Shown here: positions 1 through 64,000 of the stretch, piece after piece
Position numbering within the stretch: the first letter of the stretch is position 1
Layout of the letters: each line of letters opens with the position of its first letter
DNA from: Ruditapes philippinarum
Taxonomy: Eukaryota
Assembly (NCBI RefSeq): GCF_026571515.1
Contig: NW_026863663.1
Coordinates: 1-64,000 of the forward strand
DNA: 64,000 nt
Reading direction: 5' to 3'
Notes under the pieces: generated by a model
Seen by the model: the letters and a program-made list of their open reading frames with translations, nothing else
Told to the model about the DNA's origin: nothing
Databases searched by the model: none
Program-made: the position numbers and the translations under genes

Positions 1-3000
1 CAGATGGGCCCCTTTTGCCCGAAAAAATGCATTAAAAGGGGGGCGATAGGGCCCGGGTTCCCGTCTGTTTGGGTTTTTTTTTGTTTTCTGTTCGGCAAAC
101 GAAATTTATATATCAAAACCAAAATGTTGTTTAAACTTGCGATTGAGTATGAAAAAAGCGCGTATGTTTTTGAATAACAAAAAAATCAAAACCTTTAATT
201 CCCCGGCTAGGGATCCGGTTTCTGCCTCCCCCAGTTAAAACTGGGGTTCCGTGTGACCCATTAAAGAGTCTGTACAAAGAAATAAGGAAAAAAAAAAAAA
301 AAAAATGAAATAAAAAAAAGTTTTTTTATTTTTTTATTTTTTACTTCCCATTTTTTTTAAAATTTTCCCGCACTCACAAAGCAAGGTTTTTTAAAAAATT
401 TAAAACGGTTTTTTTTTAGTATTTAAAAATAATTTCCAATAAAATTTTTATGGGGTTACAGTTTTCTCCTTTATTTTAAAGCCAATGCAAGCTTAAAGTC
501 TATAATAACAATTATTTTCAAATTTCCCCCAACCCCAAATAAAAAAAAACCAAAAAAAAACCAAAAAAAACAAAAAAACAACAAAGTTTTGAGAGTTTTT
601 AATTTTAAAATTTTCTTTCAAAAAATTTTTTTGCCAAGAACCCTTATAATTGGAATAACAAACCGGGGGGACGGGCCCTTTTTTGGTTTTTAGGAAATTT
701 TCTAGAATCAAAGGAAGTTCCGAATAAAAAGGTTTTGAGGGGAAAAATACCTAAAAATTCGAAAAAAAATTTTAAAAAGAATAAAAAAAAAATAAACATT
801 TGGCATTAAAAAAAAAAAAAACCCATTTAAAAACGATGGAGCAAATTTGTCTATAGCTTTTGCTTTCTGAATTTTTTTAATATTTTTTCTAAAAATCAAC
901 ATACACAATTTTAAGTTTAAAATTTTTTTTGTCCAAACAAATTTAATTTTCCAAATTTTGTTGTTAAAATTTTGGTTAAATTTTTACTTACTAAATAAAA
1001 TTACTGAAAATTTTCGTCTAACCCCAGTCTAAAAAAATTTCAATAATCATTTTTAAAGGGGGGATTGAGGGATGGTTTTCAAATCTGATTTGTAAAAAGT
1101 CAAAGGGTTTGCAAAAAAGGGAAAATAAAAAAAAATTTGTCGAGGTCTGGTTTTCTAAAAGTGGGATACCAATAATTTTATTTTTTTACATAAAATTACA
1201 TGTTGGGCAAAGGGAGAGGAAAAATTTATTTAAATAGTAACTTTTTTATATCCTTTTAATTAAGAAAAAAAGTCTGTTATAAATTGGAGTGTTTTAAAAC
1301 TTAATTTTTCCAAAACATTTTTTTTTTCACTTGATAGGAATAAATTTGCTTTAAACCAATCCTTGAAAATTAAGAATAAAAATATTAAAATTTTTTTGGT
1401 TTAAAAAACTCTTTGGGTTAAAGGGCCCCCCCTCCCCTAAAAACCTAATTGAACCAAAAAAAAACTGTTTTTCGATTGGGCAAATCAATGGGGTTTTTTA
1501 AAATGTTATTTGAAAAACTAAGGCTAATAAGATTTTGTTAAATTTATTAATCAAAGTATTTTTCCCTTCAAAATTTTCCCAATTTTTTTTCTTTAAACTC
1601 CTTTGTTTTTACTAATTGCTCGTTTTCCGGGGTTTTTTTTCCCCAGAAATGATAGTTTTTTAGAAAATAAAGTATAAAATTCGTGACATTTCAGTAAAAA
1701 AAAGTGCCTAATTTTGGGTTGATAGGGCCACCCCTAAATGTGATATTTTAAAACCCTTGACAAGGTGACATTTGTAGGGGCAAAAAGGGGGAGCTATGGG
1801 TGATTTGTGAAATGCCTTTTTTTTGGGGGAAAAAATAATGTTAAATCAAAAAGGGGGTTTAAATTTTTAATAAATCTTTAACAAAAAAAATTGGTCGCCT
1901 CCCTCCCGGCGGGCCTTCCCAAAATTATTTTTTTAATAAATTTTTTAAAAAAAAAACACTAACCTAAAACAATTTTTAAATAAGGTTCATTACTGACGCA
2001 TTAAATGTAAGAATACTTTTGAATGAATCTTACAAGTTTTTTTTTGACCCCCCACAATATTTTTTTCTATCTGCTTTGACACCGAATAGATAATTTACTT
2101 TAAACCCTTCGGGCAGGGAAATTCTTAGCACGTTTTGATTTTTAATCAGCAGATTGGTGGATAATAAATCCTTTGGGTTAAAGGGGCTTTTCACGAAAAA
2201 TTGTTCCGGGGGCCCCGCATGGGTACTCTTTAAAGGGTTTTTGAAAATTTACTTAAACCCAAATCGACATATTTTAAACCAGATCGACTTGTCTTTCTTA
2301 GAGCTTTTTGGGGAATAACAAAAAAATACCCAATTTTGAATCCGAATTTTTTATTGGGGGGCTCCCATTATAAAACGCACATCAATCTTTAGACGCTTAT
2401 TTTTTTTCTCATATATTAATTAACAAAAAAGGCACATTTATGATTTCTAAAAAGGGTCCCATAAAAACCCTTTTATTGTACACTACTTAAATTTTTGCGG
2501 ACTTTTTTTAATGCCTTGCAAGATGGAATTTTAAAAACTTTTCTCACGGAATGACTTATTTTGGTGATGGCAAAGGGGGCCAAAATATGTAATTACATAC
2601 AATTTTTTTGACATTTCCCTTTTTCCCAACCATTTGGGTTTTGGGACGCAAACGGGGTTCAATTTGCTGTCTCACAGGGCTACTACATTCAAAAAAAAAT
2701 CTTCCCCATTGTTTTTTTGAATTTTTAGCTTTTTTTAAACCCTTTTCTTACCCTTTTAATCTTTTCAAGTTAAAGAACTTAATATTTTCCTGAATCCTTA
2801 AAATTGACAATGGTCACTTCTAGACATTTGAAAGGGAATATTCTTGCAAAGAAAGCAGGGGGTTAAAGCTTTGGGAAAACCACGTCCCAAGGAAAATTGG
2901 GGGAAAGGGTTTTCCCTCCGACAATGGGTGACGTTGTTGTTTTTTCCTTTTTCACCCTAAATTTAAAAGAGTAAAACTACTCGAAAATTGTTAAAATTTT

Positions 3001-4760
3001 ATCCAGTATCTTGGGCAAAAGGGTTTTCATTGTTAAGCTCAGTATATTGATACAAACTTTAGCGAAATTTTAAGCTTGGGGGTTTTTCCCATATTTTTTC
3101 ACTTGATAAAAAAGGTTTTAATGGCGCCATGTTTTTTTGGGCCGCCGATTTTTTTGGCATGGGTATCGAAATTTTTTTTGTTTTGCACTAATAAAAAACT
3201 GTATTTAAATTTTTTAAGAAGTTTTTAAAAAGAAAGGGAAAAATAGGAAAATTATTAACACGTATGATAATTTTAAACCCAAAGGTAATTACCCTTTTCC
3301 TTACAGCTTAACAAAACAACTCGTTTCCTACGTCAATAACTACTATTTATTTAAATTGAAAATCTTCTTCCCCATATGTTGGAAATTTTTGAACCTTTAA
3401 TTTTTGACAAGTTGTCAAAATTTTTTTACCTTTTTCCCCTTAAAAAAATAATCTTTTTAAACCCGGGGCGGGGGGGGGGGTTGGGGTTGGAAAGGGAAAT
3501 TAAACCAAATGTGCGAGACAAGGGCCTCCAAAATTTTTGCAAATTTGGAAACTAAATTTTAAGGGAACCCAAATTTTTGTATTTTGAAGTTTATTCAACT
3601 TATTTAACCCGATCTTGAGGGAAAGGGGAAATGGGTGTTCATTCGCCAAAGGGGCATTTTAAATTTGTCTTTGGAAAATTTTTTAAAAAATATTTGATAA
3701 TTAAATTTGGGGTTTCCCGAGGTTTTATTTTGGGTAGAAAGGGGGGTTTAATTTTAAAACCCCGGGGAGGATGTTATACACTGACGGGTATTGGGAAATT
3801 TGCCCAATGGTGTTTTATTGTTTTAAAAATGACATTAGGGGCCCATTTATTTTCCCTGCCCTTTAAAGCAAAATTAAAATTTTATTTGGGTTTTTCGCCG
3901 GGAATCTTTTCGCGTGGGATTGGGAGTCAAAAAACAAATTTTGACGTAAAAAGGGGCACCAAATTTAAATTTTCCTTTTTTTTACAAATTTTAACTTCCC
4001 TTTAATTATTTAAAGTAAAAATAAAAATTTCTAGAAATTTTGGGTTAAATTTATAACGACTCGTCATTTTAAGTATCATTTGGGAGGAAACCCGGGCCTA
4101 AAAAATTCAACAATTTACGCGGATTATTTTCCCGCCACTTTTCGACTAAAGCTCTTAAATAGGGCTTTCCAAAAACTGAAGTCTTTTATTAAATTTTTTT
4201 TTATCTGATTTTAAAACCATTTTATTTTCTGTCAACAAATAATGGATACTTGCACAGTTTGTATTGTCACAAAAAATTTTTAAACCCAAAAATGCATGAA
4301 AATTTAAAAAAATCATTGTAACAAAATTTTAAGATTTGGGACCTTTAAAGGGCATCGTCCCTTTACCTAGGGTTTTTTAAGATTCTGTGGAATTAAATAT
4401 GTACAAAATTTTAAAAAAGAAAAAGAAATGTTTTTCAAGCTGGCCCGGGCGATGAAAAAAATATACATATTTTTATATTTACTTTTAAAAACCCGGGGGG
4501 GTTTGGGGGGTTGGAAAGAAATAAACAAAAGAATAGGAACTATCTAAAAAGCATTACATTTACTTACAGAAAAAATGTTTAATTCAAACTTCAAAAAGAA
4601 ATTTAAAGAAAAAGAAAAAAAGAAATTTTAGATAAATTTTTACATAAAAAGAAAATTTTTTTAATTTTAAATGCGTTTTAAAAGGCAAACCCAAAAAAAT
4701 TAAAAGATTTAAAAAGGGTGCAAAAAAAGAGACAAAATTGGGTTTTTAATACGAAATGTT
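1..4760. other. Low-accuracy, homopolymer-inflated assembly segment; not annotatable
   Basis: Extreme excess of A/T/G/C runs. The same distortion can be shown directly at 40196-41100 by comparison with its clean inverted copy. Confidence 0.75.
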
Positions 4761-4767
4761 CAAAACC

Positions 4768-4997
4768 ATTTAGCCTTGCCAAAGCAAAATCAACATAAAG
4801 GGTTTTCGACCCATGGATCCAGAACCCGCCGCGCATCCGCGCAGTCTGTTTAGGATCCTGCTGTTTGCTTCAAACCGTAAACAATAGAGGGAAATATAGC
4901 GAAAAGCGGGGTCCCGATCGACTGCGCGGGTGCGCAGGTTGGGTTTGGGTCATCTGGCCAAACCCCTTATGTTGGTTTTGTCATGGCGCGGCTCATT
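4768..4997. mobile_element. Palindromic MITE-like repeat of a type common in clam genomes
   Basis: Internal inverted symmetry: gcgcatccgcgcagtc vs gactgcgcgggtgcgc, and caaaatcaacataa vs ttatgttggttttg. Ends in gtcatggcgcggctcat. The left half is error-distorted. Confidence 0.7.
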
Positions 4998-7139
4998 TAA
5001 ACTTCGTTTCAAAAATCATCTGTTTTTGGACGGTATAAAACTTTGGAGGGCGCAATTTATATTTGGTTTTTTCTCCAGTTACCGAAGCTTTTAGATATGT
5101 TATGGAACATTAAAAGCTTATTTACCAAAAGCAACTCGTAAACATGTCTTTTAGCTATTAAAATGTTTTAATGCCTTTTAAAACACATTGTAATATCGCA
5201 TACAAATGACGTCAACTGTAAAAGCCATTTCAGCAATTTCTGAAGAAGAAATTATTCTGTTTACTAGTACAACTTATATTATATTCTAAAGTTGCCTTTA
5301 CTTCCTGTATTTTTTGCAGCAATTTTTGAGTTTTAATTTAAAAATAAAAAAATATTGATAGTTTGTGGAAAAAAAGGATGAAAACATGTTGTGTTTTTTT
5401 CCAATTTTGTCATTTGAAATCAACCATCGAAATTCCCAATGTGTTTGCATGTGGTAAAACGTGCATTGTTGATATTATTCTTTGACATCAACAATGCGGC
5501 ATTACTCCGACACATTCAGTGGCTGAACTAAATCGCCAGACAGATAGCAGCACAAATTGTTATTAATGTCTATGTGGCAGTAGGGAAAGCAGTTCGAGGA
5601 AGGCTTGAAAAATGTTTATGAAATAAAGACTTGTAAACATCTAAATGAAAAGAATGCTTAACATGGGCATGAACGGAACCTTAATCAAGCAACGCAAGTA
5701 CGCACGCGTCGACGCTTTGGCATTTTTTCAGTGAATCTCACACACACTAACGACGCACCTGTATGCCGCACATATGTATATCATATGCGAATCAATCGTT
5801 CATTTTAGATATGTATTTTTGATTTTTCTGACAGGCTCATAAATTATCTTCTGTTTTTTCAGCTAAAATGTAATTTTTCGAAATAATCATCAGATTTAAA
5901 AAAAAAAAAATACCTGCCGATTTGTATACACTCTCAGAGGAAACAAACATGTTCAAAGTTATTCACGCCAAACTCTATTCGCATGAAATGGTAAAATACA
6001 AAATAAACAATTTTGCTATTTGGATTTACTCCCCAGAAAATATGTTTAAATGGATGATATATTAAAACGTTTTTTTTAAATTCGTCGCTGATATGAAATA
6101 ATTGCTTAACCGACTATCAATCTATCATACACTTTAAATAACACGCACATGTTTTTTGCCATTCCTCAAAAAGGGGTGCCCCATTAAATTTTTTACATTT
6201 TCAAACTTTTTTGATTAAAGACTCTTAAAATGCAATAAAAAAAATTGAAGTCAGGCGAACGGGTATAAAAAATTGTAAATAAAACACCGAAGTTAAACTC
6301 TTCCTTAAAGCTCTTAAAATGCAAATGAATACCGAAAAAAACATAATTTGTTTTCAATTACTGGGAATTCTACGAGACAAACTTAGCCAATTTTACAATA
6401 TAAATATCAAATGACTTGCCATAGTGTATGTTTTTTAATAAATTAGATTTTCTCAAATATATTTAAATAGTTCTGCCTTTGGATAATAATCCGCCTATTT
6501 TTTACCTTGTCTGAAATACTCCTGCTTGACGTACGTAAAGTGCATATTTATTATAAACAGGACTGATTTTTAGAATTTTGGCCCCCCTATAAATGTTGAG
6601 GCATTTTTTTAAATACAAGATACATCTTGGTTTTTTTACCTATTTTTTAAGGGATGCTGAATTTTCCCATAAAGGTGGGTACCCAAAAAGGGAAAATTGA
6701 TCTTTCCCTTGAAAAGGCCAAATTTAAAAAGACCCCTAAAAAGGCCCCCAAATTTTTTTATCATAAAAGGGTGATAGGCAAATAAAAATTTTAAGGAAAG
6801 GGAAAAGGCCCGAAATTTGTCAAAAAGATTTTAGTTAAAAACAAATTTGACACCAAAAAAAAAACAAACCAAAATGGCCGAAAATCTAAGATGGCAGACA
6901 TTTTTCTATAGGCCAATATAACAGTAATATAGAAGTAATATTAAAAGATAGTACTGAAAACTTTAAGGCATTTTCGCAGCGAACACTACACTCTTTCCTG
7001 CCCTATCTTTCATGTATTTTATCTGGCACTCTATGCAAGCATATAGAGTGGCTACTCAGATGCCTACTTATATTTACACAGCGTATGTCTGAGGGGGTTA
7101 AAGACGTGTGCATGCAAAATATACATATAAAATTATTGG

Positions 7140-7860
7140 TTGTTTGTTTTCTGTTATCGGTCTCGTCTTCGTTCTTCTGTTATCGGTTCTCGTCGGTTCT
7201 CCCGATTGTTATCGGTCGTGACTTTCGTTCTTCGTTATTGTCTTCGTCGCAATTCTCTTGTTGTCAGTCTCTTTATTGGTCGTATCTTTGTTCATCTGTA
7301 ATCGTCCTAGTCTCAGTTTTTGTTGTTTTAATGTTCTTTTTATCGGTTCTCGCCTCGGTTTTTGTTATCGTTCCGTCGTCTTCTTCTTCGTTTCATCTGT
7401 GTTCTTCTGTTTTCGTATTTTTCCTTCTTTTTGTAACCAGTCTTGTCTCCGTTTTTTGTTGTCAATTCTGTATCGGTCTGGGCTCTATTTTCTGTTATCA
7501 ATCCTCGTTCCGTTTTTCTTGTGTTTTCGTTTCTGTTATCGGCCCCTGTCTCTGTTCGCTTTTGTTTTTTTCTTCCTGTTTATCGAATCCTTTCTCAGTT
7601 CGCTAGTTTTGTCCCTTCTGTTTCCGGTCGCCTGTCCTGTTATTTCTGTTCGGTCCTGTCCTCAAATCTTCTGTTATCGGTTCCCTCGTCTCTGTTCTGC
7701 CTTGTTGTCAGTCTTGTCTTTCGTTTCTTCTTTCTGTTTATCGGTCCGTCGTCTTCGGTTCCCTTGATTTAGGTTACTTGTTTCCTATTCCGTTTAAGGT
7801 CTTCTCTTGTATCTTTTCGTTTGCCGTCATTCTTGTCCTATGGTCCTGGTTTTGTCAGTC
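7140..7860. repeat. Degenerate T/C-rich, A-poor minisatellite-like tract with core tgttatcggt
   Basis: About ten copies of tgttatcg(g/t) embedded in ttc/gtc/ttg filler; accounts for three overlapping spurious ORFs. Confidence 0.7.
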
Positions 7861-7884
7861 TTTGAAAATCATTTATTCGTTCAG

Positions 7885-7959
7885 TGGAGTAGCGGGGGAT
7901 CGAACTCACGACCCCTTGATTTGTAAGGCAGACAGTGTTACCACTGCACCATAGCGCCC
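7885..7959 (-). mobile_element. tRNA-derived SINE head or pseudo-tRNA (Val-TAC-like)
   Basis: Reverse complement gggcgctatggtgcagtggtaacactgtctgccttacaaatcaaggggtcgtgagttcgatcccccgctactcca has A box TGGTGCAGTGG and B box GTTCGATCC, but the acceptor and anticodon stems pair poorly. Confidence 0.6.
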
Positions 7960-8867
7960 GCTCTGAATAATAACCATTTTTTGAAAATCCTTTATACATA
8001 AAATACTATTTCAATGGCTAACAAAGGGTGTATTACAATTATTTTTTAACACCTCTACTATGAAGCCAACCCACGGGGTGAACTTTTTTTATATATGGTC
8101 AAAGAAAAATATTACTCCATTTTTTTTACAAGTTAATATTTTTATAGATAACTGTTTTGCTGTTACTTTTTAAGATATCCTGGGTAAATGTATTGGAGGG
8201 TACCCGGAAATTCTAAAATGTATATCAAAATAATGTGACAATTTTCGATAGCTGCCATGGTATAGCAAGCACACGTAGCAATCTCCCGGTTTCAGACATT
8301 TTATGACTCGATGAAAATATGGTGTTGTTATTGTTGTTGTTGTTTTTATGGCCATCTTGAATTGACCTTTTGAAGGTCAAGGTCAATTTTATTTTCTTGG
8401 TATCCACCCTCATAGTCGTCAGCATACCCATATTAGGTTAAAGTGACATTATGCTCATATTTTCATAGTGAAGTTGTGCAGAATTGACTTTATATTTCAA
8501 AAGATTGACTGTCAAAATGGGGTTTGACCAATAGTTGATATTGGAAAATGTTTAGGATAAAATTATAAATCTGCCAAAAATTTAAAAAGACTGCCCCACT
8601 CTTTTTATAAACTAAGCGTTATACGTAAATTCTAATGGAAGTTTTCTGAAATTTCATTCGGATCTGTATGTTATTTATTGTTTATGCGAACTAAATTATT
8701 AAATTAAAAGGGATTATGGCAAAATGAAAACATTTTTTGATCTTCACCCGTTCACTCACTATATACGCTTGGATGGGCATAATGACGCTTTAAAACACTC
8801 AAGATATTACTTGTACTATAAAATGCCTCTAGCATTCATATTTTCTTAAAATCAGTCCTGTCTATTA

Positions 8868-9106
8868 CGATAATGATGATTATAACAAAAATGGTGACGA
8901 TGATGACAACAAAGGCGACGACAGCGATGATGATGAAGACGGCGATGATGACGACGACGATGATGATGACGACAGATGATGATGATGATGATGGTGATAA
9001 TGATGACGGCGATGATGATGATAACAATGAAACTAATGATCATAATGATAATGATGGTGATAATGTCGATGATATTATTGTTGTTGTTTTTGTTGATGAG
9101 GATGAT
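8868..9106. repeat. Degenerate (GAT/GAC)n microsatellite
   Basis: Direct reading: gatgatgatgacgacgacgatgat... Confidence 0.9.
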
Positions 9107-9674
9107 TTCATGACTGGTACTTAAAACAACATCAACCAAAACAAGAAGAACATTAACATTAACAAAAATAACAAACAACAATTATAATAATTACATTTGT
9201 TGAAAGAGGCATTTAACACGATCATACTTTTGTATTAGACAAGGCTTTAAGTAAAGAGAAAATGTAATGAAATATAATATTCAATGATATATACACGTAG
9301 ATCAGCGAATAAAAAAGTCATAAAGGTGACGGAGGAGTATTTGCGATACATTTTTTTTCTCGTTTCTCGTATGACCTTAAACAAATAACCGAGACATTAA
9401 TTAGGGGTGAAATGTATGTCAGAAACACTGCTGACAATCAGAAATAAAGAGAAAATGAGAATATAAAAAATCGACGAAGGAAACATTCGTAAATCACCAG
9501 CTCTACAATTGTTCCGATGTTCTTAAATAAATCAGCTTGCCAAGACACCATGTTGGCTTTTTGCACTTTTATGTATGCAAACTAGCCTTCCATAATGTAG
9601 AAAAAGCAGCGCAGGATTACAAAGACTGTGTGTTATGTACATTTTGGTCGATGGATAGTAATTTAATAATTTTG

Positions 9675-9903
9675 GGGGCGTCCGTGGCCGTTGACATCAA
9701 ACCACCTGTGCCTTACCGCTGTAGATTCGAATCCCACCATCAGCTAGCTTACAGAATGCCGGTGGTCCGGTTAAGCCTGACATAATGCACCAAGGGGCAC
9801 CTAAGGTCTTCCTCCACCAAGCTGAAAAGTTGATACACGATCTGAACTGTAATAATGCGACGTATAAATCAAACAACAACAACAAAAAAAAACAACAACA
9901 AAA
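9675..9903 (+). mobile_element. tRNA-derived bivalve-type SINE, family A (degenerate)
   Basis: ggggcgtccgtggccg head, attcgaatccc B box, core cagctagcttac...ataatgcac.aaggggcacct..ggtcttcctccacca..gctgaaaagt and (caa)n tail. The core recurs elsewhere in the window. Confidence 0.75.
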
Positions 9904-12900
9904 ATCGACAACGGCAATTATAATAATTTTATTGCGATTATGTCGCAAAAATGTTACCCATTGTTGCATTATTTGTAATAAAAGATTATATTACACCTTA
10001 TTTCTTGAACTAATCAGTATCTCGTGATTAAATATGTAGTCTAAATTGAATATTATATGAGATGTTAAGATAGCATGCTCATGTCACTAAATGTGTTTTA
10101 AGGCGAACCCTGATTTAATGGCGGTAACATCCGTAGTTTGTAAAGTAAACACATTTTAATTATGTTTCCTGAGTCTAGCTGATAAAATCACAACAGAAAC
10201 CTTCATAATACATGTCCTTATTCAACCTATTATAACCAGCAAAACATGTTTTTCAAGAAAAACAATCCTTCCTGTGGCCGGACAAATGTCACTGACTGCA
10301 TTAGTGGTCTCTCAATTTCGAGGTATGCTAACTCAGCGCTTTTCTCAAGTCATATAATACTTATATTAAACTTGATTGCATTTTTTCTTAGCAAGGGACT
10401 ATTAAACGTCTAGTGGACTTCCTGTGTCTTCCTGTGAAACACACATGGATGAACTAAATCAAACTAGATATTTTTTATTGGACATTAACCCCTTTTCCTC
10501 ATAAGTGCTCCAAGAGGCCGTACGAGTATGTTGCCTTTTGATATTAAGCCCTGCAAGGCTGGTATTTTGGCTTTTGTAAGTTGTTATAATAGCAAATGAA
10601 TAAACCACAAATCATTGAAGAGATGAAGATTAAATATCAACACAACATCTAGTGGTATGTTATTACCAGAATGTATTCATATGATAAGCTAAAATAACAT
10701 AATGATATAATTCGTACTTACGTAGGAAATAGTGTTGGTCTCATTCTTCTGTTATTATCATTAATGACTTGTTCCGACTTAGGGAATAACACAAAATTGA
10801 CTTCGAAATGACACAAAATGATAAACTAAGTAACAGTGTCTTTGTAAAGCTACTTCTTGTTTAAAATATGGTAGAATGTAAAAGTATAATTAAAATTATA
10901 CAGGTATCGTGATTGAAGAAATAAATCATACTGATATATCATGAATTGTATTCTGATGTAATTAGGATATTTTTATAAATAGAAGACACACGATATTAAA
11001 CGCTTTCACTTGTTAATTGCGTCGGTTAGAAATACATTTTCTTTGATACATGATCAATGATAGATATTAGGTTTCATATCTTCTCAAGTAACATACTGTT
11101 ATTTTCTTGTTTTCCAGGCGGTATATTGATCGATAAGACAATAACAGTCGTGAAAAGTATTGTTTTCAAAGCACAAAGAAGTCTCGCTGTCAAAATATCA
11201 CAAAAGACAACGAGAATGCTATAAGCTCTACATTTCATTAGTTGAGGATAACTACAATTTTATATAGGGAAAATATATAATTCATTATATATCATTATAC
11301 AATTTTATAAAGAGAAAACGGAAAAGAACTGAGTAATATATTTAGTCGAATTAATATTCACACCAGTATCTATGGTGTACCTATATATAGTTTTTAAAAC
11401 TGAAAAACTGGAAACAACGATAAAGGGAGCGGAGACCATGTTCTTCAGGCGTTTGCAGTTCACTCCTCGGGTCACGAACGTGCTCATAAGACACCAGTAC
11501 TGGTTGGTTTAAGCAAGCGTAATTGGAAGTGATTTATTAATATCAGTTGCAAGAACATGTTTCTTTTTTCTTGCTAAAACATTGCTAATTTAGGTCATTA
11601 AATTTTAAATATTGCTTGAACAACAACGGCAGTATCACTATCCTCCAAAAGAATGATCTTTTCTTTGTCCTTTCCTTTTCTTTAGTTTAGATATAAATCT
11701 TGTTTTATCTGGTAACAGTTTTATGCATCCATAGATCACAAAAGATTATTTCTCTCTTTCTGCCGACTCCATGATATGTGAAATTCCCACAAACATTCCA
11801 ATGAAAATGCGGACACATTTGGAGGGTATTTCGTGTAACGAAAAGTGGTAAAACATGTTAAACTCTCATCAGCTTTGTTATCAAAACAGTTTGTAATCTC
11901 GAGTTTTATCGTGAGAGCTAATATTTCATGTACAAGTTAAAAAGAGAGGCAGGTGTTTGGCAAGAGGCGTTTGATTATTGTAGTAACAGATGGACTGATA
12001 TTTCTCAAGTTAACTGCAAAATTATTTTGAAAAACTATGGTTAAGTGATCATGTATTTGACTCTCAACAAGTGTTTCAGTGCGCTGGAATTCCACAAGAA
12101 GTTCACTAAAGTTATGCTCCTTTAGATCAATCTATTGATGTTACGTCAAAGGGTACCTATTTAAAATGAAATTAAAATATGCTTAAGGCTGTCTTCAAAG
12201 AAAGGCAGTTGTGTTAATAGATGTAAATAAAAATGGTAAATAGATGTAAATAAAAATGAATATAAAAATGAAAACATGGGTAAATACTTTGACAGTATAA
12301 GATTATATGAAGTAATGGATTATAGCATGTATAGAATATTTAATTTACTTCCTACATTCACAGCAAAAAAAAGGATAATGTACTTACCTGTTCAAAGAAA
12401 ACCTTAGTAGACATTCATATCACTGTTAATTACTACTTCATTTATACACATAGTTATAAACAACAATAAAACACCGTGGCCAAAATAACATAAATTTTAA
12501 TTAGCTTGATACTTTGTAATAATTTGTCGAGAAATACAGTGTGATGCATGATATAATATAAACATACACACAAGGTGATGTGGAGACTTGCCAGATTGTT
12601 TCTAATGTAAATAATTATCTTGATACTGAACACAACTAACAAAAATATCATGTAGTAACAGGGTTGGTAACACATACATTCCCATATCTCCAGGCAATAT
12701 TTATAGAGCTTTAACACATTATTTACTGCCGAGTGTGATAAAAGCTTAGAGTTTGTTTGAACCTCTCTCAAGTCTGGTTCGTTTGAGGATATGTTTTCTT
12801 GATCCAATCCATCCAACACACCATCCCTTAGCTGAGAAGCAGGAAACCTTTCCACCAGGCAATATCTTTCGTCTTTAATGTCAATGTATTTCTACAGAGT

Positions 12901-15679
12901 GCAAGTTCGCATAAATCAAATAAGTCTGAGGGTCTTTTTAAATAATTCAAGTCATGCTTTCTAGAGCGTTACAGTCATGTAATTAACTGTGTAATAACCT
13001 TTGTCACGCCACAATGAACACAATTTACTAGAGCATATTTCTCTCTCAAATTAGAGGGTTTTAAATGTTTAAATGGGGTGTCTTTTCGCAAGGAGTTTAT
13101 GACGTTTTAGATTAAAGAGTCATTTATCATATTTGGATACTCAATTTTAAGATATAACATAATGGTATTTGTATCGGTTTAAATGTCATAGATAAATTTT
13201 AAACGTGTTGAACAGATACGAATAAAGTGTTTATTATTTGTTTGAACAATGAATTTTACAACCCTTTTTATTTACAAATCTAATCTTTTAAGCAAATATC
13301 AATTGGATTTTACAGCATTATTAACTCTCACCTTTTTCAAAGATTTTTAAAATGTTCACAATAACAGGTACTATACATCAAGACAACGTATCTCAAATCA
13401 TCAGTCATATTGTATTTCATTTACCTCACATATTAGATGACGCCGCAGAAATAATATTGTAAGCGGGAAAATGTTACTTGTTGTCAGGGGTTTTAATAGA
13501 TTCTCACAAATACAACAAATACAATACAAGAAATTGAATATTTCGCAATCCTATTGCTCTACTTGTTTTGTATCAGTGTGAGAATAGCGGGTTAACCTTT
13601 ACATTGGCATGTCTCAAGGGAGAGAAAGTGTCACACATTTTACATATGTAATGTTTTATTGACTTGCCAAATGCTTTTATTAATTCATATAATGCGTAAA
13701 ACAAATGATGAATTCATTCCGTTTTTAATTGTAATATCGGTATTTACATGCCATTATATTTAAAGAGCACACTGTCAGATGAAGCCATATATTTAAAATA
13801 AACAATCATCGTATTTTATCACCATTATAAAATGATACAAATATCTACGACGTTCGCAATGACATATAGTTTCTCCTTGCGTGACCCGTGATTGATACTA
13901 TATCACTCTAGCTATCAAGGGACATATGAAGACCTTCATTTATATCACTTGTATATTCATAAAAAAAGACACACTATAATATACTAGCATCGGAATTCGA
14001 CAATTCGTAATTCATTGTACTGGTATGGTATTGGTTAGCATTACTATATATGCCATGCAAACGATAGAGCTCTTTATTTACAGACAATGGCATAATGATT
14101 GGTTTTATATTTCACATGGTTATGGCCATGAAATTGATGTATCTAACGTATTTATTTTATGATGATTTTATTTGATTTCCGCAATGTCCCTCATGCTCCT
14201 CACCTGCCGGAATCTATCGGACTTGAAAAAACACACACCCCAACGTAGATCCGCGACCAAAAACTATTATGGTCAATAATCTAAAACAATTATTAAATTT
14301 ATATGGAAAATAATAATGCAGTACATTTACTTGATGTTTATTAAGATAATGCACTGATAGGATATAAAGTACAATTTAGTTTTAAATGTGGGAGTTTGTA
14401 AAATGATATATCGTTATAAGCAACTGATTTAAATAGTTTAATATCATAATTATTTTAAACCTATATCCGTTATGATATTAAAGAAAAATGATAAATCAAC
14501 TGATAATGTTTCATTTTAATTTTTTATAAGTATTTATTAAGTAAAACTTTTGGAATAATTACGGTATATATCATGTATGAATTATCCTTAAGCGGTATCA
14601 AGGCTAGTGTATCATCGTTATTAGCAATGAGAGACTTATATGCTATGAATTTTACTTGATTTGCTTTTGTAAATTCAAATTTAGACAGGCACATTTACAG
14701 TAGTTACAATGTTTATATTTTGTTCTTATTTACAGCTCAAAACATCCCAAACAATTAAAACCGTTACAGGTTCGGTATGACCAAGCCTGTTCATGGACGG
14801 TACTAATTAGTGTAAGCTCCTTAACACCGGCTAAAGCAGAATCCAAAATAAGAAACACTTCTTCCCATTACTGAGTTATCTTATTCTAACTATAGTCTAA
14901 TGTATTGCAAATAGTTTTTTTTTCGTACTCTTGTACACTCCGGACCATAAAATTGATGGCAGAAACATGGCTTTTAATTTTATTGCTGTTCACAGAAAGT
15001 ATATTCCCATTGACGTTGCATCCCATTTGGTTTGTCAGCATGCAAATCGATTTGATTTCCCCTCGGTGATAAGTAAAATCCAGTACGAAACAAACGTTGC
15101 TTTGCTGATAACAACTACAATATATTCCAAGTGTGTGTCGTAAACTGTATACATAAAGTTGATGTTGGCATGCAAATAATCATAGGTTTTACCGTTTGAG
15201 ACGTCAGACTTATAGCCTTTTATTATTCTTTCCAGGATACAGTTAGTTATTAATGTACTTCGCTTGTAACTTCGTACGATTTTGTTGGGTTACGTTTTAT
15301 TCTTTATCGTGTTCATATATTTTGTGTACAAACTATTTGTGTGAATTAGTACTGAAATGTTACACTAGTATAAGAAGATGTCGAATTAATGACAAACGCA
15401 ACCCTCTTCAGTTATACGACACATATTTGGTGTTCAGATAAACGGCAAAGAAGAAAACACGCGAATTTGCTTTTTTAACAAAAGAACATAATTTAAATCA
15501 AGAATTCCAACGGGAGGCCCGGAGCGATTATCCAAATTTTGTCGTTTCTTTTAAAACGATGACTAATGACAAATAGAAATCTTCTCTTTGTTCACAATAG
15601 GACCGAATTCAATACCAAACCTTTTACTGTTCAACAATTGGATATAATCAGGGACCGCGGCTCCATTTTGACTTTAAGT

Positions 15680-15808
15680 CGAGGAACGTCTGTATCTGAA
15701 TGGTTATTGTCGTTGAATTCAAATCATTTGTCCTTCACCGCTGTGGTTTCGAATCCCAGAAAGGACCTTTGATTTTTTCATTTTAGGAAGCTACCCAGTA
15801 ACCTTATG
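15680..15808 (+). mobile_element. SINE family A, 5' fragment
   Basis: tggttattgtcgttgaattcaaatcatttgtccttcaccgctgtggtttcgaatccc...aggaagctacccag; matches the head of the 9675 copy. Confidence 0.55.
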
Positions 15809-18390
15809 TTGAAAAATTGACGAATTGATACAGATATATATTGTTTAACAAAAATAACAAGATCAGAGAATAATGGTCCTTTTTTGGCGTTCGTAAAATT
15901 TACACGAATATACATTTTTTGTTTCAACAAAAGGACATATTAAAGCAATATTTCTCGGCTCTTTTCTTTCAATATGAAGAAGAGTTTTTATATGAAAATT
16001 GAATATTTACCTACATCTTACGTTTAACATTTTACCTACTCGAACTTAACACAACAAATGATCACAATTTAACTCATCAATCAGAAATATCAAAAGAAGT
16101 AACATGATACTTTAATGATAAAGACATATAACATAACATAATCATCAATGCCATTACAAAAATGTCACTCATTAATTACTCGTGAAGCTCTAAATGCCTT
16201 TGATGTTGAACAGATAAAGTGAGCAAATTTTCCAGTGCATCTTTTGTATTAATGTTTTGCTACGTTTTATAAAGGTAAAAATCGATGATGTCTTATTATG
16301 TTTATATTCAATCGAAGTGAACTTTAAGCATTTCTGTGGATTATTATTGCTGTATAGGTATTTAACATTTGCTTTGATGAATGTAATAATTTTGTATGGG
16401 CGGATACATTCTTAAATCATGTAATGAATTACTTCACAAAGAAATAGTCTCAATATCAATTAGATTTTAAGTTATTTATTTTCACAAAAGAAGAAGAAAG
16501 TGTTTGACAGGAGACTTGATATTGAAGGAGCTCCACTTAGGAAAAAATCTAAATTATTACATAGACAAACTGGTCTACTTGAAATGAAAAAGTTGCAAAA
16601 GGTAATAAAGAACTCAAAATTAAACTGACAATCGATTTTTTGATACATTTTTTGTCTAAATTGAGTCAAAGCATTTTGAACGATTTTCAATAGTGATTGT
16701 TTTACACAATTACTTAAAAAAAATCAGGAAAAACAGAATGTATAAATGGTCTTAACTTTTGCACAAGACCTTGATCACAATGCACACAAATCTCGGGAAA
16801 AGATTTCCCTTCCTTGCATGTCAAAAAACCTCAGTGAAGTCCCTTTCGTTTGTTAAATACCATTTACTTTGGCTTATGATCTTGTAGTTTCCAAATTCCA
16901 GAAACAGGTACACATTTTTGCTCTTCATTTGTATAACATTTGGCATAACTCTTCCGGCCTCTGACAGATATGATTCATGTGCTCTATATCAACCTCATTT
17001 TCAATTATGTAGATTGAGAAGTAAATTGACTTGCTACCATATTATATTATGATTATTGTTCTAGTTTATCTCATGAAGATTGTAAATGTGTGTGTGTGTG
17101 TGTATTATGTAGTTGTAACATTTAAAGCATATGATCGGTCTTGCCATGCCAAGACTGTAATTTCTTATTTTGACCAATATCGGCGGAAAAGACATTTTTG
17201 TTTTTATAACTTTGAAGAAAGTTTTTGTATTTGTTAATCTTAATTTTAGGCACATCATTTTACTTTTTCCTACTAAGGTGCCGGCTCATGCGTGCCTAAA
17301 TTATCGCATTAACGGGACTAGGTTTCCTAAGCCAATGTTACTTAAAACCCAACAGTACTGTAATATTCTTCTTAAAATACAGTTTACAAATCAACATTTC
17401 CCACTCTTCAAATGCATGTTTTATATAGTGTATTTTCCTATCATTATGTATGCCTCATAGTTTGATAAATAAATTCATTATAATCTTTAAAGGTTAATTA
17501 ATCATAACTTCTTTGTCTACATACGTTCAATGGAACATGCCACCTATTTTTATGAAAAATGTCGAGTACAAGCACCATAATTATTATAATCATAATGCAT
17601 GCATATAAACATACAAAAGTTATATCTATATCTTATCGTTACATTTGTTTGGGTTGTAACAATTGTCATTTTATTTATTTAATTTAATATACATCATCCC
17701 ACTTCACCAAATATTTATTGTTGTTATCAGCTTTTTATTAAAGCTATAAAATCATAATTATAGTCACTGTCTATTGGTCTATTTTTCAAAATAATTTCCT
17801 CTAGTTATTTTTGACTTTTATCTTAAAACAAGTTTGGATTACAGGATCAAAATTTATGGAGAGAGACATTGAATTTTCTCTCCCGATATTTTCCGTTGAA
17901 AGAAATATCAAGTACCACTAATCTCGAAAGACGTCATTTTTGTAAGGTTATGTCTTCACTTCCTGATATATTCTTCTTATAGTTCCTGACAGATTTAGAC
18001 GTAAAGTAATTTATCAAGCTGAAATTGTCTTAATTCATGACAGTGTTTTTGATTCGTGCAGACATAAAGTCTTCTGTTTGGCTCGTGCATTACAATGAAG
18101 ACATTGCTTACTTTAGTACAACATATTGCATAACATTTATATTGCATGGCGAGAATAAAGGATATCATATCCTCAAACAAAGTGGGACGATCTATCTCTA
18201 CTTTGTTTAATGAAAAATTATCAGACGTCAATTTTGTTTACAGCGCTGCATTAATAAGTATTTAAAGGATGTCCACTGACTTGCGAAGGTCTAAAAACAT
18301 AAAAAAATGAAAAATCTTAGATTGATCATCTATGGGACTTAAGACGAAAAAATCATGTAAGAGATCAGAATTTAATTTTTAATACAGAAT

Positions 18391-18579
18391 TTATTTTCGT
18401 TCGATGGTGTGGGAAGCTATAAGCTTATAGACACACTTTGGAACCAACCAGTACTTAACAATGAGTGTAAGGTTTCTTGCTCAAAGAAACAACGACTTGC
18501 TCCTGACGGGGTTTTGAACCCTCACGGTTTGAGATTTATATATTACTAGTCCCATGCGTTAACCACTCGGCCAAGCCGC
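18391..18579 (-). mobile_element. tRNA-derived CORE-type SINE, family B
   Basis: Reverse complement has A box tggccgagtggttaa, a B-box-like ggttcaaaacccc, core ctttgagcaagaaaccttacactcattg..agtactggttggttcc and the palindrome ctataagcttatag. Second copy at 36050-36231. Confidence 0.75.
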
Positions 18580-21500
18580 AACAAGTCAATATTTATCAGG
18601 ATCCGTGCCCGATTGAGGTTATTTTGCACGATTAAAGGGTTTCAACAGAGTTTTTTGATATGATGGGACTGTAAAGCTTCGAGAATAATGCTCCATTTCA
18701 TGTAGGATTAGACCAGAAACTTGTGTGCAAAGTTTCAGATCATTTGCTGACTCCTTTTTTCCAGAATTTTAATTCTAATTGTGAAAAAAAAATATCCAAA
18801 ACTGAAAATCGTTGCAACGCTTGTCTTAGTTTAGAATAAAAATGCATTCTAATTTATTTCCGGTACAAAATTAATGAAACCATCGACATTCTGTAAAGTA
18901 AGCTGGCTGGAAATAACAGGATTAATGATACCTGTATGTTGCAATATTGGAAATGTTTCACTGCTTAGTACCTTTTCTTCGCTGAAATTGATGAGAATGC
19001 CAAACAAGCGATCGTAGAGCAGCATACCAATATAGTTATCTCAAGTACATTTGATCAAGTGTTTGAAGTTATAAATTAGATAGACCTGTAAATATAGTTT
19101 ATTGTTCTATAAATTCCTAAGAACGAGAACATTCTTTGGCTCATGCCAAAGTATCTAGTGCAAGAATGCAAATATGTACCAGAAGTACCTAGACATATGC
19201 ATGAATTTTGCATCTTTATTGATATATTCTCTGATTCATGATAAACGTGCGTTTGTTATTGTTGTAAGAATTTTTTTTATTTCAGAAATAAAGAGAGAGA
19301 AAGTTCTTACAAAGCCTCTAATTGTGTACCGATGATTTACAAAACGCTGTAGTCGTATGAATTTACATCTGGAGTACCAGCAATATCTCTATCGTAATAA
19401 TTTGAATACAAATGGGAACGATCATTCGTGAAATGAAGAAACTGAATTACCAACAATGGGTTTGACTTCAAGTTAATTGTGATCTTCATCTTCTACTGAG
19501 TGAACTTGATGATCTTCTCTTAGAAGAGTAATGTATAATATTAAATTTCAAAGTATATCGCTATTTTGGTCCACATATTTATTAACTTATGGTTTTGGAA
19601 AAAAAAGTTTATTCTATATATTTAAGCTCAAATCTGTTGGAATATGATACTAGTTTGCGATTCAGTCTCTTGTACCGTCATGCATTTACTTTAATTTTAC
19701 AATTGTTTTCGCCCTTGTAAGACGATGAAAGTATCTATCAAGAGGGGAAAGGATAATCTGACTAATAATTTGACTAGGCACGACTACTAAGCGAATTTGT
19801 AATACTTTTAAACTTACTGAATACCTAATCTCATATTCTTCCTACAAATAACAAATGCGTTGTTTGATCATTTGATAAGACGAAGAAAATAAAATGCAAA
19901 CTTACTATTGATTAATTTCTTCTATACAGGCGATCAGTCAATATCAATGCCATTATGTTTCTTTTAGAAACATTCACTGTCAGTTATAAATGAAATACCA
20001 TACATTTGCAATTGCAAAGGGAATACTTTTGCAACGAATGATAAACCTCCCTTATCGTCATTGGAATAAACTTAATTGATAAATAACATAACAAAAGTAC
20101 TTTTATATTAATGGGAAATTTCAATTAAAACAGCGAAAAAGGAAGACGAAGAAACAAAAGCCAGTAGCGTGTCACAGGAGATAGCGTATGAGAGCAGAAC
20201 AAATAAAGGTATTCGAATACTCTACCTTGCCAGTCCTAATCACAATCATGAGTGAAGATAATTCATTTGCCACTTAAAAAGGAAGAGGCAGGTGTTCGCC
20301 ATATGGAAACGTGTGCACAATACCTGTTTGATATAGTTCCTATGGCAAGAATTTTGCCATTTTTATAATGATGATAAAAGCTGTTATAGACTCTACTTCT
20401 TGTGTTTATTCTATTTCTATAAAAACATTCTGGTCTGTTATGCTTTTCCCGTGTTTTGTTACTATACATTCTTAAATCAATATAATTATAATTATGTTAA
20501 AAAGTGTATGTGTTTTATTCTCATTTACATGTGTTCAATGCATGTTAAATGAATTGTTTTCATTTCAAGTTTTATTTTTATCATTGTCTTTTTAATGAAT
20601 TTTGTAAATATATACGAATCGCATGACCCTTATGCAAATTTATGTGTGCAGCAACACCTACTAAGCTAAGCTTAAAGCTATGCTAGAACTTTATGAGCAT
20701 AACACAGATGTCAAGGCTGTGATAAATAAATTGGTGTTACACATGCTTTTTGCGTAATTTATAATAAAACAAAACAATAATAAAAGTTGAAACGAAGACT
20801 TAACTAACAATTTATTAAATTTAACGAATACAGAAATAAGAAAAGATTGGTTTATTGCTTAATAAAACTGTGACATTGGTTTCATGCTTGATAAATATTC
20901 AAGCTTAATAAAACAATGACAATGTTATATAAATTTGTGTTTTAATGATTTATATAGTTGTGACAATTGCGTTATGCTTAATTAAGTTGCGAGATAGTTC
21001 AATGCTTAGCGTAACTATTGATGTTAGATTTCGATATGATTCATGCTATAAGTATAGATATAAAAAACTTTTATTTAAATAATCAGTATGATGAAGTTCC
21101 ACCGCCTTTCCAAATATTTGCATGTTCGGCATATTTTACTAAGATAACCTTTTTCTGCATCAATGGAAGGTGGTTTTATATTGCCAATCTAACTCTTAAA
21201 AGATAAAGAGAATGTAATACCGCATTTTTATGTAGATTTACGTTACAAACTTAATTTATGGCTTACATTTAAAAGCAACAACAGCAACAAAAAACAACAA
21301 AAAGATATCAAAAATTAGAATAAATAAATAAATAAATTTATAAATAAACAATCAATCGCATAACGCCACCCCCTCCCCCCGAAAACATCAAATACTTACA
21401 GATAAAACAAAGGAAGACAAGAAGAAAGGAAAAAGAAGTAAACAAAAAAAAACAAGAAAATAGAAACACAAACAAATATTTGACTGTTGTTGATGCGGAT

Positions 21501-21974
21501 GATGCTGTAAATTTGTTTTTTTTAATATTAAACTCGGTTCTTTACCATGTGTTAAACAAGTCTTTAATAAAGTTACTTTATTTTTCATTACTATTATTAT
21601 TCATTAACAATAGCTGAAGACAAGCAGTATTTCGCATGTGAATACCTGAATGTTGTACCAGATCTTTTTGAGAAAAAAGATAAATATCCTAATAATGACA
21701 CAAGACATTAATATGATTATGAAGAGGTGCTTTGATGAAAGGCCTTCATTTCATAACAATATAACATGGTCTATAATAGACAAGATCTTTTAGTGTTGTA
21801 TATACAGAGATTGTTATCTGTAAAGACTTATCGAGGAGGTAACTAGATCATTATAAACACATTGTAAAACACCAATTACATCTGTAGACGGTGAATTTAT
21901 CCTGGGACATAATATAATTATGTCCCACATAAATCATAAAGATGTCTTTACTGAAGTTGCGCATGAGATTCATG

Positions 21975-22115
21975 ATGATAACAAAAAAAGATGGTGATCA
22001 TGGTGAAAGTGTTAAAGATGATATCGATGGCGGTGGTTATGATGATGATGATTATAATAATAGCGATGATGATAAAGATGATAAAGTTGATAAGAATGAC
22101 TATGTTGATGGTGAT
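21975..22115. repeat. Degenerate (GAT)n microsatellite
   Basis: Direct reading of gatgat/gataat runs. Confidence 0.7.
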
Positions 22116-25100
22116 TTAAAGAACACGACTCGTATTTACATGTTTTGTCATTTTCATATCAACACGTTACAACATTTGTAATACTTTTAAATGTATAGCT
22201 CTACAACCAGTTTTTTATCAGTACATACATCAAATACCTCTGGAAAAAAACACCAACGCAAACACGTGCAAAATATATAGCGGTTTAACATTCATACGAT
22301 CGAGAATAATCATTATCCACAGAAAAGATATAATTAGGGGAAATACGGTATGATGAACTGCCAGAGCAATTCACAAGAATAAGATTCCGCAGATAATATG
22401 GGCTATATCTCGTTAAAGGTGTAGTGAAAGATAATTAGGGAAAGGAAAGTTAGCGTTTAGTTCCTATCTGTCTGGCGGCTGCTATCTATCTATAGCAGTT
22501 TTCTATGTTCAATGGTATTTATGATAAATATTTAGCACTAGTTCTTAATCGGACCAAGTCTTCGATTAGACCATGGTAATTCGGACACGTGCTTATTTGG
22601 TTACATAGAGCCAACCTTGAATGATTGGCATAGATGTTTCTGTTCTTAATCATTGATTTCGATGGGCATGAATGTGCTCTTTAAAGTAAAGATGTAACTG
22701 TTACTGCGGTTCCAACGAGAACCATTGCCCCAGGTTCAATCACTATATACTAAGTTTGCATCATAAATTGATATATTAATGCAAATAATGAGCAATGCAC
22801 ACATTAATAAACTTGATCAAATATATTATTATGTGGTTTCGTATGTGTATTGTACCGTTTACTTTTATTTACTTGCACATGTTGCACCACTCATACTTAA
22901 AACTTATTACCGTACTGTTACGATATAATATAAATTAAATTACTTGTAAAAAGCAATTAAACTGCGAAATAAATTAAAATGAGGAATTATCGATTTGTAC
23001 CTAATCTAAAAAAAATCTAATAGAGAGGAAATTGTATGCAAATATTTACCATGTAGAAAAATGTTACATTTTCAAAAGGGCAAATCAATATGAGAAATAA
23101 CATATTACAGTAATCGTTTAAAAGTTTTAATACTTCTCAATCGTAATTTTCACCCAGTTGCATCAGTCACAGTGATTGTTGCTCACTTTTTTTGTGAATG
23201 GATGTGGATAACACGTTATATATGTATCTTCTTTGTGTAATTCCAATATAAAAACAAAACAAACAATAACACACACAAAAAAAAAAACAACAATTGGAAA
23301 TAACGAAATCCCTAGATAGGTTCTCATACTATATTAAACGATTGCTTAGGAACGTACCGAACATTAATTGATATACGAATATGCTGAAGTCGAAATATTG
23401 ATTTTGTAACATAAAATATTGTCGGAAAAAATATTTGACATTTTAGATATCATGATGAAGCATTGCATAATAGTTTTTGTTCTCCTTTTGCTACATCTAC
23501 GCGCGAAACTGTAATTTGATATCGATGTTTTTCACAGTTGTAGAAAATTGTATCGTTTTCAGAACATACAATACAAATTAATGTTTCTTTTAGAACAAAA
23601 ATTTTCTTCTTTTTTAAATTGGAATGTTTTCACCTTCCACATCTCAATAAACTTACAATGTAATATATCAAACAAGTAAAACATACTATGATGGCATCCA
23701 TCGGGGAGCTCTAGAAGAAAGTTTGAAATCCTCAATTGGAAGAGCTACATATTTAATTATTTAATTATTTAGTCTCTTGTGCAGATGAAGTCTTAAGAAA
23801 TGATAATGTAAGACATCTGTACCAAGACTTTACCTTTCAATCATACAGTGCATTGTTAGACATAAATACATCTTTTTATCATGAAACATATAATAATAAG
23901 TTTTACGAGGAGGAAATTATTTTACCTCGTTTCTTGAATGGCTCTTTTGTTGTTTTTGTTAATGTTTCCCATTACTGAAAATAATCATATAACATTCATT
24001 TCTTTCTTGATACATTGGGTCTTTATAATTTTGAGCAGATATGATGGTATCATATTAGGGATATATTTAGGATTTTAAATACGCCGATAGTGTAAGGTCT
24101 AGTGTAAGATTTCTTTACGTTTACACATTTAAGAAAACACGAACTCATTTTAGCTGATAGTTAGATTCATATCTCTAAATTGTATACAGCCATCACATTT
24201 TAATGAATTCTTTCAGAGGAATTTAATAATAGATGAATCAACATTCGCATTAAAGCCCCTATTGTCGACAAAACACAAGCGGATTGACATAAAACTAAAC
24301 TAATCTACATCAGTGACATAAAGAAATTAAATGTCGGCAATAATATCTGTAATAAGAAAAACATTACAGTCTGAACGCCCGTAATGCAATAAAGGTGTAA
24401 TTGCCTTTTTATTGGTACATAAATCAGCAACTGTCTTGTCTTCACTCGACAGAAAGGCCAATATTTGCAGTGTGAAATATATATCGCATTTTGTGATCCT
24501 GAAAATAATTAATTGTGATACTTCTAGACTTGGCTCTGATTTCTATTGCAATATGTTCTTGTAAATACTTGCAAATAGTAATTGATCGAAATAATCAAGG
24601 ATGCACAACATGTATTTTTTAAAAACATTTTAATTGTTACAAACAATGTCCTCATACCATCTCGATGATCAAAGAAATGTCATGGCTTCTTTTGAAGAAT
24701 CCGATTCATTTGAAGAGGCTTCCATGCTTGTAATTATCGTTTATTTTCTTGCACTGTTTGAACTTCTAATAAAGGAAACATTATTTGCTGATTCTAGGAA
24801 AGAATTAACAAAATTCTCTGAGGAATTATTGCCATTTTTTGTTATGACTCATTTGCACTGTAATTGTTTCATGTTTTATCATGTCGTTAAACGTTATTTT
24901 TTTAACCTGCATTTCGTTTTATTTCTTTCAAGAGATGTCCATTTGTCTGCACCAAATGGTATAAATAATGACGCGGTGTAATTAATAAATGTAATTGTAA
25001 AAGATATTGTAGTCAATTACTCGTACTTAAATGTTAATGATTTCTATACAGTTATGGCAATAGTTCTATACATCATGAAATAAGTAAAAACATGTTACCC

Positions 25101-28100
25101 TGTTCATTTATGTGGACTGTTATTGGCTCCCTCATCTGTTATAACATTAGGAGAATTGCTAAGAATCCGGTTCTTTCTCACCCATTGTGTGTATTCTTGT
25201 CTATATTTTAAGGCTGTGTCGTGTGGATTAATATGGTTTAGTGTTCTGTTAGACGTAATCGGATCTACATAAGAATGTCTTAGTGGCTCTATATGCATTT
25301 TCTTGGACGTTTAAAGTAGCTGCATTTATGGGAGGTGGGGGCAGCTTTTTGGTTGTTCCCATTGACCTTCCTGGCTATCAGCGTTCCTGTACAACGTAGT
25401 TCCATTTAAAGTAGCGACTGCCTGAACTAGAAGAATTGTGAAAGTGCTAATTACCTTCATGTTTGTATATAACTGTACACTGACATTCGTACTTGAACAA
25501 TATCAATACTTTCTTTAAAGACATTTAGTTCAGATATCATTTTATGCCAAGGTTCAGTTAATTTGTAATTAAGTGCGTTGCAACATCTGTCTACTCAGAT
25601 CTTTATGTCTATTAACTCTGTAAGTAAGTAAAAGTAAGATGAATTAATTTTAAATAACATCTCTGTTTGATTTCAGAATTATAATGTGAGCAACAGGTAG
25701 AACGTAGATAAACTAGCCACCATATACCATTTACAGAAATATTTCATCTGTCAAATTTTATATTTCCTACATTCATCTTTTATATGCTTTTGGATAATTC
25801 AATTAATATTAGAATTATTTTATAAACGCATGATACATGCTTCAAAGAGAAACATCGGTGTAAAAGCAATAAAAGAGTGCCGTGATGTAAATGAATTAGA
25901 TTTCCTCAGGAAAGTGGGCCATAAATTGGTTTTATTATCTTATTATAACACGATACATCTTCTGAATTCCTTTGCCAGGTTTCGAGGCTTTGTATATTGA
26001 TTGTACAGATGTAATTATCGTAAAAGACTCTCCAGAAATACGGTGTTTTGGTGATAGCAAGATAGTGTAAACAATCCTATCCGAGCGTCTTCATGAGATA
26101 TTAGTTTAAAGATAAAATACAGGGCAAGAATTATTGGCACATGTCAGAAACGAAATGCATTAAGATAAGTTAACTGAATGAATTGATATGTTTTGAATAT
26201 TATCGAGATATCGTTGAATTTCATTGTAGAGTGCGGCAAGAGAAAAAATACTTTATATTACTCATACCAAATCTTTATCCCAAATACATTAGCATATATA
26301 TGTTGATTGTCTAATTTTCTATCCTTGACCGCCAGATGAACATGTCTGGTGGTCAATTTGAAAAGTATACAGATAGGATATCGCAGAAAGGTTCAATGTA
26401 AAATCGGAAATTGAAGGTTTAGAAATAGTACTGTGTTTTTTTTTTCAATTTGAAATGTATTTTTTTAAAATTATTTCCAGTAATACAAGAAAGTTATGTT
26501 AAATAAAAAGGAATACCTTAAACGCTTATATCATTTCCAGAAATAGTATAACAGAAGTAAGTAAACAATGTGAGATATTACCACATGGTAAATAATGGTT
26601 AAAACTATTCAATTTCAATAACGTGTAAACGGCATACCATTGACACTCTTAAAACAATTAAACAACAATAATGATCCTGCAAATAAAAAAGGCTCCTTGG
26701 TGGTATTTAATAAACATTCGAAATATAAATATTAACAATATCAAAAAGACCGTAATTAAAACAACAAAAATATATCTTATTCGTGTTGATATTTATCTTA
26801 CAAATGGTCCTAATTATAATAAGCTGCTTTTTCAATCATCACACGGAATAGAAACATCATTGCTTGCCGCATGTTTGTGTGTGTTCCCCTTAAGTTTCTT
26901 TGTGAAGCAACCGGAAGCTAATTTGTGGAAACACGCCATTCATCTGAGGGCATGTGTGAAGAACAGTCGTTCATATTTAATTTGCTGCAATTGTATGAAC
27001 GCAGAAACACTTCAGGAAACATTTCCCAAATATGTTGCACTCGTACGATCGCTTGTATGCAAATGTTTGTATAAATATTGCATTTGCTGTTTGTGACTCA
27101 TATCGCAAAATGTGTCTGCGTTATTTTCTGAGCATTTGTGCTAAAACGTTTTCCCGCTGACGAAAATTAACATTAACAACATGCAAATTATTTCCTGTCG
27201 CCTCTTTGAAACATAAGCTGACAGTCCCCAAATAGATTTAGTTAGAATTTGATTAATTCAGTTTACTTTCCCAAACCTTTTCCATAACCGAAGATATAGC
27301 TGTGTATTGAACTTACAATGAATAGGAAAAAGTAGAAAACATTCACTACATCTCTCGAGAAATAATTAGATTGGCGGTGATACCGCTCACAAGACAATTT
27401 GATATTTGTCTGCTATCTTATATTACACGTTTCCTAGAAAATGGTGCCAAAACGATCATCGTCCGTCTGCAATTAATAGTTCGTCTGGCACCGTTATTTT
27501 GTAGCCATATCATTTCTTTTGCATTATTTACATTAGCTGCTGCAATACATTGATACTTTACTCAGGCTGTTTAAAAATTCTTAGCAATGTTGAAAAAAAG
27601 GGAAAAGATCTTTAGATTTTCGTCGTACCTCAAAACCAAGTTCAGTTCTGATTAATTCGTTTGTTTCAGATAAAAAAGCATACATATTTAGTACAAGGTT
27701 TAAACACAGCCAGCAACTTCTACATTTTAACAATCTATTACATATACTTATGTAATTGTATTAATTATAATTACAGAAAACAAATATACAAAACAAATTA
27801 AGAATAACACAGCAATACAATACACAACAATAATCAAGTATTATATGTAGAAATTTGTGACATTATGATGTTCAGATAGTTAACAAAACATCTTGCTTTT
27901 AACGGCTGTGTTATAGAAACGGCATGATTGATGCACTTGTTATAATAAATGGCGAATTGATGCAAATTGTTTGGCGTTATTTACCATAATAAAATAGGAA
28001 TAAAACTGCTCCTTTCCCGCACTAATCTCGCGCGCGGGTGGTCTAAACTAAACGATAAAAAAAGAGCACATGGTAAAATTGTTTAAGATTTTCAGAATTC

Positions 28101-30854
28101 ATTGCTAGAGCAAAATTGTCAAAATATATTGCAAGAATATAGAGGTAATTCCATCTTTACAATAATTTAGTTTTTTACAAATGATGTTTTGTCGGTCTTG
28201 TTTAGAACAAAGAAAAAATTAAATGAAAATAAATTGTACTTGGTATGTAATATAAGACACTTCCATGACCATATAATTTTGTATGATGTCAAGATAATTT
28301 AAATCAGTGAAGTTTATATAACAAGAAATACGTTATTGTCTGCCACGTAATTTAATCGTAAATGTGTGTTAAATAATAATCTATTTAGACAATAGACAGG
28401 AAAATATTATATTACCAGGCACGAGTATCTAGTTTTAATGCTTTGTCAATTTACTATGTTTTTGCATTCATTATCCAAAACGATAACAATTTTGAATAAA
28501 ATTGGTAACTTATTTATTTTAAATATACTTGTTTGTCCCTTAATTATATTGTAATAGTTTTTTTGTTTGACGTAACAGGTTTATTGTTATAATATGATTG
28601 TCGATTGAAAGTACTGATTTAATTTAATATCATCAACGAATATACAATATTACAATTATAAAATATTACAATATGTTTAAGTTGCAAACGCCTTGTACAG
28701 AGCGATATCTTATGTATTTCTCCAATGATATTAGTTTTCTTGATCATTCTAGCATGAAGTACAATTATCAACACTATTAAATATGTGCTGGCACATAAAT
28801 TGAGGCTTTTTAAACTTTATATATTCAACGCTACAACTGCAATATAAAGTACCATAGATGAGCAAAGTAACACAGTCCCGATACACCTATTATTTCTTCC
28901 GTTCCTATGAAAATGTCTTATGTAATTGACAAGGCTATATCGTCTATCATCTTCAAAAACCAATAACAACACAAAGAGGGTATATTTTACGACGCTGCTG
29001 CACGAACAATTTCTGCACTTCAATTCTCTCATCACAATGCCAAATACCAGCAGAAATCATAGCATGCCAGACAAGCAATTAATTTCTAGGTGCTTTATCG
29101 TCTTTTATCAATTTAGGGGAAATTTGTAACGCTGGTAATTCGTCAGATGTTGATATGTTTTACATGTTTGCTAACCTTTCGATCTATTACCCTTGAGATA
29201 CTCCGTGTTTAAATATTTCTGATGCATTAAACAAATGTGCAAAATTTTATCAAAAGGAAAGTATTAAACACAGTACCAGCAAATATTAAAGATCAAAATA
29301 ATCAGAAACCAATGAAGAACGTGTTCAAATGATGACACAGTTGTTTGCTCCGTTAATTTGCCGCAGCTCTATAAATGTGCATGTTATCATTATTTTGTGC
29401 AGTTCACAGAACAGTGCAAAATCCATTGGATCAAACAAAAGACAATATTGGAACAGCACCTCTCCGTTAATTTAAAACAAAGTCGCAAATAAACTGTTTA
29501 CACCGCAAGGCAATTGCAACAAAATATAATTGGATAGTTTTTGTTTCAACATGCTCTTAAGTTAATAGCGTGTATCGTAAATTGATTTCCGGTCGTTGTA
29601 CAAAAGACTGCTGATTGCTGGAGAACACACATGCCGCTGACAATGCTGGTAATAAAACGGGATAACATCATGTATTCAATCGATCCGTAACAATTTACAA
29701 GATTGTTATGCACACGTACGGAACAAAAATTAATCATAAAGAATCTAGATAGATACTTTTTATCGGGAATATTTCTCTGCTTCTTGTGCTTCAAAAGCAT
29801 GACTGAGGAGTGTAGAATATATAACGTCTCGAATACATAGTGGCAATTTGGACCGAGAAAAAATATTTGATATTAGATGTCTAGACACTATCGGAGACTT
29901 AGAAGAAGATTAAACGGACTTTCAGCAAATTAGACTTAAACAATAACCAGCAACCTTTGATCTGTTCCGGCCGGTGATGAGCAAACATTTAGTCCATAAT
30001 AAGAATCCGATGGTCAAAATTCTTTTTTAATCTGAATCTGACGAAAGAATTAATTAAGTGGTGCTAATAATTATTTGGCTTACTTCTGTTGTTTTCAAGT
30101 TGTTTTCAACTCTGCGATTGTTTCAAGATCCGGCATGATATTGTGTCTTCAATGTAAATTATCTACGACTGCTTTCCTTGTTTTAGATTTTCTTGCATTT
30201 CACTGTTATTCTATACGCTAAACCCCGCTGTGAGTCTAGCTCACAAAGCAATATTCAAAACATGTAATTTATTTATAGAACTAATCTGCAATCCGTTTCA
30301 GCTCTGACAAGAGCCAATTATTCTTACGCTCTATTTTATCTTTAGGAGTACAGGTCTGTTTTAGATTTATTGGAAGACTCTCAGATAAAATTATTTACAT
30401 TGTATTGCTGTCAACAAAACACGGTATATCCAGAGTGTCTCTTAGGATAATTACATTTGTACAATCAATATACAAAGCCCTAGAAATTGGAACTGTAATG
30501 CAGAAGATGTATCGTTTCATAATGAGATACTAAACCAATTTATGGCCCATATTCCTGAGAAAATATAATTCATTTACATTAAGGCATTGTTTTATTGTAC
30601 ACGACTAATGAAGCATGATAAAGCTAATAAACATCAAACAAGTCTCAATTTAGCGGATATGTGATTTAGTTGTGAAGGTAAGCGAATGTCCAAATATCAA
30701 AGAATTAGTCTTCGGAGTGATTGATTTTCAGTGTAATGTATTTCTTCGCAATATTTCTTTATCATATATTTCTGGTCAGTGTCTTTGGAATAATCTTTTA
30801 GTCCATTGATTTACTTTGGATTATTTGATATAAGCAAGATATCCCGTATGTTTA

Positions 30855-30920
30855 AAGAAGGTCGGTAGCTCTACTTAGGTGCCCGATCATGTCTTTAATA
30901 ATGCACAGAGGTACACATGT
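30855..30920 (+). mobile_element. SINE family A core fragment
   Basis: gaaggtcggtagctctacttaggtgcccg...aataatgcacagaggtacac resembles the core of the other copies. Confidence 0.5.
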
Positions 30921-31782
30921 TGTCTCTATCGTGTCGGCGTTTCATAAACTCCAACGAAAACAAATCAAAGATAAAAAAAAACATTGTTCAAGCAAACAAA
31001 ACAAACTATATGGATATAACGTATCTTTATTTATATGCGTATTCAGTCTATTTAAAGTGAATAAATACTTAGTTACTATCTGCATTTGACATTGTCATGA
31101 GCAGTTGTTATTTCAGGCGGCTTCCTGTGTCATATCGTTGCCTGCTTTATATAGAACATGTAGTGTCACAAAAAAACCGCATTTAGTGGTAATGATAGGT
31201 GCGCTAAATAATGTCGAATTCCTAGTAACATAAAAAAGATATACACTCGTATAATGTTATTAATGTACGATAATTATAAACACCCCTTGTGGTTGAGGAT
31301 TGCCGTCACCGTGATCGAATAACTGAAGTCTATCCATCTCATTGCTCCGGTAGGTGAAATGGTTTTGACCCCTGTAACACCCGAGGTAAACAAAATCATC
31401 TTTCGTGTGTCGGCGCCATATGACCTATACTGCGTTAGAAACCACAAACAGACACGATGTTTATAAATTCTACTCATACATCATGCTTTTGTGTGTATCT
31501 CAAGCGTACATTCCTGTAATCGCAATGCAATTAATAGCAAGGTAATATAGCATGAAACACTTTAGTGCACGTGTGTACGATTAGATCAATATTATTATAG
31601 CCGTAGTATGTTTGGCGGTATTAAGATAAAATACATATACCGTTTTTATCATATCTTTTAATCAAGTCGATAAATGAGTTTAACTCCTTAAGTTCTTCTT
31701 AATTGTCGGACTCATTATGATATCTTTCATTTATTTAGGTCAAGTACCTTCCGTGCCAAGTAATTATACACCGCTCATGATT

Positions 31783-31911
31783 NNNNNNNNNNNNNNNNNN
31801 NNNNNNNNNNNNNNNNNNNNNNNNNNNNNNNNNNNNNNNNNNNNNNNNNNNNNNNNNNNNNNNNNNNNNNNNNNNNNNNNNNNNNNNNNNNNNNNNNNNN
31901 NNNNNNNNNNN
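31783..31911. other. Assembly gap (129 N)
   Basis: Run of N. Confidence 1.
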
Positions 31912-34038
31912 TAAGCATATCATATCAGTGTATCTTTTCAAATATTACATATGCGTTTGACATTCGATTTCAGATTACTTAAAACAAACAAAAAAAACAT
32001 TTGCCAGAATGCACTTAACATTTATAAAACCTTTTGATGGATGCCTTTTTGAGTAAGCACAGTACATTTCAAGCAAATACCTGCGTACCATTCATTAAAT
32101 ATTTCTTGGTAATTTTGGCGATATTTCACGACCTTTATCATATAGATTTTGGCAGTTCTTCATCTCAGTTTGCTTCTTTTCTATAGCTTAACCATGTGTT
32201 CTATTGCCTTTGATAAAGCCAAAATGTTATTTGAGTTTATGTCGCTCTTGTATCGCTGTTGTATCATATAACATAAAGCAGTTAAAGGCTTTAATTGATT
32301 ATTGAAAAAACGAAGATTTATGTTAATAATAGTCATATAAGCCTTAAATTTATACAACTGGCACATCTGTATATTAAAAGGAGGAATGGGGAGGTATTGA
32401 AACGAGTAAGTATGCACGTTACATAGGGCATGGTGAAAATTGCAGTGATTGTCTTTTCGTCATCTCTTCCATTATTCGTGTCACTCAGTTAATCACCATT
32501 ATCATCGTTACCGTAATCTCACAAATCTATATGTATCAGATGCCAGGGAAATATTTCTAGCAACTAATGATTCTTTATTACCAATCAATCAAACATAATA
32601 GCGATTTCAGGTTTTCTAGTGAGGCAATTAACTTACATTGACAGATCCTTTGCTATAAATATGTTTTCTAACACCTTTAGATAGAGGTAAAATTGCATAA
32701 TGTGACTAGTAAATCTATTAGCAATACATGCTGGCAAAGCGTAACAAATACTGTCATCTAATTAGTACTTGCTCCTAGTAATTAGGTTGCAAAACATTTA
32801 CTTGTAAAACAACAATGTTTTATTAGCTGCAGACATGCTTGGCATACATATGACTGTGTTTTGGTATTGGTAAGATGTTTTTTGGATGCTTTACCTAACA
32901 GAAGATAAAACCTTTAAACAAACAAAAATAATATGTACTTATACATGAATTATCAAAGCAACATTGTCTATCTGTGTTTGTAAGGTACAAGTAAAAAGCC
33001 GAACATCACGTGATAGTTCCAAAACCAGCATTTTATATACAATTTATGCTTGTATATTGACATATCTACCTGAAAGTCTATGCTTTTACATGTGGAAAGA
33101 CAATGTTATAAATGTTCGCGCATATTAAATTCCGCTTGCAAAAGGACAATAGCATCATTAATTATTTCTCGTTCTTGTTTTTGCGTGTTATCAAAGTAGT
33201 ACACTTCTGTCATTCTCACGGCATTCAAAAACAGTAATGACAAAACCACACGTTCGTGTTATATCATACAGCAAACACCTGCCTTTCATTTCAACTCTCA
33301 CAGGAATTACTTGTGAAGTACTCATTATACCAGGCGAGCTGGAAAACGTGTACAGAATAGCTCTTTAAAGATCTTGTCAGTGAGAGTTTCACATGCTTCG
33401 CTGCGTCCCATATTTTCTTTATCTGTTGCGATAAAGCGAGCGAGATCATTTCATGATCAATCGTTCATTCATTGTAGCATATATCATCGGCAAACATACT
33501 TGTGAGAGATTTATTACAAGACTGAAGCATTTCTTTGATATAACTGCAAATTGCCTCTTACTCGGCAACAATAAGTGTAGCCGCTTTTTTCATGAATAGA
33601 CCAGTGCTGATAGTGATAATTTTGATTGGCAGATTTCCATTAGCCAGAAAAGGCTGATAACACTGTAACAATGTAAGGATACATTAAAAATTATTACATA
33701 GATAATACACGTAGAGCTGCTGAGACAATTGATTACACAGTAAGTTTTTGATATCCTTTTAACTCTCTGAAAAATGTCAGTTAATATATTGGTGACTGTT
33801 ATGAATTTCTAGAAAAAAGTAAGGAAAATATTATTTTGTTCCACATTACATGAATGAATTGCATTAACAATCCTAGGTATTGTTGAAAACTCATTGTTTT
33901 ACATGCCAGATTAAGTAATTGGACCCCATCCTTGTTTGTACGTGACTGCTGGGGAAAAATAATGTTATGCTTAATTAAAGAGGTGACACTTTCTATATTT
34001 TTATCTGATATCGAGTTGTAAGAGCCGATTTGCAGTTA

Positions 34039-34097
34039 TATGGGTAAGAGTTCGATAAGACTCCCTACGGTCGTCTTAATACGAACTCTTACCCATA
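34039..34097. repeat. 59-bp hairpin or micro-MITE with TA ends
   Basis: tatgggtaagagttcg ... cgaactcttacccata is a perfect 16-bp inverted repeat, extended by taagac/gtctta. Confidence 0.75.
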
Positions 34098-36049
34098 CTT
34101 ATTTTACTCGTATAAAAACAGACCGCCTATGAATATTTATAAGGGATTTCATTGGTCTGGAGTGATAGTGAATCCTCATTTTAAGACGCGACATGCTAAT
34201 CATCGGTGTATTACACCATAGGGATAAGGATGTTTGACTAATGCCGTTTGAATATTTTAGTTTTAAGCATTTTATTGACAATAAAATAAATGATTAAAAT
34301 GCATTACAATACATTTTAAGGCGAAAGTCGGAATGACTAAATGTAGATTAGAATTTATTGCAAAATCAAAAGTTAAAATTATTACTCTTTTGAAAGGCAA
34401 TACATTACCTCTTTATGTCGCCATTTTTGTGTGTTTTTATTTTGTTGGAGCCCAACAATCAAAATTAAAGCGCGCAACAATATAGTTCGGTGCCAATCAA
34501 GTATTTCAGGGCAAAAACTTCCAGTGATATTTGAAAATAATATTTTTATTTCTTCATAAAAAATATACTTATATGTTTGTCAACGTTTTTGGATCATCCG
34601 ATTATGTCATTTTTAGTTTTGTACAAATGTTATATTCAACACAAACATTGTTCTCTCTCAGATTTTTTATCATAAAAGTCCATAATCTATCTTTCTAAAG
34701 CCGTTGAAAAACATGAAAAAATGAACTCATTTTCTTATTGGTACATCTTAAGAGCATGTACTACATTGTACGTTCAAAAGCAGAATTATAGATGTTTACA
34801 GATCCCTTTTAAACGGCAAAAATGTTTTCATTATTTTTGTCAAACACCCATGCGAAATATAAGCTTAAGGAGCTTTCAGTTCAGTCCTCCAAAATTTGAA
34901 CTCTTGTCCAATTAAGATTGGAAAGTCATGAAGATTACCTTTTCAGGTATGTAACCTGAGTTGTTTGTTTGATAACGTCAATATTTCTGTTCAAGTTATA
35001 ACTAACAAAGAAACAAATATATCTTTTTTTAGATATGACATGGCTAGTTTCAAAGGATTTAAGGAAAAAATCATATTTTTTTAATTAATCAGAATATGGT
35101 TAATACCAAATCTCAGTCTAAATGCATAAGGCCAAAGCCATCAAAGAAATAAAATGATTGTTGTTTAACCACTGTTAATTGATCAATTTCCTTCAACGAT
35201 AATATCTTTATTGATATCCATCTGTTCTTTTGTCATAACTATGAGTTTTAATTAATTAGTTTTCACTTTATGATAAGGAATAATGAAAACATCTCTTTAT
35301 AGAAAGTTAGCAAGTTACACGAATGCCAATAATTCCTATTGTCTTGATGAACTACTGCCTATGTTTCTTGTTCCTAAAAACTTTTCTGATTCAGTAATTA
35401 ATTCTTGATTGTTTTAAATATCAAAGACACTTCAAGGCAGATCATTTTTGTGTCAGAAGCCAACATACTATTTAATTACATGTGTACACGAATGAACTAG
35501 AGCACAACTGAATGTGTAGCCGTCAAACAGATGATGTTGCTGGCATATCGACATTGGAATAATCACGGGCCTATGAAAGAGAATTCCATGTGGAAAATTT
35601 CATCGATTTCACGTCTCTGAGAGATGTCTGAATAAATCATCAAGCATTGGGGGAAAGTTTTTTTTCTTGAGACCTTTAATGACAGATAATACATTATAAT
35701 CTAAACAGGATTTTTCTTGGACGACATGAAAGGCGGTTTTAATGTTGAGAAACGGTGTATTTAAGGTTGTTTATTATTCGTAATTTAACACCATAGAAAA
35801 CGAGTTAACCGGATCATGTTATTTGCATTTTAATATATTTTTGTTTTTTTTAGGTATTTTGCGTCATGACGAAGGTTAAATCAAAATATCATATCTTTAA
35901 AATATGTTTTTTGTCCCGGATGAAATAAATCAAATTTTATTGACGCCGCGATACACGTGAATTGGAGTAGATTCTACTGATTTAACATATCAAGTCTTAT
36001 TACGTAAACATGTCTTGTTACAACTTCTTGAGATTACATCAGACAGTAA

Positions 36050-36231
36050 TTAGGTTTACAAGTCTAACAGAGCGTGGATTCAAACCCCGTTAGGGACAAG
36101 CCGTTGTTTCCTTAAGTAAGAAACTTTACACTCATTGTTTAGTACTGGTTGGTGCAAGGAACGGATTCGATGGTGTTTCTATAAGCTTATAGCTTCCAAC
36201 ACAACCGAACTAAAATAAATTCGTATAAACT
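36050..36231 (+). mobile_element. CORE-type SINE, family B
   Basis: ggattcaaaccccg...gttgtttccttaagtaagaaactttacactcattgtttagtactggttggtgcaaggaacggattcga...ctataagcttatagcttcc; homologous to 18391-18579. Confidence 0.75.
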
Positions 36232-39200
36232 ATACCACAGTACTAACACTATTATGTAACAAGTGCTTAATTTTATTTTTCGTCTAATGATATATGTCTA
36301 GATATTTCCTTTTTCCTATGTAGGCTTACGTCTTATTTCATTAACAGTTTATGAAGCAAGTTAAACATATGTTACATATCTATGCCATGTTGTATTGCAC
36401 ACTTTGTTGTGAGTAGATACAAGTATACATTTAGGACGCTTATGTGGAGAGACCATACGTTACATACAATTATATTCGCATGACGGTAAGATTAATTGTT
36501 CGCTGCTGTTTTCGTTATGTAATCTTAATGTCAATAATGAATTCATTGAAATTTTTTTCACCTTTGATATTTGTGGTTAACCACGCAATTTCTCTTTACG
36601 GCTTGTTTTATTACCACTTTTATTATCAGCACATTCTATTGTTTTATTGTTCAAAAACAGACACATAATATTTTGAGAGAAATATCTTCTGAAATGGCAC
36701 CGCCATTTTAGTTTAATCTTCTGTATTATTTGAGAGGAAAATCAAGTATGAATAAGTAATTTCTTTTCGAGATACTTTAAGTAATCTAACCTCGCGTCGT
36801 GTGATATTTCAGCCGTTTGGAGTCCCCTGACATGTTGAGATCTCCACTTACAATTCACCATGACTTACATGAGTGGGATTAAGTATCGAATGGCGTAATT
36901 AATTTCATCGCATTCAAACTAATGATATCAATAGAACATGATGGAAAATCCCTTCCGTCGCTGTAATTCCCCGAGGTATCTAGCAAATATTTGCCGATAT
37001 AATAGATACAATAAACGGTGACAGACTTCGTGAAATTAATTGTATCGACAATATTCTCCTATCTTTTTTGGAATAAGTTATTAAAAGGAAAGTACATAAT
37101 CTAGTTATTTTGTCTAGTTATCAGTCTTTTAGGATAGCAGGCCTTTTTTCATTTTACCGAAATATGCTATTTCGTAAAAGGATGAAACGTCAGTTTGCAA
37201 TCGCCTTAATTAATAAATCAAAGAAAGTTATCGTATATGGTGACATGAATTATACATGTGTATTAACAGGAAACATTGAAAGAGTTATATAAATTGATTT
37301 TAAATGTATGACCTAATGTTAATAAAAATCGGGATTTGTAAGCATCGTAACCTGTTGTAACGCTTGATTGAGCATTAAAACAAAACATGTCAAAATATGA
37401 TTCTAAGTACAATAAATATGTGATTGTTTTTGGCGTCCGTATTTAAATATATTTGATATTTCTTAAATTATTAAATTTTAGTTTAATGCATTGCAAAAAT
37501 GTTGTTAAAATGCATACTTCATAATTGCATATTTCACCGAGCAAATCTATATTTTAACACAAGGAACTCCAACAAGTGCCTTGTTCCATATTAAAGATTT
37601 ACTCTTTTAGGTATTTACTAAATTAATATTCAGTCAGAAACTTTCTCTAGTTATATCCGCCATGCTATTATTTCTATGTATTTTCTACCTGTTTATGCTA
37701 TCGTTCACTTAAAGCTGTCAATAACTGAATTTATTTTTGGCTGAATAATTCCCAAGTTTTTACTCAATAAACCTGATATTTCCCTGTAACATTGGCAATA
37801 CATCATGACCTTTATAAGATAGACTTTAGCAATATTTAACCTAATCTCTCTTTCTCTTTCTCTCTCTCCCTCTCTCTTAATTATGTCTGTTGCCATAGAT
37901 TGAAAAAGATTTTTTTTTATTTTGATATTGCAGCTAAAATTAGAAAGTTAGTAAATTGCTATAGCCTGCTGATCTAAGTGTTACTAATTGCCAAATGGCT
38001 ATAGCTTAAGATGTTCGAATCTGACAAACATTTACATAACAGAAAAGATGTAGAAATCACGCCAACCAAAACATGGTTACATTGATATTACAAAAAACCT
38101 TGTCTTTATCATCACCTCCGTCGTACATGCCACTGAGTTAACCAACAGTTATCATCATTATGTAATCTTACACATACATCTATATGATGCCAGGCAATTG
38201 GAATATTGAAGCAAATGATAGTGCTTTGTCATCAATCAAACATCATAGAAAGTAATGATATGTTTTGTAGTTTCTAATGATGCAATTATCTTACATTAAC
38301 GACTCCTTCGTTATTATCATCTGTTTTAACACCTTTAGATAGAGCATAAAAGTGCATGATGTAACTTGCAAATCTGTTAGCATTTTTAATTACCAATAAC
38401 ACTGCATTTACAAGTACTTAACTGCGTACTATTTTATAATTATCTTTACGGAACATATACTTGGGAATGAACAATGTTTTATTAGTAGCAACTTTGCTCA
38501 ACAAGCAGCACATCACTGTGTCTAGGAATTGGCAAGATATTGCTTACATTAAAAAAGGTTATTCCTTTAATCATATGGATAAACTAGTGAGAAAATATAT
38601 AACCAAAGCAGACCTGTCAGTCTGTGTGTCTGTGTTTTGTGGTATATTCAAAAGCCTAGCTTTACTTGATATTCCTAAAGCAATATAATTACATGTATTA
38701 TATTCACTATTTGTCTTACACGACCATGTTATGTACAGATGCAAGACAACTTAAATATTATAATCTTAAATTGCTTTCAGTAACAATTACCATTTCATTA
38801 TCTTAATACCATACTTAATTGCAAAAGTACAAATATAAGGTATTCAATCACTCGTACTTGTTTCTTGTTTGCATTAATGATATATTGTAGTGCATATCTA
38901 GCATTCGAATGACATCCAAAAAAGGTAATAACAAAACCATACGATCACGCAAACACCTGCCTTTCAGGTTTTTGACATAACTGGGATGCAAATATTCCAT
39001 CCAGAGTAATGTAGCTTTTGATGTAGGTCTGGATGCACAATTTCAGATAATTCATTCGCTCGCTTATCTGGCTTCTTTAAATAATCGTTGTAATTATGCA
39101 AATTGATAAAAACAGTGAAAAGCGTTTAACTGAAAATGTATTGATTTGATTCTGACACTTTTAAAAATACTTTTTGTATATGTTGTACCTTTTAAAGTGC

Positions 39201-40189
39201 CAATTTCGAGCGGTGTAAGAATTTCAGAATTTATGGGTTTTTTAGGTTATGGATCCTTTAATTCACAGGAATGGAACTTTCTTGTCTTTAAAGTTTGATG
39301 GAAATTTTTGACTGATTATCTAATTGCTACATTAGGATAATTAGTAGATATGGTTGGCATAGTTTACACAAAAGAACACACTATTTTTTTAGCAGTCGTG
39401 CTATCTGTGAATAGAACAGGCGGGGTTAAAGTTTCCTTTCCGGAAAGTTCCATTAGCATTGACGGACTTTTGATATTAGACGAGCTGGAAAACATGCACG
39501 GAATAACACTTTTACGATATTGTCAATGAGAATTTGCCATGCTTCACTGCGGTCTATATTTTCTTGACTTGTTGCGATAACGCCATGATATTGAAAAATC
39601 CGCTCTTTCATGATCAATCGTTCATTCATTGCAGCATTTGAAAAATATACCCCCTCTGCCTGTGATTATTTGGTCTGTTGCTAAATGAATTGACCCTTCA
39701 CTGCCTGACAATTTCATCGATGGTGAACCTAATTTGTGAACTCTTTTTTACAAAGCCTAATTATTTCTTGATTCATTTCAACAATGTAGACACAGAGCCG
39801 AATCTTTTAGAACATTATTAGGATGATACTTATTTATCTAAAAAAAGAAAAGAATAATGATCATATAGATAGTTCAAACTTAAAAACTTCCCAATGTGCT
39901 TCATTGGAATAAAAATTCATGTCAAATCATGGCATCTTTTTACGGCATCGTCATAGAATTTTAATTCATGATACAGCTTGTTACATGGTGTTAATTGTTG
40001 TTGTTGTTGTTGTTGTTGTCTTTAAATATTTAGACAATATTCTCCTAAGTGCGGTGTATTACATTTTGTATTTTACTTTTTTCTTTGCCGTGTCAACATA
40101 AAGCTTTGTGCCTTTAATAATAATTTAAATGCGTATATTTTACGTTCTGAAAATAATGATTGTGTGTTTCCAGAACAACTTTAAAATTT

Positions 40190-40195
40190 CATCTG
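40190..40195. repeat. Left target-site duplication CATCTG
   Basis: Identical hexamer at 47859-47864, both directly abutting the inverted-repeat ends. Confidence 0.9.
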
Positions 40196-41969
40196 AGAAA
40201 GTATGGGCCCGCCGGTTTAGCCCCAAAAACTGCCCCGGGGCGCGGCCCCCAAATTTTGGGATTCAAATTTTTTAGAATAAACATAAATCGTTCTATTTTT
40301 GAGAAATGGGGATAAACCCTTTCCTTTTTTTTAAAGGAATGCATTATGTTCTTTTTTTAAAAATTCCCCCGGAAAAGTAAAACGGAGCTAAACTCGAAAT
40401 ACACGATTTAGGGTTGAATCGCGGACATTGGGGGTTAAAGGTCCTGGGCCCCTAAAAGGGAAGAAAAATTTAAACCCTTTTATGAAAATAAAAGGAAATT
40501 TTTGTAAATAGAAAACGTGCTTAAAAATTTTAATTTAAATAAAAAAATATTTTTGGGTTTTCAAAAAAAAATTTTTGATAAAAATATAACTCTTTTAAAC
40601 TTACCTACATTTAAAAAGGAAATGACTGTAAATTAGGAAAAGGGGTTTTTTGGGGTGACTGCGCTTTGGATCTATTTTTTAGTCGCGGAAATTTCACAAA
40701 CCACCAGGAAACTTTTTTAAATCACCCCCACGCGGGTGTCAATGAAAAAGAAAAAGGAAATTAAGTAAGTCGCCGCTCATCAAAGATTCACAATACCAAA
40801 GCGGAAACTATTTAAACCCAAAAACCCCTTTTAAATTTTCTTTAAACTAAAAAAATAATTTTTCTTTAAATTTCACAAAAAAAAATCTTTTAAACCCTTT
40901 TTCAAACGCGGGGAAACCGCCCAATTTACATCCCCAAACCTTAGCCCTAGTTTTTACATAACCTAGCGGAACTATGTTGAACAAAAACCCCCTTTATCCT
41001 TCGTTACAAAATATAGCTTTTAAATTAAATTTCTTTACCCTTTTAAAGGGCCAGGGGAACCATTAAGAAAAAAACTAAATTAACGGGGAAAAATTGCTAC
41101 GCATGCATTAACATATTTTAACACTTCATATATTGTACCGTTCCTTTTAAGTGCATGCTACGGTAAACTGATTTGCATATTTTTAAACACGGTTGCCCTT
41201 AGCAACTGGTCAAATGTTGTGATTTTTATGAACACTTCAGATTCTTATTTTTTATACAAAAATAAATTTTTTTAAATGAATACACTTATGTATAAGAAAG
41301 TTGTAAACTGATTTTAAATGAAAATTTATAATACATTTAAGCTATTAACCGGTTTTTTTATCGTTTGGGCAACCGTTTACGCTCAAAATTTTTGAGATAA
41401 AGTCGTTATAAGATAGAATAAACCGAAAGCTTTCGTTTTGACCCGGCTTCTCGATTCGATTTTCAGCCGTTTTTGAGTTATGACGCAAGAGCGATTTTAA
41501 ACCCTAAATTGCGAAAAGTCAATAAAAACGTTAGAAACTTTTTAAACCAATCGATTCGTCTCGTCGCGCTGATTAAGAAAATATATAGTTTTATGGGTTT
41601 ATCTTTTTACCGTTTTCGAGTAATTTCGAGTTTAAAGTCACCGGAAGTGACGTCACAGAAATTTCAAAATCGATTTCTTCGTTATTACTTGACCGAATAT
41701 ATACGTGTTTGGTATCGTTGGAAAGCATTTTACCACACCTGTTACCGGACGCTATTCAAAAAGCCATTGGACCGGAAACTGAAATCACTGAAGCGTAAAA
41801 AACGTGTTTTCTGTACCACGTCCCGGACCGAACTAAGGCGTGTTTGGTATCAAACGAAATGTCTTAAGCCGCCTCTTTATGAATACGGACTAAAATCGAA
41901 ATTAAAATCACTCATGCGTAAAAATCATTAAAATGAACTAAAAAAAGCTTACCCCCAGTCTTTACTCCT
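40196..41969 (+). repeat. Left terminal inverted repeat
   Basis: Reverse complement of 46201-47858. Near-identical from about 41100 to 41969 and recognisable but homopolymer-distorted over 40196-41100. The match ends at aagcttacccccagtctttactcct. Confidence 0.93.
41641..41656 (+). promoter_or_regulatory. Composite ETS-CRE motif CCGGAAGTGACGTCAC in the TIR (mirror copy at 46510-46525)
   Basis: Exact overlap of the ETS core CCGGAAGT and the CRE palindrome TGACGTCA; function untested. Confidence 0.45.
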
Positions 41970-43128
41970 TGCCTATCAAACTATTTATGACAAGTTACTA
42001 TAGGCCTATCGTTAAACGGTCCAGTTACGACAGGTTTAAACCCCGGTATTGCTATTTTTTGATTAGGCCAATGAAAATTGAAGAAACGAGGTTTTTTTAA
42101 ACCATTTTTTTTAAAGTTCATAAAACCCTTAGATTTATATTGCCGTTTTGATAAAGATCTCTGCGAGTAGATACAGAAAATGTATTATTATATGGATATA
42201 CTTTTACTGTTTTCTGAGATAGGAGAAGTTTCAATATGGGCAGACCAAAATCAACTCATGCGGAAAAAAGCGCATAAACTTTTTTTTCGTTTATGAACGA
42301 AACATAGTTATGTTTGGTATAAAATTGGAAGGTCTTGAGGGAAGTAAAAATTTTAGTCACGGCGATAAAACCCCGGAGGGTGAAATCCCCAAATTTGCGC
42401 AAAAAAAATATATTTTTTTGGTTACAAAGGGGCAACCAAAAATACGAAAAATGATTTTTAATTTTTTAAACTACCAATTGAAAGAACATTTTAAAAACCC
42501 CCTTTTTAAATTAAACACCCCACTTATCGTTTCGTTTTCCCAACTGTTACAGGGGTTAAATTACGAAACAGCGTTTTTTTAAACCCAAAATTTTTTAAAA
42601 AGTTTAAAAAAAACCCCTTAATTTTTTATACCGTTAAAAAAGATCTGACGAGTAGATTAAAAAATGTATAAGTTTTTTGGGTCTATTTTTATAAAGGTTA
42701 CTGGGGGATATTACAGATATAGCCCTTTATTTAAATTTTAAAACCCCCCAAAGGGTTAAAATAATGCGTTATTGCACTACATTGTTCAAAAAAATATTCA
42801 AACGACTGGTGGTGTTCTTTATTTATGGGTCGATTTTATCCATCTTGGTATCAAATTAAAAGGTATTTAAGAGTTCATTCAAACGCTGTTGATAATAAAG
42901 TTCATACTGGAAGTCAAAATCACTACTCATGCGTTAAATGGACAATTTTCTCCGCTTATTTCTTGGACAATAAACGATGGGTATGTTGCATTATATCAAA
43001 CGAAAGGTCTTGACAAATGCGACAAGCTGAAACTAACAAACCCGCAAGTGAAACCAATCACGCGTAAAAAATCATTAAAATAACTAAAAATACAAGATTT
43101 AACCCCAACCTTTAACTCCTCGCTATCT

Positions 43129-43217
43129 AAATCGGGCAATGGAAATGAAATTGCTAACGGTTAACGTAATAAATGGAGTAAAAGGAAGCGTTCGGATTGG
43201 TCACTGATAAGACAGTA
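43129..43217 (+). repeat. Inner inverted-repeat segment, pairing with 46117-46200
   Basis: aataaatggagtaaaag(g)aagcgttc.gatt.gtcactgataagacagta is present in inverted orientation in both arms. Confidence 0.85.
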
Positions 43218-43288
43218 TTCTGATTGACTCGAAAAGCAGGTTGGACAACCGTTCGCTTGCAATGTGTTAAAAAATACATAAAACAAGT

Positions 43289-43526
43289 GAGGAGGAGGAG
43301 GAGGTGGAGGAGGAGGAGGTGGGAGGAGGAGGAGGAGGAGGAGGTGAAGGAGGAGGAGGAGGGAAGGGAGGGGAGAAGGTGAAGAAGGTGGAGGAGGAAA
43401 AAGAAGAAGCAGGAGGGGTAGGAGGTGTAGGAGGAAGAGGAGGAGGAGGAGGTGGAGAAGGAGGAGGAGGAGGAGAAGAAGGAGGGGAGGAGGAGGAGGA
43501 GGTGGTGGCGGAGGAGAAGGAAAGGA
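43289..43526 (+). repeat. (GGA)n polypurine tract upstream of the gene block
   Basis: Direct reading; about 240 nt of almost pure G/A. Confidence 0.92.
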
Positions 43527-43620
43527 ATTTTTTTTTCCTGTATCTGCAAACGTAAGAAATCGTTAAATAAACTTGTAAGAAGGCAGATTTCTTCGGCTTT
43601 TATAAATCTTGCTAACTAAA

Positions 43621-45046
43621 ATGAATAAGTGTTCTGTATGTAATCAGGTGTTCTCTAGGGCTTGACAACATGCGAAGACATGAACGTTATATGCATAGCA
43701 GTAAACGACACAGTTTAAAAAGTAATTCTCTATTACAAGAAGTAACTCAAGGGAAAACTTCAGAAAAGATGACATTTCACCACCCTTTTTCCATGGTTGT
43801 TTCCGGACCCAGTGGTAGTGGAAAAAACAGAATGGACCAGAACACTGCTGTTATCTAACCTAGTACGTCAGCCCGCCTGAACGCATCATATGGTGTTTCG
43901 GACAATGGCAACCTCTGTACGATGAACTTCAACGTAGAATACCTTGGATAGAATTTGTACGAGGTATCCCCGACTACTTGAATAATCCCGAGTACATCAA
44001 CGCCAGCAAAAGGAAACTTTTTGATCGTTTTTGACGATTTGATGACAGAGGCCAAATGTGACCAGAGAATCGCCGATCTTTTTACCAAAGGCAGTCACCA
44101 CAGGAACATATCTATCGTGTATCTGACTCAAAATTTATTTCCTCAAGGAAAAGCCTGCAGAGATATCGCGTTGAATACGCAGTACCTAGTATTATTCAAT
44201 AACCCTATTGACAGACAGCAGGTGGCTACGTTAGCGAGGAGAATATATCCTTCCTCCTATAACATCTTTATGAAACGCTTCGAACGAGCGACATCGAGAC
44301 CTCACGGTTATTTGGTAATAGATCTTAAATCCAGTACACCTGAACATAATCGTTTACGTAATGACATTTTTGAGGCCAATAATCCTGAACTTAGAAAACG
44401 GATGGATATACCTCCGGAGAACCAGTTACACGGTGAAGGTAATTCGTTTGACACGACGATAAATGATGATGATGATGATGATGAAGATGCAAAATGATGA
44501 TGAAGATGCAGATGATGATACTGATAAAGAGCATATATAGAGGGTGGTGATAGAGGTGTAAAGAGACAAGCCTTTTTTATGGGACCTCCTGGTAAGCGTA
44601 TAAAAGAAGAGCTCAAAGAAGAACGCAAAACGTCATGACATATGGGATAGAAGATTTCAAAAGCCTTTACGACAGTCTTGTAAAGAACAATTTAAAGACG
44701 GGCTAAACAGTTACATAGATCAAGAGTACTCTTTTGATGAGGCTTATGCTCGCACTGCTAATGATGCGTTGCCACATTTGAGAAAGAAGATGAGACAAAA
44801 TTATGCCCAGTTTTCTGATTGACTTTTACGCATTACAAGAGGACCCCACTCAGCAACAAATACTCCAGTCAGCGAAGAAACTTAGACATCAGCACGACAT
44901 GACCATTGAAGAATCAATCCAACAAGCCGTTAAACTTAGAAAAGACCGGTTTTGAGGCGTTATGGCCTAATCACGACATCAAGGATTTTAATGGTGAGAA
45001 TAATAAAGATGATGACAATGAAGATCACAAATCAGATGGAAAATAA
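43621..45046 (+). CDS. C2H2 zinc finger + A32/FtsK-HerA-type DNA packaging ATPase + acidic linker + helical C-terminal domain (~471 aa after removing 10 homopolymer +1 bases)
   Basis: Reconstructed MNKCSVCNQVFSRLDNMRRHERYMH (C2H2), HPFSMVVSGPSGSGKT (Walker A), LIVFDDLM (Walker B), LFTKGSHHRNISIVYLTQNLF and PHGYLVIDL, typical of Polinton ATPases. The ATPase call is firm; the fusions depend on frameshift correction. Confidence 0.85.
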
Positions 45047-45092
45047 AAATATCGTAAGAATGATCTTTGCTCCTTTACTTTCAAAACACAAC

Positions 45093-45480
45093 ATGGGTTC
45101 CATAGAGGTGTACGATCATAAACAACAAAAATGGGTGCCGTATATAGATGACCCAGATAAATGGTATCAGCATTTTAAAGATTTGAGAGACGGTTACGTG
45201 ACACCCGATCATAGAGGCCGGTACATTATAGGTAGCGGTAATTCGCGTAGAAGGCTCGTGACACTAGAAACAAAGCTCAAAGAAACGGAGAAAAAGCTTA
45301 AAGAAACGGAAGAGAAGCTTCAAAATGCACAACGCCCTGTGGTTAATATGGTTAGCCCCGTGGCTCAAGCGGTTGAAATGGCAAAGTCGGAAGTAAAAAC
45401 GATTACGTGATTCCAATATAGAAACGTCGGCACCTAAGAAGCGTAAAACGGATATTGACTGGACTCGGTTCACTTTCTAA
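45093..45480 (+). CDS. Small Polinton-associated protein with coiled coil and basic tail (~128 aa after one frameshift correction)
   Basis: MGSIEVYDHKQQKWVPYIDDPDKWYQHF...IIGSG...LETKLKETEKKLKETEEKLQ...VNMVSPVAQAVEMAKSEVKR...APKKRKTDIDWTRFTF; the stop lies 1 nt before the protease ATG. Confidence 0.65.
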
Positions 45481-45481
45481 A

Positions 45482-45917
45482 ATGGATAATTACCAGCTAG
45501 AAAATATATTGAAAAGATACCCAGTGACAGTGTGTGCGGCTGATGAAATTCGTAAACAAAACGGAAGATTTGTGATTTCAAACACAGATACGAGTAACGG
45601 ACCGGGAAAACATTGGGTAGTTTTCTATTTTCCTAGACACGGACCTTACGAATATTTCGACTCGGTTGGAAATAGTCCAGAAAAGCTATGGCGTGGGATT
45701 TGATAAGATACTTAACAAGAAATATCTCAGAAACTACGGCCAACTACAACAACTTTCGTCTAATGTGTGCGGCCTCTACTGCGCATACTATGTCATAAAA
45801 CGATATCAGGGAAAGACTTTGAAAAACATCGTCAAAGAATTTGATCCGTATCAGAAGAAGCACAATGATCGTTCAGTAGTGTTTAAAATGAAGAAACTAA
45901 TTAGAAAAAAGAAGTGA
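45482..45917 (+). CDS. Adenain-like (adenovirus/Polinton-type) cysteine protease (~144 aa after one frameshift correction at 45681-45684)
   Basis: NTDTSNGPGKHWVVFY (His), YEYFDSVG (Asp), QLQQLSSNVCGLYC (Gln, Cys); catalytic set intact. Confidence 0.92.
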
Positions 45918-45960
45918 CAAAACAAGTATATCACTAGTTTTAAAACAATGTTCTGTATGA

Positions 45961-46002
45961 AATAAAAATATAAATTACCATGTGTTTTGTTTTTTATTTA
46001 TT
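45961..46002. terminator. Probable bidirectional polyadenylation region
   Basis: AATAAA at 45961 followed by a GT/T-rich tract, with TTTATT (minus-strand AATAAA) at 45993 and 45997. Confidence 0.5.
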
Positions 46003-47086
46003 CCCATAAGAATAGCCTTATGCTACTGCTATTGCCCCGTAATACAAGACAACTAGTCCCCGCCTCTCTCTGTTTAGTCCAATCATGTTGCAGTTAGACT
46101 AATGAAAATGTGCAAGTACTGTCTTATCAGTGACTAATCAGAACGCTTCTTTTACTCCATTTATTACGATTAACCGTAGCGATTCATTCATTTCCGATTT
46201 AGGAGTAAAGACTGGGGGTAAGCTTATTTTAGTTATTTTAATGATTTTTACGCATGAGTGATTTTAATTTTCGATTTTAGTCCGTATTCATAAAGAGCGG
46301 CTTGAGACATTTCGTTTGATACCAAACACGCCTAAAATCGGTCCAGGCGTGGTACAGAAAACACGTTTTTACGCTTCAGTGATTTCAGTTCCGGTCCAAT
46401 GGCTTTTTAAAAAGCGTCAGGTAACAGGTGTGGTAAAATGCTTTCCAACGATACCAAACACGTATATATTCGGTCAAGTAATAACGAAGAAATCGATTTT
46501 GAAATTTCTGTGACGTCACTTCCGGTGACTTTAAACTCGAATTACTCGAAAACGGTAAAAGATAAACCCATAAAACTATATATTTTCTTAATCAGCGCGA
46601 CGAGACGAATCGATTGGAAAACAGTTCTAACGTTTTTATTGACTTTCGCAATTTAGGGTTTAAAATCGCTCTTGCGTCATAACTCAAAAACGGCTGAAAA
46701 TCGAATCGAGAACCCCGGGTCAAAACGAAAGCTTTCGGTTTATTCTATCTTATAACGACTTTATCTCGAAAATTTTGAGCGTAAACGGTTGCCCAAACGA
46801 TAAAAAACCGGTTTATAGCTTAAATGTATTATAAATTTCATTTAAAATCAGTTTACAACTTTCTTATACATAAGTTATTCATTTAAAATTTATTTTTGTA
46901 TAAAAAATAAGAATCTGAAGTGTTCATAAAAATCACAACATTTGACCAGTTGCTAAGGGCAACCGTGTTTAAAATATGCAATCAGTTTACCGTAGCATGC
47001 ACTTAAAAGGAACGGTACAATATATGAAGTGTTAAAATATGTTAATGCATGCGTAGCAATTTCTCGTTAATGAGTTTTTACTTAAT

Positions 47087-47348
47087 GGTCGCTGCATTTA
47101 AAAGGATAAGATTAATGAAAAGCTATATTTATTAACGAAGGATAAAGGGTTTTTGTTCAACATAGTTCCGCTAGGTATTGTAAATCTAGACTAAGTGGCG
47201 ACTGTACTTGACGGTCGCTGCGTTTGAAAGGATAATAGATTCTTTTGTGATTAATGAAAAGTTATATTTAGTAACGAAGGATAAAGGGTTTTTGTTCAAA
47301 ATAGTTCCGCTAGGTATTGTGAATCTAGACTGAGCGGCGACTGTACTT
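47087..47348. repeat. Tandem duplication of about 126/136 bp within the TIR
   Basis: ggtcgctgc...taacgaaggataaagggtttttgttcaa.atagttccgctaggtattgt.aatctagact.ag.ggcgactgtactt occurs twice (starts 47087 and 47213). Confidence 0.9.
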
Positions 47349-47716
47349 AATGCCTTTTTCTTTCATTGACACCCGCGTGGGGCTGATGAAATAGCTCCTG
47401 GTGGTTGTGAAATACCGCGACTAAAAATAGATCATGCGCAGTCTACAAGAACGTTACGCTATGACAGTCATTTCCTTACTAAATGTAGGTAAGTAAACGA
47501 GTTATATTTTATAAATATTATTTATTTTGAACATATTAAAAAAAAACTATTTGTTTTTTTATTTATAAATTAAGCACGTATCTATTTACAAACATTTCTT
47601 TTATCTGTCATAATGTTAATTATCTCTCCGTCTAGGGCCGAGGACCTGACCCTCAATGTCCGCGATTCAAGCCCTAAATCGTGTATACGAGTCAGCTCCG
47701 TATACTTCCGGGAGAT

Positions 47717-47802
47717 TAAAAATAGAACGATAATGTCATTCTAAAAATAGACGGATGATCACATTCTCAAAATAGAACGATGATGTCATTCTAAAAATAG
47801 AA
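47717..47802. repeat. Subterminal 25-bp tandem repeats (about 3.4 copies)
   Basis: Units of consensus taaaaatagaacgatgatgtcattc at 47717, 47742, 47767 and a partial copy at 47792. Confidence 0.9.
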
Positions 47803-47858
47803 TCCAATATGGCGCCGCGCATGCGCAGTCGTGGCCCTAAACCGGCGCCTATACTACT

Positions 47859-47864
47859 CATCTG
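47859..47864. repeat. Right target-site duplication CATCTG
   Basis: Matches 40190-40195. Confidence 0.9.
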
Positions 47865-50800
47865 ATATAAAACAAGCACTTTATACAAATGTATTTTTAA
47901 TGCATATTTTTCTACAGCAGATTTTGTTTTATCATAAACCACCATGATCGATTTACTTTTTCCAAAACCCATAGAAAACATCTTAAGACAAAATAAAAGA
48001 CATTTGTGATTTATTACAACTTACTTTTGCTTTATTTGTCTAAAGAATGACAGTATGTACTTATATTTTATAAGCAGGATAATAAAATAGTTTACAAATC
48101 ATTTTAGAAATTTCCCTGAAAAAAAGTTCTTGTCCAAAGACATGTTGTCATTATAACAAATAAAGTCTGAATGACATGCTGATGAATTACAAGTCTGTTA
48201 CCTTAGTGATTATATTTCTCATTAGAAACGAAGACGACAACTACAGCAACGTTGATGATGATGGTGTCAATTTTCCGTCCAACTTATCATTTACAAAGTA
48301 CCAAACAAAATATATTCATGTGATATAAAAAGAGGTCCCCGCCCCCCACCTCGCGAATACCGGTGACAATTGGCAAAAAAGCGCCATCTTGAGAAGGGTT
48401 TAGGTCAGGGAATCGCATTGTAACGGTTGGCTGAAAAAAGTGCAGGGAAAACCGTATGAATCACTTTATACATGAGGTGATTGGATGAGAATGGGGTAAT
48501 TTTAAGTATAAAAACTAATTTAAAAAGTAACACTACATTGTTTTCTGAAGAAAATGAAATATTTCATGAGTCTCTATGATAATTTTGACTTTGAAGTCAT
48601 TTTGCAAAAAAATTGGTTGGCTACCACTATATAACAGGAACATTTTTATGTGTCAGGCATTTCATTCTGCTAGAAAAATCACCTCTTTAGCATGAAAACT
48701 CAATTTTAAGGTAGGATTAGGGACCATTTCTTATAATGTTAGTCTATGGAAATATCAATGTGAGTGTCTGACCTTTATAAGATTTGGAATACCACAATTT
48801 CACTCTAGCCCTTACGCCACCCTGACAAATCCGTTTTCTAACGGCTGTTAATATATCACATTTCCTTCAGCGATAATATATTAATTTAATTTACTGGTTA
48901 TCTGTTCATAAAAAAACTAAGGAGTATACTGTTGGTGATTATGCATAAACAATGAAAGCATTTTTCTATAACAAAAAAAGAAATGCCACTGATTATCCTT
49001 ATCATAATAAATAACGGAAAAGGCATTGTTTCTCGTCTACTAAGCCAAATTCTGTCAGTTTTAGAAATCAAAATCACACGAACATTGTTCGTCACGAAGC
49101 TATCACATGTGGACGCGCATTACTGATGATTAAGCTGGCATATTGACATTGGAATAATCACGGGCACATGCGGAAAATTTCATCGTTTTCACGTCAGTGA
49201 TCAATGATATGAATCAATCATCAAGCATTGAGTTCTCGAGACCTTCTGTTGACAGATGATGCACTAAAATCTAAACACAAGAGGAAAGAGACAACAACAA
49301 GAGTACTGTATATTAAACTTATATGTATATTATATATATATCTTGATACTATAGATATCTGGCCTGATTATTTTTCGATGATCCATTAGCATTTCGTAAT
49401 TTGCTTAATGACATTGGAACTTATAAGGTTGATCAAGTTTGTTTTATTTAAGTTAGTTATGTTTTGTCCTTTATAGAGATTTATGTTAACAATTAGCCAC
49501 ATTTTAATGATGCTGAAAAGCACTTGAATTGCCGATTTTCGACATCATTCAGCTAATGAAGTAGACCCCCCCCCCCCCGCCAAAAAAACAAAAAAAGACT
49601 TTTCAACTTGTATTACATAATTCTAAACGTGTTACCATATCACCGTGTTAACTTCTTATAGTATTAATAAAATACACATTATAATAACACCGCTAAAACG
49701 TACTTCTTTGTTTAATAATATATGTTAAAAATGTTTCATTCACGATTGATTTAGTCTGCGTACAAAGATTAACAATCGTTACATTTCTTTCCTGTGACGT
49801 ATTTCGTCTTTTCTTCACACGTAGTTTGTTGAAAATATTTAGTACTATAAGTCAAATATACTTATACCTTTACGCATAAAAATATACATATCCGTTAAAG
49901 ATCTTCGTTTGCTGTTTTTATCTTCTAGTAATTTTTATGTCAATTTTATGCTTTGTAATGAATTCATATCAACATGTTAAACGATGATATTTGCATACAA
50001 TAAAACAGTGTACCGCGGTAAACTTTGTGATGTCTCTTTATTATTTGTTTTATTACCACTTTAATAATCATCTCATTTTATTGTTTTATTGTTCAATACA
50101 GACACTTAACATATGACGATAGATATAATGAAATGCCACAATATATTTATTATCGCCATATAAATTTAATCTTTTTTCATTTGAGAAGAAAAGATTTCAT
50201 GAATAGGTTATCATTTTAAGAGCAATGTTAATAAACACGCAGTGTGATATTTCAGTCGGTAAGAGCTGTGCTTACAATTTACCATGATTGTTATAACATG
50301 CCTATGTGCTATTAAGTTTCGAATGGTAATCTAAATAAATAATATAGATCTATAGAACACGAAGGAAAAACTCCAATCGCTGTGTTTACCTGTGGTATCT
50401 TTCTAATGCACTAATAGATACAAAAAAATGACAAAACCATCGAATAAATTATATTGACAGTATCCACTTGTTCATTTGGTTCTTTTTTGTTTGTTTGTTG
50501 TTTTTATTTTTATTTGAATAAGGTATGTAAATGAACACTCATAATCTAGTTATTTAATGTACAAATGCTCCTCTGTTTAGAAAAGTAGTACTGAAAGGAA
50601 AATGTTATAACTTAAACCAATGGAAAGCCAAGATATCTTATTGTATCCATTATTTTAGGTTTGAAATTGAGTTCATAACATCTCAGATAAATGACCGTTT
50701 CGTTTGAGGTATATATTTTGGCAGTTTTTCACGTCATCTCGCCTTTTAAATATATATAAACCTTATTCCTAATGCAATGGTCAAGCGAAATTAAAATGTC

Positions 50801-51009
50801 GCTCTGGTAGCAACGAACTTAAAACGGCTAGTAAATAACTTTAATTGCTGGAGTTTCTTTCTTCACAATGACCAAAATGACCTATATCAATATGTACAAA
50901 ACTCTGAAACAATTTAGGAAGAGCGATTAAGCCACAGCTAAGCAACAGAATTCATGTTGATGTTGGAATTACAATGATCTATCTTTATGTCATTATATTC
51001 TCCGGCATC

Positions 51010-54000
51010 ATGAATGCCATTCAGTTCACCACCATTATCGACATAATCATTACTGTAATCTTACAAATATATCTATTAGATGTCAGAGAAACATTTTGTT
51101 GAAAATAATGCTCTTTTATTACATATCAGCCAAACATCACAGATAGTAACACTCTGTTTCATGATTTCTAATGAAGCAATTAACTCACATTGATGAGTTT
51201 TGCGCTAATTAACATCTATTCTTACAACAACAGATAGAGGGTAAAAGTGCATACAGTTATAAGCTTATTACTTTAGAAGCACTGTGAGCCTGACTATATG
51301 TATTAATGTTGCGGAACGTCTATTTTGACAAAAACAATGTTTAATTAGGTACATACCTGCTCGACAAGCATATCATTACCTTTAGAAATTTGCAAAATAT
51401 TGCTTAGATGTGTTATTTTGAAGGTGATAATTTCTTTAATATTATAAAAATATGTAACAGCAGCACTGTCAGTCTGGTTTAACGAAGTAAATAAGAGCCA
51501 AACATCCCGCAACCGTGTTAATGCATGTATTATAAGATTTATATGAAGGTGACTATACTTTTCACACTTCTAGCTTGCAGGTCCATGACATCAACGAGCA
51601 GCAACATAATTCAATTATGCTACAAGTAACAATTCCCTCTTCCAAATTTCAAAGGCAGGATAAATTTATCATGCAGAATTTAAATGAAGTACTCATCAAA
51701 TTTTCTTATTTGATTACTTTTTTGTCAAGTGAATTAGTGAAATAAGAAGAATTCTTGCATTCTAACGGCAGTGAAAACAGTTATGACAAAATCACGCATT
51801 CACGTTATGTATATCAAACAACAAACATCTGCCGTTCATCTTACTCTCATACAAGGCGATCGCAGAAAAGCTCTTTAACGATATTGTCAATGAGGGGTTC
51901 ACATGCTTCACTGCGGTCCATATTTTCTTGATCTGTTGTGATAAAGTTGAAAACCCCCCATCTGAAAATCTCCATCTTTCAATGATCAATCATCCATTCA
52001 TTGAAACATTGAATGAGAATGAACATTTTCTCATCTCCATGTGATTATTTGGTCTGTAACTAAATGAAGTCACCCTCCACTGCCTGGTAATTTGAACGCG
52101 GCGATCGTACTTGTAAGAAATTTTATTACAATTTTAGAATAGTTCATTGATTTATTTCCGTCATATGAAAACAGACCGCCTATGAATATTTATAAGTGAT
52201 TGTATTGTTGATCCTAATTTTGAGATGCAACGGTTTAATACGCCATTAGGATAATGATGATTGAATAAAATTGTTTGATTATTTTTAATTTTAAGCGATT
52301 TTGGAACAATAAAAGGGAAAAAATGAAGTGTTAACTGATTTAATGGCCAAGAAAAGGGAGGGGGAAGACATTTTATTATCATTATAACATGTATATGCTT
52401 TAATATTTGCTGAAAAAAATAAAAATTTGTTACATGTGTTAGCTTTTTATTTACATTCAATTTGTTTTCATTATATCTACGTTAAAGCCTTGTCTGATAT
52501 CCCAAAAAACCCTTCTTTTAAGATGTTACGCACCAGAATATATTTTCACAGTTCATATATATCTTGGTGTTTTATTTGTAATAAGTTACACTTCCGCGTT
52601 TTCATGAGTTATCCCATACTTATCAAATATCTAGATTTACTCATACAAAATCAGCACAAGATATCATATTTTTCACTGCGAAGTGCAATTTATATTGCCT
52701 ATTTATTTGAATCTTTGTCATACTTAGAGAATATCTACCAGGTTTAATCATTAAAATGATTAAAGAGAACTGTGCAAATATCTTTAAAATTTTCAATAGG
52801 CTTTAATGAATTAGATTTAATATTTCCTTAAATGTAATTATAACTTCATTGACATTTACTTTTGTAGAGAATTATTGCGATATTTCCTTAATAACTTTGA
52901 AATTAACAGGTGATATTTTCTACTTAATGACATAACAACTATTTAATACTTATATTTGGATTAACAACACTAATGAAAAATAAATTGTATTTTGATATGA
53001 AAGGAGTTTAGCGATATTTTAAGCTCCTTTTTTATAAACAAGTCAGATAATCACATACTTTATAATTATGACAGGTAAGTATTCGTTATATCAGTTTCAA
53101 AACCTTTGATCATGTTGCAGACGATAATAATGATTTCAGGAAATTAAAACTGAAATAAAATGTATGAATTTCAAATAACTCAAAATATTGATTGGTAAAA
53201 TTGGTATTAACCAAACCAAATTAGATAAAATTTTATTTTATTGTGACATTAAAATGGAACAATAATGATACATTTTATTGACATTAAAATACAGACAGTT
53301 CCTTTACCACAATATATTATTGCTTTCTTTTTTTTTGTTTTTATTTTTTTTAAATGCTTTTTTCTATGACTATGACCAAGTCTCCATTCATCATTTTCAA
53401 TGATCTTAATGGATGTCTGATATTAATAAATAATACAACTTCCATTTATCAATGTATTCCAGCGACAAAGTTGTTCATAACACAGACATACATTCCCTTG
53501 AGAATCTCCCCCAATTTACAGAGCTATGATGTAAATGATAAACAATCATTTTCCATAACTTTTAAACTGTTTAATTTAAATTGTATATTCATTGAGATGC
53601 ATATATCTAAGTTTAATATCACAATCAATGATTGTTGATTAACGTCACATTATTCTTGATATACGTATATACATATGAAATCACTTGTACCAGGAAACGT
53701 TTAATAAGACATTTCATTTTTTCTATTAATCTTTTAAAAAAGAATATGTAAACGACATTAGCATATTAATGGCAAAATCAATATTTTATGATGACATTCA
53801 TTATTTTAAAGATCTTGGAAATGGCATTAGCGTTTACTGTAAATCTTTGAAAATTTTAAGATTATTTACTTTAAATGTTTTTTACTATCATGTTCTCAAT
53901 TACCTTAGCATTTGTTCCATTTTTGAGTCTTTGATTTGAAGCACACATTACCTATTCCATTTTCTTTTCTATAACAAAATCTTTAATTACTGCTGTGTGT

Positions 54001-57000
54001 TCGAATGCCGCAACGAATTTCTGAGGAAACTATCAAGCTAGCTTACGAAACGTCAGGTGAGCATGTCTGAAATAATTCACAGAGGGGTACCTTAGATCGT
54101 CCTCCACCAATAAAGCTGAAAAGTCGCCGTATGACCTTAAAAGTGTCGGTATGTCTTAAAACCCAACAAACAAAATGAACTAACATACAAAACTATTTAT
54201 CATTGAAAACACAATATGTATGTTTTGTTTTTCATTGCAATATTCTTCTTTTTGATTTATGAGATATGTCTTTAACTTCTTTGATGTGCAAGTAACTGTG
54301 CTTTTAATAACCCTAATCGATATATCATATTGTTTACTGCCTATATTTCTGTCAAACAACTTTGTTTCATCTGATAGCATCTTTTTTGGTGAAAATTTGA
54401 CAAATGTATTGTTCAATTTAACGATTTTGAAATAGTTTTTCTCTAAAAGATAGATTTGATTTTTATCAATGGCATATCCATGATTAATATACTATTTCAG
54501 AATTGTAAAGCGATGTAATATACAACTCTGGCTGATTTATGACAAGACAGATTTAATTTGTATTTCTAAAGAACGATACAATGTTATTGTATTTTATTCT
54601 AGATTATTTTCAAAACATTTTGCAAACTTCTGGGAAAGGGTGTCATAATCTTTGTCTAATATTTAATGTAAGGCATTCCGAGCTTTCAGTTCGGGGCTCC
54701 AAATCTTTGAACTCGCTTCCAGTACAGACTGGATGAGACAAATCTTTAATCTAAATGTATTGAGACATAAGCCACGTTAGTGATACAATGACCGTTGCGT
54801 ATCGTCTATTAATTAATCAGTTTCCGTCAAAGATAATTTTACAGTTCATATGTCCGTAGCCAAAAGCTTTAATTAATAAGCATACATTTCATGATTATGA
54901 AATATTAATGAAAACGGCGTTCTATATCAAGAAACACAATTGCCGACAATTCTGACGAAACACTAAAAAAACTCCTTATTTCTACGCAGCTTTCTGGTTC
55001 TAATTATGTAATCAAGTTATGTTTGTTTTGAATATCAAAATCACTTCAAGGCAGACGGCGTTGTTCGTCACAAAGCCGTCATACTATTAAATTACAAGTG
55101 AACATAATTAAACAAGAATATTACTGATGATTTAGCCGGCTGCTGGCATATCGACATTAGAACAATCACGGGTCTATGAATAGTGAATTCCATGTGGAAA
55201 ATTTCATCGATTTCACGTCAGTGAGAGATGGCTGAATAAATCATAGAGCATTAAGTTAAATGGTTTTTCTCGAGACTTTTTGATGACAGGTAAAGCATTA
55301 AAATTTAAACGGATATCTTTAACAAAAAAAATAGTGTATGGGGTTGAGGATCCGGTATATTACTTTACTGTATTGCGTTTTATGATACGGTAGAGAACAT
55401 TTCGATCAAAATTTTTATTCAATACAATTTATTTCGTAGTTTTCCTTATTACCAAAGTGATTAAACTCAAATATGTAATATCTGTCACTTTATTCACAGA
55501 TGAAAGATAACAGTAATATCATAAATACTTAAGGATATCTAGAAAATAAATGACATTAAATTGAGTCTGTAAAACACTTACCGTTTTCCTTTCATTTAAA
55601 TAATTCCACATTTCCATTTGTATTACGTAACTCTGTATATATATCACTAAAGCATTCCTCATACAGTAAATAGGTAAATATTTTTATAATAAAAAAAACA
55701 ACAAAAATAACAAAACAGAACAAAAACCAAACAAACAAAAACACTACAATATGCATTCTTGCATTCTATTTTGAGATTCTGATTTGTTTAAAATGAAATG
55801 TGCCTTTATTAATTCACAAGAATAAAGATTTATTAAACGAGTATTTAGTGTACATATTTTATGTGTTTGTATGTGGGAAGTTATGACTTCCCTATCTGAA
55901 AGATATGTCTTGTCTATCTATGTTGCATGCTTACATATTTTACCATTACATGTCCTTTGATGTTTACATGAAAAGAACATACTTAACATGAAATAATTAG
56001 CGTAAGATTGGTTTTCCCTTTTTAAATGAATACATTTAAGTTTTTAACCTTTGATATTTTACTTACATTTAAACATATTGTGGTTAACCACGAGATGTTT
56101 TTATAGCTTGTTTATCACCAGTACATTCAATTGTTTTATTGTTCAATCCAGACACTTAACTTATTGAGATAAATTTAATGAAATGTCATTGCGAGTCATT
56201 GTTTATTATTGCCATATTTATTAAATCATTTTTATTTCGAGATAGAAAATAAATCATGAAGAAGTTATGATTTTTTTTTAGTTTTCTTCAAGTTATCAAA
56301 CCTTGTGTCGTCGTGTGATATTACAGACCGTCAGTGGCACTGAGATATTACAAGCTCCGCTTTAAATTTGTCATGATTTCTAATAAAGTTTCGATTGTAT
56401 CAAAACTAATGATATTAATAGAACAAATTGAGGGGGAAAATCCACTAGTTGGTACTCCTTGAGACATATATTATATTGGATGCAGTAAAGCCGAAAGTTC
56501 TCCGTCGAATTTATTTATCTGAAGCTTTCTTCAAGTCTTTTCAAATGTATTATTTCAAAGAAATACAGAATTTAGTTATTTATTGTGCGTCAGGGTGGTA
56601 ATGTTTTCAACGTTTCAACATACAAACCGGAAAGAAAATGATACAGTTAAATACAAGGTTCGCATAAGTACAATATTTTTTCAAAACATTTCTTATGTTG
56701 ATAAAAATAAAGCTGCAGCCATCGTGATTCCCTGGGGCATGCTAATAGCTGATGAAATCAAAGACGAATGTCTTCTATCGAATAATCTGTATTGACAGTT
56801 TCCTTGTGTCTTATCTAATACGATATATCTAAGAAAGTCTGCATTATCTAGTTATGTTATGTAAAAAAAAATACTCCTCTTGTCAGATGCAGTAAGCGTT
56901 TTTATACTATCACTTTTATTTAAACTGAGTCAAAAGAATTCCTATTACTTAAATTATCAATAGTTTGATTTTTGCATCTGACAAACATATTAGATAATGT

Positions 57001-58150
57001 GACTACAATTATTAAATAAAACAACAACAATACAATTTTGAAATATTTACCATGATCTTTAAAAGGATGACTTCATTTTAAAACACTGGTATTTGTGATG
57101 CAAGCTTGCCTGTCAACAAGTACGAAAGGTGTGACAAAGGAAAAACATTAACTCGTTTTTGGTTTGTGATTAAATATCGGTGATATTTTCAAAACATGAA
57201 ACCCTCGTTGATTGGCATTGGCTTTCTTGAATGCATGCTACATAATTGTATATTTCATGGTAAATATTTTATTTGTCTGGCTTAATGAAAAAGAGCTACA
57301 TTCAAGATCTATTCTATAAGGCATAAACTAATTTAATCTTCCTTCAGACAAGTTTAATGCAAACATATCGCATTAAATAAAGGAATGAATTCAGGAGGGA
57401 ATTAACGGGACCGTCATTCTCGACTGTTGATCGATGTCTTTAAAATTTTATTTCGGAGTATATCGATCGTGTTGCCCCAACACCAATTAATCATAGATAA
57501 ACTTTGTAGATGTTGAATAGGTTATCAAGCTTTTTGTGTTTTATTCAAGGTATGACAATCTTGCAATTAAGCTGGTAATCTTAGGGAGAGTTCAGCTCGC
57601 AATTTATGAGGTAATCACAGGGCATATCGTCAACCGTATTACCTCCTTAGTCTACTAAAATATGTATTTTAAAATCATTAACCACGGTTTGAAAGATAAT
57701 TGATGTTAGATGAAGATGTTTGACAATATTCATACTGGTATATTAGAGTATTTAATGTAAATTTCAGTAAAGATTTCAGCATTGACATTAATATAAATGT
57801 CCATTTCTTAAAACTGATATTTTCAAAACAGGGTATCACTTATGTCGATGGAAGTCTTTGTCTTTCTTAAATATAGGCTTTCATTTAATCTTAGGTTTTC
57901 ACGTCTTCACGATACTGCTTCATACGGTTAAACGATAACAATAGATCGCCGTCTACCATTGACCATTGTCTTACTAATTACTCGCTTTTCATTCATCTCC
58001 GAAATCACATGAACCCTTGTGCTTTATCGAATAGAAATACATCTTCATAGACGTTTTGTCAACCCGCCCCGTTACAACATCTGTCAATTTCCATGGAATA
58101 AAATGCAAGGCTAATTTGCGTTTATGTTTGCTTGGCTACGGTGCACATGA
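51010..58150 (-). pseudogene. Decayed paralog array unit 3
   Basis: Blocks at 51020, 51825, 51860-52200, 54680, 55030-55300, 56080, 56310 and 57230-57660. Peptides CELIASLE, MNGRCLLFD, DQENMDRSEACEPLIDNIVKELF and REIDEIFHMEFTIHRPVIVLMSIC. Confidence 0.55.
53990..54175 (+). mobile_element. SINE family A copy
   Basis: gttcgaat, gaggaaactatcaagctagcttacg, gaaataattcacagaggggtacct, cctccaccaataaagctgaaaagtcgccgtatgacctt...aaacccaacaaac. Confidence 0.75.
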
Positions 58151-58546
58151 ATGTTACTTAAATTATTATTACTTTTGAGATCGTTGTCTAGAATTATAGC
58201 AATACACTCGTCAAGATGCTGTTGAATTAATAATTTAATTAGAACAGGATATGGATTTATTTTAACGTATGTTTTATGCGTTTATTAATGTGACTTGCGA
58301 ACTGACTTAACAGTTTACAGTTATAATTAAGATACGCCTATAATACAAACATATGTCATTTCTTTTCACTCCCGAAAGTATTATCAGCGAAAACACATAA
58401 TGCCAGACGTAGTTTAAATTCAGACGTTTCACATTATTCATCATTAAGTCTCATATTTTCTTGATCTCTTTCTATGCTTCAAGATTGAATCAGGTTTTTG
58501 TTGATAAATATAAGATATAATTATAAGTATTAACAAATACTGAATG

Positions 58547-58588
58547 TTTTATTGTTCAAGTTTTATTGTTCAAGTTTTATTGTTCAAG
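58547..58588. repeat. Perfect 14-bp tandem repeat x3 (ttttattgttcaag)
   Basis: Direct reading. Confidence 0.9.
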
Positions 58589-58689
58589 TAGTTAGTTGTA
58601 CGAATTGTATTGGTTTAGAGAAGTCATGTAATTGGTCTAACATATAAAATCCATTTCAATGCAAAGTACAATATTAAAATAAATCCGTC

Positions 58690-61200
58690 AAACATGTGGA
58701 CACAAATTAACCAAAAGCATTAGTGATGATTTAGCTGTCAGACAAATGCTGTCAATGCTTGCATATCGACATTGGAATAATCATGATCCTATGAAAGAGA
58801 ATGAATTCTACGCGAAATATCTCATCGATTTCACGTCAGGGAAGTCTCAATAAATCAAGAAATGGACTTGTTTTTTTTCTCCAGACATTGTGAAGACAGA
58901 TATTGCATTATAGCTTAACCAGATTTTTGTAATTTTGTAACAAAATGATAAAGATATTTAGGTAAAGACACGAGATATTCGAGTTTGGTATTTTTATTGT
59001 TTATTCTCGAACTAAGACAATAACTCAACAAGAAAATAGCTTTTGCTATTAATTAGGTTTTCTCAGATGAAATGTTGCAATTTGATTAAGATAATTATTT
59101 TTATTTTCGCTTGGTTTTTTTATTCTACAAGTAAATTAAAACTATTGCCTACGCTTTTAAATGAATATCACTGTATGGTTAACCGTATTACCGGATAGTT
59201 CATCATATTTCGAATGTTCAACTAACCTAACAACGCGCCGTGTGATATTTCAGTCGCTCAGTGCCGCAGAGATGTTAAGAGCTCCTCTTGCAATTTATCA
59301 TGACGGTTATAACACGTGCGATTAAGTTTCGGATGAATCCAAACTCAAAAAATATTGATAGGACATTGTACACGCTGTAATTCTCAGACGTATCTGTCAA
59401 ATACTCTGTCAATAATAGTTGCAATATTAAACGGGAAAAGTCTTCCGTCGAATTGATTTTATTGACAAGTTCTTCTTTTCGAATATGTTATGTCAAAGAA
59501 AGTACATACTGTAGTAATTCAATATTTCTCTGTTAAGAATGGTTAATGTGCCATTATGTTTACCGAAAAGAAAAACCTTGTCTGGAGGTCAATATACTTT
59601 ATTATGTCCATTGCTGCATGAACAGTAGATCTCACACAACCAAATGTTTGTGTGAGGTAAGATCAATTATATTAAAAAAGCATATACATCTTTGAGGATA
59701 TATCTTATTATTTTGTTTTGCGCGCTTGGTTATACAGCACAACAACATAGTTTAGGTCATAATCCGTCGAATCAAAAATATGGTTTTTGATAACTTCAAA
59801 GCACCACCATCTCACCTTCTGGAGTTATGAGATTCATAGACACCAGTAGAAATGATAACACATTTGTGATGCATCGTAGCGCTTTAAGACAAATGCCTGA
59901 CTACAAAGACAAAGGGTTTTTATAAACAGTTTTAAGCATTATGAGAATGTACACTTTAATCTGGTCTCAAATTTCAAATACGAAATATTCCAAAACATTT
60001 TTGCCATACGCTTTGGTTTGCATGGCTTTGTTAAATGCATATTACATAATTGTGTATTGCACAGTAAAAGTTTTGTCTGTCTGACTTATGGAAAAGAGCT
60101 AAAACTATTACCTACTTTATCAAAAAGATACCGAAATTCAAGATCTACTCTATAAGGCATAAACTAATTTAATCTTCCCCCAGACAAGTTTAATGTAAAC
60201 ATATCGCATTAAATAAAGAAAGAATTCAGAAGGGAGTAAACGGGACAGGCTTTCTCGAGTATTGATCGATGTCTTTAAGATTTTATTTCGGCGTATATAG
60301 AATTTCTAGTCCCAACACATCTAGCAATTTATCATAAAAACATTTTGTGGATGTTAGATAGGTCATAAAGCTTTTGAAATACTTCAAGGTATGACAATTT
60401 TAAAAGCAAATTGGAAAGCTTCGAGAGAGTTAAATTCCCAGTTTATGTGCTAATTAAATCCCAAGGCATATTATCTACAATTTTACCCCCTGGATCTACT
60501 AAGATATATGCTTATTCTAGTCATTTGTAAGAAAATCAAGATGTAGTCGTTCGATTTTTGATAATGGGAATAGTTCAGTTTTATATTGCTGTATATAATC
60601 CAATTTGAATATTAAATGGAAATAACAGTAAACAATCTTAAATATAATTTCCATAAAGTGTCTGTTTTCTCAACAATGAACGTGAAAATCAGCATTTCCA
60701 TAACAGATTATTAATGTCATCGTCAATAAGTCTTTGTATTTAAGAAGTGAGCTTTCATTCAATCCAAAATTCTCACGTCTTCATAGAGCTGACTCATTGT
60801 GTCTGGGTGATAATATGATATCTATATAATGTTCTGCATGTATCTATTTATTCTTGATTGTACTTCTTATACACATGGTTTGATCATTCATTATCTTCAA
60901 GACATAATCAATGTAAATATTCGTCACATTTTACATATTGGTAACTATCGTAAGCAAGGCAAAATAATCAACAAAGATTTGCTGTTGTGCTACTAATACC
61001 ATTAATATTGCTTTCATCTTCATATATACTTTTAAATCCTAAACCAAATAGTTACACAATTTCATATACGTTCTGCCAGTTCTTTCATATCAACCCGCCT
61101 CTTAATTATATATGTACCATTTGTCATTTTCCATGAATAAACATTAAGTCTCGACAGGCTATTATTAGATGTAAAATAATTTTAGTATATGTTATTTGGG
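58690..61200 (-). pseudogene. Decayed paralog array unit 4 (partial)
   Basis: Blocks at 58761-58835 and 59239, and 60020-60500 duplicating 57220-57660. Peptide REIDEIFRVEFILFHRIMIIPMSIC. Confidence 0.5.
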
Positions 61201-61399
61201 CTACTGCGAGCATACGGACATTATTAAACTCATTGTAATCTATTGCGATAAGGGAGTTAATTGTCTGTAATGACAAGAGTGACTTACACATTCAGTATCA
61301 TAAACCTTTTATCTGTAGTATTTCTTTAATAGGCTTGTTTAGCTTTCAATTTTAGATTATCTACTTTGGGATATCTAGATTAAAATTGGGAGTTGAAGT

Positions 61400-61516
61400 T
61401 AGTCAGCCCACAGAATACAGCCTTGTCAGATAACACGGTAGTACACTCTGACCTGATTCTGTACTAATGGCAAGGGCTAATCTAAACGCGTTTTGGTTCC
61501 AGCAGGGTAGGCGTTT
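61400..61516 (+). mobile_element. Degenerate bivalve MITE fragment
   Basis: gtcaga..acacgg...ctgacctg..tct.tact..tggcaa.ggctaatc...ttggttccagcagggtaggcgtt resembles a common clam MITE end (recalled, not searched). Confidence 0.4.
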
Positions 61517-61614
61517 GCAGAAAGTCCTCAAATAATTTTATAAAAACATGATAAAATGAAATAAGATTGATATATCGTTGTTTGTCTTCACCGTGGTCAT
61601 TTCCCTTCCTATCC

Positions 61615-61677
61615 CCCTCCTCTTCTTCCTCATCATCATCATTATCATCATTATTATCATCATCAGTATCATCATTA
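61615..61677. repeat. (TCA/TCC)n microsatellite
   Basis: Direct reading. Confidence 0.8.
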
Positions 61678-61939
61678 AAATATACTACAAAAATGTACAG
61701 GTATACTTTATTATCTTTTAATCATTATAGCGAGACGATAAACAAATAAAAACAAACATAAGCAATATTCGTAAAAATACTCCGAAATGAATGTGGCTCA
61801 ACTGTTTACAAAGATATCAGAAAACTGACCCCTTACCATGTTCACTATTTAAAGCTATACCGGAGCATACATCCATTTGTATAATTTTTAACTCGTATAC
61901 TTAATTAAATGTTTTAGCGTTTATGTTCTGCAAATAACA

Positions 61940-62480
61940 AAACTACGCTATTCAAAATGGTAATTGAACAGTATCAAGCTCATAACAGCGGGTAAGAATT
62001 TAAACGCATGACTTGTGTTCTTTTCCATTTGATTTGATAATTGATACAGCTATTATTTAAAGAACGCTTATAAAACAGCAAGCACCTGCCTTTTCTTTTC
62101 ACTTTCAGAAGTATTATCTGATCGTGGCAAGCAATTTAGACTTATTTTAATGGATCTTTGACGATCTTGTTAATGTGAATAACACGTTTATCATCGCGTC
62201 TGATACTTTCTTCGTCTGTACTTTTCAATATCAATTGTTCATTTATTGCAGTAGCACTGAAATGTAATATTTCCCCCTTGTGGTTTCTCATTTGTTTATA
62301 AATGTATTAATCCTTCCATTCGTGCCAGGATCAGTGGCCTTCAATATCGTTGGTAATGCTACTTGTGAACATTTATATACAAAGCTTAAAGTATTGCATT
62401 GATTTCTTTTCCAGCCAACTAAGTTCAGACCTTTTATGAATATTTATAAGAGTATTTATTGGTCTGACATAATCATTAAC
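61940..62480 (-). pseudogene. Decayed paralog array unit 5 (divergent fragment)
   Basis: Peptides KRKGRCLLFY and TDEESIRRDDKRVIHINKIVKD; block cagac...tatgaatatttataag...attggtctg shared with 34115 and 52170. Confidence 0.45.
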
Positions 62481-62934
62481 CATTGTTTGGGACACGGCAT
62501 GTAAATTTATTGCGTATAAAATCGAGAGAATAATAACGCTGTCGCTTGTATAATTTACTTTACATTTTTCCTGATCAGTAAATCTTAAATTGAAAATTTG
62601 AAATAGAAGGGGAAAACCTTATTTTGCAAAATAAATTAGGATATTATTCCATTTCAAAGAAATTATAAGAATTAAAATAATATAATAGTCTTAAACTATA
62701 AGTGAAAGGTCTTTGCGACTGTTTAAAACTCTACATTATCAATAGTGCCTTAAAAGATATTATAGTTGCTTTTAAAAAAAACTTTCTAAATTAAATGTAT
62801 AAACATCTAGTATCTATTTTTCAAGTACCTTCAAAATTGTTATAATATTTTTAAAGATAGGATTATTTGTATGGTTGTCATGTTAAGGTCAAGGATTATG
62901 GCCATTATGACTCATAAGAGCATCTTAATTCTTA

Positions 62935-63128
62935 ACAACGCTGTTGGTTCCCGCTCTTTTATGATAGGAAGCTATCGAGCTAGCTTTCAGAACGTTGATA
63001 GTTCCAGTCAGATATCCTCTCATGCTTGAAATAATGCCGCAAGGATCACCTGGGGTTTTACTGCACCCACAAGGTAAACTTGAAATTCGTAATATGACCT
63101 TAACTTAAAATCCAACTAAAAGAAAAAA
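62935..63128 (+). mobile_element. SINE family A copy (degenerate)
   Basis: aggaagctatcgagctagct...tgaaataatgc.gcaaggatcacctggggt...atatgacctt...aaatccaac. Confidence 0.55.
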
Positions 63129-64000
63129 CATCTTATAAAAGCATCGCTATTGCGATGATTGCTGTCAATATATCACAATCACATAAAGCTAAAGTGTACG
63201 TCGGAAACAAATAACTGCAGTGCAAATAACAGACATTTATATTAAAATTCCAATTTATGACTGCCTTCTCTCTTGTGGAACATAATTTATATCTATAATA
63301 AAACATAGTTAATTGTTCAAGAATGAACACCTCATAACCTTAGTACAGTTAGGATACTCATAAAATTCTTTGGCATTACTTTCTCTATTTAATGAGTATA
63401 GAAGCTCCTTTATAGTATCAAATTGAAATAAGATATTCTCTAGAAATCTGTACCATTCACTTAAATAAGAGTTCAAAATTATTAATATTGAAAGAGGTGT
63501 TGTTCGCATTATTTATGGATGTCTTTAATGTCTTTTTTATCAATTAATGATCTTAAGAAAGGATCAGATATACTGTTAACCTTTCAGATTTCCTCAAAAA
63601 TATGTTGGTTTGAACAAATCAACTGCGACCAAAGATAATTTGGGAAGATCACTTTATAATAAACATTGAGGAAAACATTCAAAGCAGATTGCGTATCATC
63701 ATTTTCAGTATCGTTTCGTGAAGGATATCGGTGCTTCCGTAAGAAGTGGAAATAATTTAAGTATATGAAATTGCTATATTAAACAACATACTGGTATTAA
63801 TTTGCACATAAGCGGCAGTGAAATTATATTTAATATTATTCTTGGTATTACGTATTTACATCCTTTGGATAATGGTATAAATGATACGTAAAGTTTATGA
63901 GAAAACGAAGAGAGTCAGAATGGTCATGAATTATTCATGCCCTTTACAGACAAATATCTTTGTATCACTGAAATATAATAGTTTCCACTGTATGAATATT

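What the first reader, a model, noticed from the sequence alone, without database searches (positions are those of the whole stretch)
40190..47864. Mini-Polinton carrying only a packaging and maturation module: satellite or one segment of a multipartite element?
Seen: an intact CATCTG TSD, an AGTAGT-type terminus, TIRs covering about 45% of the 7.66-kb element, and only ATPase, small ORF and protease genes in a tight 2.3-kb block. Established: canonical Polintons/Mavericks are about 15-20 kb or more, make 5-6 bp TSDs and encode pPolB, RVE integrase, ATPase, protease and major/minor capsid proteins. Inference: replication, integration and capsid functions must come in trans. A pure parasite would not need to keep virion-maturation genes apparently intact. 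This may therefore be one segment of a split Polinton whose segments share long TIRs, or a helper-dependent satellite. The signs that TIR-bearing sequence was poorly polished hint at many genomic copies. The simpler alternative is a recent internal deletion derivative.
Basis: partly seen in the sequence, partly recalled or inferred. Interest (0 to 1): 0.88.

Follow-up and report, generated by a model that had tools for sequence, protein, structure and literature searches.

The report
Stripped-down Polinton with packaging genes only
A short virus-like transposon in an animal genome keeps only its DNA-packaging and virion-maturation genes between very long inverted ends, so it needs a helper to copy or insert itself; the same gene trio appears in distant relatives, which leaves open that it is one piece of a split virus genome.

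Summary
The element is real: 7,663 bp, a perfect 6-bp CATCTG target-site duplication, an AGTAGT-type end, and TIRs covering 45%. It carries three same-strand genes: a zinc-finger A32-type packaging ATPase with a helical tail, a PW-position protein, and an adenain-like protease. No polymerase, integrase or capsid gene was found.

The genes are not intact as written. There are 11 frameshifts, all at homopolymer runs, and no nonsense codon. An independent database protein matches the protease at 143 of 144 residues without a break, so these are probably sequencing errors.

The ATPase→PW→protease order also occurs in a lineage whose PW is only about 55% identical, while sister PW genes sit between the two capsid genes. 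The block is therefore old. A second short, TSD-flanked, ATPase-bearing Polinton turned up in another assembly (L001).

Best reading: a helper-dependent, non-autonomous Polinton that kept one terminal transcription unit (0.5). A segment of a multipartite Polinton is not excluded (0.2). Copy number, sister elements and a full-length master could not be tested without the genome.

The parts
40190..40195 (.). Left copy of 6-bp target-site duplication CATCTG
   Evidence: sequence
40196..41969 (+). Left terminal inverted repeat; outer 0.9 kb noisy (75.5% to right arm), inner 0.88 kb 95.9%; carries an ETS-CRE-like CCGGAAGTGACGTCA site at 41641 (motif names recalled)
41970..43050 (+). Extra 1.1 kb of degenerate TIR-like sub-repeats present only in the left arm, bounded by a 72% direct repeat (41848-41980 ~ 42994-43130); no protein family match
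43051..43217 (+). Inner end of left arm; inverted match (80%) to 46117-46264
43288..43525 (+). GGA-rich purine tract (94% A+G) upstream of the ATPase; candidate deletion junction and/or promoter region
   Evidence: similar tract implied upstream of relatives P0083 and P0088 and seen in L001
43621..45046 (+). C2H2 zinc finger + A32-like packaging ATPase + acidic linker + helical C-terminal domain; broken as written near 43660, 43820, 43870, 44010, 44490, 44530, 44630, 44810, 44950
   Evidence: (Pox_A32 E=0.009 on one fragment)
45093..45480 (+). Small conserved Polinton protein of the kind that lies between the minor and major capsid genes (PW position); broken as written near 45400
   Evidence: PW position from PMC8097293
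45482..45917 (+). Adenain-like (Peptidase_C5) maturation protease, His/Asp/Gln/Cys motifs present; broken as written near 45680; starts 1 bp after the PW stop
46117..47858 (-). Right terminal inverted repeat including inner extension; ends in ACTACT (AGTAGT on minus strand)
47859..47864 (.). Right copy of target-site duplication CATCTG

Best explanation
A helper-dependent (non-autonomous) Polinton. It keeps both long TIRs and one terminal transcription block (zinc-finger packaging ATPase → PW → protease). That block already existed in its lineage, and the polymerase, integrase and capsid genes were lost, most simply by deletion between the inner end of the left TIR and the purine tract. Shown: ends, TSD, gene content, a clean insertion into a duplicated host unit, and (indirectly) the same block in relatives. 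Inferred: the AGTAGT ends and TIR panhandle are recognised by a co-resident Polinton's protein-primed polymerase and integrase, which copy the short genome and insert it with a 6-bp duplication. Also inferred: the three genes were functional at insertion and can add packaging and maturation proteins in trans, like a defective-interfering or satellite genome.
For: TSD, termini and TIRs. No hit at E<=1 for seven relative-derived queries (two pPolB, two major capsid, one minor capsid, two small ORFs) other than one 10-aa chance match outside the element. Of 42 window fragments from 40196-43620, 41 had no Pfam match and 1 a sub-cutoff DUF. Host markers 1,846 bp apart in the empty paralogous unit are 9,373 bp apart here, 1,704 after removing the element. 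All 11 breaks lie at runs of 3 or more (background 56%, p=0.002), 8 of 11 at runs of 4 or more (background 22%, p=0.0005), and there are no nonsense codons. P0121 is an unbroken 144-aa protease identical at 143 of 144 positions. The block is old: the tail of ATPase P0013 reads into the N-end of four PW relatives in another frame (21-23 of 24 residues, 0 of 500 shuffles). Three of these form a 99/99 clade with P0257, a natural PW-protease read-through. L001 is another TSD-flanked 5.4-kb ATPase-bearing Polinton with a purine-rich tract at its centre, and L005 from the same assembly is a rearranged 88-97% relative. polB-lacking Polintons that stayed mobile are reported in butterflies (10.1101/2025.02.07.637071, passages).
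Against: Only one copy was seen, so mobility of the short form is not shown. No truncated gene remnant marks a deletion, and both TIRs and all three genes are full length, which is tidy for a random deletion. No full-length parent with this order was seen. The frameshifts could be real. The ATPase-PW-protease link in relatives is pieced together from separate proteins, not read from one contig.
Confidence: 0.5

Rival explanations
1. One segment of a multipartite Polinton. The polymerase, integrase and capsid genes sit on sister segments that share these TIRs, and no monopartite master exists.
For: The block is old and conserved and has tight junctions (1 bp between PW stop and protease start). 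Closely related PW paralogs occur in two contexts: capsid-flanked (P0256, P0258, P0143) and ATPase/protease-flanked (P0257 clade), with P0256 and P0257 86% identical over the first 50 residues. L001 is a second compact form with a different gene set and genes ending at the TIRs. Very long TIRs would give shared cis signals. Bidnavirus segments share termini (PMC8502044, passages).
Against: Two PW paralogs fit equally well in one full-length genome. No sister segment with these TIRs was seen: there is none in the window and none in the 7 fetched loci. L001/L005 look rearranged rather than stable. 96% of vertebrate Maverick loci are defective (PMC8097293, passages).
Confidence: 0.2
2. A full-length Polinton inserted here and then lost its interior in a single, unique deletion; the short form never moved.
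For: One deletion between 43217 and the purine tract is enough if the parent had this block at its right end. The arms also differ by a 1.1-kb repeat-mediated indel, which shows local rearrangement. Polinton remnants are common (10.1101/2024.01.15.575659, passages).
Against: The inner TIRs are 95.9% identical with only 13 substitutions in noisy sequence, which leaves little time. No gene stubs remain. An independent short form exists (L001).
Confidence: 0.2
3. Assembly artefact: noisy long reads and long TIRs collapsed the interior of a longer element.
For: The left arm and the genes are poorly polished.
Against: The matching TSD and colinear host flanks. The gene junctions are those seen in relatives. 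L001 has 99% identical TIRs and is also short.
Confidence: 0.1

Closest known systems
Polintons/Mavericks (polintoviruses, adintoviruses); vertebrate set of PMC8097293
   Same: 6-bp TSD, (AGT)2//(ACT)2 ends, TIRs, A32-like ATPase, PW-position gene, protease
   Different: 7.7 kb vs 12.7-24.6 kb; TIR about 1.7 kb vs 46-1,447 bp; no pPolB, integrase or capsids; genes from the two canonical modules (ppolb-atp-pm-pz and int-mCP-PW-MCP-pro) joined in one strand; ATPase fused to a zinc finger and a helical tail
Non-autonomous or polB-lacking Polintons (butterfly cases in 10.1101/2025.02.07.637071; short non-autonomous Repbase families, recalled)
   Same: TIR-flanked, lacks core enzymes, must be mobilised in trans
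   Different: The butterfly cases come from a set of variants over 12 kb and carry TE cargo; this one is 7.7 kb, lacks integrase and both capsids as well, and keeps a conserved three-gene block
Bidnaviridae (bipartite viruses with Polinton-related pPolB)
   Same: Precedent for segments sharing termini among pPolB relatives
   Different: ssDNA with parvovirus-like capsids (recalled), not integrating with TSDs; no sister segment shown here
Tlr1 elements and transpovirons (PMC5499653)
   Same: Linear TIR-bearing Polinton derivatives that lost part of the core gene set
   Different: They carry an SF1 helicase; Tlr1 keeps capsids and integrase and lacks the protease; this element shows the opposite pattern

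Membership tests
Polinton/Maverick (autonomous) | 5-6 bp target-site duplication | tested here: met
   CATCTG on both sides
Polinton/Maverick (autonomous) | (AGT)2//(ACT)2-type termini and long TIRs | tested here: met
   right end exact, left end noisy; motif definition
Polinton/Maverick (autonomous) | A32/FtsK-like packaging ATPase | tested here: met
   (frameshifted as written)
Polinton/Maverick (autonomous) | Adenain-like protease | tested here: met
   relatives P0124 (E=1.9e-5) and P0257 hit Peptidase_C5; the window fragments and P0121 themselves gave no such Pfam hit
Polinton/Maverick (autonomous) | Protein-primed PolB | tested here: not met
   no tblastn hit with two pPolB queries; no Pfam hit
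Polinton/Maverick (autonomous) | RVE integrase | tested here: not met
   no Pfam hit in 42 upstream fragments and no coding room; no integrase query was in hand for tblastn
Polinton/Maverick (autonomous) | [quoted passage not shown] | tested here: not met
   no tblastn hit with capsid parts of P0256, P0258, P0196. The major-capsid label of those queries is recalled from motifs; the minor-capsid label has an Atlas lead (PF21507 V18-19, 0.92, 19% of members)
Polinton/Maverick (autonomous) | Length about 13-25 kb | tested here: not met
   7,663 bp
Non-autonomous Polinton family | Several independent insertions of the same short form plus a helper with the same TIRs | not testable with these tools
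   host genome not available
Multipartite (segmented) virus | Complementary segments with shared termini and no monopartite master | not testable with these tools
   host genome not available; no TIR match in the window or in 7 loci
Multipartite (segmented) virus | Segment gene set conserved across lineages | tested here: inconclusive
   the block is conserved, but what flanks it in relatives is unknown

The most novel reading that the evidence does not exclude
A lineage of invertebrate Polintons has become multipartite. This 7.7-kb element is its packaging-and-maturation segment (zinc-finger ATPase, PW, protease), and sister segments with the same long TIRs carry capsid, integrase and polymerase genes, each integrating on its own with a 6-bp duplication. 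This would be a segmented, integrating double-jelly-roll dsDNA virus, invisible to screens that require several hallmark genes within 10 kb or more.
Probability: 0.2. Interest if true: 0.88.

Novelty: new variant of a known kind. Interest (0 to 1): 0.55.

Why it matters
Published Polinton screens require several hallmark genes together. The coral survey needs MCP, mCP and ATPase in regions of 10 kb or more (PMC11131425, passages); the nematode study needs pPolB and integrase within 20 kb. Short, TSD-flanked, gene-bearing forms like this one and L001 fall through such filters. If they are mobile satellites, they show that Polinton machinery works in trans, and they may act like defective-interfering genomes. 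If they are segments, genome segmentation has arisen in an integrating dsDNA virus lineage, and one genome-wide TIR catalogue would show it. If it is a one-off deletion, it is ordinary.

Tried and rejected
- 'Genes are intact': rejected as written.
- A separate fourth gene after the ATPase: rejected; it is the ATPase's C-terminal domain, hit by 44-51 of 120 homologues per segment.
- A vestige of the minor-capsid 3' end in the ATPase-PW spacer: not supported (6 of 11 residues; 94 of 500 shuffles reach it).
- Homology of the window's own spacer to the P0013 spacer: not significant (6 of 13; 106 of 500), although both contain the same four-codon stretch in one frame.
- PW-protease adjacency from protease N-extensions P0124/P0128: weak (1 of 6 tests at 1/300, the others 8-118/300); not relied on.
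- Acidic-tail reading of the P0179/P0206 extensions: not above shuffles.
- WCGTMAGA motif before the ATPase and PW: 8 window matches vs 4.4 expected, 8 of 100 shuffles reach it; lead only.
- ORFs inside the TIR or extra segment: no family.
- PW fold (pLDDT 76.5): no Foldseek match at E<=0.001 in BFVD and no Atlas hit at 0.9.
- Testing the major-capsid label of P0256/P0258: Pfam, PHROGs, PDB sequence search, an AlphaFold model (pLDDT 31.6) and a supplement search were all uninformative, so the label stays recalled.
- Rfam: 0 matches.
- Homopolymer-compressed blast gave only low-complexity noise outside the TIRs.
- Cluster membership and accession look-up could not be made, so source names and copy numbers of the homologues stay unknown.
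Full report
Observation. The element runs from 40196 to 47858 (7,663 bp) between two CATCTG copies. The right end reads ACTACT, matching the (AGT)2//(ACT)2 Maverick end motif (PMC8097293, section 7 read); the left end is a noisy version of it. blastn aligns 40200-41969 with 47855-46201 at 85%, so TIRs cover 44.8% of the element. The inner 0.88 kb is 95.9% identical with 13 substitutions. The outer 0.9 kb is 75.5% identical, with 70 extra-base events on the left against 18 on the right, and 49 of the 70 lengthen a homopolymer run. This is long-read noise. The first 6.5 kb of the window is equally noisy and has no TIR match, so noise does not indicate copy number. The right arm continues to 46117 and matches 43051-43217 at 80%. 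The left arm thus holds an extra 1.1 kb of degenerate sub-repeats bounded by a direct repeat. The element interrupts one copy of a roughly 6-kb duplicated host unit: two markers 1,846 bp apart in an empty copy are 1,704 bp apart here once the element and one TSD are subtracted.

Genes. There are three, all on the plus strand. (1) 43621-45046: C2H2 zinc finger, A32-like ATPase, acidic linker and helical tail. A search with one unbroken fragment found 133 longer relatives (best 120 listed). In tblastn 119 of 120 hit the core, 84 the Walker A region and 44-51 the tail segments, and 44 of 120 carry the zinc finger. (2) 45093-45480: a small protein with 125 relatives at E<=0.001 among 50%-identity representatives. 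It has no informative Pfam, Atlas or fold match. (3) 45482-45917: an adenain-like protease with His, Asp, Gln and Cys motifs; relatives hit Peptidase_C5. A 238-bp, 94% purine tract precedes the ATPase. No pPolB, capsid or integrase was found: seven relative-derived queries gave only one 10-residue chance hit, outside the element, and 41 of 42 upstream window fragments had no Pfam match, the other a sub-cutoff DUF.

Are the genes intact? Not as written. Frameshift-aware alignment to three ATPase relatives gave the same 9 breaks, the protease has 1 and the small gene 1. No nonsense codon was found. All 11 breaks have a run of 3 or more within 6 bp (background 56%, p=0.002) and 8 of 11 a run of 4 or more (background 22%, p=0.0005). 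P0121, an independent record, is an unbroken 144-residue protease identical at 143 positions. Sequencing error is therefore likely but is not proven for this copy.

Is the gene block accidental? In vertebrate Mavericks the modules are ppolb-atp-pm-pz and int-mCP-PW-MCP-pro. Mis-called protein ends in the databases reveal neighbours. 35 of 124 relatives of the small gene have an N-terminal extension. Of 12 tested against the minor-capsid-like end of P0147, 4 matched with 0 of 300 shuffles reaching the score, 2 with 1 of 300, 1 with 6 of 300, and 5 did not match. P0256, P0258, P0214 and P0239 continue into a major-capsid-like sequence (label recalled, tool tests uninformative). The small gene is therefore the PW-position gene. 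In another lineage the tail of ATPase P0013 reads into the N-end of all four PW relatives tested (21-23 of 24 residues, 0 of 500 shuffles; extension alone 12-13 of 14 in the two tested; control P0143 extension 4 of 15). Three of the four form a 99/99 clade with P0257, a natural PW-protease read-through, in a 65-row tree (P0164 and P0244 left out, neighbour labels partly by eye). The window's own PW has no well-supported placement there. P0257's PW is 54% identical to the window's, and P0136 (86-90%) also shows PW followed by protease. So ATPase→PW→protease is an old arrangement, inferred from separate proteins rather than from one contig. Reaching it from the canonical order needs several rearrangements, but those need not have happened in this copy: a full-length parent with this block beside its right TIR gives the element by one deletion. 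Against my reading, the window's own spacer matched neither the P0013 spacer nor a capsid vestige above chance.

A second short element. The GTDB scan gave 7 loci from 60 candidate stretches; they look like stray eukaryotic DNA in bacterial bins (inference). Five have a pPolB-like ORF directly upstream of the ATPase (label from recalled motifs). L001 holds a 5,384-bp element with AGTAGT/ACTACT ends, an ACTATG TSD, a 99% identical 622-bp TIR plus a 111-bp inner part, a nested TTAA-flanked insertion, a zinc-finger ATPase, two divergent small Polinton-type genes, a central purine-rich tract and no pPolB or capsid hit. L005 is a rearranged 88-97% relative from the same assembly. All five GTDB ATPases placed in the tree (L001, L002, L003, L004, L006) fall outside the window's ATPase group (99/98), so L001 is an independent case with different companion genes.

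Mechanism. Most likely (0.5) this is a helper-dependent Polinton: its ends and TIRs are read by a co-resident element's polymerase and integrase, and its three genes are a retained terminal transcription unit that may supply packaging and maturation proteins in trans. The ends, TSD, gene content and age of the block are shown; mobility, helper use and expression are inferred. Rivals are a multipartite segment (0.2), a unique post-insertion deletion (0.2) and assembly collapse (0.1). Only the host genome can separate the first three.

Literature. Nine searches (listings and abstract starts) showed no paper describing a multipartite Polinton or this gene block. The exact-phrase search for mini- or non-autonomous Polinton/Maverick gave 1 paper. 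Passages were read in PMC8097293 (plus section 7), PMC8502044 (plus one truncated supplement), PMC11131425, PMC5499653, PMC6431247, PMC10294476, 10.1101/2025.02.07.637071, 10.1101/2024.01.15.575659, 10.1101/2025.04.19.649669, 10.1101/2023.08.22.554363 and 10.1101/2022.07.12.499685. Mobile polB-lacking Polintons are reported, and bivalve genomes are very rich in Polinton-type regions. Non-autonomous Repbase Polintons are recalled, not seen. Repbase, subscription journals and bioRxiv supplements were not visible and may already hold such families. The host looks like an AT-rich invertebrate (about 31% GC; one ATPase relative sits in a Ca. Thiodiazotropha bin, a clam symbiont by recall); this is inference only.

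Verdict. A real, recent, non-autonomous Polinton variant with an unexpectedly old three-gene block. It is not a member of the autonomous family by test, but it works like a Polinton in cis. New variant of a known kind; interest 0.55, or 0.88 if multipartite (probability 0.2).

Noticed in passing
L001:3163-8546: Independent 5.4-kb mini-Polinton with ACTATG TSD, 99% TIRs, zinc-finger ATPase and two small genes, in a contig filed as bacterial but flanked by collagen-triple-helix genes of animal type.
   Followed up: partly
L001:3785-4870: Nested 1.09-kb TTAA-flanked inverted-repeat insertion (Kolobok-like, label recalled) inside the left TIR.
   Followed up: no
L002, L003, L004, L006, L007: Polinton-like pPolB-ATPase contigs inside GTDB representative bacterial bins, probably eukaryotic contamination.
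   Followed up: partly
window 25867-30597: Older inverted-repeat element, about 4.7 kb, arms about 280 bp at 79-88%, no long ORF seen.
   Followed up: no
window about 32100-38000, 38200-50600, 50700-56500, 57000-62500: Tandemly duplicated host units of about 6 kb at 70-80% identity; the element sits in one of them.
   Followed up: partly
window 46201-47858: The TIR is CpG-rich (observed/expected 1.69 vs 0.88 in flanks), with NRF1-, ETS- and CRE-like sites (names recalled) and a 139-bp internal tandem duplication at 47079-47348.
   Followed up: no
window 1-6500: Stretch with strong homopolymer inflation (mean run 1.87 vs 1.43 in clean flanks), i.e. unpolished sequence unrelated to the element.
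   Followed up: no
window 43550-43557 and 45052-45059: The same CGTAAGA motif lies before the ATPase and PW genes, and an NNVRR-like peptide shows up in mis-called ends of several relatives; possible promoter motif, not above chance window-wide.
   Followed up: partly
window 18387-18514 and 36082-36222: Inverted pair of a short dispersed repeat, 86-88%.
   Followed up: no

Follow-up and report, generated by a model that had tools for sequence, protein, structure and literature searches.

A zinc finger-tagged A32-type ATPase in capsid-less Polinton derivatives of Ruditapes philippinarum, and the triplet tracts beside its gene

The window analysed here, 64,000 nucleotides of Ruditapes philippinarum DNA at the start of contig C12150, contains an interrupted coding region in which pieces of a C2H2 zinc finger, an A32-type ATPase and an acidic and helical region follow one another. 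This raises the questions of whether it is one gene, what kind of element carries it, and what a zinc finger might do on such an ATPase.

An interrupted gene in a small Polinton-type element

The gene spans 1426 nt, from the start codon at 43621 to the last stop codon at 45044-45046, limits that the first-pass annotation had placed correctly. It is not one open gene in the window; the finger halves, the Walker A region, the Asp run and the helical pieces lie in changing frames. The features of the locus are as follows.

40190..40195, no strand: left target-site duplication, 6 bp, identical to 47859-47864
40196..41969, + strand: left terminal inverted arm, error-rich, 85% identical to the right arm; similarity to the longer arm of C5902 reaches about 42938
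43051..43217, + strand: inner inverted piece, matching 46117-46264
43289..43521, + strand: (GAG)n tract with about 78 repeats, 100 nt before the start codon; the Asn3/Arg6 finger is predicted to bind it
43621..45046, + strand: finger-A32 ATPase-acidic-helical gene, broken at about 11 places here, open in 10 of 22 loci
43621..43700, + strand: single C2H2 zinc finger, interrupted in this copy; the substitution-free sibling has Arg-1, Asp2, Asn3 and Arg6
43769..44375 (approximate ends), + strand: A32/FtsK-HerA ATPase domain, Pox_A32 in open siblings, fold like STIV B204
44376..44560 (approximate ends), + strand: acidic linker, predicted disordered, with an Asp run at 44461-44519
44600..44965 (approximate ends), + strand: conserved domain of about 125 aa, helical and without a Pfam family; present as well in stand-alone finger-acidic-helical proteins
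45093..45480, + strand: ORF at the PW position, 59% identical to the full-size ORF, one break near 45.4 kb
45482..45917, + strand: adenovirus-like maturation protease, with His/Asp/Cys in open siblings, one break near 45.7 kb
46201..47858, + strand: right terminal inverted arm, with the Polinton (ACT)2 motif at its end
47859..47864, no strand: right target-site duplication

The element occupies 40196-47858 (7663 bp) and has a 6-bp duplication, Polinton-type ends and long arms, of which the right end and duplication are clean and the left end is error-rich. It holds three genes only, those for the fused ATPase, the PW-position ORF and the protease, plus the GAG tract. Nine of ten fetched copies of this small type, here called mini elements, are complete insertions of 6.3-10.1 kb with a 6/6 target duplication, and four of the ten also have a BIR gene. 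No polymerase match was found in the window element or the ten mini copies, nor within 12 kb of any of 71 loci, and there was no profile match to major or minor capsid protein, integrase or PZ in the window or the 20 stretches searched; the capsid profiles, built from 47 and 60 frames, do match the full-size elements.

The mini element is a non-autonomous derivative of Polinton lineage. Like Polintons/Mavericks (adintoviruses) it has (AGT)2//(ACT)2 ends, long inverted arms and a 6-bp duplication, and it shares with them an A32 ATPase (Pfam PF04665), an adenovirus-like protease and the PW-position ORF, which in full-size Polintons lies between the minor and major capsid genes (PMC8097293). It differs from them in having no polymerase, integrase, capsid or PZ gene and in its size, 6-10 kb versus 16 kb. 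Among mini copies, purifying selection acts on both the protease and the PW-position ORF, with dN/dS values of 0.13-0.14 (two pairs between subfamilies) and 0.19-0.32 (six pairs), respectively; the ORF has no usable Atlas match. In one mini subfamily the protease is broken, and the opposite strand holds an additional frame of 179 aa without a Pfam match (L023:7742-8278, L028:1994-2530, L030:1685-2221).

Set against open natural copies of this genome, the window gene carries about 11 frame-changing indels: six fall within its first 400 nt, including one inside Walker A, and five between 44.49 and 44.95 kb. The first-pass annotation had proposed that single-base homopolymer corrections restore one frame, and all of the parts are present, in separate frames; its corrected length of 1416 nt is unlike that of every natural copy seen (open copies encode 453-469 aa). 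Homopolymer runs of at least three are touched by 11 of 13 indel events relative to L017, against a background of 23% of positions, and there are no substitutions relative to L020 over 43621-43899 or to L004 over 44400-45046. The two arms of the window element are separated by 105 indel events at 85% identity, compared with 94-99% for the longest arm matches in ten sibling copies (87% in the outer part of C5835). Short-read contigs, which represent a pool of many copies, show an indel difference at seven of the 11 break sites among the rows shown (eight further rows left out). The homopolymer bias, the lack of substitutions, the arm divergence, the short-read differences and the position of the window at the start of its contig make the breaks look like assembly error, and they are most likely marks of unpolished long-read sequence in a gene that is genuine and under selection, carried by a non-autonomous Polinton derivative. 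Real decay of this copy is less likely, though the pooling of many copies in the short-read contigs tempers this.

The window gene is also a mosaic, L020-like 5' of about 44.3 kb and L004-like 3' of it, within one target duplication. Stretches of the gene are represented in contigs from two RNA-seq runs belonging to one study, and one contig of 950 nt reaches from the ATPase to the helical domain; these contigs may stem from transcripts or from carried-over DNA. Elsewhere in the window are a strongly T-rich, A-poor kilobase at 7001-8000 (AT skew -0.54, low-complexity frames), a separate (GAT)n tract of 49 units at 8926-9073, and a stretch of Ns at 31783-31911.

Relatives of the fused protein and of the element

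A search of the same genome gave 151 matches (150 of 303 candidates scored). Ten of 22 loci examined encode finger, ATPase and helical domain in a single open frame of 453-469 aa, and all three are present in 41 of the best 120 of 240 database homologues, where the other builds are ATPase plus helical domain (49), finger plus ATPase (15) and ATPase alone (15); this architecture count is partly circular, the profiles having been built from 52 of the 120 rows. The fusion that had been read from the broken window copy is therefore real in natural open copies, and it is a mark of the whole clade, which rules out a fusion private to the window copy. A host gene fusion is ruled out by the element ends and the copies, and a chance zinc-finger motif by conservation.

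Two Pfam families had been suggested for the protein. Pox_A32 is found above its cut-off of 22.8 in three of three open copies (25.3-29.7 bits), whereas zf-C2H2 stays below its cut-off of 25.2 in the same three (16.9-21.2 bits); the Cys2-His2 spacing is intact, and the finger is modelled with a pLDDT of 86-87. In alignment A1 the Walker A Lys is present in 49 of 52 sequences, and the Walker B Asp, sensor Gln and Arg finger in all 52. The model from this alignment has confident finger, ATPase (pLDDT 74-92) and helical domains with disordered linkers between them (overall pLDDT 73.6, pTM 0.47); a single-sequence fold, with pLDDT 41, was unusable. The best Foldseek PDB matches of the ATPase are to the STIV packaging ATPase B204, and A32-like proteins also match; in VIA-align B204 reaches Z 13.9 (rmsd 3.5, 179 aligned), tied with other FtsK-HerA members.

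Among open copies (ten pairs of five copies) the ATPase has dN/dS values of 0.06-0.12 and the helical domain values of 0.15-0.45; for the finger, four of the ten pairs are computable, with 0.10-0.33. The ATPase, with intact motifs, is under purifying selection, and the product is likely a DNA-packaging ATPase that would form rings as other members of its family do. The helical domain has no Pfam family and no usable Atlas match, and hhalign gives probabilities under 1% (control 100%) against the PZ, PM-like, PW-position, minor capsid and protease families; structure searches barely covered this domain. A search for shorter homologues at close range returned mostly fragments. One 6519-aa database protein (P0305) has seven matches to the helical domain.

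The capsid-bearing Polintons of this genome carry an ATPase of 202-231 aa, in agreement with the stand-alone form of roughly 200-250 aa given in the first-pass annotation. Unlike that form, the mini-element ATPase is about 460 aa long with finger and helical domain, and belongs to another clade. It is 34-40% identical to the short ATPase of the presumptive helper, and in a tree of 56 chosen rows with at least 150 aligned positions each the long ATPases form one clade (100/98, 37 of 56 rows) apart from the short ones under a midpoint root. Viral contigs searched yielded three distant ATPases and nothing for the stand-alone finger-acidic-helical form described below, and genome contigs searched yielded distant short ATPase forms.

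Stand-alone relatives of the helical domain are about 200 aa long and are built finger-acidic-helical, with 32 matches in the same genome. In the twenty of these loci that were fetched, ATPase, capsid, integrase and polymerase gave no match; inverted arms are present in many, and Polinton ends with a duplication in three. All 21 fingers read, from 19 of the 20 loci, are of the Asn3/Arg6 type and stand beside GAG-rich arrays, with GAG densities of 19-40 per 300 nt, where the highest value among 109 background pieces is 17. Pairing of finger and tract thus needs no motor. Judged from sequence, the conserved core is a finger-tagged protein beside a matching repeat, to which an ATPase appears to have been joined in one clade. 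Among these loci (L251-L270 of G000, for example C813:78376-84322 and C6456 near 59000-63500) are 4-6 kb inverted-arm elements with the finger-acidic-helical gene only; the arrays are of an 8-mer with about 150 units in one family and of 21-mers in another, and the ends of one family do not resemble the (AGT)2 motif.

Four full-size elements of 16.1-16.8 kb have the same end sequence as the mini elements. Their gene set comprises polymerase, integrase, capsid genes, PC4, BIR, a TBP-like gene, the PW-position ORF, protease and a short stand-alone ATPase; the integrase of full-size Polintons (L059-L062, L069-L072) bears a chromodomain. Over about 1.6 kb the right arm of the window element is 98.1-98.5% identical to each of the two arms of G000:C9423, a full-size Polinton of 16.6 kb whose frames are themselves broken. 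Within 12 kb, a major capsid match was found for none of 71 mini-clade loci and none of 18 other long-ATPase loci, but for 21 of 25 short-ATPase loci, where the 71 and 25 are loci of the own-genome search and the 18 the best of a further search, remaining matches being excluded; 121 of 523 candidates were scored in the capsid search, and the copies are not independent. The mini element is thus helper-dependent in its anatomy, without a capsid of its own and with cis ends common with a capsid-encoding element, and to this extent the earlier idea of a satellite is borne out.

A second long-ATPase type in this genome, which falls within the long clade of the tree, has polymerase, long ATPase and integrase only, measures 9.1-10.7 kb, and has complete ends in three of five cases. 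In the 9-11 kb elements without a capsid or protease match (L051-L058, L063-L068) the polymerase frames begin with C2H2 fingers, and several of the long ATPases contain another Cys/His motif, ahead of the helical domain. A minor capsid gene follows the long ATPase in five of ten short contigs from other hosts, contigs too short for more, so that the capsid-free state is shown for this genome only. Two polymerase genes lie close together in inverted orientation at G000:C1197:49933-58606.

Five further derivatives (L073, L074, L076, L077 and L078) are gene-less and consist almost entirely of inverted arms, with lengths of 4-6.7 kb and clean target duplications in four of the five; the tract is kept in four and absent in one. 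Their existence shows that the genes are dispensable in cis for integration. Non-autonomous Polintons are represented in Repbase, and terminal-inverted-repeat elements have MITE-like derivatives. As in MITE-like families, the ends of the mini family are common with an autonomous partner and gene-less versions are present in this genome, but the mini family differs in keeping three genes under purifying selection. Nine capsid-less Polintons described in PMC4028283 had also lost ATPase and protease, whereas the mini elements keep both under selection.

Finger residues and neighbouring triplet tracts

Of the 45 fingers matched in the 120 homologues, 41 have Arg-Asp-(Ala/Asn/Val)-Arg at helix positions -1, 2, 3 and 6. 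The top triplet tract was called within -800 to +500 nt at 83 loci, 68 of which have a readable finger. Asn3 fingers have a GAG tract in 20 of 20 cases and Ala3 fingers a GTG tract in 13 of 14, the remaining one being cut by a contig end with GTG on top but below threshold; the 25 Val3 fingers have GCG (16), GTG (4) or no tract (5), and Trp-1/Asp3 fingers have GCT in six of six, all of these being counts per locus that ignore kinship, from related copies in which finger and tract, at most a few hundred bases apart, are linked. There are three misfits, one finger each: Thr3 with GAG, Ser3 with no tract, and Trp-1/Ser3 with a mixed tract. The first pairs to be noted were Asn-GAG and Ala-GTG; the Val and Trp/Asp classes emerged later. 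GAG, GTG, GCG and GCT tracts were found in 0 of 97 background pieces, full-size elements included.

Each pairing recurs in mutually unrelated backbones: Asn3 in the window type, the L054 type, L243 and L095 (other host); Ala3 in the L013 type, L052, L058, L221 and L091 (other host); Val3 in the L004 type, L220, L068 and L098 (other host). The Trp/Asp class occurs in the L063 type and the L094 type (other host). One single backbone has two states, Ala3 with pure GTG tracts and Val3 with mixed GTG/GCG (L038, L039, L228, L229). In mini copies the tract is upstream and non-coding, about 100 nt before the start, and in the 9-kb type it is in-frame (poly-Pro, poly-Gln) within 500 nt downstream of the start, next to the divergent polymerase promoter; its orientation varies among loci.

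The finer rules relating finger residues to bases are those of the Choo-Klug and Wolfe-Pabo code. According to PMC1920264, Arg6 specifies G and Asn3 specifies A, and a helix with Asn3/Arg6 is found on a GAG subsite; where the subsite has a central pyrimidine, residue 3 is Ala or Val. Since residue 3 of the finger co-varies with the adjacent tract, the finger is predicted to read the element's own DNA, as the first-pass annotation had suggested in more general terms, and we consider it very probable that it binds its own tract.

What the finger and motor may do

We favour a helper-dependent satellite in which the finger-motor would select its own DNA for packaging into full-size Polinton capsids, a proposal that we rate at about even odds. 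In its favour, the motor, the protease and the PW-position ORF are all under selection in elements that lack a capsid, and the tract has persisted in gene-less copies. The helper polymerase and integrase would act on the terminal arms common to both elements, and several fingers on an ATPase ring facing a long tract could provide avid, self-specific binding despite a reader of only three bases. Once on the tract, the motor would attach to helper capsids, maturation would be aided by the protease and the PW-position protein that the element has kept, and tract-bearing gene-less derivatives would ride on the motor in trans. Counting against packaging are the finger-acidic-helical elements that pair with GAG arrays and have no ATPase, the position of the tract in mini copies, directly upstream of the gene's own start as for self-regulation, the varying tract orientation, the dispensability of the genes in cis for integration, and the gene-less derivative without a tract.

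Self-regulation is indeed the main competing account: the finger and acidic stretch could be a self-activator on the element's promoter, with the fused ATPase as cargo that has a separate job. We regard this as rather unlikely, although the site of the tract, shortly upstream of the start in mini elements and near the divergent polymerase promoter in the 9-kb elements, speaks for it, as does the indifference of the tracts to orientation. The single-gene elements without ATPase pair with GAG at the densities given above, a pattern that suits self-regulation and packaging alike. Adenovirus IVa2 also acts as a promoter factor that binds major late promoter elements (PMC4404914). Self-activation does not explain the strong selection on ATPase, protease and PW-position ORF in capsid-less elements or the tracts kept in four of five gene-less derivatives, and a one-gene element would gain little from it unless its product also acts on its own DNA. 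That the finger loads the ATPase on its own DNA for a task other than packaging, such as action at helper replication or integration sites or transfer between nuclei or cells, seems improbable. FtsK on KOPS and Streptomyces TraB on its plasmid repeats are analogues of such loading, the long clade is confined in this genome to capsid-less elements, including the 9.1-10.7 kb polymerase/integrase elements without protease, and VirB4, DndH and HerA are level with B204 in VIA-align (Z 13-15). Against it, two virion-morphogenesis genes are under selection in mini copies, and sequence and Foldseek group the ATPase domain with viral packaging ATPases.

Very improbable, in our estimate, is that the elements are decayed deletion derivatives in which finger and tract are paired by descent alone, with no functional link. 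Finger and tract are tightly linked and move between subfamilies as a module, and many copies are broken, as such descent would have it; but the four residue-tract pairings follow the code, each in two to five unrelated backbones and in different element types and hosts, one backbone has Ala3 with pure GTG versus Val3 with mixed GTG/GCG, and all three genes are under purifying selection.

Packaging by a satellite has precedents among phages, where P4 and SaPI/PICI redirect helper packaging. Like these, the mini element is small, integrated and without capsid genes, and it carries a packaging component that would serve its own DNA. It differs in being eukaryotic and Polinton-derived with an endogenous helper, and the redirection is in its case inferred. 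Adenovirus IVa2, which must bind the A repeats of the packaging domain and also acts at a promoter (PMC4404914), resembles the mini motor as predicted here, a packaging ATPase on repeated cis sites of its own genome. IVa2, however, serves a complete virus and needs L4 partners, whereas the specificity of the mini motor is predicted from one fused C2H2 finger and a co-switching microsatellite. We found no description of the fusion, of the finger/tract pairing or of such satellites in the literature on Polinton derivatives and fusions, with supplements and Repbase outside the scope of the search.

To our knowledge Polinton particles have never been seen in animals, and we know of no explanation of how genomes are chosen for packaging. 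The selection on packaging and maturation genes in capsid-less elements argues that Polinton particles form in the host and are exploited, and one finger with a matched triplet tract, in four finger types with four tracts, offers a cheap and direct handle. More tentatively, and with somewhat less than even confidence, we propose a widespread guild of capsid-less Polinton satellites in animal genomes, with gene-less, one-gene, three-gene and polymerase-bearing forms and the finger on a motor or an adaptor, that would pirate helper capsids by means of a reprogrammable finger/microsatellite lock and key, with finger and microsatellite changing in concert while lineages compete for the helper. Screens that require capsid genes and a length of at least 10 kb, for example that in PMC11131425, would miss such elements.

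About 31 Polinton-like loci with capsid genes (L174-L204) were also found in one assembly filed as a bacterial MAG, and this DNA is probably eukaryotic or viral.
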